Origin: an uncultured archaeon
GTDB taxonomy: Archaea > Aenigmatarchaeota > Aenigmatarchaeia > QMZP01
DNA: 59,633 bases
Reading direction: 5' to 3'
Assembly: GCA_964389315.1 (NCBI GenBank)
Contig: CAYMDJ010000002.1
Coordinates: 1 to 59,633 of the forward strand
The notes under the pieces were generated by a model. It was not told where the DNA came from, ran no database searches, and worked only from the letters and a program-made list of their open reading frames with translations. Shown piece by piece: positions 1-59,633 of this stretch (positions are counted from its first letter, which is position 1; the number at the start of each line of letters is the position of its first letter). The position numbers and the translations under genes are program-made.

Positions 1-155
1 TCAAGGACCTGCTCGAGGGGAAGATAATAGAGCAGGAAACCGTCTACAGGAAAGAGGACTATAAGAAGCTGCCGCAAATCAGAACGCAGCCAGGGCAGGC
101 TCCTCAGCAGGCAAGCCAGTATGGAAGCTATCCTCCGCAGAAGAAGAAAGGGTAA
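1..155 (+). CDS. 3' end of an unidentified CDS (5' part lies before the window)
   Basis: Frame 3 is open from the window edge to TAA at 153-155. The translated tail is ...KDLLEGKIIEQETVYRKEDYKKLPQIRTQPGQAPQQASQYGSYPPQKKKG, a Q/P/K-rich low-complexity end. No family recognised. Confidence 0.3.
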   Translation, partial: KDLLEGKIIEQETVYRKEDYKKLPQIRTQPGQAPQQASQYGSYPPQKKKG

Positions 156-195
156 TACTTTTAATAACAGGATACAAGTTCTATACGGATGGGAT

Positions 196-1071
196 ATGAA
201 GGTTGCAATCCTTGGCCCGGGAAAGAATGCCATCGGATACACGACAAAGAGGCTGCTTGAGGAGGCGAAGAATGCCAGGATGAAGGCAAGCCTCGTTCCA
301 ATCATAGACGTCAGGCTGGTGATAAAGAAGAAGCTTGACGCGGTTTATGAGAAGAAGAGCCTTTCTGATTTTGACTACATCCTTCCGAGGATTGATTCCA
401 AGAGGGCAAGGGTGGGCTATCCTGTGATGAGATTCCTTGACGAGATGGGTGTCATGAAGCCCTACAACGCAGAAACCGTGATGGTGGCACACAACAAATT
501 CATAACCCTGGAGAGGCTGGTATCGAAGGGGATAGAGGTTCCTGAAACATATATGACGGGGTCAAAAAGTTCAGCACTTTCGATAATAAGCAGGCATAAG
601 ATGCCGGTGATGCTCAAGCTCCTCTCAGGCTTCGGAGGGCAGGGTGTCATGTTGATGGAGAGCAAGGAGGCAGCAAGGTCTGCCATAGAAACCATGAGGG
701 TCCTGAAGCAGGAGATTCTCATCGAGAAATACCTCCCGAACCCGGGCGAGGACATGAGGGGCATAGTTGCCGGTGATGAGGTAATCGCCAGCTACAAGAG
801 GATTGCGGCAAAGGACGAGTCGCGCTCCAACATAAAGGCAGGGGGAAGAGGAGTGGCGTTCAAGCTCACCGGTGAGATGGAGGACATCTGCATCATGTCG
901 GCAAAGGCCATAGGGGCCAGGATATGTGCAGTGGACATGATAGATACGAAAGGAAAGATAAACGTCCTTGAGGTCAACATAAACCCCGGCCTTGAGGGTA
1001 TAGAGAAAGCAACCAACATAAACGTTGCCCAGAAGATTATCGATTTCGTGAAGTCAGAAGTAAAGGGGTAG
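196..1071 (+). CDS. RimK-family ATP-grasp ligase (alpha-L-glutamate-ligase-like)
   Basis: ORF 121-1071. I prefer the ATG at 196 (MKVAILGPG...) because a TATA-like CTTTTAATAA sits at ~158-168. The ~290-aa ATP-grasp layout is typical of RimK/LysX/MptN/CofF-type enzymes (LLSGFGGQGVMLMES glycine-rich loop, C-terminal LEVNINPGLEGIE motif). The substrate cannot be told from sequence. Confidence 0.75.
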   Translation: MKVAILGPGKNAIGYTTKRLLEEAKNARMKASLVPIIDVRLVIKKKLDAVYEKKSLSDFDYILPRIDSKRARVGYPVMRFLDEMGVMKPYNAETVMVAHNKFITLERLVSKGIEVPETYMTGSKSSALSIISRHKMPVMLKLLSGFGGQGVMLMESKEAARSAIETMRVLKQEILIEKYLPNPGEDMRGIVAGDEVIASYKRIAAKDESRSNIKAGGRGVAFKLTGEMEDICIMSAKAIGARICAVDMIDTKGKINVLEVNINPGLEGIEKATNINVAQKIIDFVKSEVKG

Positions 1072-2016
1072 CTAAAGGTTTTCCAGGAGGAGCTCGAAGT
1101 CCTCTGGGTTGACTATTGGTTTCTTGAACATCCTGGAATCCTCCCTTATCCTGGGGCAGGCGGTGTTTATCAGGGCATCTATTCCCATGCCCTCGAGCTG
1201 GGATGGAAGGAATTCGTTCGCGGCAAGGATGCACGCGGAGACCTTCTTCTTCCCGAGCCTCTTCTTCATCGAGATTGCTGCCTTTATCCCCATCTGCCCG
1301 GGCTTGGTGGACACCATGATTCCGAAGCTCTTTGCATGGGAGGCCTTTGCCACCTGGATCATCCTCATCTTCTCTGCGTTCCTCTTCTCGTTCCTCATGT
1401 CAGCGAGTTCTGTGGTCTCGTAATCGAGGAACAGGACGGGCTTCCTGACTGCCATCGCAAGGCCGACCGGGTGGAATGTCCCTGTTCCCAGGAAGAGGAA
1501 GCAGTCAACGACGCTCTCCAGGGGGACGGCCGCAGAGAAGTCGCAACCCAGGACCTGGCCGGGATATCTGGCAATGCTGGGGCTTCCCAGGAAGATTTTC
1601 TTTCCGTTAGCTTCGAGAAACCTCTTCGCCTTCGGGAGGCCGGAAAGATACTGGAGGGTCGTTACCAGGCAGAGCTTCTTGTACTCCTTCAGGCTGTTGA
1701 GGTGCCTCTTCAGGAGGGCAGTCGGGTCATAATCAATCCTGTATTCCTCGTAGATTACTGGAATCCTCGTCTTTATCCCATAGTCAGAGTGCCCGATGTG
1801 GACTATGAGATCGCAGCCGAGCATCCTTGCCTCGTCCTCCCTGAGGTCGCAGGCGCCGTAGCAGGGGGAGAGCGACAGGACGGTTTCTGTCCCTGACCTC
1901 TCAAGCATCATGCATAATCCGGTTGCCGCAGGCTTGAGACCCTCGGGGACCTGGACGAAGATTCTCCTCGGCTTCATTGCCCTCACCTTGCTCAGAACCC
2001 TTTCTGTTTCAATCAT
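1072..2016 (-). CDS. dph2: diphthamide synthesis radical-SAM enzyme Dph2 (2-(3-amino-3-carboxypropyl)histidine synthase)
   Basis: 314 aa, archaeal Dph2 size. It has three spaced Cys-containing motifs (SPCYGACD, VLGCDFS, INTACPRI) as in Dph2 [4Fe-4S] ligands. Its start overlaps the upstream gene stop as ATGA (2013-2016). Confidence 0.8.
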   Translation of the reverse strand: MIETERVLSKVRAMKPRRIFVQVPEGLKPAATGLCMMLERSGTETVLSLSPCYGACDLREDEARMLGCDLIVHIGHSDYGIKTRIPVIYEEYRIDYDPTALLKRHLNSLKEYKKLCLVTTLQYLSGLPKAKRFLEANGKKIFLGSPSIARYPGQVLGCDFSAAVPLESVVDCFLFLGTGTFHPVGLAMAVRKPVLFLDYETTELADMRNEKRNAEKMRMIQVAKASHAKSFGIMVSTKPGQMGIKAAISMKKRLGKKKVSACILAANEFLPSQLEGMGIDALINTACPRIREDSRMFKKPIVNPEDFELLLENL

Positions 2017-3245
2017 CTCTTCACTATCCTGACCTTCTTTATGGTCTTCTCATCAGAATCCTCGATTATTATCTTGACCTTCTTGAGGTGTATTATCTCT
2101 CCCTTCTTCGGTATCTCGCCTGTCCTCTTCTGTATTAGGCCCGCCATGGTATCGAACTCCTTATCCGGAAGGCCCAGGTCCATGTAATCATCCAGCATCT
2201 CCACGGTCACGCGGGCATCAACCAGCAGCTCCGAGGGGCTTATCCTCTTTATGTAGATGCTGGGCTTCTTGCTCTTGTCAAAGATGTCACCCACTATCTC
2301 CTCCATCACGTCATCCACGGTGACGAGGCCCTTAACATGGCCGAACTCGTCAACCACCACCGCGATGACCGTCCCCTTTGCCTCGAAATCATAGAGGAGG
2401 CTTGCTATCTCCTTGGTAGAGGGAACGAAGTAGGGCTTCCTGCTGATTCTCGAGATTTTCGTCTTCGTCTTGCCTGCCTTGAGCTTTGCCAGCATCTCGT
2501 CCACGTCCACTATTCCCACCACGTTGTCCTCATTATCCATGTATACAGGATACCTGGAATAGGGCGTCTTCACTACGAAGTCAATCACATCGCCTATCGT
2601 CCTGTTCCCGTCTATCATAAGCATCTCGTCCCTGTGCGTCATAACCTCGCCCACATGGGTCTTCTCGAACTTTATGAGGCTGTTCATCATCCCTGCTATC
2701 TCCCTCTTTATTATCCCCTGCTCTGCCCCCATGGTCACTATGGTCTTGAGCTCGTCCTCTGTGAGCTTTTCAGAACCCTTCTTCCCGAAGATTCTCATCA
2801 TGAGGTTGCTGAATGCCTCCAGGCTCCTCACTATGGGGAAGAGAATCTTGCTTATTATCTCGACCGTCCTTGCAACCCTGAGGGCTACCTTCTCTGAGTG
2901 GTGGGTGGAATAGGACTTCGGGGTTATCTCGCCGAACATCAGGACGAGCAGCGTCATTATGCCGGTCGCTATGCCAACGCCCGCGTCACCGAAAACCGAG
3001 GTAGCGACAGAGGTTGCAATGGCTGCCGCTGATATGTTGACTACGTTGTTCCCGACCAGTATGGTTACCAGGAGCCTCTCCGGGTTTGACTTTATCCTCT
3101 GCAGCGCTTCAGCGCCCCTCTTCTTCTGCCTCACCAGCGTCTTGACCTTTATGCTGCTTACCGACATGAGCGCAGTCTCTATGCCGGAGAAGAACGCAGA
3201 GAGGCACAGAAGTATCACAAGGGCTGCTATATGGACCTCAAGCAT
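2013..3245 (-). CDS. CNNM/CorC-type transporter (DUF21 membrane domain + CBS pair + CorC_HlyC domain)
   Basis: ORF 2013-3299. The ATG at 3243-3245 (MLEVHIAALVILLCLSAFFSGIETALMS...) gives the canonical DUF21 N-terminus. This is followed by hydrophobic helices, a tandem CBS region (VMTHRDEM...GIVDVDEM) and a C-terminal CorC_HlyC-like segment. The longer TTG-initiated form is less likely. Confidence 0.85.
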   Translation of the reverse strand: MLEVHIAALVILLCLSAFFSGIETALMSVSSIKVKTLVRQKKRGAEALQRIKSNPERLLVTILVGNNVVNISAAAIATSVATSVFGDAGVGIATGIMTLLVLMFGEITPKSYSTHHSEKVALRVARTVEIISKILFPIVRSLEAFSNLMMRIFGKKGSEKLTEDELKTIVTMGAEQGIIKREIAGMMNSLIKFEKTHVGEVMTHRDEMLMIDGNRTIGDVIDFVVKTPYSRYPVYMDNEDNVVGIVDVDEMLAKLKAGKTKTKISRISRKPYFVPSTKEIASLLYDFEAKGTVIAVVVDEFGHVKGLVTVDDVMEEIVGDIFDKSKKPSIYIKRISPSELLVDARVTVEMLDDYMDLGLPDKEFDTMAGLIQKRTGEIPKKGEIIHLKKVKIIIEDSDEKTIKKVRIVKR

Positions 3246-3349
3246 ACTATAATATTGTCTTCCGGGGTAATAATGCTTTTGGTCCGGTGGGTTGGGCAAT
3301 AAGCGTTGCCGGAAAGAATGCTTTTTAAATAGTTTCCTGCAACTTTCTA

Positions 3350-4621
3350 ATGATGTCTGATATTAAGGGTAAGAGTTCTGAGATAAGCGGGTTTCATAAG
3401 CTCAGTGTGGACGAGAAGCTCTCTGCCATAAAGGATTTTGCCGGCCTCGACGAGGAGGACCTGAAAATCCTCCGAAAGACCGGGAGCCTGGGGCTTGACG
3501 TTGCGACCAGGATGATAGAGAACGTGGTCGGGACGTTCGAGTTCCCCTTTGGCGTTGCAACGAACTTCAGGATAAACGGGAAGGACTATCTCATTCCGAT
3601 GGTAATCGAGGAGCCGAGCGTCGTGGCAGCTGCCTCGTATGCCGCGAAGCTGGCAAGGCCCAACGGATTCGAAGCAGAGACGGACGAGCCGGTGATGATA
3701 GGACAGGCCCAGATAGTGGACGTCCCGGACATGGAGAAGGCAAAGAGGGGGATAGAAGATAGGAAGGAAGAACTGATAGAACTCGCGAGGAAGCAGGACT
3801 CCATGCTTGAGAGGTTCGGCGGCGGGCCGAGAGGACTGGAGGTCAGGGAGATTGAGACTGATGCAGGAAGGATGCTTATTATTCACCTGCTGGTTGACGT
3901 GAGGGACGCAATGGGAGCCAACGCTGTCAACACCATGGTGGAGAAGATATCGCCCATGCTCGAGGAAATCACAGGGGGGAAGATGAGGCTCAGGATAATA
4001 TCGAACCTCGCAACCAAGCGCCTTGCCAGAGCCAGGGCGGTCTGGGGGAAGGACGTCCTGGGGGAGGATGTCATAGACGGGATAATACAGGCATACAATT
4101 TCGCGGTCAAGGACCCGTTCAGGTGCACCACGCACAACAAGGGAGTCATGAACGGGATAGACGCAGTCACCATAGCCACGGGCAACGATTTCCGTGCAGT
4201 GGAAGCGGGGATGCATTCCTACGCAGCGATTGACGGATACAAGCCGATAACGAAGTATGAGAAGGACAAGGGAGGGAACCTGGTCGGGAGCATAGAACTG
4301 CCGATAGCTGTAGGGACGGTTGGCGGGTGCACGAGGACCAATCCCGTAGCGAAGGTATCGCTGAAGATTCTCGGAGTGAAGACAGCGCAGGAACTCGCCG
4401 GCGTGATTGCTTCGGTCGGCCTTGCACAGAACTTTGCCGCCCTAAGGGCGCTCGCTACGGAAGGAATACAACGTGGGCACATGAAATTGCATGCCACTAA
4501 TCTTGCTATAGTGGGAGGAGCGACCGGTGAGATGGCCGAGAGGGTCGCGAAGAGGATGATAGAAGAAGGCGACGTCTCCGCCTCCAGAGCAGAGCAGCTC
4601 GTCAAGGAAATGGGCAAATAG
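3350..4621 (+). CDS. hmgA: HMG-CoA reductase, class II type
   Basis: 423 aa with no membrane domain. Motifs are IENVVGTFEFPFGVA, EEPSVVAA, DAMGANAVNTM and GTVGG, matching the length and layout of class II (MvaA-like) enzymes. A TATA-like TTTTTAAATA lies at 3323-3332. Confidence 0.9.
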   Translation: MMSDIKGKSSEISGFHKLSVDEKLSAIKDFAGLDEEDLKILRKTGSLGLDVATRMIENVVGTFEFPFGVATNFRINGKDYLIPMVIEEPSVVAAASYAAKLARPNGFEAETDEPVMIGQAQIVDVPDMEKAKRGIEDRKEELIELARKQDSMLERFGGGPRGLEVREIETDAGRMLIIHLLVDVRDAMGANAVNTMVEKISPMLEEITGGKMRLRIISNLATKRLARARAVWGKDVLGEDVIDGIIQAYNFAVKDPFRCTTHNKGVMNGIDAVTIATGNDFRAVEAGMHSYAAIDGYKPITKYEKDKGGNLVGSIELPIAVGTVGGCTRTNPVAKVSLKILGVKTAQELAGVIASVGLAQNFAALRALATEGIQRGHMKLHATNLAIVGGATGEMAERVAKRMIEEGDVSASRAEQLVKEMGK

Positions 4622-4669
4622 CCGACAACTTATATTATATACAATTATAGAATAGTTAACCGTGATTGC

Positions 4670-6016
4670 ATGGATTATTCGATATTCAGGGCATATGACA
4701 TAAGGGGCGTTTACGGGGAGAACCTGACAGATGGGATAATGGAGAATATAGGCAACCTCGTCTGCCAGCACGCAGAGAAGAAGGATTTCGTGGTGGCCAG
4801 GGACGGGAGGCTTTCCTCGCCAGCGCTCTCTGAGGCCTTGATAAGGGGTGTGAGGAAGGCAGGAGGGAACGTTGTTGATGTGGGAATAAACCCTCTCGGT
4901 AGCGGGTTCTTCCGTGCATGGAAGAGCGGGATGTTTTTTCTCTATGTAACGGGCTCCCACCTGGGAAAGGAGCACAACGGCGTCAAGCTCTTCCGCCCCA
5001 ATGGCGAGGGGTTCAGGGAAGAGGAGATAATGAGGATAAGGGACCTGTTCAAGGAGGGCAGGTTCGTTGAGAAGGGAAGGGGAAGGCTTGAGGTTGTGGA
5101 TAACAGGAAGGTCATCGGGGAGTATGTTGACTATCTCCTGTCACGGATAAGGCCGAAAAGGAAGATGAAAATTATTCTGGACTGCGGGAACGGCGCCGCC
5201 TCCCTGATTGCAGGGGAGCTGTTCGAGAGGGCGGGGTTCGAGGTAAAGGTCCTCTTTGGAGGGTTGGACGGGAACTTCCCCAACAGGCATCCTGACCAGA
5301 TGAAGGACCCTCTCAATGCCCTGAGGGAGAGCGTCAGGGAATATGAACTCGGTATAGCATACGACGGGGACGGGGACAGGATAACGCCTGTTGACGACAG
5401 GGGGAGGAAGCTCGAGCCAGAGCAGACTTCATACGTTATCCTGTCGGAGGTGCTCAAGAAAGAGAAGGGGCCTGTGATAGCCAACGTGGAGTGCACGAGG
5501 ATGCTGGATGACATAGCAGGAAGGTTCGGAAGGCGCGTGGAGAGGATAAAGGTCGGGCATACCTTCCTCACAGAGTTCACGCATAAGCTCAAGGGGGCGT
5601 TCGGGGTGGAGAGGTCAGGCCATTTCGTGCTTCCCTCATTGATTCCTTACGACGATTCGCTAGCCATATCCTATTACATGGCATGCATTCTATCGTCGCA
5701 GGACAAAAAGCTCTCGGAAATCATTGACGGGATAAAATCGTCCCCGTTTGACAGGGACGGCTTCGAGTGCCCTGACAGCGTGAAGTTCAGGGTCATAGAG
5801 AACCTCCAGGAGAGGTTCAGCAGGGAGTTTGACAACGTCAACACCCTAGACGGGGTGAGGGTCGACTTCCCGGACGGCTGGGTCCTGATAAGGGCGTCCA
5901 ACACCTCGCCCAAGATAAGGATAACCGTGGAGGCAGACAACGAGGAACGTCTCAGGGAAATAAAGGAGAGGTTCGGGAAGGAATTAAGGAAGGAGATAAG
6001 CTCATTAAAGGGGTAA
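4670..6016 (+). CDS. phosphomannomutase/phosphoglucomutase (alpha-D-phosphohexomutase family)
   Basis: N-terminal FRAYDIRG, a phosphoserine loop TGSHLGKEHNG (divergent from TxSHNPxxxNG), a metal loop DGDGDR and a sugar loop GVERSGH. There is an AT-rich TATA-like stretch at 4630-4651. Confidence 0.85.
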   Translation: MDYSIFRAYDIRGVYGENLTDGIMENIGNLVCQHAEKKDFVVARDGRLSSPALSEALIRGVRKAGGNVVDVGINPLGSGFFRAWKSGMFFLYVTGSHLGKEHNGVKLFRPNGEGFREEEIMRIRDLFKEGRFVEKGRGRLEVVDNRKVIGEYVDYLLSRIRPKRKMKIILDCGNGAASLIAGELFERAGFEVKVLFGGLDGNFPNRHPDQMKDPLNALRESVREYELGIAYDGDGDRITPVDDRGRKLEPEQTSYVILSEVLKKEKGPVIANVECTRMLDDIAGRFGRRVERIKVGHTFLTEFTHKLKGAFGVERSGHFVLPSLIPYDDSLAISYYMACILSSQDKKLSEIIDGIKSSPFDRDGFECPDSVKFRVIENLQERFSREFDNVNTLDGVRVDFPDGWVLIRASNTSPKIRITVEADNEERLREIKERFGKELRKEISSLKG

Positions 6017-6063
6017 GTATATAAACCCCTGTCACAATTATCTTAAGCGCAAAAGGTGGTTTC

Positions 6064-6333
6064 ATGGAGCTAACGGTCATTGAAAAGGGCAAGGATAAAT
6101 TGAAGGTAGAAGTCCAGGGGGAGACCCACACGCTGCTCAATGTCCTGAGGGAGAATGCATGGAAGGCCGGTGCGGGGCAGGCATCGTACATTATAGAGCA
6201 CCCTTATATGGCAAAGCCCAAGATAATAGTCAAGGCAAAGGACCCAAAGAAGATTCTCACTTCAGCAGCGCAGGCCATGTCAGACGATTCTAAGGCCTTT
6301 CTCACATCATTCAAGAGGGCGTGCAAAAGATAA
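6064..6333 (+). CDS. rpoL: DNA-directed RNA polymerase subunit L (Rpo11)
   Basis: 89 aa. The product MELTVIEKGKDKLKVEVQGETHTLLNVLRENAW...IEHPYMAKPKIIVK has the typical Rpo11/RpoL signature (GEDHTLxNxL-type plus HP). GGTGG lies 6 nt upstream of the ATG. Confidence 0.85.
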   Translation: MELTVIEKGKDKLKVEVQGETHTLLNVLRENAWKAGAGQASYIIEHPYMAKPKIIVKAKDPKKILTSAAQAMSDDSKAFLTSFKRACKR

Positions 6334-6344
6334 TTATTTAAATA
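6333..6344 (+). promoter_or_regulatory. TATA-like box upstream of aglB
   Basis: ATTATTTAAATA follows directly after the rpoL stop, ~30 nt before ATG 6373. Confidence 0.4.
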
Positions 6345-6372
6345 CCACTATTAAATAGTGACATGTGATTAT

Positions 6373-8697
6373 ATGCCTGGAAAGCTTTCTGGAAGGGTCA
6401 ACTTAAAGGAACTTGTAATGAAATACTGGTGGCTTGTAGCTTTAGTGCTCATAGTTTCCAGCGCGTTCTGGATAAGGTCGTTCCCCGCGAGGTTCGGGGA
6501 GCTGCAGGCACTTGACCCTTTCTTCTTCTACAGGACAGGCGAGCATGCCCTGCAGAACGGCCTGAGCGTGAATTATCATGACGACCTGAGATACTATCCC
6601 GATGGTGTGAACACATACCAGATAGAATACATGCTTCCCATATACCTTCCCATATTCGGTTATCTGTTGGTATCTTTCCTCGGTTCCCAGATGACGTTCC
6701 TGCAGTTCAGCATAATCTTCCCTGCAATAATGGGAGCTCTATCGATTGTCGTGGTGTATTTCCTCGGTAGGGAGCTCTTCCAGAGCAGGCTCGCAGGAAT
6801 CTCCTCGGCATTCTTCATGGCAGTGATACCAGCGGCAGTGACGAGAACCTCCGCAGGGTTCATCGAGAAGGAGCCCGTTGCCGCGATATTCATACCGCTC
6901 ACAGCATACTTCTTCGTGAGGGCATTCCGGAGGAAGTCACTGATTGACGGGGTCATGTCAGGTATCTCTCTCGCAATGCTCGGGATGTCATGGGGCGGCG
7001 TCCAGTATATATATGTCCTCTATGTCGGGTTCTTCGGTATCCTGTTCCTCACAGGAGGGATTCTCGTGCTCCTCAACTACCTGTTCGGGGGACTTGACAA
7101 GTGGATAAGCTCGATAGAGTCGTGCTATGACGAGAGGATTGTCTTCTCGTTCCTTCCGCTGATGCTCATAGGGATTCCTCTGCACTGGGTTTTCCCGCAC
7201 AGCATAACCACCAATGCGGTGGCTGTCCAGCTCTCGTTTGCCGTTGCAGGCGTTCTCGCAGGCAGGTATGGACTTGAGAGGTTCAAGCTGGTGAAATCAG
7301 AGCTCCTTCCCTATGTGATACCTGCGATAATGGTCATGGGTGTCGTTGGCCTGCTCACGGGCTCCATGTTCATAGACAGCCTCTCAAGAGGGGTTTCCGA
7401 ATTCACTGGCCTTATGACGTTCCAGAAGGGTGTCATAGGGACGACCGTAGCTGAGAACGCTCCCGGGGACTGGAATGCCATACAGTCAACGACAGGCAAC
7501 AGCTATTCGTCCGCTTACCTGCCTTATCTTTCTCCGGTGGCGTGGTTCTTCTCAGCAAGCCTGCTCATGATTCTCGGCATAGGCGCGATAATATACAGGG
7601 TGTGGAGAAGGAAGGACTGGATTCTCATCCTTCCTGCAATATGGTTCTTCACCAGCATATTCGCGGTCTTCTATTACGTCAGGCTGGTCTTCCTGATAGC
7701 GGTCCCTGCATCCCTCCTTTCCGGATTCTTTGCATACTGGGTAGTGGACAGGTCAAAAAGGACCGGGGCATATAAGCGAATGGCTGACGCAGGAAAGAGG
7801 TTCAATCCCATAGCAATAGTCCTGGCTGCGCTGGCAATCCTCCTGGTAATGACGAATTTTGCAAGCGCGTATGCATACGGCATAAACCTGGGTCCTTCGA
7901 TATGCTTCCCCAGGTATAATTCCAACAATCCGTTCGATGTCGAGCCCTGCATCACGTATGATGGGAACGGCAACGAGGTCTTTGCAGACAACCAGCCATG
8001 GTATGAGGCATTCGCGTTCTTCAGGGACCAGACCCCCGAGGACAGCGTCATCCTTTCATGGTGGGACTTCGGCCACTGGTTCCACGCGAGGGCCGAAAGA
8101 GCGTCGGTCGCTGACGGCGGTAACATCTTCGGCTCAACCATAAACGTCCCTATAGCCCAGTGGTACGTGGACGACGTCTCGAACTGGGGCGGGCACGAGG
8201 AATGGATAAAGAGCAGGGGGGTTACTCACATACTGATGGATTATACCCTTCCCGGAAAGTACGGGGCAATATCAAAGATTGCATCTAATGGCGAGCAGAT
8301 AATAGGATACCTCCAGATGAGCCAGTCGGGCGCTCAGCAGAGGGACAATGACACGATATATATATTCAGCAACGGACCCTATGAGCTGTGGCTTCCGATG
8401 GGACCGGATGGGGGGCTTTCAGGGACGCCCATGTTCCTCATCTCGCAGAACGGGCAGTATTACCAGAGGAGTTACGTGAACGACGTATGCACCAACCAGG
8501 GTATACTGACCGTCGGAAACCAGACACCATCAATGCCGGGTTGTGTGGGGCTAGCGGACTTCGGTGTGTTTTACGTCCCCCCGGAGGCAGAGAACTCTAT
8601 ATTCAACAGCCTTATGTTCCTTGACGGCAAGGGACTTCCCGTTAAGAAGGTCTTTGACAACAGATACATAAAGATTTACGAAGTGGAATACAGATAG
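6373..8697 (+). CDS. aglB: archaeal oligosaccharyltransferase AglB (STT3 family)
   Basis: The N-terminal half is multi-TM. The catalytic WWDYG-type motif reads WWDFGHW (DNA ~8056-8079), followed by a soluble C-terminal domain. The ORF track starts at GTG 6358; ATG 6373 or ATG 6418 (MKYWWLVAL...) are more likely, so the start is uncertain. Confidence 0.9.
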   Translation: MPGKLSGRVNLKELVMKYWWLVALVLIVSSAFWIRSFPARFGELQALDPFFFYRTGEHALQNGLSVNYHDDLRYYPDGVNTYQIEYMLPIYLPIFGYLLVSFLGSQMTFLQFSIIFPAIMGALSIVVVYFLGRELFQSRLAGISSAFFMAVIPAAVTRTSAGFIEKEPVAAIFIPLTAYFFVRAFRRKSLIDGVMSGISLAMLGMSWGGVQYIYVLYVGFFGILFLTGGILVLLNYLFGGLDKWISSIESCYDERIVFSFLPLMLIGIPLHWVFPHSITTNAVAVQLSFAVAGVLAGRYGLERFKLVKSELLPYVIPAIMVMGVVGLLTGSMFIDSLSRGVSEFTGLMTFQKGVIGTTVAENAPGDWNAIQSTTGNSYSSAYLPYLSPVAWFFSASLLMILGIGAIIYRVWRRKDWILILPAIWFFTSIFAVFYYVRLVFLIAVPASLLSGFFAYWVVDRSKRTGAYKRMADAGKRFNPIAIVLAALAILLVMTNFASAYAYGINLGPSICFPRYNSNNPFDVEPCITYDGNGNEVFADNQPWYEAFAFFRDQTPEDSVILSWWDFGHWFHARAERASVADGGNIFGSTINVPIAQWYVDDVSNWGGHEEWIKSRGVTHILMDYTLPGKYGAISKIASNGEQIIGYLQMSQSGAQQRDNDTIYIFSNGPYELWLPMGPDGGLSGTPMFLISQNGQYYQRSYVNDVCTNQGILTVGNQTPSMPGCVGLADFGVFYVPPEAENSIFNSLMFLDGKGLPVKKVFDNRYIKIYEVEYR

Positions 8698-8702
8698 TTG
8701 TT

Positions 8703-9149
8703 TTATTCCTTTTCTCCCATGAACCCGCCCTTCTTGTAGGCAGCATAGAATATCATTAGCAGGAGGATTCCTGCCACGATGAAGACCGAATTCTCTGAAG
8801 AGAGCCAGGGAACGTAGCTCTCCACGAAGTCCTGCTGGCTCGAGACGAAGACCAGGACGAGGGCCGCTATCACCGCAACAAGGGAAAAATCGACCTTCTT
8901 GTCCTCTCCCCTGAAGACGTTGAGTATGAAGCCCAGGACGAAAAAGATAACGAACAGGATTGCAGCGTAGGGGAGGATGTCCATGACAAAGACCGTCACT
9001 GCCTCTGATGTGAGTGTAACGGCGGCTATGGCGAGGGATATCAGTCCCTTGACAGAGGACTTCCTGAATACGTTGGATACCTCCAGCGACCCATACACCA
9101 CTGCCAGGACGAAGAAGAACGGAATCGCAATCTCAACGAACGTTGCCAT
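8703..9149 (-). CDS. small integral membrane protein (about 4 TM), unknown function
   Basis: 148 aa with four long hydrophobic segments. It lies 2 nt downstream of the preceding minus-strand gene, so it is probably co-transcribed. No family recognised. Confidence 0.55.
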   Translation of the reverse strand: MATFVEIAIPFFFVLAVVYGSLEVSNVFRKSSVKGLISLAIAAVTLTSEAVTVFVMDILPYAAILFVIFFVLGFILNVFRGEDKKVDFSLVAVIAALVLVFVSSQQDFVESYVPWLSSENSVFIVAGILLLMIFYAAYKKGGFMGEKE

Positions 9150-9151
9150 GA

Positions 9152-9853
9152 TTATCGCCTCTTTGATTTGAAATATTCATTCTGGAGTTTCTGTACCTTA
9201 TCGCCAAGGTCGTCAATCTTCTGTGCCCTTTTGCGGTCGGTGTCTATCAGGCCACCCATTAATCCGACTTCTGTGAGTGCGCGCAATCTGCCTTCAATGC
9301 TTGTAAACAAAGCCTCTATAGTTTGTGCAAGCCGGGTATTGTCTTGACCCCCCCTTTTACTTTTATAATCATCCACATAGCCTTCCAGACGGCCTATCTC
9401 ATGGTCTATGGAACTGAATTCCTTAGGGTCGTCCTTCCTTATGTTTCTTGCGGCCTTTCCTGCAAGATAACCCGTGAGTCCTCCGGCCATTGCCCCTGCA
9501 AGAGGTCCGCTACCGCCCTTCTTCCTGTCCCTGAAGAGGAGGCGGAAGAAGAACACCCATGCACCGACTATTAGTATCAGGACAATCCACCAGAACTGGC
9601 TGAGGGGGATGAACAGGGTCATCAATCCGTTGAGGACTATCACGGCGTAGAGAGCTATTGATATGAGGAGGCGGAGCCCTCCTCTCACCTCGTCGAGGAT
9701 GTACTGGAGGATGAGGTAAATTATCAGGAGTATGAAGACCGTGGGGAAGAAGAAGAGGTTGAATATCGCGTCTATCTGGTTGGTGTAGTAGCAGTTCACG
9801 GTGCTGCAGTTTATCCTGAGGACTTCAATAAGCATCTGTATGAGGTCTGCCAT
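9152..9853 (-). CDS. membrane protein with C-terminal cytoplasmic helical/coiled-coil tail, unknown function
   Basis: 233 aa with 3-4 hydrophobic helices. These are followed by a Gly-rich segment (GGSGPLAGAMAGGLTGYLAG) and a charged helical tail (...DDLGDKVQKLQNEYFKSKRR). No family recognised. Confidence 0.55.
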   Translation of the reverse strand: MADLIQMLIEVLRINCSTVNCYYTNQIDAIFNLFFFPTVFILLIIYLILQYILDEVRGGLRLLISIALYAVIVLNGLMTLFIPLSQFWWIVLILIVGAWVFFFRLLFRDRKKGGSGPLAGAMAGGLTGYLAGKAARNIRKDDPKEFSSIDHEIGRLEGYVDDYKSKRGGQDNTRLAQTIEALFTSIEGRLRALTEVGLMGGLIDTDRKRAQKIDDLGDKVQKLQNEYFKSKRR

Positions 9854-10055
9854 GCTTTAATTTGAATTAGCAAGCTTATATTAATTGGACATTCGTGGAT
9901 TCGTGACCGGCAGTGATAGGATGGCGGTCATTGAAGGGTTTGTTGGAAACGCGCAGCAGACGGTGACAATAAAAAACCGCAATAAAACGTAACGATATAA
10001 TTTATTAAGAACAACGGATATAACATTAATAATACAATAATTAACAGTGAAGCTA

Positions 10056-13000
10056 ATGGAGCTGGGTTTTGTTCGCGGGGGGAAACTGGCAGTCCTCCTT
10101 CTGGCAGGACTATTACTTATTCTCGTTTCACAGGGCGGCGTGTTCGCCGCAGGAGGGAACCTCACCGTGACGATGACAGGACCGGCGAACGGAAGCTTTG
10201 TCAGCGGGATAGAGACCTTCACAGCAACCAGCGTGACCGGAGTGAACATGACCTGGAGGTATTACGATTCCGGCTACTTTACCGTCTGCTTCAACACCAG
10301 CTCAACGACGTCTTTCTATAACGAGAGCTGCGACCTTTCCGGAATCTCCGACGGAACATATAATTTCAGCGCGTGGGCAAACCTCACTGCTGACAACGAG
10401 AGCTGGTCTGACAACGTGACTCTTATTGTTGACAACACATACCCTGAGGTGGATTTCGCCACGAACAATCCAGCCGATGGCAACTGGACCAACAGCGGAA
10501 CGGTGACGCTGAACGTGACCATAACCGACGACAATCCAAGCATCTGCATATTCGAGCTGAACCATTCTGCGTGGGCAACTGCAGTCAACTATACTAACAC
10601 CACATCAGGCGGCTCGTGCTCTTACTATTTTTCCGGTCTCCCTGACGGGAACTGGACGTATACTGCATGGGCGAACGACAGCGCATCCAATTACAACAGC
10701 ACGGAAACCAGATGGGTTGTGGTGGAGACCGAATATCCCTCTGTGACAGTCCACACCCCCGGCTCGACAAATCTGAGCAGCCTTCCCGTTATCTTCAACT
10801 TCACCGTGGTGGACGAGGTGGAGTCGAACTTCACCTGCCATGTATGGTTCAACGGAAGCCTGGTCAACACCAGTTATCCCCTTAACAACACGCCAACGGA
10901 GTTCAATGTGGTGGGCCTTGGGAAGGGCGACCAGACGTGGGAGATTAACTGCTCTGACGCCAACTACACGTATGCATCCGGCAACACCACCTTTGGCTTG
11001 TATCCCAACGTGGCGATTGAGGATTTCTGGTGGTCACACTACCCGGACAACAACACCGCCGTTGGGGACGACATCAACGTTACCGTCCTCGTAAACCTCA
11101 CGGGGAGCTTCAACCTGACCGACAACTTCACGGTAGGGATAAGGCTGGATTCAGGGACGTGGTATTACCAGAACGTGAGCAATTCCATGCTCACGACAGA
11201 GAGTCCCTCCCTCCCGCTCACCTTCATAGACAACATAACAGTCACCACAGCAGGGAACCACACGCTGAGCGCGCAGCTCACCCTTTACGAACCAGAGGGG
11301 GATTCTTTTGGCAACACCGCAACCACTTACGTGTATGCGGGCTACATAGTTGAACTCATCAATGTCTGCTACGACGGGACCTGCACGTACAACAATGTGA
11401 ATGAGGCGCCTGTCCCGCCAGGCGAGAACGTGACGGTGAACGTCTCTGTCCAGTACCCGAACGGGAGCTATGTGACATCGGGCCTTTCGTCAGTGAATTT
11501 CAAGGTCTATAACAGGAAGGATTCGGGGAGCGTCCCTTACAACCCCACATGGACGAACTCATCCATGGGAACGGTTCAGGGTGGCGGCGCGACCGGCCAC
11601 TACCAGTTCAACTACACCATACCCGACCTGGTGTGGGGTTCCAATTATCACAACCTTGCGGATGCTCCGGGAAGGTATTACCTTTACATGAACGTTACCA
11701 GCGGGAATTACGTCAACCCGGCGAGCCTCGATTATGCGTTCTACAACATAAGCGCCGGATACCTCACAATCAGCTACAGCATACCCTCTGACGTGGCTGA
11801 CCTTGAGGGAGAGGATTACAAGGTTGCTTACTTAAACATCACGGTATCCAACCAGTATGGGACGGCCGGCTTGCAGCAGATACAGCTGGCAGAGGACGAG
11901 TCAGACGGTATAGAGTCCTTCCAGTTCGGGACGTATGACGGAAGCCCTGACTGCGTCACCGCGAACATAACGACCCTTGCGGGGGGTTCGACCCACACGC
12001 TATGCAGGATGAGGATAAAGACCTCAAGCACAGGGGACGACCAGTGGACCAACGTGACCGCAGTGGGGCGCGACGCTAACAACAACCTGTATTATTATTC
12101 GCTCAAGAGGACGTTCGATATAGAGGATTCTTACACGAGCGGTGATACAGATCCGGGAACGACGGGAGGGACGCCGAGCGGAGGGGATGACTTCGACTTC
12201 GCAGTGAGCATAACCAGCTATCCCTCGAAGGTCTATGCATATCCGGGCGGGGGCAACAGGACGAACGTGACCGTAAAGAACTCAGGGGACACGGTCCTGG
12301 TGGCAAAGCTGAAGGTCACGGCATCCGGGATAATAGACAGCACCACAATCACGCCCGTGAGCTACAGCCTTAGCCCCGGTTCCAGCTGGAACTTCACAGT
12401 TGACTTCACCCTGGCGAGCGACGCAGAGGTCGGGGAGTATACGGGAATATTCACAGCCTACATGTCAACCGATGCTGACACCAACGACGCGAAGACCTTC
12501 AAGGTGGTCGTCCTCGCGACAGAGGAGCTTGCAGAGCAGATAAACGCTTCATGCCGGAACAAGACTGCCATGGTGGAGGCGATGTTCGCGAGGTTCAGGC
12601 TCATAAACCCCGCGGCCGTCAACGACAGCAACTACACGGTCGTGAAGAATCTCATGGACGCGCTCAATTCGACCTTCAATGCTTTATTGGCTGCGGTGGA
12701 CGCGGAGGACTGGACCACTGCAAACACCATCCTGCCAACCCTGCAGGCAGACATTGACAATGCAGAGACCGCTCTCGCTGACCTCGAGCTGGAGCAGACC
12801 ATGGCGTGGGGAGGCAGCTGGTCAGGCATATGGTTCTGGGTCATAATAGTCGTGGTAATGGTCATAGTGGTGGGGTTCGTTGCATACCTGTTCTACCCGC
12901 AGAAGAAGGGGCTCGGCTTCGGCCCGCCAATGCAGAAGAGAGGCTTCCTTGACGGCCTCAAGGCGAGGTTCTCATCGGCATCGAAAATCAAGGGTAAGGT

Positions 13001-13217
13001 GAAGACGCCAAAAATCGGGAAGAAGAAAGAGCCGGAACCAGAGGGTCCGCCGAGATACATAGAGGGATATGAGAAGCACGCCAGGGACTTCCAGTACAAG
13101 AAACCCGGAGGGATAATCAAGAAGATAAAGGACAAGTTCAAGAAGAAGAAGCCCCAGAAGGACATGTCAGAGTTCTTCTCCTCTGACAGCACAGAGAGGA
13201 TAGTTAGCGATTACTAA
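10056..13217 (+). CDS. secreted, membrane-anchored sequon-rich surface glycoprotein (Ig-like/CARDB-like array; S-layer or adhesin candidate)
   Basis: It has a signal-like N-terminus (MELGFVRGGKLAVLLLAGLLLILVSQGGVFAAG; GTG 10047 is an alternative start). I count 11 N-x-S/T sequons in the first ~165 residues and many more beyond. It contains repeated beta-rich modules, a G/T/P-rich linker (DPGTTGGTPSGGDD) and a CARDB-like VTVKNSGDTVLVAKLKV. A helical stalk follows, then a single C-terminal TM (IWFWVIIVVVMVIVVGFVAYLFY) and a Lys-rich cytoplasmic tail. Confidence 0.8.
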   Translation: MELGFVRGGKLAVLLLAGLLLILVSQGGVFAAGGNLTVTMTGPANGSFVSGIETFTATSVTGVNMTWRYYDSGYFTVCFNTSSTTSFYNESCDLSGISDGTYNFSAWANLTADNESWSDNVTLIVDNTYPEVDFATNNPADGNWTNSGTVTLNVTITDDNPSICIFELNHSAWATAVNYTNTTSGGSCSYYFSGLPDGNWTYTAWANDSASNYNSTETRWVVVETEYPSVTVHTPGSTNLSSLPVIFNFTVVDEVESNFTCHVWFNGSLVNTSYPLNNTPTEFNVVGLGKGDQTWEINCSDANYTYASGNTTFGLYPNVAIEDFWWSHYPDNNTAVGDDINVTVLVNLTGSFNLTDNFTVGIRLDSGTWYYQNVSNSMLTTESPSLPLTFIDNITVTTAGNHTLSAQLTLYEPEGDSFGNTATTYVYAGYIVELINVCYDGTCTYNNVNEAPVPPGENVTVNVSVQYPNGSYVTSGLSSVNFKVYNRKDSGSVPYNPTWTNSSMGTVQGGGATGHYQFNYTIPDLVWGSNYHNLADAPGRYYLYMNVTSGNYVNPASLDYAFYNISAGYLTISYSIPSDVADLEGEDYKVAYLNITVSNQYGTAGLQQIQLAEDESDGIESFQFGTYDGSPDCVTANITTLAGGSTHTLCRMRIKTSSTGDDQWTNVTAVGRDANNNLYYYSLKRTFDIEDSYTSGDTDPGTTGGTPSGGDDFDFAVSITSYPSKVYAYPGGGNRTNVTVKNSGDTVLVAKLKVTASGIIDSTTITPVSYSLSPGSSWNFTVDFTLASDAEVGEYTGIFTAYMSTDADTNDAKTFKVVVLATEELAEQINASCRNKTAMVEAMFARFRLINPAAVNDSNYTVVKNLMDALNSTFNALLAAVDAEDWTTANTILPTLQADIDNAETALADLELEQTMAWGGSWSGIWFWVIIVVVMVIVVGFVAYLFYPQKKGLGFGPPMQKRGFLDGLKARFSSASKIKGKVKTPKIGKKKEPEPEGPPRYIEGYEKHARDFQYKKPGGIIKKIKDKFKKKKPQKDMSEFFSSDSTERIVSDY

Positions 13218-13284
13218 AACCAGGAACGCTGCGCGAAAATCTGACATTCGTCAGCGATTACTGAGCCCAGGAAATCTGTGCGAA

Positions 13285-14316
13285 TTATTTAAGGATGTCC
13301 ATCAGGGGGAAGTCCATGTCCAGTCGGGACGTGTCCATTCCCTCAAGGGATTTGAATATATTGTCTATTTGCCTGTTGGTGAGTGATTTGTAGAGTTCCC
13401 TGAACATCAGGCCTGCCCTTATCGACCTGCCGATGGTCCTGTGCCAGCGCTCCTCATATATGGAAAGGAAGGATTCTGAGAAATCGTTCTTCCTGAAGGC
13501 CTCCTTCAGGACTTCTGCGGCTATCCTCCCGCAAGCCATTCCGTAGACAATCCCTCCGCCTGACCAGGGCTTTGTCTGTGACGCGGCGTCGCCGACCAGG
13601 AGGGTCCTGGTGAAAGATGTCCTGTGGAGACCAAAGGGGAGGATGCCTGCCCTCTTATCAAAATTCCTGAGCTTGAAGAATCTCTTGAGAACGGGGAACG
13701 AGCACCCTGCCCCGAGCATCCCGTATTCCGTCCTTCTCCCACGCGGGATTCTCCAGAGGAAGCCGTCAGTCCTTTTTTTATCAAACCAGAGCTCCACGAA
13801 ATCCTCCTCTCCGGGTTTGTCCTCTATCGCGATTATCCCGGGAACGCTCTCTGACCTCTGCCTGAAATGCTTCCTGACGAGGGAGGAAGGACCGTCCGCG
13901 CCGACCAGGATTTCGGATTTGAGGGTTTCTCCTTCGGTGGAGACTGTGACGCCCTTTCCTGTAACGGATATCTTCCTGACTCTGGTGCCGAGAAGCTTCT
14001 CTGACCTGCTTCTGTCCAGGAGGGAGCGGTCAAACCTCTGACGGTCTATAACGTAGGCCGTTGTTCTCTTTTTCATGAGCTCCAGCTTCCCTCCTCCGGG
14101 AGAGTGGAGAACCGCTCCCCTGACCGTGTGCTCTATGCAACCGGAGGGACGGAAGAACCTGTCAACGTTCCTGGATATGAGGCCAGAGCACTGGATTGGG
14201 CTTCCAGGCTCCTTCTTCTGGTCAATGAGGAGCGTGCGGAGGGTCTTGCTACACTGCCCTGAAACATAGGCCCCGGAGGGCCCGGCACCGATAACAATAA
14301 TATCGTGCTTCTCCAT
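13285..14316 (-). CDS. geranylgeranyl reductase family FAD-dependent oxidoreductase
   Basis: Rossmann FAD motif DIIVIGAGPSGA at the N-terminus. LVGADG and LVGDAA motifs are typical of GGR/digeranylgeranylglycerophospholipid reductases. ATG 14314-14316 is preferred over the TTG at 14337. Confidence 0.85.
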   Translation of the reverse strand: MEKHDIIVIGAGPSGAYVSGQCSKTLRTLLIDQKKEPGSPIQCSGLISRNVDRFFRPSGCIEHTVRGAVLHSPGGGKLELMKKRTTAYVIDRQRFDRSLLDRSRSEKLLGTRVRKISVTGKGVTVSTEGETLKSEILVGADGPSSLVRKHFRQRSESVPGIIAIEDKPGEEDFVELWFDKKRTDGFLWRIPRGRRTEYGMLGAGCSFPVLKRFFKLRNFDKRAGILPFGLHRTSFTRTLLVGDAASQTKPWSGGGIVYGMACGRIAAEVLKEAFRKNDFSESFLSIYEERWHRTIGRSIRAGLMFRELYKSLTNRQIDNIFKSLEGMDTSRLDMDFPLMDILK

Positions 14317-14389
14317 AACATTTATAAGCCTTTTCAATATTTATAACCTAAAACAAGAGTATGTTATAGGCTTCTTCAGAGTGAATATC

Positions 14390-15244
14390 ATGTCAAAGGG
14401 TAAAGGCGTCCTGGCTTCAAAATCAGTAATAATCATCCCCATGATAATTCTCCTGTTCTCTGTGGGTTTCCTGGTATACGGCTACATGCAGACAGGGGAA
14501 TGGTTCCAGCGCTCCATAGAGCTGAAGGGAGGGACCCTGATAACAGTGAACAGCCCCTCGGGATTCGATATCGGTGATGTGAAAGAATCGCTTGAGGGAA
14601 TGTTCGGGACGACTGTCGTGAGGGAGCTCAGGAGCTTCTCGGGGTATGCAATGACGATAGAGGTCTCATCTGACGTGAATCCGGACAGCGTCATGGAAAC
14701 GCTCGGCTCGCTGGGGGTGGATGTGACAGATTCCTCTGTGGAGACTATAGGGCCCTCGCTCGGCGAGGCATTCTGGTTCCAGGCGCAGATCGGTATAATA
14801 ATAGCGTTCGTGCTGATGGGGGTAATAGTCTTCGTGATATTCCGGACCCCTGTCCCCTCTGCGGCGGTGATGATGGCCGCGGTCTCTGACATAATAATAA
14901 CGCTCGCGATGATGCAGGTCTTCGGCATTGAGCTATCTCTCGCGAGCTTTGCCGCTCTCCTGATGCTCATAGGTTACTCGATTGACACGGACATACTGCT
15001 CACGACAAGGATACTCAGGACAGAGGGCGAACTGGACGGGAAGATAAGGTCTGCATTCAAGACAGGAATCACGATGACTGGCACGACCCTGGGCGTCCTG
15101 GTTGCCATACTGATTACAACGTCATCTACTGTCCTGTTCGGGATAGCGTCCGTCCTCGCGATAGGCCTTGCTATAGATATCGTGAACACGTGGCTCCAGA
15201 ACGCGACCATACTGAGGTGGCACGCAGAGAGGAGGGGGCTGTGA
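14390..15244 (+). CDS. secF: protein-export membrane protein SecF
   Basis: An N-terminal TM is followed by IELKGGT, a periplasmic domain and a 5-TM bundle (FALLMLIGYSIDTDILLTTRIL). ATG 14390 is preferred over GTG 14381. The stop overlaps the secD start (TGATG at 15242-15246). Confidence 0.85.
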   Translation: MSKGKGVLASKSVIIIPMIILLFSVGFLVYGYMQTGEWFQRSIELKGGTLITVNSPSGFDIGDVKESLEGMFGTTVVRELRSFSGYAMTIEVSSDVNPDSVMETLGSLGVDVTDSSVETIGPSLGEAFWFQAQIGIIIAFVLMGVIVFVIFRTPVPSAAVMMAAVSDIIITLAMMQVFGIELSLASFAALLMLIGYSIDTDILLTTRILRTEGELDGKIRSAFKTGITMTGTTLGVLVAILITTSSTVLFGIASVLAIGLAIDIVNTWLQNATILRWHAERRGL

Positions 15245-17043
15245 TGCTCAAGTACTGGAGGGTCTGGCTTCTGGTGGTGATGGTATTCGCATCGATAATG
15301 GCAATAGGCTTCAAGACATATCCTTATGGCAGGAATGCGGTGGAGATAGTCTATGTCTCAAACGATTCTTCTGCAAGGGGGATTCTCGAGCAGGGCATGT
15401 TCATAACGAACATCAACGGTGAGAAGGTTCCTGACATAGAAGCATGGAACCTGATAACATCGGGAATCAGGGACCAGAACGTGACGCTCATGGTCAACGG
15501 GAAGAGTTATGAATTCTACGTGAATGACAGCATCGGGATAGATGCAATAGACATAGACAGGACCAACCTCAACTTCGGCCTTGACCTCAGGGGAGGGACT
15601 AGGATTATCCTGAAGCCGAAGGAAAACGCAACGAAAGAGACCATAGACCAGGTTATATCAACGCTCCAGACGAGGGCCAACATATACGGCCTCAGGGAGA
15701 TGAACTTCTTCTCCGTCCGGGGAGCGGACGGCGACTATTACCTGCAGATAGAGGTCGCGGGGATAAAGAGGGACATAATCGACGAGCTGCTCTCGGCGCA
15801 GGGCAGGTTCGAGGCAAAGATATCAAAGCCCGTGGAGATATCAGGAGGCTCGGGGACAATCCAGCTGGTCTCTGAATCATATCCTGTCGCCCTGGCGGGC
15901 AACGACAGTATAATCATTGAAGGGACAGCCTATGAGCAGGGTGACATCTTCACCCTGGGGGGGATAGAATTCGAGTACGTTAACGCAACTGATACGAGGG
16001 TCTTACTGATGGGAAAGGCGTATGACGGGGACGACATAGAGCTAATCTATTCTGACCCGCAGAGGTCCGGCATCATGCCCATACAGGGGGGTTACAGGTT
16101 CTTCTTTGGCGTGCTTGTCTCACCAGAGGGTGCGCAGAGGTTTGCTGACATAACGGCAGGCGTGCAGAGCTACCTGGACCTTGTCGGTGGGGAGAGATAC
16201 CTGGAGAGCGAGATATTCCTTTACCTGGATGAGCAGCTCGTATCGAGCCTTAGGATATCATCAGACCTCGGAGGAAGAATCGTCCAGGAGCCCCAGATTA
16301 CCGGAAGCAGGGTAGAGCAGGAGGATGCGATACAGGAGAAGCTTCGGCTCCAGGCAATACTCAGGTCAGGCGAGCTTCCGACCTCCCTGGAAACCGTTTC
16401 CGTGGGCGTGATATCGCCAGCCCTGGGGGAGGAGTTCTTCAACTCAACCCTGTATGCCGCTTTGTTTGCTGCCGGCGCGGTCATAATCATAATATTCATC
16501 AGGTACAGGAGCCTGAAGATTTCCATTCCCATGGTGTTCATTGGATTGTCAGAGGTCATAATAATACTGGGGATATCCGCGGCCGATGACGCGATGATAT
16601 GGCTGGTGGCCCTCCTCATAAACTTCCTGATAGTCTCGATATCGTGGTGGAAGAAATTCGAGATTGACATATACGCATGGGTCGGGGCGATACTGATACC
16701 ACTCCTCGGAATGGCGTCGTGGACCATAGACCTTCCGGCGATAGGTGGTATAATCGCTGCCATAGGGACCGGCGTTGACCACCAGATAATAATAGCGGAC
16801 GAGACCCTGAGCAGCAGGGGTGGCGACAAGAGGGACTACACCGTGAAGGAGAAGATAAAGAGGGCGTTCTTCATAATATTCGGTGCGGCCGCGACGACCA
16901 TAGCGGCGATGATTCCCCTCATGTCAATAGGGATAGGATTCGTCAGGGGTTTCGCGATAACCACCATAGTGGGCGTCCTGGCAGGCATCCTGGTGACGAG
17001 ACCCGCTTACGCCAGGATAATAGAGGCCATGAACAAGGAATAA
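15244..17043 (+). CDS. secD: protein-export membrane protein SecD
   Basis: MLKYWRVWLLVVMVFAS TM, the GLDLRGGTRI signature, a large extracytoplasmic domain and a C-terminal 5-TM bundle. It is coupled to secF. Confidence 0.85.
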   Translation: MLKYWRVWLLVVMVFASIMAIGFKTYPYGRNAVEIVYVSNDSSARGILEQGMFITNINGEKVPDIEAWNLITSGIRDQNVTLMVNGKSYEFYVNDSIGIDAIDIDRTNLNFGLDLRGGTRIILKPKENATKETIDQVISTLQTRANIYGLREMNFFSVRGADGDYYLQIEVAGIKRDIIDELLSAQGRFEAKISKPVEISGGSGTIQLVSESYPVALAGNDSIIIEGTAYEQGDIFTLGGIEFEYVNATDTRVLLMGKAYDGDDIELIYSDPQRSGIMPIQGGYRFFFGVLVSPEGAQRFADITAGVQSYLDLVGGERYLESEIFLYLDEQLVSSLRISSDLGGRIVQEPQITGSRVEQEDAIQEKLRLQAILRSGELPTSLETVSVGVISPALGEEFFNSTLYAALFAAGAVIIIIFIRYRSLKISIPMVFIGLSEVIIILGISAADDAMIWLVALLINFLIVSISWWKKFEIDIYAWVGAILIPLLGMASWTIDLPAIGGIIAAIGTGVDHQIIIADETLSSRGGDKRDYTVKEKIKRAFFIIFGAAATTIAAMIPLMSIGIGFVRGFAITTIVGVLAGILVTRPAYARIIEAMNKE

Positions 17044-17110
17044 TCCTTACAGGGGTTTCTGGTTCTTGATAAACTTTATTACAGGCGTGGCCCAAGTATA
17101 AACAGGTGAT

Positions 17111-19405
17111 TTGTTGGGATTCATATTATGGTTTGATGACATAGGAAAGGGCGACATAGAGAAGGTCGGGGGGAAATGCGCAAACCTCGGAGAGATTGCA
17201 GGAATACACGTCCCTACTTTGCCGGGGTTTGCAATAACTGCAGATGCCTATGACCACTTCATAAAGGGCGCAGGCCTGAGGGAGCATATAAAAAAGACCC
17301 TGGAAGGGCTCGATGTGAAGAACATAAGGGACCTGAGGAAGAGGGGCGCGGAAATAAGGAAAAGCGTTTCCTCTGCAATAATCCCCGATGATCTCAGCAA
17401 GGATATAATCAGTTCCTACAGGAAACTGGGCAAGAAGCTCGGGGTGCCGAACCCTTTCGTTGCAGTGAGGTCCTCGGCGACCGCAGAGGACCTTCCGGGC
17501 GCAAGCTTTGCAGGCCAGCAGGACACGTTCCTGAACGTCTCGGGTGAGAAAGACCTCCTGCAGAAGGTAAGGAACTGCTTCGCTTCACTGTTCACAGACA
17601 GGGCAATATCGTACAGGGTTGACAAGGGATTCGACCACCTGAAGGTCAAGCTTTCCATAGGCGTCCAGAAGATGGTGAGGAGCGACGTCGGCTCCTCGGG
17701 TGTGATGTTCACCATGGATCCGGATTCAGGGTTCGATGGAGTGGTGGTGATAAACGGGACGTATGGGTTGGGGGAGTATCTGGTCCAGGGAAAGGTCACG
17801 CCAGACACCTTCATAGTCTTCAAGAAGACCATGAAGATAATAGAGAAGAGCCTCGGGAGCAAGAGGGTCAAGCTTATAAGGGGAGGGAGAGGCAACAGGG
17901 AGGCCCGCGTCTCCGAGGAGGACAGGGGCAAGTTCTGCATCACGGACGAGCAGGCAAAGAAGCTTGCAGAGTATGCAATGATGATAGAGGACCATTACAG
18001 GCGGCCAATGGACATAGAATGGGCAATAGACGGCGAGACAGGGGATTTGTACATAGTCCAGGCAAGGCCCGAGACCGTCCATTCGGCAGGGAAGAAGAAC
18101 ATAATAAGGGACTTTGTCCTGGAGGAGAAGGGCAGGGTAATCGTCACAGGAAGCGCGGTAGGAAGGAAGATAGGCGTGGGCAAGGTGAACGTCATCAGGT
18201 CGTCAAAGGACATATACAGGTTCAAGGTCGGCGAGGTCCTGGTGACAGAAATGACAGACCCGGACTGGGAGCCCATAATGAAGATAGCTTCAGCTATAGT
18301 GACTGACAGCGGCGGCCAGACGAGTCACGCAGCCATAGTATCAAGGGAGTTGGGCGTCCCGTGTATAATCGGGACGGAAAACGCAACAGGGCTCCTCAAA
18401 ACAGGCCAGGAGGTAACCATAGACTGCTCGACAGGCGAGGGAAGGGTCTTCCGGGGTTTTCTGAAGTTCAGGATAATCGAGAAGGACGTGAGCAGGATAC
18501 CGAGGACCAGGACGAAGATAATGCTGAACATAGGCGAGCCTAGCAGGGCATTCAGCCTTGCGAAGCTCCCTGTTGATGGAGTGGGTCTCGCTAGGGAGGA
18601 GTTCATAATAAGCAGCCACGTGGGGAAGCATCCCCTCTATCTCCTTGAGAAGGGCATGGGGGACGTTTACGTCCAGGCCCTCGCGACCGGCATAGGGAAG
18701 ATAGCAGCAGCGTTCTATCCGAGGCCTGTAATAGTGAGGCTTTCTGACTTCAAGACAGACGAGTATGCTAACCTCAAGGGTGGAGAACATTACGAGCCAA
18801 AGGAGGACAACCCCATGCTGGGGTGGAGGGGGGCTTCGAGATACTATGACAAGATATTCTCGCTCGCGTTCGAGCTGGAATGCAAGGCCCTCCGGATGGT
18901 CAGGGAAGACCTGAAGCTGGACAACGTTATAATAATGGTCCCCTTCTGCAGGACAGTGGAGGAGGCGAAGAGGGTGAAGAGCGAGCTTTCCAGGTTCGGG
19001 CTGGACAGGAAATCCGGATGTGAGATGTACATGATGGCAGAGCTGCCCAGCAACATAATACTTGCCGACGAGTTCGCAAAGCTCTTTGACGGCTTCTCCA
19101 TAGGCTCGAACGACCTCACCCAGCTGACCCTGGGGCTTGACCGGAACTCTGACAAGCTTTCCTATCTCTTTGATGAGAGGAACGATGCTGTCAAGCGCCT
19201 TATAGAGATGCTGATTAAGACGGCCCACAGGAACAAGCCGAGGAGGAGCGTGGGGATATGCGGTGAGGCCCCTTCCAACTACCCGGATTTCACCGAATTC
19301 CTGGTGAGGAGGGGGATAGATTCCATATCTGTTGAGCCCGACGTCGCGCTCAAGACCATCCTCCTGGTGGACCGGGTCGAGAAGAAGCTCAGGACAAAAG
19401 GCTGA
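17111..19405 (+). CDS. ppsA: phosphoenolpyruvate synthase (pyruvate, water dikinase)
   Basis: N-terminal ...KVGGKCANLGE, the phospho-histidine swivel motif GGQTSHAAIVSRELGVPCI, and a C-terminal PEP-utilising TIM-barrel ending in ...GICGEAPS. There is no in-frame ATG near the 5' end. TTG 17111 or 17114 follows an AGGTGA at 17104-17109. Confidence 0.9.
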   Translation: MLGFILWFDDIGKGDIEKVGGKCANLGEIAGIHVPTLPGFAITADAYDHFIKGAGLREHIKKTLEGLDVKNIRDLRKRGAEIRKSVSSAIIPDDLSKDIISSYRKLGKKLGVPNPFVAVRSSATAEDLPGASFAGQQDTFLNVSGEKDLLQKVRNCFASLFTDRAISYRVDKGFDHLKVKLSIGVQKMVRSDVGSSGVMFTMDPDSGFDGVVVINGTYGLGEYLVQGKVTPDTFIVFKKTMKIIEKSLGSKRVKLIRGGRGNREARVSEEDRGKFCITDEQAKKLAEYAMMIEDHYRRPMDIEWAIDGETGDLYIVQARPETVHSAGKKNIIRDFVLEEKGRVIVTGSAVGRKIGVGKVNVIRSSKDIYRFKVGEVLVTEMTDPDWEPIMKIASAIVTDSGGQTSHAAIVSRELGVPCIIGTENATGLLKTGQEVTIDCSTGEGRVFRGFLKFRIIEKDVSRIPRTRTKIMLNIGEPSRAFSLAKLPVDGVGLAREEFIISSHVGKHPLYLLEKGMGDVYVQALATGIGKIAAAFYPRPVIVRLSDFKTDEYANLKGGEHYEPKEDNPMLGWRGASRYYDKIFSLAFELECKALRMVREDLKLDNVIIMVPFCRTVEEAKRVKSELSRFGLDRKSGCEMYMMAELPSNIILADEFAKLFDGFSIGSNDLTQLTLGLDRNSDKLSYLFDERNDAVKRLIEMLIKTAHRNKPRRSVGICGEAPSNYPDFTEFLVRRGIDSISVEPDVALKTILLVDRVEKKLRTKG

Positions 19406-20044
19406 TTAGAAGCCGCCGAGTATGTCCCTCAAAACGTCCTCTGGGTTGTTTGATTTCAGGACAGCGGATGATACCAGGGCCCCGTTTGCGCCGAGAGCCA
19501 GGACGGCCACGACATCCTGCCCGGAATTCGCGGATGCCAGAACCCTGACCGCGGGGTTCGCGGCCCTGACCCTGCTTATCGTCTCCTCCAGGAGGTCTCT
19601 GGAATCCGAAATTGGAGCATCACCTGGGGGCTCAATAGCAACGTGGTTAGGTCCCATGCGCGCTATCTCCTCTGCCTGCACGGCATCTGGTGCAAAGACA
19701 ACCGTGGATAGGCCCACGTTCTTGGCACGCTCAATCCTGTGCCTTATATCGTCCATGGAGAGCATCCTTTCATGATGATTTATCAGGGTCCCTTTTGCTC
19801 CGGCCCCTTTCACTGCCTCGGGAAGGATGTGCCCTGTGCTCGGGCCGTAAGGAATGGGGTCTATGTGCTGGGCAAAGACCTCGTTCTTGTAGGAGAGGCT
19901 CTCTATGTCAGTCGGCTGGGCAGCCAGGACTATCCTAACCCCGCTGTCATTAGAAAGCCTGTTGACTATGTCACCTATGAACCTTGCCTTCCTGCCTATA
20001 CCCTGTTCATGAGACTTAAGATTAACTATAAGAAGCTTTTCCAT
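19406..20044 (-). CDS. tpiA: triosephosphate isomerase, short archaeal type
   Basis: 212 aa. VNLKS (catalytic Lys), VFAQHIDPI, TGHILPEAVKGAGAKGTLINHHE (catalytic His) and AIEPPG (catalytic Glu) align by eye with Pyrococcus-type TIM. Its stop abuts the ppsA stop with a 0-bp spacer. Confidence 0.8.
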   Translation of the reverse strand: MEKLLIVNLKSHEQGIGRKARFIGDIVNRLSNDSGVRIVLAAQPTDIESLSYKNEVFAQHIDPIPYGPSTGHILPEAVKGAGAKGTLINHHERMLSMDDIRHRIERAKNVGLSTVVFAPDAVQAEEIARMGPNHVAIEPPGDAPISDSRDLLEETISRVRAANPAVRVLASANSGQDVVAVLALGANGALVSSAVLKSNNPEDVLRDILGGF

Positions 20045-20117
20045 TCACAATTGTTGTATCAATGATTAATAAGCTAATAAGGACAGGTAAGATTCTGTAG
20101 GCAAAATGTAAGCGAAG

Positions 20118-23100
20118 TCAGGCCTTTGAGCTGAGCCTCTTTATCATGCTTATCTCTTCTTTCCTCGTCGCGGGGATTGTTGCAGGACCTGTCGCGGGGG
20201 CGCTTATCTCCACGGGCGCTCCAGAAACCTCTGGGTAGACAATCTTTATCTCCTTCCTTTTCTCCCCGCTCTCCTGAAGGCTTCTCCATGCCTCCAGCTG
20301 GCCTGACATGTAGTCAACCCTGTTCTTGAAGGCATCCATCTCGGAGTCCATTATGTCCTCGTTGGTCTTTATGCGAGTCTCTATCTCGTCCCTGAGGTCG
20401 CTCACCTTTGCCTCCATGTCCTTGCCGTAATCCTTGATGCCACCGAGCCTTGTCCTCAGCTCCGTCACTGTCTCGCTGAGCTCCTTTATGGTATGCTCTG
20501 ATTCAGATAACCTCTTTACAAGTTCCTTCTGTCCCTCTGACATCTTCTTCATGGATTCCAGACCCATCTTCTCTATGCTCTCGCTGAGCTTCTCCTCTAT
20601 CCCGGGCATGCTCGCGAGCTCCCTTCCGAAGTCCTTTATCGCATTCTTTGTCCTTGACTCAAGCTCTCTGGATTCCCTGAGCACCTTGTCAAAATCCCGC
20701 TTTCTCCTCTCCTCTGACAGCTCGATGTCGCCAGCCACCTCTGAAATCTCCTTCTTGGCCTCGGCAAGGACCAGCCTCTTGTGGTCGTCCAGCATGCTCC
20801 TCGTCCTCATCTCCTGGTCCTTTGACAGCGACACGATGTCTGATTCTATCCTGGACATCCTCTCCCTCTCTGCGGATAGCTCTCCCTGAAGGCTTCTTAT
20901 CTCCTTAAGGGACGACTTGCCCTCTTCCTCAAGGCCCTCTATCTTCTCTGATATGTCCGAGAGGGAGGATATCTTTCCTGCCATCTCCTTTATCCTGGCA
21001 GAGTTGCTTCCGAAGACCTTGAGCAGGGAATCCATGACGGCAAGCTTGCTGCCAATCTCGTCTATCTCCCCGGCCGATATGTTCGAGAGGTTCTCCAGGT
21101 TCGCGAGGCCTGATATCCTCTCCTTTATATCGTTAATCTCCTCGAGGCCGGATTCCGTCTTCTTGGTCAGAGCGGAGACGCTGGATGACAATGATTTCTC
21201 CAGGACAGCTATCCTGCTGTTGAGGGTATTCTGTATGTCCTCCTGGGACGCTTTTACCAGGCTCAAATCAGAAGCCGTCCTGTTGATTAGTTCCGTGCTC
21301 TCGTCCAAATCAGAAGAGAGCTTGCTGTCCGTTTCCCTGTTACCGGATTCTATGTCATCAATCCTCTTGCTTATCGAATTCACCGTGCTGATGAATTCCG
21401 ATTCCGTGACAATCCCTCTGCCGAGGCCCTCGCTCATCTTTGAGAGGTGGGAAACCCTCTCCTTCAGGACCTGCACGTCGGCAGTCATGGACTCTGCCCT
21501 TGTCAGGCTCTTAGCGAGGTTGCCTGATACTATTGCCTGGGCCTTGAGCTCGTCATCGAGGGATATCAGATTCTCAGATAGCTTGCCGAGCCTCTTCTCG
21601 TTGCCTGACATGTATGAGTTGATTTTCTTCTCCGCGTCCTTTGTCCTTGCAAGCCATGCCTTTATGTCCTTTGTGTGCAGGCCTGCCTGCTCCTTCCTGG
21701 CTGCGGCTATGTCCAGTGAGAGCTGCTTCGTCCTTTCGTTTATTCCGGACTGGAGGGACTGGAAAGTATCCTTCTGGTCACTGGAGAGCTGCTTCACCCT
21801 CTCGTCAATCTCATTCTGGAGGGATATGCTGAAATCCTTCTGGTCCTGTGAAAGCTGCTTGATTCTCTCGTCAATCTCGTTCTGTAGAGAGAGGTTTATT
21901 TCCTCCTGTTCCCCTGAGAGCTGCTTCACCTTCCTGTCAATCTCAGAGCGCAGGGATGCAAGGATTTCCTTCTGACCTTCAGAAACAGCCTCAACGAACT
22001 TCCTCTGGTCATCTATCTCCTGCCTGATTGAGGACATATCCTGGAAAACCCTGTCAAGACGTGACTCCTTCTTCCTGTCAGTCCCGCCGAAGACCTTCTC
22101 CATCGCCGCTATCCTCTGCCTCTCGTCAGAGAGGCTCTCCTCAACGGACTTGAGCTGCTTTGAGAACATCTGGAAAATCTTTGAGCTTGACTCGATGTCC
22201 GTTATCCTCGCCATGAGGTTTTCAATATTTTCATGCAGTGAAGTGACGTCTTCCCGTTGCTTAACTGCCATTTGCTTAATCCTCTGGCTGATTTCAGAGC
22301 GTGCTGATGAAGAGACGGCCTTCTGCTCGTCAGAAAGTTTTCCGAGGATTTTCCTCTGCTCACCAATCTCCTTGTTGAGTGCCTTGGAATTCGAATCAAT
22401 GACCGTCATCCTTTCCGTAATCTTCTTGATGTCGTTCATCAGACCGGGGAAGGTTTTCGTGTCCGATTCCATCCTTGTAATCCTCGCCATGAGGTTTTCA
22501 ATGCCGTCCATTATTTCCGGGAGCGGCTTGGTTCCCATCTCGAGTGCAATCACCCTTCCCTTGACGTCATCGAGCTCCACCATGGCCTTCGGGAGGAGCT
22601 TTATGTTAGCAATCATCTCCCTTATCTTCTGCACCATGTCCATTGTCTTGGGTATCTGGCTGATCACCGCCTCCATGCCGATAAGCCTCTCCTCAAGATC
22701 ATCAACGGATTTGGTGTTGTCAGAGACATCGGCTACTATGTTCTCAAGTTTTGTCACCCTGTCCCTCATCGAATGTATATTGTCAACGCTCTGCTGGACG
22801 GTCTTCGAGAAGGACTCCAGCCTGACGAGGGTCTTTGAGAATTCCTCTATTTCAGAGCCGTGCTTCCCGACCGCGTCAATGAGCGGCTTGAGAGAGGAGA
22901 CCTTTTCCGAGAGCTTCTTTATCTCAGATTCGTGGAGGGATATTGATTTTATCGGGGCATCCAGGGAAGCGAGCCTCTGTGTTATTGCCTTTATCTCCTT
23001 CTCGTGCTCAGGTAACATACCTATGTCAGCTATCCTGTCCCTTATCCCCGATATCAGCTGCTGGTTCTTTGAGACGTCCGTGACCGCGAGGTCAAGTGCG

Positions 23101-25253
23101 ACCAGCTTCTCCCTGAGGGAGGCGATAATCTTCGCGTTCTCCGAAGCCTGCTTTGAGACCGAATCATAATCAGAAGAAAGGGCCTTGGAGTCAGAGAGCG
23201 TCTGCTGAAGCGCTGTTTCTATGTTATCCATGTCAGACCTCATGCCAGGTATTTCAGAAGCAGAATTCTGTAGGGAGACAATATCCTTCTGCATCCCGTC
23301 AAATCTCTTCTCCTGCGACTTGGAGTAGCCGTCCATCTCCGAAGCGAGGCCTGAAATGCGCTTCATCTCTTCAGAGAGCTTCGAGAGCTGCTCGCTCTTC
23401 TCCTTGTCAATCCTCCTGTCCATCTCAGACCTTATGCTCTTTGATTCCTTGCTGAGCTTTTCGTCAAGAATCTTCGAGAAGCTGTCAACGCTGTCAAGCC
23501 TCGAACGGACCACGTCTATCTCGGCGAGCGCATTCCTCACCTCACCAATCTCCCTGTCTATCCTGTCAAGACGTGACTCCTTCTTCCTGTCAGTCCCGCC
23601 GAAGACCTTCTCCATCGCCGCTATCCTCTGCCTCTCGTCAGAGAGGCTCTCCTCAACGGACTTGAGCTGCTCTGCAAGGGACTGGCTCCGCTCAAAGAGG
23701 ATCTCCTTGGCCTCGTTTATCTTTCCCACCGAATCCTCAACAGAGGATATTCTCTTAGGGACCTCCCTTGTCATCGCGTCAATGTTCCGTGTCCTTTCCC
23801 TGAGATTTTCCAGAACATCCTGGTTGTCTGATATCTGCTTGGAGGCCAGCTCCATCTTCGTCAGCCTCTCCTTCAGTTTCGCTATAGCATCAGCGTTCTC
23901 CTCGAGTGTGTCTATTCCCGATATCTGCTCCCTTATCTTTGATATTGTCTCGGCGTTCGATTTTGCCTGTCCGGTTATGGCCTTCAGGTTGCCGGACATC
24001 CTGCTGTCAATCTCTGCGATTTTCTCGGCTATCACCTTCCTGACGCTCTCCTGAGTCCTGTTGATTATCTTCTCGTCAGAGGCCAGCTCCATTATCTGCT
24101 TCTCTATGCCTGCCCTCTCTGAGGCGAGCCTCTTGTCAAGGGAGAAGAGCCTGCTCTCCGAGTCCTCGAGCCGCTTGTTGAGGTTGGAGAAGAGGTCTGA
24201 GAACTCTGAGCGGTTCACGGAATTCTTGGCGAAACCAGCTAGCATGGAATCTGCCTCTGAGAGCTTCTGCTTGATTATCTTTATCTCGGACGGGGCGTCC
24301 TCGAGCAGCCTGGAAAGCCTTGATAACTCTGAGTCCTGGGATTTCTTGTATCCCCTTATCTCCTCCTCGAGGTTGGATATCCGGTTTATCTCTGTCCTGA
24401 ATTCCATGAGCTGGGCCTTGTTGTCATCGAGCCTCTTCTGGTCAAAGTCCTTCCTTATGGAATCGGCAGCCTTCTGGAGGTCCTTCAGGAGTTCTGACCT
24501 GAGTTCTGCGAGGGAATCTCCCTGGAACCGGGAGAGCTTGCCCAGCTTTGAGTCCAGCGCCTTGGAGAACTCCTCAGCGCTGTCCGCCCTCTTCCTCAGA
24601 AGCTTTATCTCCGCCAGCGTCCCCTCCAGGTCAGCTATATTCTGGCTTATCTTGTAGAAAGCGCTGTCCTGGGTCTTCTTGTATGCACGGAACTCTTCCT
24701 CTATCCCGGCTATCCTCTTTATCTCATTCTTGAACTCTGATATCTGGGACTTGATGTCCTGGACGCGCTTCTTCTCGAAATCATTCTTTATCGAGTCTAT
24801 GTTCCTCTCCAGCTCCCTTATCATCTCCCTCCTCGTCTCTTCGAGGGACTTCGACTGGTCTCGGAGGCTTGAACGGAGAAGGTTTACTGATTCTAGGTCC
24901 TTCTGCATCATGTTAATCTGATTGATTAGAGAGTTTATGACAGACTCGTTCTTATCGCTCCTCTTCTTCTGCGAAGAAATTTCCTTATCAATGTCGTCTA
25001 TCGATCTGAGCTCGACGCCCATCTCAGCGAGCCGCTCCTTTATGGGTTCTACCTGGTTCTTCACGAAATCCATTATCCTCTGGCTCGCCTGCTGGAACGA
25101 TTCCTGCATCCTGTTGAGCCGCTCGGAAAAGGAGTTGGACCTGGTGATGAGCTCTTCCTTCTCCTTCTCGAGTGCGGCTATTATCCTCCTCTGCTGCTCC
25201 TCGTTCTTCTTGAGGCGGAGCACCCCTGCCTCAAGGTCGCTGAGCTCCTTCAT
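20118..25253 (-). CDS. giant cytoplasmic coiled-coil protein (1,711 aa), unknown function
   Basis: E/K/S/L/I/R-rich heptad-like sequence nearly end to end. There is no signal peptide, no TM and no P-loop. It carries internal repeats, including an exact 110-nt duplication. Its start overlaps the stop of the upstream coiled-coil gene (ATGA at 25250-25253). Confidence 0.8.
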   Translation of the reverse strand: MKELSDLEAGVLRLKKNEEQQRRIIAALEKEKEELITRSNSFSERLNRMQESFQQASQRIMDFVKNQVEPIKERLAEMGVELRSIDDIDKEISSQKKRSDKNESVINSLINQINMMQKDLESVNLLRSSLRDQSKSLEETRREMIRELERNIDSIKNDFEKKRVQDIKSQISEFKNEIKRIAGIEEEFRAYKKTQDSAFYKISQNIADLEGTLAEIKLLRKRADSAEEFSKALDSKLGKLSRFQGDSLAELRSELLKDLQKAADSIRKDFDQKRLDDNKAQLMEFRTEINRISNLEEEIRGYKKSQDSELSRLSRLLEDAPSEIKIIKQKLSEADSMLAGFAKNSVNRSEFSDLFSNLNKRLEDSESRLFSLDKRLASERAGIEKQIMELASDEKIINRTQESVRKVIAEKIAEIDSRMSGNLKAITGQAKSNAETISKIREQISGIDTLEENADAIAKLKERLTKMELASKQISDNQDVLENLRERTRNIDAMTREVPKRISSVEDSVGKINEAKEILFERSQSLAEQLKSVEESLSDERQRIAAMEKVFGGTDRKKESRLDRIDREIGEVRNALAEIDVVRSRLDSVDSFSKILDEKLSKESKSIRSEMDRRIDKEKSEQLSKLSEEMKRISGLASEMDGYSKSQEKRFDGMQKDIVSLQNSASEIPGMRSDMDNIETALQQTLSDSKALSSDYDSVSKQASENAKIIASLREKLVALDLAVTDVSKNQQLISGIRDRIADIGMLPEHEKEIKAITQRLASLDAPIKSISLHESEIKKLSEKVSSLKPLIDAVGKHGSEIEEFSKTLVRLESFSKTVQQSVDNIHSMRDRVTKLENIVADVSDNTKSVDDLEERLIGMEAVISQIPKTMDMVQKIREMIANIKLLPKAMVELDDVKGRVIALEMGTKPLPEIMDGIENLMARITRMESDTKTFPGLMNDIKKITERMTVIDSNSKALNKEIGEQRKILGKLSDEQKAVSSSARSEISQRIKQMAVKQREDVTSLHENIENLMARITDIESSSKIFQMFSKQLKSVEESLSDERQRIAAMEKVFGGTDRKKESRLDRVFQDMSSIRQEIDDQRKFVEAVSEGQKEILASLRSEIDRKVKQLSGEQEEINLSLQNEIDERIKQLSQDQKDFSISLQNEIDERVKQLSSDQKDTFQSLQSGINERTKQLSLDIAAARKEQAGLHTKDIKAWLARTKDAEKKINSYMSGNEKRLGKLSENLISLDDELKAQAIVSGNLAKSLTRAESMTADVQVLKERVSHLSKMSEGLGRGIVTESEFISTVNSISKRIDDIESGNRETDSKLSSDLDESTELINRTASDLSLVKASQEDIQNTLNSRIAVLEKSLSSSVSALTKKTESGLEEINDIKERISGLANLENLSNISAGEIDEIGSKLAVMDSLLKVFGSNSARIKEMAGKISSLSDISEKIEGLEEEGKSSLKEIRSLQGELSAERERMSRIESDIVSLSKDQEMRTRSMLDDHKRLVLAEAKKEISEVAGDIELSEERRKRDFDKVLRESRELESRTKNAIKDFGRELASMPGIEEKLSESIEKMGLESMKKMSEGQKELVKRLSESEHTIKELSETVTELRTRLGGIKDYGKDMEAKVSDLRDEIETRIKTNEDIMDSEMDAFKNRVDYMSGQLEAWRSLQESGEKRKEIKIVYPEVSGAPVEISAPATGPATIPATRKEEISMIKRLSSKA
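22050..22159. repeat. 110-bp exact direct repeat, copy A (inside the 1,711-aa coiled-coil gene)
   Basis: I read 22050-22159 as identical to 23562-23671, base for base. In the protein both encode ...QLKSVEESLSDERQRIAAMEKVFGGTDRKKESRLDR.... Confidence 0.85.
23562..23671. repeat. 110-bp exact direct repeat, copy B
   Basis: See copy A. The copies are 1,512 bp apart and in frame (504 codons). Confidence 0.85.
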
Positions 25254-27760
25254 GATGACAGCTCCTTTATTATGCTTCCGACCCTCTCCCTCTGCTCCCT
25301 GACGTCCCTCTCGAGCTGGCGCCTCTCTGCAATGTTCTGCTTGAGGGCCTTCTCGAGCTCCTTCATGTCCAGGTTTATCTTCTCCTCAAGGACGCCATAA
25401 AGAGACCTTATCTCCTTTACCTGCTTGTCTATCATTGATATCTGGCTGACTATCCTCGACATCTGGTCTGAGACCTTCTCACCGCTCGCGTCCATCCTTG
25501 AATCGAATGCCTTGCTTATGTCGTTCAGCTCGTCTGTCCTGTCCTTCAGGAACTTTATGTCCGCCAGCGCTCCCTGAAGCAGAGTAAGGTCGTTCCTGAG
25601 TGCATCGAGTCTTGACTCATGGGATTTGTTGGTTGCCTCGAGCGTCTCCTCAAGCGCGGCGAGCCTCTTGAAGTCTGCCTTTATCTGGTTGAGCTGCTCC
25701 TGCCTGTCAAGAATCCTTTTCTCATCAATGCCCTTCTCCATCTCTTTCAATCTCTTCTCAAGCGATGAGCGCAGCTCGTCGCTTATTACATCGAGCCTCT
25801 GCTTCTGGTATTGTATCATGTCGCTGAACTTCTTCTCGAGCTTCTCGGAAAAGCTCTCGACGTCAGATACCCTCGGGCCAAAGGCCAGGGCCCTTGATAC
25901 GCTGTCCTTCATCTTGCCCATCTCATCATTCAGCTTCTCGACGGATTTGTCCATGACCTTCCTGCCTGCCCTGAGCTCTTCCTCGAGGCTGGCCACCCTC
26001 TTGGTCTCTGACTTGAACTCCTCGAGCTGGTTCTTGGAGTCAATCTCCCTCCTCTTGTCCATCTCCTTCTTTATGTCAGAGACCTCGTTCTTGAGCTCCT
26101 TCTTCAGGGAATCGCCGAGCTTTGAGATGCTCTGCTTCTGCCCCTCAAGGAGCTCATTGAACCTGGCCTCCTGAATCGTCAGCCTCTGCGCCATCGCTGA
26201 AATGTCCTCGCGGTTGGTAGAGAGCTTCTCTGCGAGGCCGCTGATTTCCAGGCCCATTGATTCTGACCTCTGGACAACCATGTTCCTTGCCTCTAGGAAC
26301 TTGTTGATTGCGATGTCCTGGTTGTCAATCCTCTTGGGAAGGGTCTTTGTCTCTGACCATATGGTATTGATGTTATCCCTGGTCCCCTCGTTCAGCTTCA
26401 GCTGCTTCTCAGTGAATCTCTTCAGCCTGTTGACGTCTGCCTGGAGTCCCCTCTCTATCGAGGACACCCTCTTCTCGAGCCAGGCCTTTATGTTCTCCGG
26501 TGCCTCTATGTTCTTTATTGCCTCGTATAATTCGTTCTCTCTCTTGTCAGAGAGCTTCATCCTCTCATCAATCAGCATGTCCCTCTTCTCGAGCTCCGCA
26601 AACCTCGGCTGGATGAGCGAAAGGAAGGTCTTGTGGATGTCCTTGTCAATCTTGTCCATGTCCTTCTTCTGGATTTCCCTGAGGTCCTGGTATATCTTTT
26701 CAGTGACGCTCTCTATCTTCTTCTTGATGTCATCCCTGAGGCCCTTGACACCGTCTGAGAGTCGCTCCTCCTGCTCGTCCATGTCCTTGGAGAGCTGGTC
26801 CTTGTCTGACCTGAGCTCTGCTATGTCCTCCCTGAGCTTCTGGAGGTTCAGGACCTCCTCCTTGAGGTGGTTGAGCCTGACGTTGAAATCATTGACCAGG
26901 TCCCTCATGTCCCTTACCTCGTTCACGGCAGGGTCGAGCTTTGTCTTGAGCTTCTTGCCTACCAAATCCGGTATCACCTGCTCTATTATCTCGTCGCTGG
27001 AGAATATCAGCTTCCTGAGCTTCTGGACGTTGTCAGGCCCGAGCTTCTGGTTCAACTGCTCGTATCTCTCCTCAAGGTCAGGGAACCTCTCGAGTATCTT
27101 TGACTTGTCCTCCAGGTTGGAAACGCGGTAATCCAGCTTCTTGCTGGTGTTGTCAACGTTCCTCGCTATCTCCGATATTGCCTTCTTCAGGTCGAACATC
27201 TGCGACTGGAAATCAACCTCTTCCCCGAACGAGGCCAATTGCCTTCCCGCTGCTCCTCCAGCGGAGGGAACGGGCTGGAGTGCCTGCTGGTTTAATCTTT
27301 CGGTCAGTTCTGTTAATTTCGCTTCCATGTCAGAAAGCTTGCCGAGCTTGCTGAGTTCTTCTGACATCGCTGAAAGCTTTGAATCGACCTTCTTCTTTAT
27401 CATTTCTGATAATTCCTTTTTCATGCCCGATTCATTCTTTGATGAAGAATTCTGCGCAGGTGCCTGGGCTGGCTGGGGATTCGTGCTGGTTTGTTGCGGC
27501 TTTTCCTGGGCAGCAGCCTGGGATGATTTCAGCCCCTCCTCGAGATTTTGCGCGGCCTTGCCGAGGTTTGAAAGCCCTCCGGAATCGTTTTCCTTTCCCT
27601 CCGGCGATTCACGGACTCCCTTGGTCACCTCTTCTATTATGCTCGCGAGATTCCTGTTTTTCTCGAGAAGCTCAAGCTTTTCGCTCTCCAGCTTCTTGAT
27701 GTTGTCATTTTCCTTGTCAAGCTCCTTCTTTACGTTACCGAGCTTCTTTTCACCGGCCAT
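25250..27760 (-). CDS. cytoplasmic coiled-coil protein (836 aa), paralogous modules with the 1,711-aa protein
   Basis: Coiled-coil composition with a Q/P/A-rich linker near the N-terminus (AAQEKPQQTSTNPQPAQAPAQ). It has no TM or signal peptide. It shares ~90-aa modules with the downstream gene (for example IKKEMDKRREIDSKNQLEEFKSETKRVASLEEELRAG). Confidence 0.8.
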   Translation of the reverse strand: MAGEKKLGNVKKELDKENDNIKKLESEKLELLEKNRNLASIIEEVTKGVRESPEGKENDSGGLSNLGKAAQNLEEGLKSSQAAAQEKPQQTSTNPQPAQAPAQNSSSKNESGMKKELSEMIKKKVDSKLSAMSEELSKLGKLSDMEAKLTELTERLNQQALQPVPSAGGAAGRQLASFGEEVDFQSQMFDLKKAISEIARNVDNTSKKLDYRVSNLEDKSKILERFPDLEERYEQLNQKLGPDNVQKLRKLIFSSDEIIEQVIPDLVGKKLKTKLDPAVNEVRDMRDLVNDFNVRLNHLKEEVLNLQKLREDIAELRSDKDQLSKDMDEQEERLSDGVKGLRDDIKKKIESVTEKIYQDLREIQKKDMDKIDKDIHKTFLSLIQPRFAELEKRDMLIDERMKLSDKRENELYEAIKNIEAPENIKAWLEKRVSSIERGLQADVNRLKRFTEKQLKLNEGTRDNINTIWSETKTLPKRIDNQDIAINKFLEARNMVVQRSESMGLEISGLAEKLSTNREDISAMAQRLTIQEARFNELLEGQKQSISKLGDSLKKELKNEVSDIKKEMDKRREIDSKNQLEEFKSETKRVASLEEELRAGRKVMDKSVEKLNDEMGKMKDSVSRALAFGPRVSDVESFSEKLEKKFSDMIQYQKQRLDVISDELRSSLEKRLKEMEKGIDEKRILDRQEQLNQIKADFKRLAALEETLEATNKSHESRLDALRNDLTLLQGALADIKFLKDRTDELNDISKAFDSRMDASGEKVSDQMSRIVSQISMIDKQVKEIRSLYGVLEEKINLDMKELEKALKQNIAERRQLERDVREQRERVGSIIKELSS

Positions 27761-28057
27761 GCTGGTTCATGCCCCCTGGAAACGGTTTTTCCCGGATACT
27801 GCAAATTTTGAGCAAAATGAGAAAGTTTCTTCCGGGCAGGATTTTTCTCCTGGAATTCTCATAGTAAATAATTATAAAGGGGCTATATAAATCAAAAAGG
27901 GCTGTTTTATATATGTTAATACTAGTATGCCGATATTTATTTTTTTAGAAAAAAACGCCCAAAAAAAGATACTGTGTATACGACTTTTTGGGGGGTAAGC
28001 CTCATTTTTCGTTTTTTACGGAAAATTTTATATTACACGCATACAATACTTTATTGC

Positions 28058-28714
28058 ATGATAAAGAAAGAGAAGATAACGGACTACAGGAACTTCTGGC
28101 TCATCTGGCTCAGTTGCGCAGGAAAACCAGACAAGGGAGAGTCTCTATTCAAGATACAGGACGCGTGGAACATAAAGACCAACTATCTCTACCACCATGA
28201 GACCGGTCTCGGAAAGCCATTATACATGCATATGATAAGGAAAAACTACATCCGCAAGCAAAAGACGAAACTCGTCCCGAACTTTGCCTGGATAAACGAG
28301 CACATAAAGGAAATCGTTGGTGAGGGGGTGGGCAATACGTGGTATCCGAGCGTCTTCATCGGCGGGCGGTGGCCGGTTGTCCAGAGTTTCATAGAGAAGA
28401 ACGCGAACGTTCTTTTCAGCATGGAGAACCTAAAAATCCTCTACAAGGAAGATAGGAACATACTTGGCGAGTCCGGACGTCACATCTTTACAGACATTTT
28501 CCTTTACGTAATCTTTTCAAACATGATAGAGTTCTGTAAAAAATACCACGCTGACATTGTATTAAGGATCCTTTCTACCTTCATATCAGTGTTCGCGGAC
28601 AGGGACCTGCTCAATTACATAAGGAAGGTTCACAGCCAGATCGGTGATAACGTACCAGTATTGATATCCAACGAATCAGAGATGAACAGGCTGATGTATC
28701 CATTCAAATGGTAA
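28058..28714 (+). CDS. hypothetical protein (218 aa), orphan, AT-richer than its neighbours
   Basis: ORF 27974-28714. ATG 28058 (MIKKEKITDYRNFW...) is preferred because TTTTATATTA lies ~25 nt upstream. The protein is soluble and W/Y/K/N-rich. No motif recognised. Confidence 0.5.
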   Translation: MIKKEKITDYRNFWLIWLSCAGKPDKGESLFKIQDAWNIKTNYLYHHETGLGKPLYMHMIRKNYIRKQKTKLVPNFAWINEHIKEIVGEGVGNTWYPSVFIGGRWPVVQSFIEKNANVLFSMENLKILYKEDRNILGESGRHIFTDIFLYVIFSNMIEFCKKYHADIVLRILSTFISVFADRDLLNYIRKVHSQIGDNVPVLISNESEMNRLMYPFKW

Positions 28715-28765
28715 CCCGCTTACGGACGCCGGCGGCTTGGTTAAATCAGTGCAGTCGCAAGCGGG
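28715..28765 (+). repeat. hairpin-repeat copy 0 (GCTTRC ... GYAAGC family)
   Basis: CCCGCTTAC-(33 nt)-GCAAGCGGG starts immediately after the stop codon at 28712-28714. 8 of 9 stem positions pair. Confidence 0.5.
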
Positions 28766-29008
28766 TGAGCAACAATCAAATTATTCTAAAAAGCTCAACC
28801 AAGAAACGAACCCTTTTACTGCTCATTGCTTCGCCAGGCAACTGCGGCGAATGATGGTTGGTGACAAAAGCGTTCACGGAAAAAACAGGTGTAAATTCTA
28901 CGTGTTTGGCTTAAGCCTTTGTGGAAGCGAGTGTCTGCTTCCCGCATTGGTTATGTATTGAAAGAGCGGGCACTTTAGATCCGGTAAAGGCTTATTTGCG
29001 TGTTGCTC

Positions 29009-29059
29009 CTCGGCTTGCGACTAAAACAACATGGCAAGCGGTAGCGTCTGTAAGCTGAG
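29009..29059 (+). repeat. hairpin-repeat copy 1
   Basis: CTCGGCTTGCGAC-...-GTAGCGTCTGTAAGCTGAG forms a 10-bp stem with two G:U-type pairs. An internal GCAAGC (29034-29039) offers an alternative partner for GCTTGC. Confidence 0.55.
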
Positions 29060-29096
29060 AAGTAGCCTATTTATCCTCAAAGGTCTTCTGGTTGCT

Positions 29097-29149
29097 TATC
29101 AGCTTGCGACTGGACCAATGGGGCAGGCGGCAGCGTCTGTAAGCTGATA
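29097..29149 (+). repeat. hairpin-repeat copy 2
   Basis: TATCAGCTTGCGAC-...-GCAGCGTCTGTAAGCTGATA forms an 11-bp stem. The outer base pairs differ from copies 1 and 3 but stay complementary. It ends at the TATA-like box of the minD-like gene. Confidence 0.55.
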
Positions 29150-29195
29150 TTTATAAAGCTAAAGCCTGAATATAGAGTATCTGGGCCTGAAGGTG
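29147..29195 (+). promoter_or_regulatory. TATA-like box (ATATTTATAAAG, 29147-29158) and SD (AGGTG, 29191-29195) of the minD-like gene
   Basis: An AT-rich box lies ~43 nt upstream and a purine-rich GGTG motif lies 5 nt upstream of ATG 29201. Confidence 0.45.
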
Positions 29196-29200
29196 TGGAA

Positions 29201-29974
29201 ATGACCAGGATAATAGGCATAGTTTCAGGGAAGGGTGGGGTTGGAAAGACTACCGTGGCTATCAATCTGGCAACTTCCCTTGCGAAGAAATACAAGAAGG
29301 ACGTCATAATAGTTGACGGCAACGTGACGACCTCCCACCTCGGCCTTTACCTGGGGATGTACTATTATCCCATATCACTCAACCACGTCCTCTCCGGAGA
29401 CGTAGTGATAGACAAGGCCATGTATGACTACAGCATTCCCGGGGTGAGGATAATACCCGCCTCCTTATCGCTGGATGACCTCAAGGGAATGGACGTTTCT
29501 GACATGAAGAAGCATGTCAAGGAGCTGTTCGGCAAGGCTGATTTTGTCATACTCGATGGCGCGCCGGGATTCGGAAGGGAGGCAATGGCAACCATCCGCG
29601 CCTCCGATGAGATACTCTTCGTTATGACGCCCTTCGTCCCTCCCCTGATGGACGTCATAAAGTGCTACCAGGTCGCGGAGGAGCTCGGTGTCAGGTCCCT
29701 GGGCGTCGTCCTGAACATGACCGGGGAAGGGAGGCACGAGCTCGGAAAGCAGGAGGTAGAGCAATTGATAGAGCTTCCCGTGATATCAATGATACCGAGG
29801 GACAAGGAGGTCCTCAGGAGCCTCTCTGCAAAGCTTCCTGTCACGGACCTCAACCCCAATACCAAATCGAGCAGGGAGATTGACAGGCTTGCAGCATACA
29901 TAGCAGGTGAATACTACACCCCGCCGGGAATAGCTTCAAGGCTCTCCGGTTTGTTCAGAAGGTCAAAGGCCTGA
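29201..29974 (+). CDS. minD: MinD/ParA-family P-loop ATPase (archaeal MinD-like)
   Basis: Deviant Walker A SGKGGVGKTT, Walker B FVILDGAPG, and a C-terminal basic amphipathic tail (IASRLSGLFRRSKA) like a MinD membrane-targeting helix. AGGTG at 29191-29195 lies 5 nt before ATG 29201. GTG 29195 is the alternative start. Confidence 0.9.
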   Translation: MTRIIGIVSGKGGVGKTTVAINLATSLAKKYKKDVIIVDGNVTTSHLGLYLGMYYYPISLNHVLSGDVVIDKAMYDYSIPGVRIIPASLSLDDLKGMDVSDMKKHVKELFGKADFVILDGAPGFGREAMATIRASDEILFVMTPFVPPLMDVIKCYQVAEELGVRSLGVVLNMTGEGRHELGKQEVEQLIELPVISMIPRDKEVLRSLSAKLPVTDLNPNTKSSREIDRLAAYIAGEYYTPPGIASRLSGLFRRSKA

Positions 29975-30015
29975 TATCATTAGCAGAATGGATTTCAATA
30001 GTTTTCTGGTTGCTC

Positions 30016-30053
30016 CTCGGCTTGCATAAGGCGGAAGCCTATCGTAAGCCGAG
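30016..30053 (+). repeat. hairpin-repeat copy 3 (short form with GGAA-capped inner stem)
   Basis: CTCGGCTTGC-ATA-AGGC-GGAA-GCCT-ATC-GTAAGCCGAG. It shares the 5' flank TTCTGGTTGCT with copy 2. Confidence 0.55.
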
Positions 30054-30123
30054 AATAGTTTCTTATATCACGAAAACCATATTAATTAATAGTCGCTGTA
30101 ATGGAAATGTAGTGCTGGTTGGC

Positions 30124-30660
30124 ATGACGGGGAATATAGACTCCACTATAAAGAAGAATTCGATTTCCGTAATCGTGATGCCGAACACTGCCTATAACGA
30201 GACGCTGAAGGATATAGTTAGCGCTGCGCTGGATAAGCACGGTTCGCTTTGTTACATATCGCTGAACAAGCCCTATAACAGCGTGATGACATATCTGAAG
30301 AACAATGGTGTTGATTCTGGGAACATAATATTCATAGACGCCGTGACAAAGGAGACGGGATCCGATTCAGAGCAGGTGATATACGTTTCCTCGCCGACAG
30401 CGCTAACAGAGATTAACATAACCATGAACAAGATTCTCGAGGCAGGGGGGATAAAGGTCGTTCTCATAGATTCCATATCAACGCTGCTGCTCTACACCGA
30501 GGAATCGGTCGTCCTGAAGTTCGTGCATTCGATCGTCTCAAAGATGAGGAGTGACAAGAATGACTGCATAATGGCTGCAATCGAGGACGAATCAACCAGG
30601 GAACTTATAGATGACATGTCAATGTTCGTTGACGAGATTCTGGAACTCGGGAAGAAGTGA
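30124..30660 (+). CDS. KaiC/RecA-fold-like protein lacking a Walker A P-loop (paralog of 39733-40341)
   Basis: ORF 30010-30660. Its 5' part overlaps hairpin copy 3, so ATG 30124 (or GTG 30112), downstream of ATATTAATTAATA, is preferred. It has the beta-strand/helix pattern and the hhhhDSIS motif (VVLIDSISTLL) of KaiC-like proteins but no GxxGxGK[ST]. It aligns by eye with the 202-aa protein along its whole length. Confidence 0.6.
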   Translation: MTGNIDSTIKKNSISVIVMPNTAYNETLKDIVSAALDKHGSLCYISLNKPYNSVMTYLKNNGVDSGNIIFIDAVTKETGSDSEQVIYVSSPTALTEINITMNKILEAGGIKVVLIDSISTLLLYTEESVVLKFVHSIVSKMRSDKNDCIMAAIEDESTRELIDDMSMFVDEILELGKK

Positions 30661-30722
30661 GTCTCGTTTGGGAGATGATTGGTGGCAGGGAGAAGTCATG
30701 GTGTTGATATGGGGGATAGGGA

Positions 30723-33700
30723 ATGAACGTTTACACTATTTTGCCGCTGATTGCCTTTTTTTCAAATCTTGCGCTTGCCTTTTACATCCTTTACAGGAAT
30801 CCCAGGGGTGAACTGAACAGGCTATACAGCACCGTGATGTTTTCTTTTGCTGCATGGTCCATTGGAGAGTTTCTGTCTTTCGCCTCTGGAACGCCAGAGA
30901 TGGCGGTTCGCATTGACATGGTGAAATGGACGGGCGCTATTATCATGTCCGTCACGTTGCTCCATTTCTTCCTGGTTTTCACGAAGAGCAGGGTTGCCAG
31001 CAAGAAAAGGAACTTTGTTCTCATCTATCTTCCTTATGCCCTTTTCCAACACATCGTTCTGTTCATGCCGCAGCTTGTTACAGAATCCGCAGAGGCGGCA
31101 TACTGGGGATACAATTTCGTGCGCGGGGACCTTTACCCGGCACTCATATCGTTTGTGCTAATTTATGCGGTAACGAGCATCCTCCTTTGCTACAGGTTCT
31201 ACAGGAAATCTCAGGGAAGGGAACGGGCCCAGGCAAAGCTCCTCATCATTGCGGTGTGCATTCCTCTAATAAGCGGAATAGCAACGGAGGTGATTGGTCC
31301 GCTCATTGACTTTCCTGTACTGCCTCTAACAGTTCCCATGTCACCAGTCGCTGGGGCAATAGTGGCATACGCAATAATCAGGCACGGGCTCATGTCACCC
31401 ATTAGTTTCAGCATCCGCAGGAAGACTGCCACGGTCTTTTTGCTGTTCATCATAGCGTTTTTTGCTGTCACGTTTTCACTGGAAAGCCTTTTCGCGACAA
31501 GCACTGTTGATGCTCAGGCCAAGGACCATCTGGAAACTATAACGCAAATCAAGACTAACTGGATTAATTCTTATCTGAGTGATAGGGAGAGCGACATCAA
31601 ACTCCTTGCATCATCGTCTTCGGTCAGCCAGGCTTTCAACAGGAAACTCGATGCAGAGGTTGAGCTTGCGAAGGGCAGCATGAAGCAGAAAGCGCTGGAG
31701 GTCGCTGCCCAAATCGATGAATATATCAGCAGCCACCCCGGGATGACGCTAAGTGAACTACAGAACGACCCCACCTTTCAGGAGATTGCGGTCCAGCAGG
31801 TCGGAGAGACCGGATACACTGCATTAATTGATTATGATACGCTGACATGCAGGTTCCATAAGAACCCTGACCTCGTTGACGTTGATTTGCATGCCTTTGC
31901 TGACAGCCTTCCGGGATTCTGGTCGGTAATGTCACGGATAGAGGGAGGCAGGGAGGCAGAGGGTTTCTATGACTGGGAAGAGTCTGACGGCGGCATGAAG
32001 GAGAAATACATGTATATCGCGATTGTCGGAACGAGAACCGGTGATGGTGTGGGGCTTAGCGCCGCAGCAACTACCTATCTTGATGAATACGAATCCACGA
32101 TGAAGCTGGCAAAGGAATATGAGGACTATTTCATGGATTTCATGGAGAACTATGATTATCATGACATGTTCCTGGTAGGTGCGGATAGTGAGGTCTGGTG
32201 GGCAGCAAGGGAAAAGAGCATTATTGGAAAAGACCTGTATAAGGAACCTTATAACAATACGGCGCTGGCCCGGGCATACAGGAAATCCGGAAATGAGGGC
32301 AGGGCATTCTATGGCTATGATATAAATGAAACGGGAGATGCATCTTTCTTCGTTTCTGTCCCGGTCTATAGTGAAGGCAGGCTCGCGGGAATAATCGTCC
32401 TGCAGACAGGCACGGAAGATATTGACAGAATCATGGAAGACAGGACAGGCCTCGGGGAGACAGGCGAAAGCTATCTCGTGGGGCCGGATTACCTCATGAT
32501 ATCAGACTCGAGATTCTTTGAGGAAAGCACCATACTCAGGCTGAGGGTTGAGACTGATAACGCGAGGAACTGCTTCCTGCATGAAATCCTGACCGTGGAG
32601 GAAATCGGTGAAAGGCATCGCGAGATGAAAATAACGGAGAATTACATGGGAGAGAGCGTCCTAGGGACGTATGACTACATCCCTGAGATGGATTCGTGCC
32701 TCCTGGTTGAGATCAGCGAAGCTGAGGTGTTCGCACCAATAAGCGAAATGCAGCAATGGTTGTTGGTTTATCTCATCATAATCGTGGTTCTTGGGGTTTT
32801 GGTTTCCTTCTTTGTGTCCGAGTCTATAACAAGGCCCATCATCCGGCTAAGGGACGCCGTCGTTGAAATCGGAAAGGGAAAGCTTAACACAAAGATAGTG
32901 GTCGGGTCCGGGGATGAGATAGGTGAGCTTGCATCAGCATTCAGGAAGATGACCATAAACCTGAGGGATTCGCGCAGGGAGATAGAGAAGCGTGCCGAAG
33001 AGCTTGAAAATAACGTCCAGGAGAGGACAAAGCAGCTGGACATGAGGGTAAGGGAACTTACAGACACGAAGACTGCCGTCCTCAACATGATGGAGGACGT
33101 TGACAGGACAAACATGGAGCTTATGGATGCCCAGAAGCAGCTAAAAAAGAGCCTGGCAGAACTGGAAGAGGTTGATGTGAAGAAGAATCAGTTCATCTCC
33201 ATAGCCGCGCATGAGCTGAAGACTCCTCTTACGTCGATACATGGATTCTCGCAGCTCCTCCTGAACAAGAAGGTTGCAGAAAACGTTAAGATGAGAGACA
33301 ACTACCTGAAGATAATGGACCACGAAACCAGGAGGCTCTCAGACCTCGTTGATGACATTCTTGACTTGTCCAGGATAGACATGGGAACCATGAAATTCAA
33401 CCTGGAGACTGTTGACATTAACGAGCTGCTTGAAAGCATCAGGCAGGAGGCAAATGTCATGATAAAGAAAAAGGGTCTGAAACCCGAATATGAGATAGAG
33501 AAGAAACTGCCCAAGGTCAGGGCAGACTCCGAGAAGCTGACCCAGATACTGATAAACCTGATAAACAATGCAGTCAAATACACCCCAGAGGGAAGCGTGA
33601 CCCTGGGAGCCTCAAAGGAGGGCCAGAACATACATTTCTTTGTAAAGGATACTGGCATAGGAATACCGAAAAACAAGCATAAAAAGATATTCGAGAGGTT

Positions 33701-33968
33701 CTACCAGATTGACTCTTCATACACGAGGAGCGCGGGCGGGACCGGGCTGGGCCTTGCACTGTGCAAGGAATTCATTACCATGCTGGGCGGCGAGATGTGG
33801 GTGAAGAGCGAACCGAAAAGGGGAAGCGAGTTCCATGTCATAATGCCAATCAAGGCGGTCCTGAAAAAAGATGCCAAGGATAGGGCAAAGGAGAGCATAA
33901 TGAGGGCCGAGGGGATTGTGACAGTTGCGGACAATTCTACTTCGAGACGGCCCACTCAATCCTCCTGA
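30723..33968 (+). CDS. sensor histidine kinase (multi-TM N-terminal module, Cache-like extracytoplasmic domain, HAMP, HisKA, HATPase_c)
   Basis: 7-8 N-terminal hydrophobic helices are followed by a ~380-aa extracytoplasmic region with Cache-like segments (GETGYTALIDYD..., GETGESYLVGPDYLMISDSRF). Next come a TM, HAMP (RPIIRLRDAVVEIGKGKLNT...DEIGELASAFRKM) and the H-box FISIAAHELKTPLTSI. The N, G1 and G2 boxes are present (NLINNAVKYT, DTGIGI, GGTGLGLAL). Confidence 0.9.
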   Translation: MNVYTILPLIAFFSNLALAFYILYRNPRGELNRLYSTVMFSFAAWSIGEFLSFASGTPEMAVRIDMVKWTGAIIMSVTLLHFFLVFTKSRVASKKRNFVLIYLPYALFQHIVLFMPQLVTESAEAAYWGYNFVRGDLYPALISFVLIYAVTSILLCYRFYRKSQGRERAQAKLLIIAVCIPLISGIATEVIGPLIDFPVLPLTVPMSPVAGAIVAYAIIRHGLMSPISFSIRRKTATVFLLFIIAFFAVTFSLESLFATSTVDAQAKDHLETITQIKTNWINSYLSDRESDIKLLASSSSVSQAFNRKLDAEVELAKGSMKQKALEVAAQIDEYISSHPGMTLSELQNDPTFQEIAVQQVGETGYTALIDYDTLTCRFHKNPDLVDVDLHAFADSLPGFWSVMSRIEGGREAEGFYDWEESDGGMKEKYMYIAIVGTRTGDGVGLSAAATTYLDEYESTMKLAKEYEDYFMDFMENYDYHDMFLVGADSEVWWAAREKSIIGKDLYKEPYNNTALARAYRKSGNEGRAFYGYDINETGDASFFVSVPVYSEGRLAGIIVLQTGTEDIDRIMEDRTGLGETGESYLVGPDYLMISDSRFFEESTILRLRVETDNARNCFLHEILTVEEIGERHREMKITENYMGESVLGTYDYIPEMDSCLLVEISEAEVFAPISEMQQWLLVYLIIIVVLGVLVSFFVSESITRPIIRLRDAVVEIGKGKLNTKIVVGSGDEIGELASAFRKMTINLRDSRREIEKRAEELENNVQERTKQLDMRVRELTDTKTAVLNMMEDVDRTNMELMDAQKQLKKSLAELEEVDVKKNQFISIAAHELKTPLTSIHGFSQLLLNKKVAENVKMRDNYLKIMDHETRRLSDLVDDILDLSRIDMGTMKFNLETVDINELLESIRQEANVMIKKKGLKPEYEIEKKLPKVRADSEKLTQILINLINNAVKYTPEGSVTLGASKEGQNIHFFVKDTGIGIPKNKHKKIFERFYQIDSSYTRSAGGTGLGLALCKEFITMLGGEMWVKSEPKRGSEFHVIMPIKAVLKKDAKDRAKESIMRAEGIVTVADNSTSRRPTQSS

Positions 33969-34347
33969 CGAGGTCCTGATTGTCAAAGGGTTTTGTGATG
34001 TAGTCAGAAATCATCAGTTTCTTGAGAATCCTGTAATTAATCTCCTTTGATTTGAGGATGGTAATGAAGACTATCTTCATTTTCCTGGTCTTGGAATTTT
34101 CCCTTATCTTCCTCGCAACGTCAGTTCCTTTCATCCCGGGCATCATTATGTCAAGGACGAGGAGGTCCGGCTTCTCCTTCTCCAGCATGTCCAGGGCCTC
34201 CCTTCCATTGGTTGCAGTGACTATATCAAAACCCCTTGAAACGAGCAAATCCCTTATCAGAACTAACAGATTCTCTTCATCATCGACGACCATTATCTTT
34301 TTCTTCTTGGGCATGTCATATCCCGGGTGCGGATACAGTGATGTCAT
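33937..34347 (-). CDS. stand-alone response-regulator receiver (CheY-like)
   Basis: KIMVVDDEE...DLLVLDIMMPGMKG...YITKPF, with no output domain. The ATG at 34345-34347 overlaps the upstream receiver stop (ATGA). The alternative ATG at 34312-34314 (MPKKKKIMVVDD) would give 125 aa. The 3' end overlaps the convergent kinase gene by 32 bp. Confidence 0.85.
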   Translation of the reverse strand: MTSLYPHPGYDMPKKKKIMVVDDEENLLVLIRDLLVSRGFDIVTATNGREALDMLEKEKPDLLVLDIMMPGMKGTDVARKIRENSKTRKMKIVFITILKSKEINYRILKKLMISDYITKPFDNQDLVRRIEWAVSK

Positions 34348-34715
34348 CCGATAATCTTCCTGATTCTGTTCAGCAGGTCAGCATTATCAAAAGGCTTCGT
34401 GATGTAGTCTGAAACCCCCATCTTCTTCAGGGTATCCTTTCCTGATTCAGAGAACTTCGCAACCGTGAGGAAGGCTACCTTGAGGTCCTTTGTTTCCGGG
34501 TTTGCCCTTATCTTCTCGCATACCTCCCTTCCGCTCATCCCGGGCATCATCATATCAAGAAGAACAAGGTCTGGCTTGGTTTTCTTCAGCTTCTCTAGGG
34601 CCTCCCTGCCGTTGCTGACCGCTATGACGTTATAGCCCTCGGCCCCAAGGATTGCCTTTATCAGCTCGAGGAGTGAAGACTCGTCATCCACTGCCATTAT
34701 GGTCTTTGACATCAT
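34344..34715 (-). CDS. stand-alone response-regulator receiver (CheY-like)
   Basis: TIMAVDDESS...DLVLLDMMMPGMSG...YITKPF, 123 aa, no output domain. A TATA-like TTTAAATAAA (minus sense, 34731-34741) lies just upstream. Confidence 0.9.
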   Translation of the reverse strand: MMSKTIMAVDDESSLLELIKAILGAEGYNVIAVSNGREALEKLKKTKPDLVLLDMMMPGMSGREVCEKIRANPETKDLKVAFLTVAKFSESGKDTLKKMGVSDYITKPFDNADLLNRIRKIIG

Positions 34716-34749
34716 TATATTTTGTTTATGTTTTATTTAAATCCGACAA

Positions 34750-34780
34750 GGCGTCCGTTTTGCGGCGTCTGTTTTATAAA
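34750..34780 (+). promoter_or_regulatory. direct repeat GGCGTCYGTTTT x2 overlapping the TATA-like box TTTTATAAA of the KaiC-like/LamG operon
   Basis: GGCGTCCGTTTT (34750-34761) and GGCGTCTGTTTT (34764-34775) are separated by 2 nt. The second runs into TTTTATAAA (34772-34780). Confidence 0.4.
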
Positions 34781-34822
34781 CCGGTTCTCCAATATATTAA
34801 TTACTATAGTAGTGGTGGTTCT

Positions 34823-35674
34823 TTGGCAAAGGCTAGAAAGATAGACATCTCCAAGATAAAGAAGGCTGTCAAGAAGGAATTCGCAGAAAAAGGAAGCAAG
34901 ACAGAGTTCGTGACCAAGGTCGGGAGGGAATACATAAAGACCGGCATAAAAGGATTCGATGCGCTCTTTGAGATAGGGATACCCAGAGGCTCGACCGTGC
35001 TGGTTGCAGGAGGGCCCGGTTCGGGGAAGACGACGCTCTGCCTTCACATGATAATAAATGCTGCAAGGGCGGGCAGGAAATGCCTTTATATGTCATTCGA
35101 GGAGTCAGAGGAGAGGCTCTTCCAGCACATGGAGGACTTCGGCTGGGTCCCAAAGGCAGTGGACAAGAAGAATCTCCTTATCAGGAGGTTCAGCTCTTTT
35201 GACATAGCGAAGGCCATAGATGCGATGCTGGCCAAGCAGAAAGGCGAGCTCATGATAGATTTTGACCCCGTAATTCTTCCAAAGGGTTTCGTCCCGGACT
35301 TCGTGATAGTGGATTCCGTTAGCTCTATATCGTCCAACTTCATCGGCAGGGAGGAGAGCTACAGGTCATACATAGAGCACCTCTTCAGGTTCTTCGAGGA
35401 GAAGGGCTCAACCACCTTCATGATATCAGAGACCGACCAGAACACGGTCTCCTACAGCAGGACGGGTGTTGAGGAGTTCCTCGCGGACGGTGTCGTCGCA
35501 CTATACAACATAAGGAGGGGTGACGTCAGGGAGATGGCCCTTGAGGTGATAAAGATGAGAGGAACCAAGCACAAGAAGAAGCTCGTTGCAACAAAGGTCG
35601 TTGGCGGCGTGGGAATAGAGGTGTATCCGGAACAGGAAGTGTTCGGTGCGACAGAGGCGAGGCAGATAGGTTAG
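34823..35674 (+). CDS. KaiC-like single-domain RecA-superfamily ATPase
   Basis: IKTGIKGFDALFEIGIPRGSTVLVAGGPGSGKTTL (Walker A), CLYMSFEES, Walker B FVIVDSVSS and KMRGTKH. The ORF track starts at TTG 34652, inside the opposite receiver gene. I prefer TTG 34823, which is preceded by GGTGGT and a TATA-like box at 34772-34780. The start remains uncertain. Confidence 0.8.
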   Translation: MAKARKIDISKIKKAVKKEFAEKGSKTEFVTKVGREYIKTGIKGFDALFEIGIPRGSTVLVAGGPGSGKTTLCLHMIINAARAGRKCLYMSFEESEERLFQHMEDFGWVPKAVDKKNLLIRRFSSFDIAKAIDAMLAKQKGELMIDFDPVILPKGFVPDFVIVDSVSSISSNFIGREESYRSYIEHLFRFFEEKGSTTFMISETDQNTVSYSRTGVEEFLADGVVALYNIRRGDVREMALEVIKMRGTKHKKKLVATKVVGGVGIEVYPEQEVFGATEARQIG

Positions 35675-35686
35675 CCTCAAATTATT

Positions 35687-38600
35687 ATGGTATTTCATCT
35701 TCGCAGATTGCTGGCATTAAGCATCCTGTTTTTGATAGGAGCATCTGGTTCTGTGGCCGCTTCCCCGGGCGTGAGCCTGTCCTCACCAGACGACGGGAAC
35801 GTCTCGCTCTCTGGCAGCGTTACTTTTGAGTGCAACGCCACCGCAGACTCCCTGACTGAGATGACCTTGTATACCGACACTGGTGGGGACTGGTCGGCAT
35901 ATGGGAATGTCTATTACGGGGAGCTTCCCGACGGTTCCAATACGCTGCTGCTGTGCAACTTTACCGGATATATGTGCAGCGACTCCACGGGAACGGATTC
36001 CGGGACAGGGATAACGGCGGGTAAGATAGGAAGCGGCGTCTTTGTTGACGGGACCGACACGCTAACCTTTTCCAGTGCAGGAAACTTTGACGTCCTGGAG
36101 GGCTCTATCGAGATGTGGGTGAAGCCAGAGGGCAACCTGAGCGGCGAGCACTGGCTCTTCATAGTTGCGCAGAGCCCAACCCTTCACAACACAGAATATC
36201 GGCTCTGGATAGCGGATGACGTCCTCTATTTCAGGTTCCTGGATGAATATGAATCTCCATCCAGCGTGTGGACGGACGTTTCCTCGTGGAATCCCGGGGA
36301 GTGGCATCATGTTGCAGCTACGTGGAAAGCAAGCACGGATTCGATGGAACTTTATGTTGACTCTAGCACGGGCGGGAATTCCTATAATATCGGGGGCATG
36401 GGTTACATGGGCTCCATGGGGGACACGATGTATGTAGGAAGCTACAAGCTGGGGACAGGCCAGCTTAACGGAACGATTGATGAGTTAAGGATAAGCGATT
36501 ACGAGAAGAGCGCTTCGGAGATAAACGATTCGTATATGAGCGGGCTGACCAACGTGACCTTTGCCGGCGAACAGTGGACCGTCAACGGAATAAGCGACGG
36601 GACATACGTCTGGAACTGCAGGGCGACCGACAATGCATCAGGCACAGGATGGAACGACACCAACAGGACCCTGCATGTGGACGTGTCCAGCCCTCCCACC
36701 GTGAATTCAGTTACAACGGTCCCGAACACGACCGACGGGCTTGACCCGGGCATAGACGTCAACGTCACCGCGAACATAACGGACGTGAGCGGGGTAAATG
36801 CGAGCATACTCATGTTCAGGAGATCCGGGACATCGACCTGGAGCAACGTGACCATGAACAACATAACCTCAGACGTCTGGAACGGCTCCTTCTCCGTCCC
36901 ACTGCCTCCGGGCACGTGGGAATATGCTATATGGCACAATGACAGCAATGGCCATTCTGGCCAGACGGCTGTGATGAACGTCTCTGTGGAGTATGACTAT
37001 TCATGGTCTTTGTCTCCAGCGTCCCTCGGAACCACCTACATGGTCGCGGGGGAGAGCGGCACGCTCGGGGACCTTCACATAACGAACACTGGCGAATATC
37101 CGCTTAATTTCAACATATCGTCCACCTGGGGTGATACCTCATTCAACGTATCAGACCCGGACAGCTTTGACATAGGAGTAGGCCAGTCGAGGACCATAAA
37201 CGTGACGGTCACGGCATCTATGACGCCGTATGAATACGCAATCAACGTAACGATAGGCTGCACGACTCCCGGAGTAAGCACGACCTCCTCTGTGGTGGGT
37301 GCCTCCCTCATATCATACGTCGGGGGGCCTCAGCTCACGGTGACGATAACGAACCATCCTGTTTCAGTCTCACAGAGCCAGTCAAACATAGTCTTCAACG
37401 CGACCATAAAGAACATAGGTAACGAGACCGCGAACGACACGTGGATAAACTGGACATTCCCGGCGGGGTGGTCAAACTCTTCCGGAAACGTGACCTACTT
37501 TGCGGGCAACGTCACATCAGGCTCCACCTTCTACTCGAACCTTGTCATGTCCACGTCATCCTCTGCAGCGGCGGGAGTGTCACAGGTTTACCTGAACGCG
37601 AGCTCCAACCAGACCTATAACGACTCTGACAGCACCCTGGTCGGAATATCCTGCAGCAGCTCTGACGGTGTTTGCGGCTCAGGATGCACTTACCTGACCG
37701 ATTCCAACTGCGCATCCCCCGGGGGTGACACAGGAGGGAGCTCCTCAGGCACCGTGGTCTCAGGCGGCGGCAGGGCATCCTACTACAGGCTTGACCTGAA
37801 GCTTCCTGAAAGGCTTGACCTGTTCAGGGGGGACATAGAGAATGTTGAGGTGGTGATAAAGAATACTAACAACATCCGCTTTTCAGAGCTCATGCTTTCC
37901 TCAGAGGGATATAGGTCAACCCTAATATCCCTCTACTCGGGCCTACAGAACGGGACGATTGAAGCAAGCTCAGAACTTCCGTTCACCCTGCGCATAAACG
38001 TTCCAGGATACATGGCATACGGGGAGTATCCGGTAACAATCACTGCCACCGCATACGGCGGGGTAAACATAACGGTGGAGGGCTCTGCAACAATCAGGCT
38101 GTTCGTTCACAGCATTGATGAGAACGAGACCATCTCCCTTTTCAGGGAAGCGCAAAGGTCAATAGATATAATGAATGAACTGGGAATCCCAACGAACAGG
38201 ACGTCAAGGATTCTTGGCGCCGCATCCTCATACCTAGATGACTGGGATTATGACAAGGTAAAGGAGCTTTCCCTCCTCATAATAGAATACAAGAACAGCT
38301 CGCTTGCCGCAAGTGCAATGCTCGAGGAGCTGAACGGGGGGGTTTGGTATGCAGAGCGGTATGGCATGTCTTTCCCGGAAACCACCAAGCTCAAGTCGCT
38401 TGCATATTCGGCACTCGCAAGGGAGGATTTCCAGAGGGCCGAAGATAGGTCAGAATCCGCGCTCCTCACGCTTGCGGTGGAAACGGGAATGTTCCTTCCT
38501 GCATTCATGTTCATTGAAAACAACTGGATTCTGATTATCCTCTCTGTTGCCGGGATGTCCGTCCTTATATTCTTTGGTAGGAGAGTGGTCAGCCTGTCGC

Positions 38601-39736
38601 TGATAGGGAGGAGGCTGAAGCACCTATCCGAAGAGAACGGAATCCTTGAAAGGCTAATCGGGGATGCAGGCGCTGATTATTTCGTTAATAGCGTCATAAG
38701 CAAGGGCGAGTATGAGAAGAGCCTTGATGAATACAGCAGGAAATACTCAGGGAACAAGAGGGAGGAGATACGGCTCAGGGTCAGGAAGATGCTCCTTGAA
38801 TCGCGCGGCAGGAAGGCTGCGGAGGGAAAGAGGATGGAAATGCTGAGGGAACTGATGATTGAAACGCAGAACAGGTACTTCAAGGAAAGGAAGATTTCCA
38901 GGAGCGCATACAACTCAACGATAAGGGAGATATCCAGGGAGATTGCAGACCTTGAGAACAGGAAAATCCTTCCGAAGGTTGCGGTTCCCATAATCATTCT
39001 TCTCCTGCTTCTGCCTATGGGAGTTGGTGCAACGCCGCAGCAGGATGCTCTTGATGCGATAAAGGCAGCGGAGAGACAAATTTCAGAGATGGAATCCCTT
39101 GGGCTTGGAACGGAATATGCAAACGGCACCCTGAACGAGGCCATGTTCCTCTATAATGAGGGCTATTACGCCGGGGCGCAGTCACTTGCAGAAGGCGTCG
39201 GGGATATAAAGGAATCTGCAATAAGGGTTAATGAACTGGTAGATGAGGTGGAATCAAAGCTCTATGATGCCAGCATGCAGGAAATAGACGTGTCCGGACC
39301 GGAGGGGCTTTTCTACCAGGCAATGGGTTCATTGGAAATGGAGGATTTCGTTGCGGCAGAATCCCTCCTCGAGGATGCATACGAAAGGCTGGATGAGCTC
39401 GAGGAGCGCGCCTCCCTCGAGAGGGCGCTCGGGGGGAGTGACGTAATAGGCGCTGTCTTAAACAACTGGGAATGGTTTTTCCTGTTCCCGGCTCTTTTTG
39501 TCTTCTCTTTACTTGTCACGCGCAGGGCGGCATCAGGGGCCTTCATCAGGAAGAGGCTGAAAAGACTGGAGAGGGAGAGGGACAGCATCTCTGCCATGAT
39601 AAAGGAAGTCCAGAGTATGTATTTCCGGGATGAAAGCCTCGGGAAGATAGAGTATGAAAGCCGGATGGACAGGTACAACGAGAGGCTGGTTAACGTGAAG
39701 AAGAACATGACCGTCCTGAGGAAGAGGCTTGGCTAG
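35687..39736 (+). CDS. giant surface protein: signal peptide, LamG/concanavalin-like domain, Ig-like array, Cys motif plus Gly-rich linker, CARDB-like domain, three TM segments with helical cytoplasmic segments
   Basis: Signal-like N-terminus MVFHLRRLLALSILFLIGASGSVAASPG. LamG hallmarks are GSIEMWVKPEG...WLFIVAQ...YRLWIADDVLYFRF...WHHVAATW...MELYVDSS...LNGTIDELRISD. The protein is dense in N-x-S/T. Ig-like modules are shared with the >3,843-aa protein (PPTVNSVTTVP...ITDVSGVNAS...). TM segments lie near DNA ~38520-38580, ~38965-39030 and ~39470-39525. It starts 12 nt after the KaiC-like gene. Confidence 0.85.
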   Translation: MVFHLRRLLALSILFLIGASGSVAASPGVSLSSPDDGNVSLSGSVTFECNATADSLTEMTLYTDTGGDWSAYGNVYYGELPDGSNTLLLCNFTGYMCSDSTGTDSGTGITAGKIGSGVFVDGTDTLTFSSAGNFDVLEGSIEMWVKPEGNLSGEHWLFIVAQSPTLHNTEYRLWIADDVLYFRFLDEYESPSSVWTDVSSWNPGEWHHVAATWKASTDSMELYVDSSTGGNSYNIGGMGYMGSMGDTMYVGSYKLGTGQLNGTIDELRISDYEKSASEINDSYMSGLTNVTFAGEQWTVNGISDGTYVWNCRATDNASGTGWNDTNRTLHVDVSSPPTVNSVTTVPNTTDGLDPGIDVNVTANITDVSGVNASILMFRRSGTSTWSNVTMNNITSDVWNGSFSVPLPPGTWEYAIWHNDSNGHSGQTAVMNVSVEYDYSWSLSPASLGTTYMVAGESGTLGDLHITNTGEYPLNFNISSTWGDTSFNVSDPDSFDIGVGQSRTINVTVTASMTPYEYAINVTIGCTTPGVSTTSSVVGASLISYVGGPQLTVTITNHPVSVSQSQSNIVFNATIKNIGNETANDTWINWTFPAGWSNSSGNVTYFAGNVTSGSTFYSNLVMSTSSSAAAGVSQVYLNASSNQTYNDSDSTLVGISCSSSDGVCGSGCTYLTDSNCASPGGDTGGSSSGTVVSGGGRASYYRLDLKLPERLDLFRGDIENVEVVIKNTNNIRFSELMLSSEGYRSTLISLYSGLQNGTIEASSELPFTLRINVPGYMAYGEYPVTITATAYGGVNITVEGSATIRLFVHSIDENETISLFREAQRSIDIMNELGIPTNRTSRILGAASSYLDDWDYDKVKELSLLIIEYKNSSLAASAMLEELNGGVWYAERYGMSFPETTKLKSLAYSALAREDFQRAEDRSESALLTLAVETGMFLPAFMFIENNWILIILSVAGMSVLIFFGRRVVSLSLIGRRLKHLSEENGILERLIGDAGADYFVNSVISKGEYEKSLDEYSRKYSGNKREEIRLRVRKMLLESRGRKAAEGKRMEMLRELMIETQNRYFKERKISRSAYNSTIREISREIADLENRKILPKVAVPIIILLLLLPMGVGATPQQDALDAIKAAERQISEMESLGLGTEYANGTLNEAMFLYNEGYYAGAQSLAEGVGDIKESAIRVNELVDEVESKLYDASMQEIDVSGPEGLFYQAMGSLEMEDFVAAESLLEDAYERLDELEERASLERALGGSDVIGAVLNNWEWFFLFPALFVFSLLVTRRAASGAFIRKRLKRLERERDSISAMIKEVQSMYFRDESLGKIEYESRMDRYNERLVNVKKNMTVLRKRLG

Positions 39737-40341
39737 CCCGGGGGCAGCTCGGGGATGTCAAAACCTGACATTCCGTAAGGCCATGTGGTTCCTGGATCAG
39801 GAACGATCTTCCCTGCTTCTGGAGTGCTCCTTTCACCCATAGCCGTAAGGTCCTTTGTTTCATCAGCAAACATCACGAGGTCGTCTATGAATTCATCAAT
39901 GGCTTCAGAAACCGCATCCGTTGAAATCATGTAAATGATTTTCCCCGGATTCCCCATCTTGACGCTGTTGGTGAACCTGAGGATTGATGCGGGGTCATTA
40001 TATCTAAGGAGGCATGATATGTCGTCAAAGACGAAGGCATCACACTTCTTCATCATCTTCAGTATTGCACCGGACATCTCATCCATTGCAGAGGGCGAGG
40101 ATATGTATACGCACCTGTCTGTTGATTCCTGGCTCGAATAGTGACTGCTCAGGGTGTCTATGAAGCACATCCCTTTTGCATCAATGCTGTTGTTCTTTAG
40201 CGCCTGTATCGCAGAAGAAACAGTATCGCTGAGGCACACGTAGCATATCCTATGATTCCTGAGCTTCTTGATGATGCCTGTTTTCTTGAGTTGCTCATCA
40301 GACTTCATTAGGAAAACAAAGAGCCCGTTCTTCTCAAACAT
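39733..40341 (-). CDS. KaiC/RecA-fold-like protein lacking a Walker A P-loop (paralog of 30124-30660)
   Basis: 202 aa. CYVCLSD..., NNSIDAKGMCFIDT, VYISSPSAMDEM, AFVFDDISCLL and DDLVMFADET match CYISLNK..., NNGVDSGNIIFIDA, IYVSSPTALTEI, VVLIDSISTLL and DDMSMFVDEI of the 30124 gene. There is no GxxGxGK[ST]. The minus-sense spacer upstream (40342-40388) carries AAAAATATTTAAG. Confidence 0.6.
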   Translation of the reverse strand: MFEKNGLFVFLMKSDEQLKKTGIIKKLRNHRICYVCLSDTVSSAIQALKNNSIDAKGMCFIDTLSSHYSSQESTDRCVYISSPSAMDEMSGAILKMMKKCDAFVFDDISCLLRYNDPASILRFTNSVKMGNPGKIIYMISTDAVSEAIDEFIDDLVMFADETKDLTAMGERSTPEAGKIVPDPGTTWPYGMSGFDIPELPPG

Positions 40342-40388
40342 TGCAACACGAGTATTATTTGGTTCCCGGATAACTTAAATATTTTTCC

Positions 40389-43300
40389 CTACTTCAGGGC
40401 ATCCCTTATCTTCTTGTCAATGTCTCCAATCTTTTCCTCGCTCCTTTTCTTCATGCTCTCATAAGCCTCCTTTGATATTATTCCTGACTTATACTGGTTC
40501 TCCAGGAGCCTCAACATTCTCTGGTTTTTTGCCTTCTCTGTTCTCATTGTATCCACGTCGCTGCTCGGCTTGACCGCACCTGCCACCTGCCTTGCCTCGG
40601 ACAGCCTCCCCCTGAGAAGAATCTTCAGGTTCTTGGTCATCCTCCTCATGAAGATTACCAGGACTGCTATGACCGCTGCAAACACTATGATGAGTATGAC
40701 CCACCAGGGCAGGAGGCCGCGCGAGAGTATGTCATCCAGGAGGTCCTCTGCCTCCCTTATGAGCTGCCACGCATTGTAGACCGCATCGAGCGCGGCATCA
40801 TAAAGCTCCTTCTGCAGGTAGTTCTCAGCGAGCTCTATCTCGTTCTCTATGTCCTTTATCAGGTCCTCCACGGGCGAGACTTCATACCCCGATGCCTTCG
40901 CATTCTCTGTCCTGGTCTTGAGCTCCCTCAGCTTGGCCTTGAGCCTCACCAGCTCGAAGTCTATGAGCTCCTTCCTGGAGGTGAAGATAAAGAGTGTGAA
41001 TACCTCGCTGTCATCGGACTGGTTGGAGGTCGCGGTTATCATTACCTCGTGCTGGCCGGATTCTATCCCGAATGGGATGAGTATCTTCATCGTGAAGGTT
41101 GCTTCATCCCCTGCTGCCAGGGTTCCGATGTTCCTCGGTTCGATGATGAACCAGTTTTCTTCTGTGGAGCGCGCGGTTAGCTGGACGTTGGTGGCAGGAG
41201 AATCTCCGGTGTTCTTCACTACGACGTTGACGTACCTTATCACCCCAACCTCAACACCGACCTCCCTGTCATACTCTGTTATGTTCAGCCTGGCCTGTCC
41301 GCCCCCTCCGGGACCTGCCTCTTCGGGTGCGCCGCCCTCATCGCCTGACGGGGGCGGGGCAGGGGCCTCCCCTATGACGTCAAAGGTCTCGTTGGCCGTG
41401 GCATAGAGGTTGTTGATGCTGTTGTATGTCACCTTTACGTTAAGGGTGTAGGTCCCCGGCGGCTGGCTCGTGAATATGTAGGCGCTGACAGAGGGGTCAG
41501 TGCTCGCATCAAAAGTCTTGTTCTCTCCGGCACCTATGTTCGCTGAGAAATGCTGGTAGTCCCATGTCTGGCCCCCTCCTGATACCCAGTATTCTATCAG
41601 GACGTCAAGGTTGTCAACGTCGCCCTTGTTCTCAACGTAAAGCTCGAAGTTGAGGATGTCCCCTGGCTCGACCTCCTTGTTTAGTATGTTGACTCCGACA
41701 TCGTAGGGCCCTCCCAATGAGACTCTTATGTAATCATAAGCGACGGTCTGATACCCTCCGATGGAAGCGTTGAGTGAGACTTCATAAATCCCGACCGGCG
41801 CAAGGGGTGGCATGGCATAATTGTAGGTATAGACGCCAGTCGATTCCTTTGTCATGCTCGCCATTGTTGTGCTGAAATAAGGATTGTTCGCGGGGTTCAG
41901 GACATTGAGGCTTATGCTGTCAGGGTCTGTCAGCATGCCAGAGCTGTCAGTGAACCACATCACGAACTTCATGATGCTGTTCTGGTACCATAGAGGATAG
42001 ATTCTCATGTCAGCATGTATCCCGTAGCTTGGCGGGTGGTCGACCATGGTGAAGGTGTAGTTCTGGGTGCTGTTCACGAAGAAACCGACGCTGCTTTCAT
42101 AGTATGTGGAGTTGACGATGACCGTGTAGTTCCCTGCCGGATAACCGTAGGTGGGAAAGTCTATATATATCCCCCCGTAATCGTTCCTTATGAAACCGTC
42201 GCTCTCTGTCAGGTATGACTTGTTGAAGAATGTCTCGTTGCCAGGATTGATTATCACGACATCAACGGTGACATTGCCTATGTTCTGCTCGCCTGACGAA
42301 TCCTCTGCCCTGTAATACACAGAGCCCTGGTAGCCCTGGTTGCTGTACTCGTCGCTCAGGGTGAACATCATCGGGCTCAGCTTCGTGTATACATAGAAGG
42401 TGTCGCTTCCTGTCTCGTTCTCTCCCAGATCATCCTCTGCATAGACCCAGGCGGTGTAGTTCCCGGTGTAGGTGGTGTTGCCCCATGTTGAAGGATAGTA
42501 TGCATACCAGCACGAGGTGCTGCCAGGCCCTGAGCCGGTGCAACCCTGCCAGTAAAGCCTCGTCATCGGGACCGTGTCGTTGGTCCCGTCCGGCATGGTA
42601 ACGGTGGCGTTAACGGGCATCAGTATGGGGCGGTCGGACTGCGCCGTGACATTGGAATATATGAGGACGCTTCCCAGCTGTTCTGTGTAATCTGGTATTA
42701 CCTCGACGTCCACGAGGGGCTTTATGTAGGGGCTCAGTGTGATTTTCACGTCGATTTCATCAGGCTCTGCGGAAAGGTTTGTCGCATTTATCGTGTAATT
42801 CGCTGTCCATGTGGACTGTCCTGCTATACCGCTAACGTTGTAGTAGAACGTCAGCTTGTATTCATCATCCGAATCTATTGCGAAGCTCGTGGAGCTGACG
42901 TTGGTGTGGTTTACCTCTGCGGGGGTGACGTTGAAACCAATGAGCACGTTTCCTGTATTGTTTATCAGGACGATGCAGGCAACCCCCACGTCGGGACTCT
43001 GGGAATGCTCGCAATAGGTTTCGTTAACATACCAGCTGCCGTTCACAGGGACTGTCAGGCTGACGTTGAGGGAGAAGTTCTCGGCATTGTCCGAGGTTAT
43101 GTTGAGCGTCCCGTTGTAGGTTCCCGGCGCATATGCGAACGGGATGGTGGCGTTTAGAAGAATCTCCTGGGACTGGCCTGTGAAGAGGTCGTGGGGTCCC
43201 TCTGAGGAAAGGGTTGCTGATAGGCTCTCGAGGCCTGTCATGTTGAGGGTTACGTTGTAGACAATATCGTTTCCTGCAGAGAGGATGGTAACGTTGCCGA

Positions 43301-46300
43301 AGCTCCCCGAGGTCCCGTGCTCTAGCGAGCCCGTGATGTTTGTCCTGTCAACCTCCAGGGTAACGTTGGGGGTGACCGTGATGTTTACGATGCTCCAGTT
43401 GAACACGGTCCCTATGTCAATCTCCTCCCAGCTCACGGTGACGTTTATGGTGTGGTTTCCTGCTGGCGTCCCGTTCATGACAGTGAAGTTGTAAGTGACG
43501 TTGCACGAAGAGCTCACGGATATGTTGCCGCAGTCATAGGACGTCCCGTTGGTCGCATTGAAGTAGTTGAGGTTCATGGAGAGGTTTATCTCTGTGTCAA
43601 AGGCTGTCACAGTCCCTATGTTAGTGGTGTTGACAGAGAGGTTGAAGGAATCGCTGGTATACCAGTTTACGATGTCCGTGGTGAAGTTCTCGGGCGTAAC
43701 GTTGATTGAGACGTTTGTTCCTGACACTATAACAGTCAGGTTTATTATGTGGAAGCCGTAGTTGGATGCCGATACGTTGAGGGTTCCGTTGTAGGTTCCT
43801 GGTGTCTGGGAAGAAGAGACGTTCACCGTAACTGTGACGTCCTGGTCTGTGCCCGGGTTTATGAAGGATATCGGGCCCGGGGGGTTGAATGTGAACTGGA
43901 AGTCGTCCAGCCCTGTCACGGTGAAGTTGACGTCATCAATCCTGTAGTTTCCGGTCGAGTTCACGTTTATCGTCCCCATCTGCTTCTCGAATCCGGGCCC
44001 CACCCTCACCGAGAGGTTGTCCGCGTCAACGAGCATTATGGGATTCTGCGCTATCGTGACGTTGAAGAGCGTGTAGTTATAGTCAGTGGAGTCGTCGGGG
44101 TTGGTCCAGTCTATCGTTATGTTGAATTCATAGGTCTCGTTTGTTGAGGTTGCAAGGGCCGTTATGTTGAAGTACCTGACACAGTTGAGGTCTATGAGGA
44201 CGTCATTGCAGGAATAGAAGGTCTCGTTCGATGAGAAATTCTGGGGGACCGTCACCGTCATGTTCGTGCCATATGTTGTTCCGTTCCCTATGTTGCTCAT
44301 CGTTACCGTGAGGATGAAGCTTTCGTTGTCATACCAGGTAACGTTGGTGAGGACCTTGGAGAGCGGACTGGTGATTACAGAGGCATTGGTTATCGGTGCC
44401 TCTACGGCAAAGTTGTCGTAGACCGTCCTGTTGTTGCCGTCCTTTGTGGCAGTGCAGTTCAGGTAGTAGAGACCGAGTTCGCTGGGAGCTGTGAAGTTTA
44501 TGCTGTAGCTTCCGTCCATGTTATCCGTTATGTTGTCAACGTTCGTCTTGTCCCCGGGATTGTCATTGTGATAATAAGTGCAGTTGACATCCTCTGCGTT
44601 TGAGATGTTGGTATCCTGCCTGTAGTTCTTGAGCCACAGGGTTGCATTGACCTCCCTGTCTGGCAGGCCGCTTGCGGTGGATTCATTAATCACGAGGCTC
44701 GCATAGAGCTGGGCTGTCACGTTGAATGTGTGGTAGGACTCGTTGAGAATGTAGCTGTCATTGTTGAAAATCCTTGCGGTCAGGTTCCATTCCCCCTCCG
44801 CAGAGTCGTTCGGGAGGATATAGATGTTGGACCAGACGTTGTCCCCTGCGACCTGGTCACCGTGGCCTGAATCACCGTCATCATAAAGGATGACCGTCAG
44901 GTCGTCGGCTGTAGAGGGCGTCCCCATGTCAAGTGTCGCATTGGTGTGGTTAGTGAGGTTCCACCCGTCAACCGTGATATTGACCCATAGCAGGACGGTC
45001 TCGTTCCTGTTATATACAGTGTAGTTCGCTTGTGGGTAGGATTCTATGACCCACTTCTCTGCTGCCGAGACCGCCACGTCAATTGGTGTCAGAATCCCGT
45101 CCCTGACGTCATAGACGATGTCCGGGGCACGGGTGCTGTGACCTGATATGAAGATTGACTTCAGCCAAAGGAAGGAATCGGGTGGGAGATTCACTGAGCT
45201 GAGGTTGATACCCACATAGTCGAGATTGCTCTCGTTGTCAACACGGAAGTCAGGGATGCTCTCGTTCTCGAGGATTATCCCGAGCTCGTGACCGGGGTTT
45301 GTTGTCGAGTATACCCTGAGGAAGGATGCGGGATCTGTCTTGTTCTGGTCAAATATCCCGGGCGTGTCGTATGCCAGGCTCGCATCAAACCTCGGGGCTC
45401 CCAGCTCTGCGCTCCTGTTAACGGGCTGGGTTCCTGTGTTCGTCACGTTGAACTCGAGCCTGTACCACCGGATGTTAGGGTAGAAGAAATACCTCTTGAC
45501 TGTGCTGGTCTCGTTCGTCTCGTTTGAAGGTTCGTTCCAGTATATCTCTTCACCTTGCTGCGTGACCGTTATCCTGACCGGGCCCGTGGTGAAAGTGACA
45601 TTGCCATTCATATACCAGGTAAAATTATGGCTGCCGTTAGTGAACTTCAGATACTCCCTTGTCCTCTGGTTTCCGGTGCTGTATATGAAGTTCTCCTCCT
45701 CCCAGACGATGTCATATATCCTGTAGAGGCCCGACGTGTTCTCACCGCCGTCTGTATCGAAATAGAACAGGTAGTTGGTGTTGTTTATCGTGAATGCCTC
45801 ACCGTCCCAGGTATAGCTCATGTTGTAGCCGAGCTCTGATGGGTTCCATGTCCTCTCCTCCTTCTGACCGTTCTCGACGGTGTCGAAGTAGAGGTAGAAG
45901 AACCTGCTGTTGCTGTTGTTGGAGAGCATCGTTCCGTTCAGTATGAACACCACATCGCCTGTCGCTGATTCTGATGCATCATAGTTCCCGTCAGGGTCGA
46001 ACTGGACAGGGAGCTCGTGGAGGACAGAGCCGTCAGAGCCGTTGTATTCAACCAGCCTTGCGGAGAGGTTGTCAAAGGTTCCGGGAACTGACATGTTCTC
46101 AAGGAGATGGGTGAAGTTCATCTGGTATTCTACCGGCCAGTCCGTCCTGTTAATGGCGCTGTGGTTTACCTCGAACATTATCCTGTAGTGCCAGGAGGAG
46201 TTCCACCAGACATCATCATAGTTCTCAGACCTGGTAAAGCTGTTGCTGAGGATAAACCCTGCCAACACGATTGCCAGTATAACTACCAGACCAATCCTTT

Positions 46301-46307
46301 TCTTCAT
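40389..46307 (-). CDS. giant surface protein (1,972 aa): N-terminal signal/anchor, sequon-dense beta-rich array, P/G linker, CARDB-like domains, helical stalk, TM, SHOCT-like cytoplasmic tail
   Basis: MKKRIGLVVILAIVLAGFILSNS at the N-terminus, with hundreds of residues of N-x-S/T-rich beta-type sequence. CARDB-type motifs are EVEPGDILNFELYVENKGDVDN and YVNVVVKNTGDSPATNVQL. The linker is APAPPPSGDEGGAPEEAGPGGGG, the stalk is ...LVRLKAKLRELKTRTENAK..., and the TM is LLPWWVILIIVFAAVIAVLVIF. The tail ends ...LENQYKSGIISKEAYESMKKRSEEKI.... The start directly follows the upstream stop (TAGATG at 46305-46310). Confidence 0.85.
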   Translation of the reverse strand: MKKRIGLVVILAIVLAGFILSNSFTRSENYDDVWWNSSWHYRIMFEVNHSAINRTDWPVEYQMNFTHLLENMSVPGTFDNLSARLVEYNGSDGSVLHELPVQFDPDGNYDASESATGDVVFILNGTMLSNNSNSRFFYLYFDTVENGQKEERTWNPSELGYNMSYTWDGEAFTINNTNYLFYFDTDGGENTSGLYRIYDIVWEEENFIYSTGNQRTREYLKFTNGSHNFTWYMNGNVTFTTGPVRITVTQQGEEIYWNEPSNETNETSTVKRYFFYPNIRWYRLEFNVTNTGTQPVNRSAELGAPRFDASLAYDTPGIFDQNKTDPASFLRVYSTTNPGHELGIILENESIPDFRVDNESNLDYVGINLSSVNLPPDSFLWLKSIFISGHSTRAPDIVYDVRDGILTPIDVAVSAAEKWVIESYPQANYTVYNRNETVLLWVNITVDGWNLTNHTNATLDMGTPSTADDLTVILYDDGDSGHGDQVAGDNVWSNIYILPNDSAEGEWNLTARIFNNDSYILNESYHTFNVTAQLYASLVINESTASGLPDREVNATLWLKNYRQDTNISNAEDVNCTYYHNDNPGDKTNVDNITDNMDGSYSINFTAPSELGLYYLNCTATKDGNNRTVYDNFAVEAPITNASVITSPLSKVLTNVTWYDNESFILTVTMSNIGNGTTYGTNMTVTVPQNFSSNETFYSCNDVLIDLNCVRYFNITALATSTNETYEFNITIDWTNPDDSTDYNYTLFNVTIAQNPIMLVDADNLSVRVGPGFEKQMGTINVNSTGNYRIDDVNFTVTGLDDFQFTFNPPGPISFINPGTDQDVTVTVNVSSSQTPGTYNGTLNVSASNYGFHIINLTVIVSGTNVSINVTPENFTTDIVNWYTSDSFNLSVNTTNIGTVTAFDTEINLSMNLNYFNATNGTSYDCGNISVSSSCNVTYNFTVMNGTPAGNHTINVTVSWEEIDIGTVFNWSIVNITVTPNVTLEVDRTNITGSLEHGTSGSFGNVTILSAGNDIVYNVTLNMTGLESLSATLSSEGPHDLFTGQSQEILLNATIPFAYAPGTYNGTLNITSDNAENFSLNVSLTVPVNGSWYVNETYCEHSQSPDVGVACIVLINNTGNVLIGFNVTPAEVNHTNVSSTSFAIDSDDEYKLTFYYNVSGIAGQSTWTANYTINATNLSAEPDEIDVKITLSPYIKPLVDVEVIPDYTEQLGSVLIYSNVTAQSDRPILMPVNATVTMPDGTNDTVPMTRLYWQGCTGSGPGSTSCWYAYYPSTWGNTTYTGNYTAWVYAEDDLGENETGSDTFYVYTKLSPMMFTLSDEYSNQGYQGSVYYRAEDSSGEQNIGNVTVDVVIINPGNETFFNKSYLTESDGFIRNDYGGIYIDFPTYGYPAGNYTVIVNSTYYESSVGFFVNSTQNYTFTMVDHPPSYGIHADMRIYPLWYQNSIMKFVMWFTDSSGMLTDPDSISLNVLNPANNPYFSTTMASMTKESTGVYTYNYAMPPLAPVGIYEVSLNASIGGYQTVAYDYIRVSLGGPYDVGVNILNKEVEPGDILNFELYVENKGDVDNLDVLIEYWVSGGGQTWDYQHFSANIGAGENKTFDASTDPSVSAYIFTSQPPGTYTLNVKVTYNSINNLYATANETFDVIGEAPAPPPSGDEGGAPEEAGPGGGGQARLNITEYDREVGVEVGVIRYVNVVVKNTGDSPATNVQLTARSTEENWFIIEPRNIGTLAAGDEATFTMKILIPFGIESGQHEVMITATSNQSDDSEVFTLFIFTSRKELIDFELVRLKAKLRELKTRTENAKASGYEVSPVEDLIKDIENEIELAENYLQKELYDAALDAVYNAWQLIREAEDLLDDILSRGLLPWWVILIIVFAAVIAVLVIFMRRMTKNLKILLRGRLSEARQVAGAVKPSSDVDTMRTEKAKNQRMLRLLENQYKSGIISKEAYESMKKRSEEKIGDIDKKIRDALK

Positions 46308-48086
46308 CTATCCACCCAAAAGTTTTTTCGTCTTCTCATACGCCCCCTTGCTTATCAGGCCGCTACTGAAGGATTCCTCAAGCCCCCTGAGCATCATCTC
46401 CTTCTTCGAGAGCCCTGGCTTCTCCGTTTCCTCCTTCTCCGGTCGTTTTGATTCCTTTTTGCCCGGTTTTCTTGCAATTTCCCTTTCCAGCTCTTTTGTC
46501 CCTTCGCTTGTCTCCGCAGGCTCCTCCCTGCCCTTTTCTGCAGCGGGTTTCTCCGCAGGCTCCCTTTCCTGCTCGCCTGTTTCCGCAGGCTCTGTTGAGG
46601 GAGCGGGTGCGGAAATCCTTCCTTCAGGGACGGATGCGCCACTCCTCTCCTCTGATATATTCTTCTCAATCTCCCTCAGCCTGTCCAGGTTCAGCTTCTT
46701 TGCCTTCTCATATTCATCCTTCTTCAGCGTCCCTGCCTTGAGCTGCTCCTCCATCATCTCGAGGACGGTATTTATCTCATCCTTCTGCTCCTGGTACTTG
46801 ACGAGCCTGGGCGATTCCTGCATGCCTGTGTCTGCCATGGCAGACATCCTTGTCTCAAGGTTGTCCCTGAGCTCCTCGAGCTCCTCCTTTGTCACGAGGC
46901 CCGACATCTTGGTGTTGACTTCGTCCATGCCCTTCATCATCTCCTGTATGAGCTCGCTGGCGGTGTCCTGCTTTGCCTTGTATAGCATGAAGCTCTCAAG
47001 CCTCTTGTTCAGTTCCATGAATATTCCGTCAATCTTGTCCCCCACCCTCTTTATCCTCTTCTCTGTCTCGTCGACCATTATCATCCTGCTGGCTATGTTC
47101 TTGCTGAACTCTACCACCTTCTCGAGGCTTCCCATCTCGCTGAGAACGTCCTCTATCAGGCCCACCTTCTTTATGATGACCGAGGAGATTTCATCGAGCT
47201 TCTCTATCTTGGCCTCGTTCTGCTTTATGCCGGAGTCCAGCTTCGTGAGTAGCTTGGTGAACCTCTCCGGCTTGAGCATGGCCATGGTTTCTGTTATATC
47301 GTCTGTCTTGATTGAAACGTCGCTTAGCCTGCCATCTATGCTCGCGGTGCTGGATCTAAGCTCGCCCAGCTCCTCCATTATCCGTCTCACTGTGTCTGCG
47401 TTGCCGTCCTTCTCATCCTTCACGGCGTCTATGAATGCCTTGAGCTTCTCGAGCTGGACCTGCATCTTCTCGACCCTGGGCAGGACCTCTATTCCAGAGG
47501 GCCTTATCTCGTTCACGAGCTTCGTTATGATGTTCTTTATGTCAGAGGTGTCAACCGTTCCTACTGCTGCCATGTCCTTTGAAATCTTCTTTGCCGGCTC
47601 GGTTGGTGCAGCAGGTTCAGCGGAGGAAATTTCGTCCCCGCCAAGACCCTCGCCCGGACCGGGTTGTGACATGGGGATTATGGGCTCATCATACTTCTCC
47701 TCTTTCGGTTCCTTCGTAGGCTCGCCTGTCTCCGCAGGTTCGGCCTTCCTGGTCTTCTTCGCCCTCTTTGCCTTTCCTTTGCCTTTCTTCGGTTTCTCCG
47801 CTGGTTCCTTTGCATGTTCGCCTGTCTCCTTTGCCTGTTCGCCTGTCTCCTTTGCCTGTTCGCCTGTCTCCGCGGGTTCTGGGGCAGACTTTCCAATCTC
47901 CTCCTCAAGTTTCGCTATATCTGACCTGATTTCTTCGAGCTTCTTCTGGTTCTTTCCCTTCACCTCGCTGTAATGCTCCTCGCTTATGCTTGCCTCGTTG
48001 TATGCCTCTTCCAGGGAGGACAGGAGCATCTCTATATCCTCCCTGTGCTTCTGCAGTTCAACGAGTTTTTCCTTCTTTCCGGGCAT
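46308..48086 (-). CDS. cytoplasmic coiled-coil protein (592 aa) with acidic PAETGE repeats and SHOCT-like motifs
   Basis: No signal peptide or TM. Long heptad-like stretches are flanked by E/K/P/A-rich low-complexity segments (PAETGEQAKETGEQAKETGEHAKE; PAETGEQEREPAEKPAAEK). The motif G-h-I/L-S-K-x-x-Y-E occurs at the N-terminus, mid-protein and C-terminus. A perfect SD AGGAGGTG lies 5 nt upstream of the ATG. Confidence 0.8.
   Translation of the reverse strand: MPGKKEKLVELQKHREDIEMLLSSLEEAYNEASISEEHYSEVKGKNQKKLEEIRSDIAKLEEEIGKSAPEPAETGEQAKETGEQAKETGEHAKEPAEKPKKGKGKAKRAKKTRKAEPAETGEPTKEPKEEKYDEPIIPMSQPGPGEGLGGDEISSAEPAAPTEPAKKISKDMAAVGTVDTSDIKNIITKLVNEIRPSGIEVLPRVEKMQVQLEKLKAFIDAVKDEKDGNADTVRRIMEELGELRSSTASIDGRLSDVSIKTDDITETMAMLKPERFTKLLTKLDSGIKQNEAKIEKLDEISSVIIKKVGLIEDVLSEMGSLEKVVEFSKNIASRMIMVDETEKRIKRVGDKIDGIFMELNKRLESFMLYKAKQDTASELIQEMMKGMDEVNTKMSGLVTKEELEELRDNLETRMSAMADTGMQESPRLVKYQEQKDEINTVLEMMEEQLKAGTLKKDEYEKAKKLNLDRLREIEKNISEERSGASVPEGRISAPAPSTEPAETGEQEREPAEKPAAEKGREEPAETSEGTKELEREIARKPGKKESKRPEKEETEKPGLSKKEMMLRGLEESFSSGLISKGAYEKTKKLLGG
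47809..47871. repeat. 3 x 21-bp in-frame tandem repeat (encodes ETGEQAK/ETGEHAK heptads)
   Basis: The units are TTTGCATGTTCGCCTGTCTCC, TTTGCCTGTTCGCCTGTCTCC and TTTGCCTGTTCGCCTGTCTCC on the plus strand. They lie within the 592-aa gene. Confidence 0.85.
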
Positions 48087-48091
48087 TCAAA

Positions 48092-48099
48092 CACCTCCT
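48092..48099 (-). promoter_or_regulatory. Shine-Dalgarno site for the 592-aa gene
   Basis: The minus-strand reading is TAA-AGGAGGTG-TTTGA-ATG. It sits in the 13-nt spacer between the giant gene stop (48100-48102) and the ATG at 48084-48086. Confidence 0.65.
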
Positions 48100-51000
48100 T
48101 TATTTGACTGTTCCTCCGATTTTCCGGATTCTGTTCTTGACAGAATCCATATATGTCTTGGCCATCGTGAACATCGTCTGCCTGACCTTGTCCTTGGCCA
48201 GCTTCAACTCAAACTCGATGTCAGTCACGTCAAGTCCCCTTGACTTCAGCCTTGCAATCTCCATCTCTATGTTATTGAGCTCGGTGTCATACTTGACGTA
48301 GGTGTTTATCTCTACCTCTGACAATCTTCCCACGTCATGCAGAAGCGGCCTGAACTCTATGAAATAGGGCTTTCCGTGATTGAACTCTGCGTTCTGGAAC
48401 ATTCCCGTTCCTGTCTTGAGCTTGGTGATGGTTGAAGCATACTCTGAGCCGTATTTCTGCTTGACCCTCCTTATGTCGCCGGTGTATTTCGTCCTCATCT
48501 GTATCTCGTTCGATATGTTGGCCCTGATGGCTCCCTTGAAGTCCATGAGGACCTGCGATATCAGCCAGATACCAATCCCCCACTTTCTGAATTCTCTGCA
48601 TCCTCTCTCCAGTGCGACGTAGCCGCCCTTTCCGCCGTACTTCGGGAGCAGCCTGTGGACCTCGTCATAGACTACGAAGAGCTTGAGCTCCCTTGCCTCT
48701 GGCCAGGGTATCTTGAACATGTCGCTTATCGTCCTCCTCACGAAGGTGTCAAGCTGCGCGGGATCCATGCTGTCTATCAGCACGACCGTTATCTCGCCAG
48801 GGGTCATGTAGTTCCTGACGTCTATGCTGGTCTCGGGGTCGGTTATCTTGATTAGCCTTCCGGGGAACCTCCTGGCATCCGTTGGCTTCAGACCGAAGTT
48901 GGGGTAGAGGTCAAGCATCTTCTTGTCCCTGCAGGGCCTCAGGAATCCTGTCCACTGCGCAGTGGGGTCAAAGACTATGATGGGAATCTTCCTCTTCAGC
49001 AATTCCTCCACCGCAATCATCGCAGAGACGGTCTTTCCTGCCCCCGTAGAGCCTGCGGATATTCCGTGGGTCTGGAGCTGCCTTACGTCCATGTATGCAT
49101 TGACGTCTGTCTCGGCAATCCTGCCTATCAGGAATGAATCTTTCCCGGGCTGCGGAAGCTTCTTCATATCCATCGGGAAGATGTATCTTGATTTCTTCTT
49201 GTGCTTCTCCTTCCACCATCTCCAGCCATAGAACCCGCCGTATACGGCGGGAATCATCATGAACATTATAAGATAGGTCACCCATGACATGAAGACGTTC
49301 CTCAGGGCAACCAGGAGGCCTGGAAGCTCGGTGACCTCGAAGGAGTCTGAGGCGAAGGCGTATTTCGTCCCGTACCAGTAAGAGACATTGGCCTCTATGA
49401 CATACCTGTCGTAGGGGATGTCATCCGGGATGGTGATGTTCCTCCTGAATGCATACTTCTGGTCAACCCCCACGGTTTCCTTCATGGTGGTGATGACCTC
49501 GTCTGTGTTGAGGTTCTTTATCTTGTATTCGGCTACTATGTCCTCGACTGTCGCGGTCTCCCCCATGTTGACGAGCGTGACCTCGAACCTGAACTCCTCT
49601 CCCGGAGCGACCGCCTTCGTGAGGGCCTTTATGGCAACGTCAAGTAGGGGTATCGGGACCTGGACCACGTTTATAGTGACCGGCGTCCTGTACGTCTTGT
49701 TGAGCTCCACCAGGTGGGTTATTATGTCGCCCGTGTATATCCCCGGTGCCGTATTGGGCATGCTGTAGAGCTTTATCTTTATCTGCTCTGTCTGGCCGCC
49801 GGCAACCGTTATCAGCGGCCTCTCTATGGTTACCATGTCCCATATGGGCGAGCCTGCCTGCACGCTGGTCTCAACTGTTATGGGGGTATTCCTGTTGTTC
49901 CTGATTTCCATGGAGTGTATCTCATAATCCCCCTGGTCAAGGACGACGTATATCAGCGTTGAATCTATCTCTATCTGTGGCGCCCCTGCCGCCGCTCCTG
50001 CTGCTGCCCCGGCACCTGCCCCGGCACCTCCGGCAGCTCCTCCACCCCCGCCGCCCTCTGCCGGTGGGGGAGGCTCAGGGATGATTATCGGGCAGTCAGA
50101 CGGGCAGTTGGCGTTCGATTCTCCGTAATCGTCCTCGCAGTTGTTGTCGCCGCATATGAACTGCGCGAGCACGAATGCCCCTGTCATCGTGGTCGAGTTT
50201 GCGGTCACGATTCCGGATGATGTGTTGACGTCCGTGTCGAGCCTCGTCCATCCGGTCGCGTTGGTGCACCCTGACAGCAGAATCCATGAAGAGCACCTGT
50301 ATATCCCGAGCGACGTGAGGGAGAAGTCGCTCGTCTTGCAGGTGCCTGCTGTGTAGCATTCCTCAGAGGTGAAGTTCATCGTGCCGTAGGTGTAGTTGAG
50401 CTGGCTAGTGTTTATCCAGACCCCCTTGAGGGATTTGGTCGGAAGGCGGACGTTGGGTATCTCGCCGAACATGTAGGGGTTGTAGACGTCGTCCTGGAGG
50501 TAGACGCTGTAAAGGGTCGCCGTCTCGTCCAGGAAGTCTGTCCTTATGTCATAGGTCCTGAGGTCAATGGTCTCGTTGTAGTATCCACCGAGCGTGGCGT
50601 TGCTGGCAAAGCTGAAAAGCTCGGTATTCGTTCCCGGAACGAAGAGAGTGAAATTGACGCTTATCGGGGGCTTGTGTATCTTCTCCTCGTCCCTGGTGTA
50701 GCCCTGGAATATGACAGCCGGGTAAATCTCAAAGGACGTGTTGGTCGAGTTGCAGTTACCCGAATAGTCGCACGCAGTGGTGCTTGCGTAATGGACCCCC
50801 ACCTGACTCGTGTTGGAGAAGAACTGGCGGAATACATAGACGTCATCCACCATATAGAGCTGTGTCATGTTAAAGCTTTGTGTTGAGTTGTCAGGGTATG
50901 TTATGGTCAGGGTCGCGTTCTTCACCCCGCCCGTATCGGTCGCGTTCGTTATTATCTCGACTGTGGAGTTTGACGGGACCTTCGCTGGGACGAACAGGCT

Positions 51001-54000
51001 GATAAGGGGCGGGAACGGGTCCTGGTATATTATGGCCTTTATTTCGTAGTCCGAGAGCACGAGGCTGTAGTTAGTGTATATCACCGTGAGGTTTATGTCA
51101 TATCCCCTTGCGAGGGATATGTTGGGGGCCGTTATGTTCATCCCCCAGAGGTTGGTGGTGTTGGAGAACGTCAGGTTATTGAATGTCATCTGCTGGGACC
51201 ACGTCGCATTACTCATAACAAGGGTGAAGTTGAGGTAGTTGCTGTCGTTCAGCGGAAGGCCTGCATAGGTCACGTTGGCATAAACCCAGACGCTCTGGCC
51301 GGGGGTTATGTTTATGGTCGGGCTTGTCTCAGTGGGACTGGTTATGTTGAGGGAATAGGGGTGAACGCGGAGGTAGACCGTCGTGTATCTGGTCGGCGGG
51401 TCTGCGCTCACGTTCTGGGTGGTTATCAGGCCGGAGTAGTTGGTGAGCTGGGTGACGAAGGGTGCGGTGTAGTTTATCCTCAGGGTCTCGTAGTTCCCTA
51501 TCGGCATGTAGAGCTTTGTTGCGTTGATTCCTATGAACGGATAGATGTCGCCTGACCTGACGACGTCCAGGATTATGTATGCGTTTCCTATGTTGTGTAT
51601 CTCTATGTATCCGAAGGTTCCCTCTGTCTCGTGGCTTACCGTGACGTCAATCAGTGACGGGACCTGCGACCATGAGAGGTTCAGCGGGACCATTATTATC
51701 AGGACGACCGTATCCGTTGATTCTCCTGATGCATTGGCCTCGAGGGTCCCCAGATACTGGCCTGTCTCATACATTAGCGGGACCTCAACCTGAACTTCTA
51801 CGTCTTCGGAGTTGCCTGGCTCCATGAGAGAGATGTTCACGGGATAGAACGTCTGGCTGAATTCCGAGCAGACCGTGCCTGAAAGGCAGTGGAAGGTTAT
51901 GTTGGTCGCGTTGGCGTTTCCTATCGACTGGATTGTCATGGTGTTGTTGTATGAGTTCCCGCCCATTATCACGTAGGAGAGGTTGTCCTGGACTATATCT
52001 ATCACGGGATTCGGGAGGACGTTCACTATTATGGAGGTTAGGTTGCTTCCCTCTGATGAGTCAAGGTTGGTCCAGTTGGAGCTTATGTTGACGTAATACT
52101 CGCCCGGGGCGGTCCCGTTGACTATGAATATGGAAGCCTCTCCTGTGCCGGAGTTGTATTTCATTATCGTCCCCACGGAGAATGCTGAGGGTATGGAAGT
52201 CCAGCCAGACGGGACGCTTATGTTAGCGTTCACGCTGTATGCACGCGCGTATTCTGGCGATAGGGTGAAGTTGACGTCAAAGGAGCTTCCTGTGTAGAGC
52301 ATCACGTCCGAGATGTTTATGTCTGTCACGTTGGGCTCTATTAGCATGGGCGTGTTCGCGGCGCCGAGGACAGGGACCTTTGCAGTGCATCCCCAGAGCC
52401 CTGCAGTGTCGTTCGCGCAGACACTTATGTTGTGATAGCCTCCTGAGGTTCCGTTATATGTTACGTTGTATACCGGCTTCAGGGAGGCGTTCATGTTCTG
52501 CTTCAGGATGGTCCCGTTCGGCAGGGTCACGTTTATCCAGGCCGTGCTCACATCGAAGTTGTCCGTTATGTGCGCGGATACGTTCACGACCTCGAATCCC
52601 ACCTCGAATATCATTGGGGTTATGTTGACCTGGGTTATGTTGGGAGGAATGTCGGTGACGTTAAGGTAGAAGTCCGTGCCGTATTCGTTGGGTGTTGCTG
52701 TCGTGTTCCTTATAAGGAGGTTCACGTAATACAGGCCCTGCTGCTGGCCGGTGAGGATCTGGTAGTATACGGAAACGTTCCTTCTCGTCTGCTTGTCAAG
52801 GTCAAAGTAGCTCGGTTCCGTGTAGACCAGGTCTGTCCCGTTGCCGAGCTTGTATACCCTGAAGGCGGTCTTCCTGTTGCCCGTGTTGAACACGCTTATG
52901 TTGCCTATGAAGCCCGAGGTGTTGAGGAGGGCGAGGACCTGGGTGAAGCTGGTTGGCGTCCTCCACCATGAGGTGTTGAGCGGGACCGTCAGGTTCAGCA
53001 TCGAATCGTCTATTCCGGCGTTGCTCGTGGTTGCCCTCAGGTATGTCCAGTAGTCATCGGGGTCCTGGCCCGCGGGTATGATTGCGGTTAGCTGGACAGT
53101 GAAGTTGTATCCTGCTGCAAGGAAGCCCTGGGTCGAGGGTATTATCGTTATCTCACACTCCGGGCATTCTGTCGCAAAGTTGCCTGCCGCGTCAACGAGC
53201 GCAAGCTCTATGTCCTCCACGGCATCGTTGCCCGAGGATATGACCGTCACCGTTCCTATATAGGTTGTCCTGTCATGTGGAGTGGTGTTGTGCAGGTAGC
53301 TGGGATTTATCTCCACCACGGGGTTGGATGAGACATCCAACATCGTGTAGTTGCTGCTCATGTTGGTCGTAAGTTCGGGATTGGTCCATGTGGCGTTGAC
53401 CCACAGCTTTATCAGCATCGGGGGCGTTCCCTCAGGGACCCTCACGTGGAGGTCCCACGTGCAGTTATCCCAGGGGGCCATGTCACCGCACGACTGGAAG
53501 GTATCGTTAATCTCTATGGTGTCGTTGGGCTCATCGTAAGCTATCAGCTCGACATCGTACATGTTAGCAGGGCCCTCGCTGGTGAAGTTGACGACGAGGT
53601 CCACGTCGAAGTCGTTGGTCTGGGTTATCCCATTGACAAGAATCTCGTAGGTAGTATAGACCCTGCCCCATGACTTGCCCCAGACAGAGAGGTTGCCTGC
53701 ATAGCTGTAGTTCTTGTTGTATTCCCAGCCGAGGTCGCGCGCCCAGACCGTCACGGCGTGCTCACCATCTATCAGAGGGATATAGGTGAGCCTGTAAAGG
53801 TCGCCTGTGGGGGTCATGTTGGTCATGGTGTGGTTGTGGATGCTGCCGTTCGGGAGCTCTATCTGCGCCCAGACCAGGTCGACCCCAATGTCATCTGTCA
53901 CGTTCGCCGTTATGTTGGTGTAGTTCAGGTTGGCTTCGAGGCTCGAGTTAGGAATCGCTGATACGTTGGTTATGACAGGAGGTGTCACGTCGCGGACATA

Positions 54001-57000
54001 GAGGCTGCCCTCTGCTTCAGGCGTGTTAACGATTATCTCCATCTCAGGCGCGTCCGTTATGTTGCACTTGAAGGTTATGTTGCCCTTCTGCGTCGGCTCG
54101 AAGGTGTAGTTGGTATAGCCGGTGCTGTTGGTGGTGAAGTTGTCTATGAACTGGTAAGGCTGGCTATACCAGTGATACCAGAGGTCAACGCCATAGTTCG
54201 GAATGCCGTTCAGGGATTCTGAGTCGATGACCCTGCACATGGTGGTGAAATTGATAGGGTATGGCAGCTGAGTCCCGTTCACCGGATACTTCCACTGGAC
54301 TATGGAGAGGCCTGAAACTATTATCGTGACAAAATCCTCGCCGGACGCGTAATAGGTCTTGCTGGCATTGACCTTTATCGTCCTGTTGCCGGTTGCCTGG
54401 TAACTCAGGTTGAGAGGGATTGACATCCCGTTGCCCAGGAAGCCTGACTCGTTCCACCAGTTCGGTGTCGTGCTCACCTGGCTGCCAGCCTCATCCGTCA
54501 CGTTGACCGTGAGCGTTATCGTCTCGTTCTTTGCATGGGCAGTGTTGTTCTCAGGGGACGTTATGTTCAGGACGAGAACCCCCCTCGCCTCCAGGTATGT
54601 TTCATAGGTATCGGAGTCCTCGAGCCCTGCCTTTGTGGCATTCATGTATACGGTGTAGTTGCCTGGTGAGATTGTGTCAGTGACGTTGTAGGTGATGTTG
54701 CAGTCTCCGATGGAGTTGGTTATGCAGAAGTCAATGAATCCGCTGGAGTTCCAGAATGTCACGTTCGCTCCCGCTGCATTGCCAACGTTTGCATCCTTCA
54801 CGTGCACGCCTATCTCTGTCTCGTGCGGGTCGTAGCTGTCGTTCCTGTATATCCAGCCCTCTGAAAGGTCAATGTCATCTATCTTGAGCTGCCTCCTGAC
54901 CCTTATTATCGAGGTCCTGTAGCTCATGTTCGCAGTGGTGTTGTAATACAGGGAAACGTCGTTGCCTATCGTGCAGGTTATGTTGTAATAGTCCGGGTCC
55001 TCCAGGCCGGTGTTCCAGTCCCAGGTCGCCTCACCGGCGGAGCTCGTATCGTCGCTGTCCTGGTATGTCCCGTTCTTGTAGAACGAGACGTTGTATCCTG
55101 TTATTGGCTGGTCGGTGTTGTTGTCGCGCACGTAACACCTGACAGTGACCCACGTCCCGGCATCAATCTCTGTCCCGTTGGCCGGGAGTATGTTGTAAAC
55201 CCAGCTCCACCCGTAGATAAGGATGCTCGTCTGGTTGTTTCCGAGGTCGTAATACTGCCTCGTTGCATTGGTGTTTATCGTCGCCGGGCCGAGGCCGTAG
55301 CTGGGCGGGACCAGCCAGGTGGAGTTATACCAGCCCTGGCTTCCGTCCGTCGTATCATTGAGCAGGACCCAGGTCCCGTTGAACCAGTATGCATGGGCAT
55401 CGTCTATCCGGTCACCGCAGTCGTCCCCTACGGTGAGGTTGAGGGTCTCTGTAACGTTCCTGTTGAGGACCTGCCCTGTGGAGGGGGCGGTGGTGTTGAT
55501 ATAGAGCTGGCCGTAGACCGTGAGCTGGCGCGCGCTCGTGTTGAGCGGCTGGTAGCAGGAGTCCCAGGTCCCTCCTATCCAGTTCTGGACTCCCACGTAG
55601 GAGTCGCAGTCAGGCGGGTAGTTGACCGAGCACCTGCCGCTGTTCGCAGAGGTGCAGTCCATCTCCACCGTGTAGTTGGTCTGATTCTCTGTTATCCATA
55701 CCTTTCCGTCCGTCCCGTTGGGATACTCGAGTCTTTCGGCATCCAGGTCCCTTATTATGAATTCAAGGAAGGCTGTCCCTCCCTCTCTCCTCACGGTCGC
55801 GTTGGAAGCGCCAAGCTGGAAGGTCACGTTGTCTGCCTCTATGGTGAAGTTCAGCGGGGAGGTCTCATCAGAGAAGTTGAACTGGTCTATTATATGGTAT
55901 TTATATTGATTGACCCCCATGTCAGAGCACGAGAACCACTGGTAGAAGTATATGTTCCTGTTGCTTCCCACGAGGTTGTTCCTGTAAGTCTGGTTTATCA
56001 GGGTCCAGTTAGTCCAGTTTCCTTCTGACTGGTTCCACATCCTCTTCCACAGGGTTATGTTGTTGTAGTTTCCGTCGCTGTCCGTTGCAAGGACATAGAA
56101 TTCAAAGGTTTCTCCCCACCCTCCCAAGGACGGGTAAACGCTCGGGCTCGTGACGGTTGGCGGATATCCCAGGAAGAACTTGTCGGTGTAGAAGGTGAAG
56201 TTATCCCCGTAGAAGGTCTTTGTGGTTTTCATCCCGAGGCTATACCACCCGGTTGAACGCTCCGTGTCCAGCCACGTGTAGTTGTACCATCCGCCGCCCT
56301 CGGACCACTGGCCGCTCGTGTTGTGCGCAGGCAGGTAGTTCGTCCTGTTGTATTGGTTCGGGAACTTGTATATGTTGTAGAGGATGTTGACCCCCTCCAC
56401 AAGCGAGCAGTCGTCCTCGACTGTTCCTGCGAAAGGAACGGGCTGTCCCCATTCGTAACCGTCGCCATCAGGATACCATATAACGGGCTTCAGGTTGCTC
56501 TGGACCTCGAGGTCGAACGCGCTCGAGTTCTTCGAGCTGAAGCATGTGTCGTTGTCTATCCCTCCTACACCACCCTTCCATTTCTGGATGCCCACGGAAT
56601 AGTTGCAGTCAGGTTCCGGGGCCTCTGTCGGGAAGATGTATTTTATGTGCGAGCTTGCGTTTGACACGACGGGGTTTCCTATGTCCCACGAGGAGGAGTT
56701 GGATGCGTTCTTTGTCACCCAGAAGGTGGCGTTTATGTTCTCCCCTGCTATCGTGTTCCTGTCAGTGTCCCATATGAGGAGGGCAAGCTCTGTCGCGTTT
56801 GTTCCGTTCCTCCATACGGTGTTTCCATTACCGTAATAGTATTGGACCTCGACATCGTCCTTCTCTATGGTGAAGTTGGCAGGTGAAGTTTCGTTCCAGA
56901 GCGCAGGAATCCTGGTGTCCTCTGCCCGCAAATAATATTCCCAGGTCCCTATGTTGTAGCAGTCCTCATCCCGCCAGGAAAGTATAACATTCTGGGACTG

Positions 57001-59633
57001 GGGTCCCTCCACCATGGTGCTGTTCTTTGGCGAGCCCCAGGTCCCGATGCCATATTCCTTTATGTAAAGGTATATGGTGACGTTGTCAAGGTCCTCGTCA
57101 GTGGCAGTCACGTTGAAATAGAACCTCTCCCCCCAACCTCCCGGGTCTGTCATCGGGTATGAGTCGTTGAGGACGGGCTTTGTGCTTATGAAGAAGTGGT
57201 CTGCCTGGTAGTCGCTTCCGTTATAGTAATAGTCCTTGCTGGAGTTGGAGGTGGTTGAATACCACCTTGCCGGCTTCCCTGCGGTGTCCCACTCGCATTC
57301 ATAGTAACCGAAGGTCTCGTTCGTTACAGGTGTGCAACCGAATTCCGTTCCGCTGTCATTGTTAGTCACGGAAAGGGAGACGTTCACGTCATCCCTGTAG
57401 GAATCGCAGTCATCATCCACGTATATCCTGAGGGTCACGTTCTCTATTATCCTCTCGAAATCGTCCCCTATGCTGGGTTCCTGTATGTCGTCGAACAGGG
57501 CTCCCCATATCCCTATATAGTATTCGGGCGTGACGTTGTTGTAGTAGCAGGTGTCTGTTATACGGGCGTAGAGCGTCTGGTTCCCGGGGATATAGACAGG
57601 AACGTCACACGCGGGCGCGAAGTGTATGTCAGTATAGCCAGACGAGTTGGTCGTGTTGAGCGTCCCGTAATCATACTCAGAGCCGTTGTATGTCACGTAG
57701 AGCGTAACGTTGTATCCCTGTGAAACAAGGACGTTCTTTATGGTATCAGTGACGTTGAAGGTTATCACGCCGGGAGTGCCTGAACGGACCACAGAAGCTG
57801 GTGAGGAGACATACCGGATTATGGCGCTGTCTGCCGTTATGTTCGGCCCTGATATGTTGCTGGTGTAGTTGGTGTTGGTCCCGTCCATTATCTTGAAGTG
57901 GAACAGGTTGTCGTCACCTATGTGGCTGCAGTCAAAGCTTCCAACCGTCAGGTTGCACCAGTCCCTTCCGCCTATTATGGTGGTGTTGTTCATCAGCTGG
58001 TAGGACGACCCTCCGTTGGTTGATACGTAGAGCTCGCAGGTGATGTTGTCCTGCTGGGTATCCCATATATACGTTGAGTATTCGAACACGTCCCCCCAGC
58101 CGCTCTGGTTAGGTGTCAGTCCGGTCTGGTTTATGGTAGGCGGCGTATTCACAAGGAATACCCAATCGTCCCAGACAGTGGAATTACTGTTGTACCATGC
58201 CTTGCTGGAATTCAGCCTTATGTCCCAGAACCCACCCATGTGGAAAACAGTGGCCCAGGTGTAGTTATACCACCCAGAGCCATTCACGTCCGGGGGGTAT
58301 GATTCCCAGTCACCGAGCGGCGAGCCGAACGACATGTCTACGGATACAGAATCCTGCAAATCGCTCATCCCGCAATCCGTGGTTATATTGAAGCTCGTGA
58401 ACAGAGGATCTCCCACTGCCGTCACGTTTCCTTCTTCCGGAAGGTATATCTGGTTCTTGAGCTGGCCTATTATGCTCATGTTGTAGCTGCTGCCGAAGGC
58501 AGGAGTGTAATAGCATTCGTCTTCGGACGTTATGTTGGCCCTGAACCTATGTGTGCCTGTCGTGTAGAGGGGGGTGCACACAGGGTCAAAATAGATACCC
58601 AGGTCACCGCTGGAATTTGTCTGATTGAGCGTTCCTGAATCCCAGTCATTCAGATCAGTTCCGTTGAGGTTGACGAATATGGTTCCGTTTATTCCCCCGC
58701 TTGTTATGATGCCACTGCCGTTGTCAAGATCTATGAAGTAGAATGCGAGGTATGTTGTTTCAGAACCCTCCCTGTTGACCATGGAGTTTATGCTAAAGCT
58801 CCTTGGTATCGCGGTGAGCCTGTCCTTCAGCATGTCAAAGCTTCTCGTGTCTGTCGTGGACGTGTCGCCCCACATGTCAGTCGCATTGATCTTGAAGTAG
58901 TTCGTTCCCACGTCATTGCACTCAAAGCTCATTGTCAGGTTGTACTCCTGCTCTCCACTGGGCGTTAGCGTGAGGTTCGTAACAAGTGTCCAGTTGTCTG
59001 TTGAGTTGTAGGACTTCCATAGATAGACGTCATTTGAATCACCGAGCGGAATCTCACCATCCTTCAGGGTGATGTTGAAGTTGTGGATGGAGCCCCATGC
59101 ATACGTGGGGATTGCCGAATGCCACACCGGTCCCCAGTCAAGCTGCGGAACCTCGCTCAGCCAGAAGGAATCGTTGTCCTTGTACGTTCCCGAGGAGTTG
59201 TAGTAATTCTTACTCGCGGAGACAGTGGTGTTGAAATCCCCGAGACAGAAGTCTCCCCACACGGCTGTTTCGGTTGTGCTGAAATTGCAGTTATACCAGC
59301 CACCGGTCTCGTCCTCGGTGTTACCCTGCGTGCATGAAAACGCGCACGTGACCTCGTTCTCTGCGCCGAACTGCACGGTGGCTCCTGCAACATCTCCTGC
59401 GGAACCGCTGCATTCGTCGCTGACGTACGCCCTTACAGTGATATTGTCAATCCCTCTCCTGTAATGCTCGCCGTCCGGTATGTCCATCGCTATTTCAAGC
59501 GGGTCTGTCCAGACATTGTACTCAAAATTCTCTGATATGTTGTCCTGGTAGCAGTCTGAATCAACCAGGGATGCCTTCCATTCCTGAGGGCCGGTGCTGT
59601 ATTTTGGTGAGCATCCTGGGTCAAATATACTAT
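48100..59633 (-). CDS. giant surface protein (>3,843 aa, 5' end beyond the window) with C-terminal TM helix and cytoplasmic HerA/FtsK-type (DUF87-like) P-loop ATPase domain
   Basis: The listed ORF starts at an internal Met (59487). I translated 59488-59633 in the same frame and found no stop (...SIFDPGCSPKYSTGPQEWKASLVDSDCYQDNISENFEYNVWTDPLEIA-MDIPDG...), so the gene continues past the window. More than 3,300 residues are N-x-S/T-rich beta-type modules, followed by a Cys motif, a poly-Gly/Ala linker and CARDB-like domains. The TM is at 49222-49293, followed by KEKHKKKSR. See the ATPase domain feature for its motifs. Confidence 0.9.
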   Translation of the reverse strand, partial: SIFDPGCSPKYSTGPQEWKASLVDSDCYQDNISENFEYNVWTDPLEIAMDIPDGEHYRRGIDNITVRAYVSDECSGSAGDVAGATVQFGAENEVTCAFSCTQGNTEDETGGWYNCNFSTTETAVWGDFCLGDFNTTVSASKNYYNSSGTYKDNDSFWLSEVPQLDWGPVWHSAIPTYAWGSIHNFNITLKDGEIPLGDSNDVYLWKSYNSTDNWTLVTNLTLTPSGEQEYNLTMSFECNDVGTNYFKINATDMWGDTSTTDTRSFDMLKDRLTAIPRSFSINSMVNREGSETTYLAFYFIDLDNGSGIITSGGINGTIFVNLNGTDLNDWDSGTLNQTNSSGDLGIYFDPVCTPLYTTGTHRFRANITSEDECYYTPAFGSSYNMSIIGQLKNQIYLPEEGNVTAVGDPLFTSFNITTDCGMSDLQDSVSVDMSFGSPLGDWESYPPDVNGSGWYNYTWATVFHMGGFWDIRLNSSKAWYNSNSTVWDDWVFLVNTPPTINQTGLTPNQSGWGDVFEYSTYIWDTQQDNITCELYVSTNGGSSYQLMNNTTIIGGRDWCNLTVGSFDCSHIGDDNLFHFKIMDGTNTNYTSNISGPNITADSAIIRYVSSPASVVRSGTPGVITFNVTDTIKNVLVSQGYNVTLYVTYNGSEYDYGTLNTTNSSGYTDIHFAPACDVPVYIPGNQTLYARITDTCYYNNVTPEYYIGIWGALFDDIQEPSIGDDFERIIENVTLRIYVDDDCDSYRDDVNVSLSVTNNDSGTEFGCTPVTNETFGYYECEWDTAGKPARWYSTTSNSSKDYYYNGSDYQADHFFISTKPVLNDSYPMTDPGGWGERFYFNVTATDEDLDNVTIYLYIKEYGIGTWGSPKNSTMVEGPQSQNVILSWRDEDCYNIGTWEYYLRAEDTRIPALWNETSPANFTIEKDDVEVQYYYGNGNTVWRNGTNATELALLIWDTDRNTIAGENINATFWVTKNASNSSSWDIGNPVVSNASSHIKYIFPTEAPEPDCNYSVGIQKWKGGVGGIDNDTCFSSKNSSAFDLEVQSNLKPVIWYPDGDGYEWGQPVPFAGTVEDDCSLVEGVNILYNIYKFPNQYNRTNYLPAHNTSGQWSEGGGWYNYTWLDTERSTGWYSLGMKTTKTFYGDNFTFYTDKFFLGYPPTVTSPSVYPSLGGWGETFEFYVLATDSDGNYNNITLWKRMWNQSEGNWTNWTLINQTYRNNLVGSNRNIYFYQWFSCSDMGVNQYKYHIIDQFNFSDETSPLNFTIEADNVTFQLGASNATVRREGGTAFLEFIIRDLDAERLEYPNGTDGKVWITENQTNYTVEMDCTSANSGRCSVNYPPDCDSYVGVQNWIGGTWDSCYQPLNTSARQLTVYGQLYINTTAPSTGQVLNRNVTETLNLTVGDDCGDRIDDAHAYWFNGTWVLLNDTTDGSQGWYNSTWLVPPSYGLGPATINTNATRQYYDLGNNQTSILIYGWSWVYNILPANGTEIDAGTWVTVRCYVRDNNTDQPITGYNVSFYKNGTYQDSDDTSSAGEATWDWNTGLEDPDYYNITCTIGNDVSLYYNTTANMSYRTSIIRVRRQLKIDDIDLSEGWIYRNDSYDPHETEIGVHVKDANVGNAAGANVTFWNSSGFIDFCITNSIGDCNITYNVTDTISPGNYTVYMNATKAGLEDSDTYETYLEARGVLVLNITSPENNTAHAKNETITLTVNVTDEAGSQVSTTPNWWNESGFLGNGMSIPLNLSYQATGNRTIKVNASKTYYASGEDFVTIIVSGLSIVQWKYPVNGTQLPYPINFTTMCRVIDSESLNGIPNYGVDLWYHWYSQPYQFIDNFTTNSTGYTNYTFEPTQKGNITFKCNITDAPEMEIIVNTPEAEGSLYVRDVTPPVITNVSAIPNSSLEANLNYTNITANVTDDIGVDLVWAQIELPNGSIHNHTMTNMTPTGDLYRLTYIPLIDGEHAVTVWARDLGWEYNKNYSYAGNLSVWGKSWGRVYTTYEILVNGITQTNDFDVDLVVNFTSEGPANMYDVELIAYDEPNDTIEINDTFQSCGDMAPWDNCTWDLHVRVPEGTPPMLIKLWVNATWTNPELTTNMSSNYTMLDVSSNPVVEINPSYLHNTTPHDRTTYIGTVTVISSGNDAVEDIELALVDAAGNFATECPECEITIIPSTQGFLAAGYNFTVQLTAIIPAGQDPDDYWTYLRATTSNAGIDDSMLNLTVPLNTSWWRTPTSFTQVLALLNTSGFIGNISVFNTGNRKTAFRVYKLGNGTDLVYTEPSYFDLDKQTRRNVSVYYQILTGQQQGLYYVNLLIRNTTATPNEYGTDFYLNVTDIPPNITQVNITPMIFEVGFEVVNVSAHITDNFDVSTAWINVTLPNGTILKQNMNASLKPVYNVTYNGTSGGYHNISVCANDTAGLWGCTAKVPVLGAANTPMLIEPNVTDINISDVMLYTGSSFDVNFTLSPEYARAYSVNANISVPSGWTSIPSAFSVGTIMKYNSGTGEASIFIVNGTAPGEYYVNISSNWTNLDSSEGSNLTSIIVNVLPNPVIDIVQDNLSYVIMGGNSYNNTMTIQSIGNANATNITFHCLSGTVCSEFSQTFYPVNISLMEPGNSEDVEVQVEVPLMYETGQYLGTLEANASGESTDTVVLIIMVPLNLSWSQVPSLIDVTVSHETEGTFGYIEIHNIGNAYIILDVVRSGDIYPFIGINATKLYMPIGNYETLRINYTAPFVTQLTNYSGLITTQNVSADPPTRYTTVYLRVHPYSLNITSPTETSPTINITPGQSVWVYANVTYAGLPLNDSNYLNFTLVMSNATWSQQMTFNNLTFSNTTNLWGMNITAPNISLARGYDINLTVIYTNYSLVLSDYEIKAIIYQDPFPPLISLFVPAKVPSNSTVEIITNATDTGGVKNATLTITYPDNSTQSFNMTQLYMVDDVYVFRQFFSNTSQVGVHYASTTACDYSGNCNSTNTSFEIYPAVIFQGYTRDEEKIHKPPISVNFTLFVPGTNTELFSFASNATLGGYYNETIDLRTYDIRTDFLDETATLYSVYLQDDVYNPYMFGEIPNVRLPTKSLKGVWINTSQLNYTYGTMNFTSEECYTAGTCKTSDFSLTSLGIYRCSSWILLSGCTNATGWTRLDTDVNTSSGIVTANSTTMTGAFVLAQFICGDNNCEDDYGESNANCPSDCPIIIPEPPPPAEGGGGGGAAGGAGAGAGAAAGAAAGAPQIEIDSTLIYVVLDQGDYEIHSMEIRNNRNTPITVETSVQAGSPIWDMVTIERPLITVAGGQTEQIKIKLYSMPNTAPGIYTGDIITHLVELNKTYRTPVTINVVQVPIPLLDVAIKALTKAVAPGEEFRFEVTLVNMGETATVEDIVAEYKIKNLNTDEVITTMKETVGVDQKYAFRRNITIPDDIPYDRYVIEANVSYWYGTKYAFASDSFEVTELPGLLVALRNVFMSWVTYLIMFMMIPAVYGGFYGWRWWKEKHKKKSRYIFPMDMKKLPQPGKDSFLIGRIAETDVNAYMDVRQLQTHGISAGSTGAGKTVSAMIAVEELLKRKIPIIVFDPTAQWTGFLRPCRDKKMLDLYPNFGLKPTDARRFPGRLIKITDPETSIDVRNYMTPGEITVVLIDSMDPAQLDTFVRRTISDMFKIPWPEARELKLFVVYDEVHRLLPKYGGKGGYVALERGCREFRKWGIGIWLISQVLMDFKGAIRANISNEIQMRTKYTGDIRRVKQKYGSEYASTITKLKTGTGMFQNAEFNHGKPYFIEFRPLLHDVGRLSEVEINTYVKYDTELNNIEMEIARLKSRGLDVTDIEFELKLAKDKVRQTMFTMAKTYMDSVKNRIRKIGGTVK
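48103..49200 (-). other. HerA/FtsK-superfamily ATPase domain (C-terminal, cytoplasmic) of the giant protein
   Basis: Walker A HGISAGSTGAGKT (GSTGAGKT = 49030-49053) is followed by IIVFDPTAQW. Walker B is LFVVYDEVHRLLP (48643-48681). The REFRKWGIGIWLISQ...NEIQMRT block resembles the HerA/DUF87 RKyGvgL..SQ..ir block. A C-terminal helical tail follows. Confidence 0.75.

Follow-up and report, generated by a model that had tools for sequence, protein, structure and literature searches.

The giant gene at the end of the window, the 59,633-nt stretch of archaeal DNA analyzed here, encodes a SPEARE-family giant envelope protein of an Aenigmarchaeota/DPANN archaeon. This product consists of an ectodomain (>3,449 residues) predicted to be exported by Sec and N-glycosylated, which is closed by a Cys-rich knob and a hinge, and continues with two beta-sandwich domains, one transmembrane (TM) helix, a HerA-clade ATPase and a C-terminal coiled coil. 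The explanation we favor as a whole, with a probability of roughly 55%, joins this SPEARE identity to a hexameric translocase mechanism. By analogy with known motors, the most likely function would be that of a membrane-anchored hexameric translocase at the site of host contact. Two elements of which we found no earlier report in the SPEARE literature are a three-gene cassette and an ectodomain with a conserved proximal and a variable distal part; the fusion itself was already known. The observations at the locus fall short of defining a new kind of system.

SPEARE proteins were first described by Hamm et al. 2019 (PMC6642349), who reported proteomic evidence for expression of a homologue, at least one laminin-G domain along with other adhesion domains, protease- and toxin-like regions in the type protein, and similar cytoplasmic domains in Aenigmarchaeota. 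Reva et al. 2023 (PMC10266531) disputed the protease and nuclease assignments, re-annotated the cytoplasmic domain as a VirB4/TraG-like ATPase and described a coiled coil at the terminus of the SPEARE-type protein. When compared with the Nha. antarcticus SPEARE sequence printed in SI Fig. S18 of Hamm 2019, the last 626 residues of the giant protein matched the C-terminus with a BLASTP E value of 3e-106 and 33% identity. The initial annotation had considered the fusion of an ATPase to a surface array very unusual. The fusion is instead the way in which a large DPANN family, published as SPEARE (PMC6642349), is normally built, and the ATPase was pointed out earlier by Reva 2023 (PMC10266531). 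At least 592 matches to the giant family were present among species-representative genomes, nearly all of them DPANN, and complete relatives (P0143, P0144, P0146, P0147, P0151 and P0228) span 4,619–7,878 aa and have signal peptides. The family represents a near-universal, syntenic DPANN gene and not a nanohaloarchaeal curiosity. A literature search combining DPANN and DUF87 found no paper.

Translation of the giant frame (48100–59631, minus strand) gave zero stops over 3,843 codons versus 277 and 132 stops in the remaining two minus-strand frames. The first ATG lies at 59487 with no stop upstream of it, so the frame reaches the window edge and the protein is longer than 3,843 aa, as initially proposed. 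Residue 3 aligned to residue 294 of one relative (P0129) and residue 413 of another (P0138); the missing N-terminal portion is therefore estimated at no fewer than about 400 residues. A homologous protein search with window residues 1–644 returned five matches, all partial, and metagenome contigs scanned with a single protein yielded nothing for the N-terminus. The protein on the nearest genome contig (L007), whose end almost coincides with that of the window, was 86% identical over its full length. Coordinates of all features are listed in the table.

Table. Features of the giant gene and its two downstream partners (window positions).
Feature	Position	Strand	Remarks
SPEARE-type giant gene, 3' part	48100..59633	(-)	3,843 codons plus stop (48100-48102); 5' end past window edge
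Extracellular region	49285..59631	(-)	residues 1-3449; sequon-dense, Cys-containing, predicted all-beta
Four tandem ~335-aa modules	55615..59625	(-)	residues 3-347, 348-670, 671-1005, 1006-1339; partial fifth next
Duplicated ~440-aa module	51292..54024	(-)	residues ~1870-2340 and ~2313-2780; self-BLAST
Cys-rich motif CGDNNCEDDYGESNANCPSDC	50092..50154	(-)	closes long ectodomain
Pro/Gly/Ala low-complexity hinge PEPPPPAEGGGGGGAAGGAGAGAGAAAGAAAGAPQ	49975..50079	(-)	
Two membrane-proximal beta-sandwich domains	49312..49974	(-)	residues ~3220-3440
Single TM helix WVTYLIMFMMIPAVYGGFYGW	49222..49284	(-)	residues 3450-3470; sole segment over hydropathy threshold
Positive-inside cluster KEKHKKKSR	49186..49212	(-)	K/R equivalents in all homologues compared
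HerA-type P-loop ATPase core	48322..49185	(-)	residues ~3483-3770
Walker A GSTGAGKT	49030..49053	(-)	exact
IIVFDPTAQW	48952..48981	(-)	exact
Walker B LFVVYDEVH	48655..48681	(-)	exact
REFRKWG/SQ block RKWGIGIWLISQ	48553..48588	(-)	exact
C-terminal three-helix coiled-coil tail	48106..48318	(-)	residues ~3772-3842
Cassette gene 2, 592-aa cytoplasmic coiled-coil protein, K/E/P-rich ends	46308..48086	(-)	starts 13 nt past giant stop
Cassette gene 3, 1,972-aa sequon-rich membrane protein	40389..46307	(-)	abuts gene 2 (0 nt)

The 3,449 residues ahead of the TM helix carried 204 N-x-S/T sequons where composition-preserving shuffles gave an expectation of 56 +/- 6, and the 372 residues past the helix carried one, in agreement with the sequon-dense bulk described in the initial annotation. 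Across the window, sequon density per 100 aa was 0.2–0.6 in cytoplasmic proteins versus 5–6 in predicted surface proteins. An AglB/STT3 gene is located in the same window (6358–8697). Pfam matches in the visible ectodomain were confined to weak NEW3 and Rib, and a comparison of the ectodomain with PDB sequences gave no match. Self-BLAST resolved the tandem modules at offsets of ~335 aa with 24–30% identity and E values down to 1e-24; their A3 alignment contained 33 invariant columns, among them conserved Cys and the GWG motif. An AF2 model of one such module, with its four paralogous copies alone as input alignment, was all-beta at a pLDDT of 41, a low confidence that makes it unusable beyond fold class. 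Window residues ~1880–3838 aligned to every complete relative at 27–35% identity, and the duplicated ~440-aa module falls within this region. By these alignments, the membrane-proximal ~2,000 residues are conserved and the distal part is variable and repeat-expanded, a pattern of which we found no earlier report in the SPEARE literature. Equivalents of the Cys-rich knob ahead of the hinge occur in short paralogues (P0042 and P0053) and in P0011, and the hinge has its counterpart in a poly-Gly run of the Nha. antarcticus SPEARE and in P/G linkers of the short forms. The beta-sandwich region aligned with SPEARE and, from residue 3220 on, with the 722–728-aa forms; the two domains open a ~620-aa core unit common to the short paralogues, and the second was modeled by AF2 with strands at 3–106 and a pLDDT of 81–92.

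The initial annotation had described a single hydrophobic helix at 49222–49293. The helix is indeed the only one, with no second segment over the hydropathy threshold in 3,843 residues, but the coordinates run 9 nt over. In the AF2 model it sits inside a continuous helix (111–153), and the KEKHKKKSR cluster follows it as described. Sequon asymmetry together with this positive-inside cluster puts the ATPase domain, by sequence-based prediction, in the cytoplasm, which supports the proposed covalent linkage via one TM helix of an ATPase to a giant sequon-rich extracellular region.

After the TM helix the cytoplasmic domain extends for ~365–375 aa, with every ATPase motif listed in the initial annotation at precisely the position given. 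Pfam searches returned DUF87 (30.8 bits, rising to 35.4 on a 516-aa piece, with a cut-off of 23.2) and HerA_C (26 bits, rising to 33.4, with a cut-off of 22), while AAA_10 and FtsK gave no match at E<=0.01. Among relatives, DUF87 was found in 32/32 and HerA_C in 30/32. HerA and YjgR were the only PDB sequence matches of the ATPase. An AF2 model containing the domain (pLDDT 88.6) showed a RecA-like fold closest to HerA, and a Foldseek search of the PDB placed HerA structures (4d2i, 9x1l and anti-phage HerA complexes) at all of ranks 1–36, with a best E value of ~4e-13; the first non-HerA match was the coupling protein TcpA (rank 37, E ~4e-10). The assignment to HerA/DUF87-type ATPases of the FtsK-HerA superfamily made from the DNA therefore stands. 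Catalytic motifs are intact (GSTGAGKT, VYDEVH and REFRKWG...SQ), and GxxGxGK, the Walker B DE, R352/R355 and Q366 are invariant across the 32 relatives. REFRKWG aligns to REGRKFG of Thermococcus HerA, and its Arg is presumably a trans-acting arginine finger. The C-terminal tail was modeled as three helices (445–470, 476–490 and 494–515; pLDDT ~90) and aligned with the SPEARE C-terminus. The label that best fits the cytoplasmic domain is that of a HerA-clade motor, neither a restriction enzyme nor specifically VirB4.

The giant gene is predicted to be co-transcribed with a gene for a coiled-coil protein and one for a single-pass surface protein of ~2,000 aa. The 592-aa coiled-coil protein has no TM helix, one sequon and no Pfam family, and SHOCT look-alike motifs in it gave no match. 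The 1,972-aa protein starts with a signal/anchor segment, contains NEW3 and MG2-like domains and ends in a TM helix (1869–1887) plus an 85-aa cytoplasmic tail, and it gave no match to PDB sequences; a SHOCT-like motif in its tail was dismissed as sub-threshold (20 bits versus 27). By tblastn, a coiled-coil homologue lies directly downstream of the ATPase in 81/86 loci, and full-length homologues of the 1,972-aa protein (30–46% identity) lie downstream in 75/86. Because the partners are kept at these frequencies and the genes are separated by gaps of 13 nt and 0 nt, the cassette is probably functionally linked. We found no earlier description of this conserved three-gene cassette in the SPEARE literature.

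FtsK-HerA superfamily motors that carry a membrane anchor include FtsK/SpoIIIE, the type IV coupling proteins and CedB/CedD. By analogy with these, the ATPase of the giant protein probably forms a hexameric ring under the membrane, and its six TM helices and six ectodomains would then be gathered into a single stalk at the site of host-cell contact. Driven by ATP hydrolysis, the motor would transport a polymer across the membrane of the symbiont, the most attractive substrate being host DNA imported as a nucleotide source, with the coiled-coil partner and second surface protein as putative scaffold or channel accessories. The initial annotation suggested either six giants around a pore or the coupling of an adhesin to a DNA/protein translocase; both suggestions are reasonable and in line with published speculation. 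Several findings weigh against the mechanism. One TM helix per protomer would produce a thin six-helix bundle, and the cassette holds no polytopic channel protein of the VirB6, CedA or FtsK type; a conduit for DNA or protein is thus unaccounted for. The HAS-barrel of true HerA and a NurA-like nuclease are absent as well. In Hamm 2019, peptides of the ectodomain and those of the TM/cytoplasmic part turned up in separate size fractions (PMC6642349), so that the two halves may part after synthesis, which would weaken direct mechanical coupling. It is a doubtful, if appealing, extension that the cassette, conserved across DPANN lineages, could be the molecular core of the DPANN-host conduit or attachment apparatus seen by cryo-ET, with the HerA ring pulling host nucleic acid or some other polymer through the six-ectodomain stalk.

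The nearest database relatives call the ATPase as a 485–500-aa gene beside a gene of >4,020 aa, as would be expected if the fusion were an assembly or annotation artefact and the ATPase truly separate. This reading is effectively refuted. One split is due to N runs in a scaffold (L001), whose frame crosses the hinge and continues into the beta-sandwich domain; the other is due to a contig edge at which the gene starts (L002). Moreover, the frame was open throughout in 43/45 related genomes having 10 kb of upstream DNA, and 74/80 species-representative loci were open to the start of the locus or contig, 43 of them over the full 10 kb. Complete fused proteins of 4.6–7.9 kaa exist, and the same unbroken fusion recurs in dozens of independent assemblies and in published complete genomes, which rules out the frameshift or assembly error that the initial annotation had named as a possible refutation. 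Four apparent short architectures (L072, L066, L025 and L047) were rejected as independent forms since they start mid-ectodomain without a signal peptide; L025 also carries frameshift-like sequence. The ~724-aa form (L084, L003–L005) is the only true short paralogue. Another alternative is that the protein serves as an adhesin or envelope scaffold, its ATPase controlling assembly, clustering, tension or turnover of the array from inside while no substrate is moved. One TM helix per chain with no channel partner would fit such a role, the two partners, one a coiled-coil protein and the other itself a giant surface protein, suggest a lattice or scaffold, and adhesins typically pair a conserved stalk with a variable distal part. 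We nevertheless regard this role as unlikely, because the family strictly conserves the catalytic and arginine-finger motifs typical of ring translocases and, to our knowledge, all characterised membrane-anchored FtsK-HerA ATPases (FtsK, SpoIIIE, VirD4, EssC and CedB) move DNA or protein.

Reva et al. 2023 (PMC10266531) proposed a T4SS-like 'straw' in which the ectodomain binds the host and a VirB4/TraG-like ATPase exports symbiont effectors into the host rather than importing material. Weak Pfam matches among the 32 relatives (T4SS-DNA_transf in 15/32, TrwB in 9/32, AAA_10 in 8/32, and FtsK weakly in some) and the presence of TcpA among structural matches are consistent with this proposal, but the giant protein itself matched none of the TrwB, T4SS-DNA_transf or FtsK families, nor any other T4SS-family Pfam model, at E<=0.01. 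HerA was consistently the best structural match, and no VirB4 structure appeared in the Foldseek top 50. The cassette contains neither a VirB4 N-terminal domain nor VirB6/VirB2-like genes, the position downstream is taken by the coiled-coil gene and not by a second VirB4-type ATPase, and no T4SS-like genes were found in the window; the combination of PF03135 or AAA_10/T4SS-DNA_transf with neighbouring T4SS genes that marks VirB4/TraG systems is thus lacking. We consider effector export by such a system rather improbable. Many of the top structural matches are anti-phage HerA complexes, and PADLOC HerA models matched with E=9e-11 (mad8, 5e-9), which could point to an anti-virus module pairing a surface sensor with a HerA-type ATPase, as in HerA-Sir2 and HerA-DUF4297. 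Such a role is highly improbable: shared HerA ancestry would by itself produce the PADLOC matches, adjacent genes had no PADLOC match, neither Sir2, DUF4297 nor a nuclease effector was found in the cassette or window, and the gene is near-universal, syntenic and chromosomal in DPANN rather than a patchy island gene.

As tiny symbionts, DPANN archaea depend on host cells for nucleotides, lipids and amino acids. According to cryo-ET papers on cultivated DPANN, it has yet to be confirmed which molecules make up the nanotube apparatus that connects the cells, and neither the YN1 attachment-organelle paper nor the Micrarchaeota cryo-ET paper mentions HerA or ATPases. SPEARE-type proteins are the most conspicuous candidate for moving material between DPANN and host cells. 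To these the present locus adds a HerA-clade motor, two conserved partner genes and a conserved proximal ectodomain with a variable distal part, and it offers targets for structural and biochemical work in the soluble ATPase domain, in the 592-aa coiled-coil protein and in the tail of the cassette gene 3 product. If the conduit reading were true, the cassette would represent a DPANN-wide feeding machine instead of a lineage-specific adhesin.

Among known systems, HerA of S. solfataricus (4d2i) and T. kodakarensis (9x1l) and anti-phage HerA provide the best profile and structural match to the ATPase core, and HerA shares with it the Walker A, Walker B and REGRKxG-type motifs. True HerA has an N-terminal HAS-barrel, whereas AF2 places the TM helix and ~30 residues before the P-loop core studied here, which is membrane-anchored and fused to a giant extracellular region. 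Genes neighbouring the giant had no NurA, Mre11 or Rad50 domains, and NCBIfam HerA equivalogs scored 15–23.5 bits against cut-offs of 800–970; the HAS-barrel and NurA/Mre11/Rad50 operon of canonical HerA are thus both missing. TcpA, TrwB/VirD4 and FtsK/SpoIIIE resemble the giant in having a membrane anchor followed by an FtsK-HerA-superfamily motor on the cytoplasmic side, hexameric in their case, but type IV coupling proteins and FtsK/SpoIIIE have 2–5 TM helices, lack a giant ectodomain, and dock on T4SS or act at septa. CedB and CedD, which are needed for DNA import in Sulfolobales, are likewise archaeal, TM-anchored HerA-clade ATPases, and Ced acts at the membrane during cell-cell contact (PMC11868833). 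Unlike the giant, the ATPases of the crenarchaeal Ced system carry a VirB4-like N-terminal domain but lack a large ectodomain, and their partners are the polytopic CedA/CedE and the CedA1 pilin, homologues of which were looked for in the cassette and not found; the NCBIfam model for CedD scored 21.8 bits against a cut-off of 600. The closest counterparts are the nanohaloarchaeal SPEAREs, which belong to another phylum than this Aenigmarchaeota-type genome. Laminin-G, protease-like and WD40/PQQ domains were not detected by Pfam in the visible 3,449 ectodomain residues, and the downstream genes differ, with the coiled-coil and ~2,000-aa NEW3/MG2 proteins here and a second VirB4-type ATPase in nanohaloarchaea (Reva 2023, PMC10266531). 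NAR1_1133 of Ca. Nanohaloarchaeum antarcticus (5,998 aa; TM 5611–5633; 365-aa cytoplasmic part) has the same layout as the giant, and further examples are SVXNc_0300 of Ca. Nanohalococcus occultus (9,409 aa) and the EX4484-52 protein (12,127 aa). Short paralogues of ~650–730 aa accompany both the nanohaloarchaeal SPEARE and Aenigmarchaeota-type groups, and nanohaloarchaeal SPEAREs and the giant alike combine an ectodomain, a hinge (poly-Gly in the former), two beta-sandwiches, a TM helix near the C-terminus, a cytoplasmic P-loop domain of ~365–375 aa and a coiled coil.

The window protein belongs to an already published and widespread DPANN family. SPEARE proteins of Nanohaloarchaeota were described as proteins of up to 8,553 aa that are mostly extracytoplasmic and carry a transmembrane (TM) helix close to their C-terminal end (Hamm et al. 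2019, PMC6642349). In the type protein (5,998 aa), this helix spans residues 5611-5633 and the cytoplasmic part residues 5634-5998; the cytoplasmic part is the most conserved region of SPEARE proteins and was interpreted as a restriction enzyme (PMC6642349). Proteomics demonstrated that SPEARE protein is made, and similar sequences were noted in Woesearchaeota, Aenigmarchaeota, Micrarchaeota and Altiarchaeales, as were shorter forms (655 and 717 aa) (PMC6642349). A re-analysis that added examples of 8,880 and 9,409 aa found no nuclease or protease and described a "VirB4/TraG-like ATPase" with a coiled coil C-terminal to it (Reva et al. 2023, PMC10266531); a 12,127-aa example has been reported from EX4484-52. 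BLASTP of the window protein against the C-terminus of the type protein, taken from SI Fig. S18 of PMC6642349, aligned 626 residues at 33% identity (E=3e-106), spanning both beta-sandwich domains, TM helix, ATPase and coiled coil. The type protein also has a poly-Gly hinge at the position equivalent to the hinge of the window protein. Thus, the extended match and equivalent hinge identify the window protein as a SPEARE family member.

The giant gene ends with a stop codon at 48100-48102 on the minus strand and, consistent with the initial annotation, remains open for 3,843 codons to the window edge versus 277 and 132 stops in the remaining two minus-strand frames. Its first ATG is at 59487, with no stop upstream. 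The 3,449 residues N-terminal to the TM helix contain 204 N-x-S/T sequons, compared to 56 ± 6 expected from composition-preserving shuffles of the same residues, and a single sequon is found in the 372 residues C-terminal to it; the high sequon density initially ascribed to the bulk of the protein was thereby confirmed. The TM helix is the sole strongly hydrophobic segment of the window protein. The helix, its start and the KEKHKKKSR cluster that follows were correctly annotated, but its end had been placed at 49293, 9 nt too far. Two independent sequence signals predict a topology running from outside through the TM helix to inside. Walker A, Walker B and the RKWGIGIWLISQ block were all recovered exactly where they had been mapped, and the catalytic motifs are intact.

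Features of the giant gene and of the two genes downstream of it (nucleotide positions unless residues are indicated)
Feature	Position	Strand	Remarks
Four tandem ~335-aa modules	residues 3-1339	-	conserved cysteines and GWG motif; partial fifth copy after
Duplicated ~440-aa module	residues about 1870-2780	-	within window protein
Cys-rich motif	50092-50154	-	between long ectodomain and beta-sandwich domains
Pro/Gly/Ala hinge	49975-50079	-	between long ectodomain and beta-sandwich domains
TM helix	49222-49284	-	sequence coordinates
KEKHKKKSR cluster	49186-49212	-	exact motif
Walker A	49030-49053	-	exact motif
Walker B	48655-48681	-	exact motif
RKWGIGIWLISQ block	48553-48588	-	exact motif
592-aa coiled-coil protein gene	46308-48086	-	cytoplasmic
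1,972-aa NEW3/MG2 single-pass surface protein gene	40389-46307	-	downstream of 592-aa gene

The cytoplasmic domain is a HerA-clade motor, in contrast to the published readings as a restriction enzyme and as VirB4/TraG-like. DUF87 (HerA central domain) and HerA_C matched the window protein above Pfam gathering cut-offs, and the same families matched 32 and 30, respectively, of 32 aligned relatives. Minorities of these 32 showed weak Pfam matches to T4SS-DNA_transf, TrwB, FtsK_SpoIIIE, AAA_10 and ResIII, the last accounting for the first published assignment as a "type III restriction enzyme". A PDB sequence search with the ATPase domain matched HerA proteins and HerA-like YjgR and nothing else, with the LERGCREFRKWGIGIWLISQ block aligning to its counterpart in Thermococcus HerA. 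AlphaFold2 modeled the last 516 residues with confidence (mean pLDDT 88.6) as a beta-sandwich, a compact RecA-like core and a three-helix C-terminal coiled coil, with the TM segment inside a continuous helix of 43 residues. Foldseek searches of the PDB placed HerA entries at ranks 1-36 (E about 1e-13 to 1e-10), among them 4d2i, 9x1l and anti-phage complexes of the HerA-Sir2 and HerA-DUF4297 kinds, followed by the conjugative coupling protein TcpA; no VirB4 appeared in the top 50. Across the family alignment, no variation is seen in the Walker A lysine, the Walker B Asp-Glu, the arginines of REFRKWG or the SQ after them. A HAS-barrel preceding the ATPase core and a NurA-type neighbor gene are both absent, and thus the domain derives from the HerA clade without being a canonical HerA. 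The initial structural reading of the giant protein as carrying a HerA/DUF87-type domain was therefore right, and improves on the annotation first published.

Fusion of this motor to a giant ectodomain had been considered very unusual, but it proved to be the rule in a widespread published family. The two closest database proteins are annotated as stand-alone genes (485-500 aa), one adjoining a gene of >4,020 aa, as would be expected if the ATPase were really a separate gene and the fusion an assembly or annotation artifact. Neither call withstood inspection: at the first locus (L001) runs of N break up the scaffold (9500-10000), and ahead of the gap the giant frame continues through a Gly-rich hinge into the beta-sandwich domain, and at the second (L002) the protein begins at a contig edge. 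Scanning one genome per GTDB species yielded at least 592 confirmed relatives, of which the best 80 are almost all labeled Aenigmatarchaeota, with a few labeled Micrarchaeota, Undinarchaeota, Woesearchaeota, Nanoarchaeia, Parvarchaeota, Altiarchaeota or Nanohalarchaeota. For 45 loci, ~10 kb of DNA preceding the ATPase module was available, and in 43 of these the frame is open throughout it; 74 of the best 80 loci are open to the locus or contig start. Six of the 80 have an upstream stop. Four giant-type loci among them were rejected as shorter forms, since they begin mid-ectodomain without a signal peptide and one looks frameshifted; in a fifth (L056), an N run falls within the frame. The sole genuine short paralogue among these loci is a 724-aa form with its own signal peptide, and short and giant forms can share one MAG (L036 and L084). 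An exhaustive HMMER search with the last 1,200 residues retrieved 1,647 clusters at 50% identity (E<=1e-3), 386 of which reached E<=1e-30; members are up to 7,878 aa long, and nearly all have the ATPase module at the C-terminus. Complete members with plausible signal peptides span 4,619-7,878 aa. Collectively, the same fusion, which the initial annotation proposed to seek in other genomes, was found, and an assembly or annotation artifact is effectively excluded.

Residue 3 of the window protein aligns at residue 294 of one relative (P0129) and residue 413 of another (P0138), both N-terminally truncated themselves; thus, the true length is at least about 4,250 aa. Database gene calls of the family are often broken, by N runs or by frameshift-like stretches such as L025 8261-8700 in a long-read MAG, and protein databases therefore under-report giant forms. 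Each of the best 120 matches of a word-indexed protein search was <800 aa. A distant MAG locus labeled 'bacterium' (L006, contig JAAGZO010000387.1) has two ATPase genes of the giant-protein family, of 764 and 1,653 aa (the longer one contains CarboxypepD_reg/PEGA-type domains), flanked by unrelated giant surface genes of >5,949 and >7,246 aa. Here, motor and giant surface protein appear to be adjacent genes and not one fusion.

The ectodomain has a conserved stalk and a variable, repeat-expanded tip. Close relatives are collinear over all 3,843 window residues (35-41% identity); among more distant complete members, alignment is confined to the membrane-proximal ~2,000 residues (27-35%) and the distal part differs. 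Two membrane-proximal beta-sandwich domains, set off by the Cys-rich motif and hinge, fall within a core unit of about 620 aa from residue 3220 to the C-terminus that is 46% identical to short paralogues of 722-728 aa. These carry a signal peptide, a small Cys-rich knob and a P/G linker before the core unit, and nothing more. Pfam recognized almost nothing in the ectodomain, sequence searches of the PDB gave no match to it, and AlphaFold2 failed to model a single ~335-aa module (pLDDT 41).

The giant gene heads a tight, conserved three-gene cassette in which the 592-aa gene begins 13 nt past the giant gene and the 1,972-aa gene abuts it. The 592-aa protein has a coiled-coil middle, K/E/P-rich low-complexity ends, one sequon and no TM helix, and no family was found for it in Pfam or NCBIfam. 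The 1,972-aa protein starts with a signal or anchor, contains 115 sequons as well as NEW3 and MG2-like matches, and ends with a TM helix (residues 1869-1887) and an 85-aa cytoplasmic tail. By tblastn, 81 of 86 loci, short-paralogue loci included, have the coiled-coil gene downstream of the ATPase, and 75 of 86 have a full-length homologue of the ~2,000-aa gene (30-46% identity). Neither partner is mentioned in these SPEARE studies (PMC6642349, PMC10266531); in nanohaloarchaea, the gene reported downstream of SPEARE encodes a second VirB4-type ATPase (PMC10266531). The tail of the 1,972-aa protein (40389-40650, minus strand) contains a SHOCT-like motif, LENQYKSGIISKEAYESMKKR, scoring 20 bits against a Pfam SHOCT cut-off of 27. 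Similar motifs are seen by eye at the N-terminus, middle and C-terminus of the 592-aa protein, where Pfam reports none, and may constitute a shared interaction motif. The 722-728-aa paralogues of L003-L005 have a conserved neighborhood of their own. Upstream lie four small genes of about 180, 194, 49 and 300 aa; downstream come the coiled-coil gene, a gene of 306-344 aa and one for a ParA/MinD ATPase. A prepilin peptidase (Peptidase_A24) is encoded a few kb away.

As part of an archaeal chromosome, the window encodes diphthamide synthase, HMG-CoA reductase, AglB/STT3, SecD/F and PEP synthase-type enzymes, and it gave no tRNA or Rfam matches. Adjoining the cassette is a gene for a 202-aa protein (39733-40341, minus strand) with no family match and a homologue only in the near-identical locus L007. 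Nearby, a KaiC/RecA-type ATPase gene (34652-35674, plus strand) has homologues adjoining the cassette in L008 and L010 (61-64% identity). Sequon-rich surface proteins of 1,349 aa (35687-39736, plus strand; laminin-G_3, NEW3 and several TM helices) and 1,056 aa (10047-13217, plus strand; signal anchor and C-terminal TM helix), together with the AglB/STT3 oligosaccharyltransferase gene (6358-8697, plus strand), fit a heavily N-glycosylated envelope. A long overlapping gene pair (20118-25253 and 25250-27760, minus strand) encodes proteins of 1,711 and 836 aa with no TM helix, almost no sequons and weak coiled-coil-type Pfam matches (DUF7310), which look like giant cytoplasmic coiled-coil proteins; a partial homologue of the 836-aa gene lies at the L011 end (about 140 aa, 37.5% identity).

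What SPEARE proteins do is relevant to the way in which DPANN archaea feed on host cells, and the conserved cassette and HerA assignment sharpen hypotheses. By analogy, six giant chains would form one ring on the cytoplasmic face, with six TM helices and ectodomains bundled as a stalk at host contact. The ring may import host nucleic acid, the most attractive substrate because DPANN cells are without nucleotide synthesis, as stated in papers on cultivated DPANN. Counting against a ring translocase, the cassette has no polytopic channel partner and each chain has one TM helix. Size fractions also hint that the ectodomain and the TM/cytoplasmic part are possibly separated after synthesis (Hamm et al. 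2019, PMC6642349), which argues against the same model. A rival is an export "straw", and a T4SS-like injection straw has been proposed for these proteins (PMC10266531). The giant protein could instead be a scaffold with inside-out control, or, much less probably, a defense sensor; many of the HerA entries matched by Foldseek are anti-phage complexes.

A ring of six giant chains importing nucleic acid would resemble membrane-anchored FtsK-HerA ATPases such as FtsK/SpoIIIE and coupling proteins, which are cytoplasmic-face rings that move DNA or protein through the membrane. CedB and CedD, also membrane-anchored FtsK-HerA ATPases, are required for DNA import in Sulfolobales (PMC11868833).
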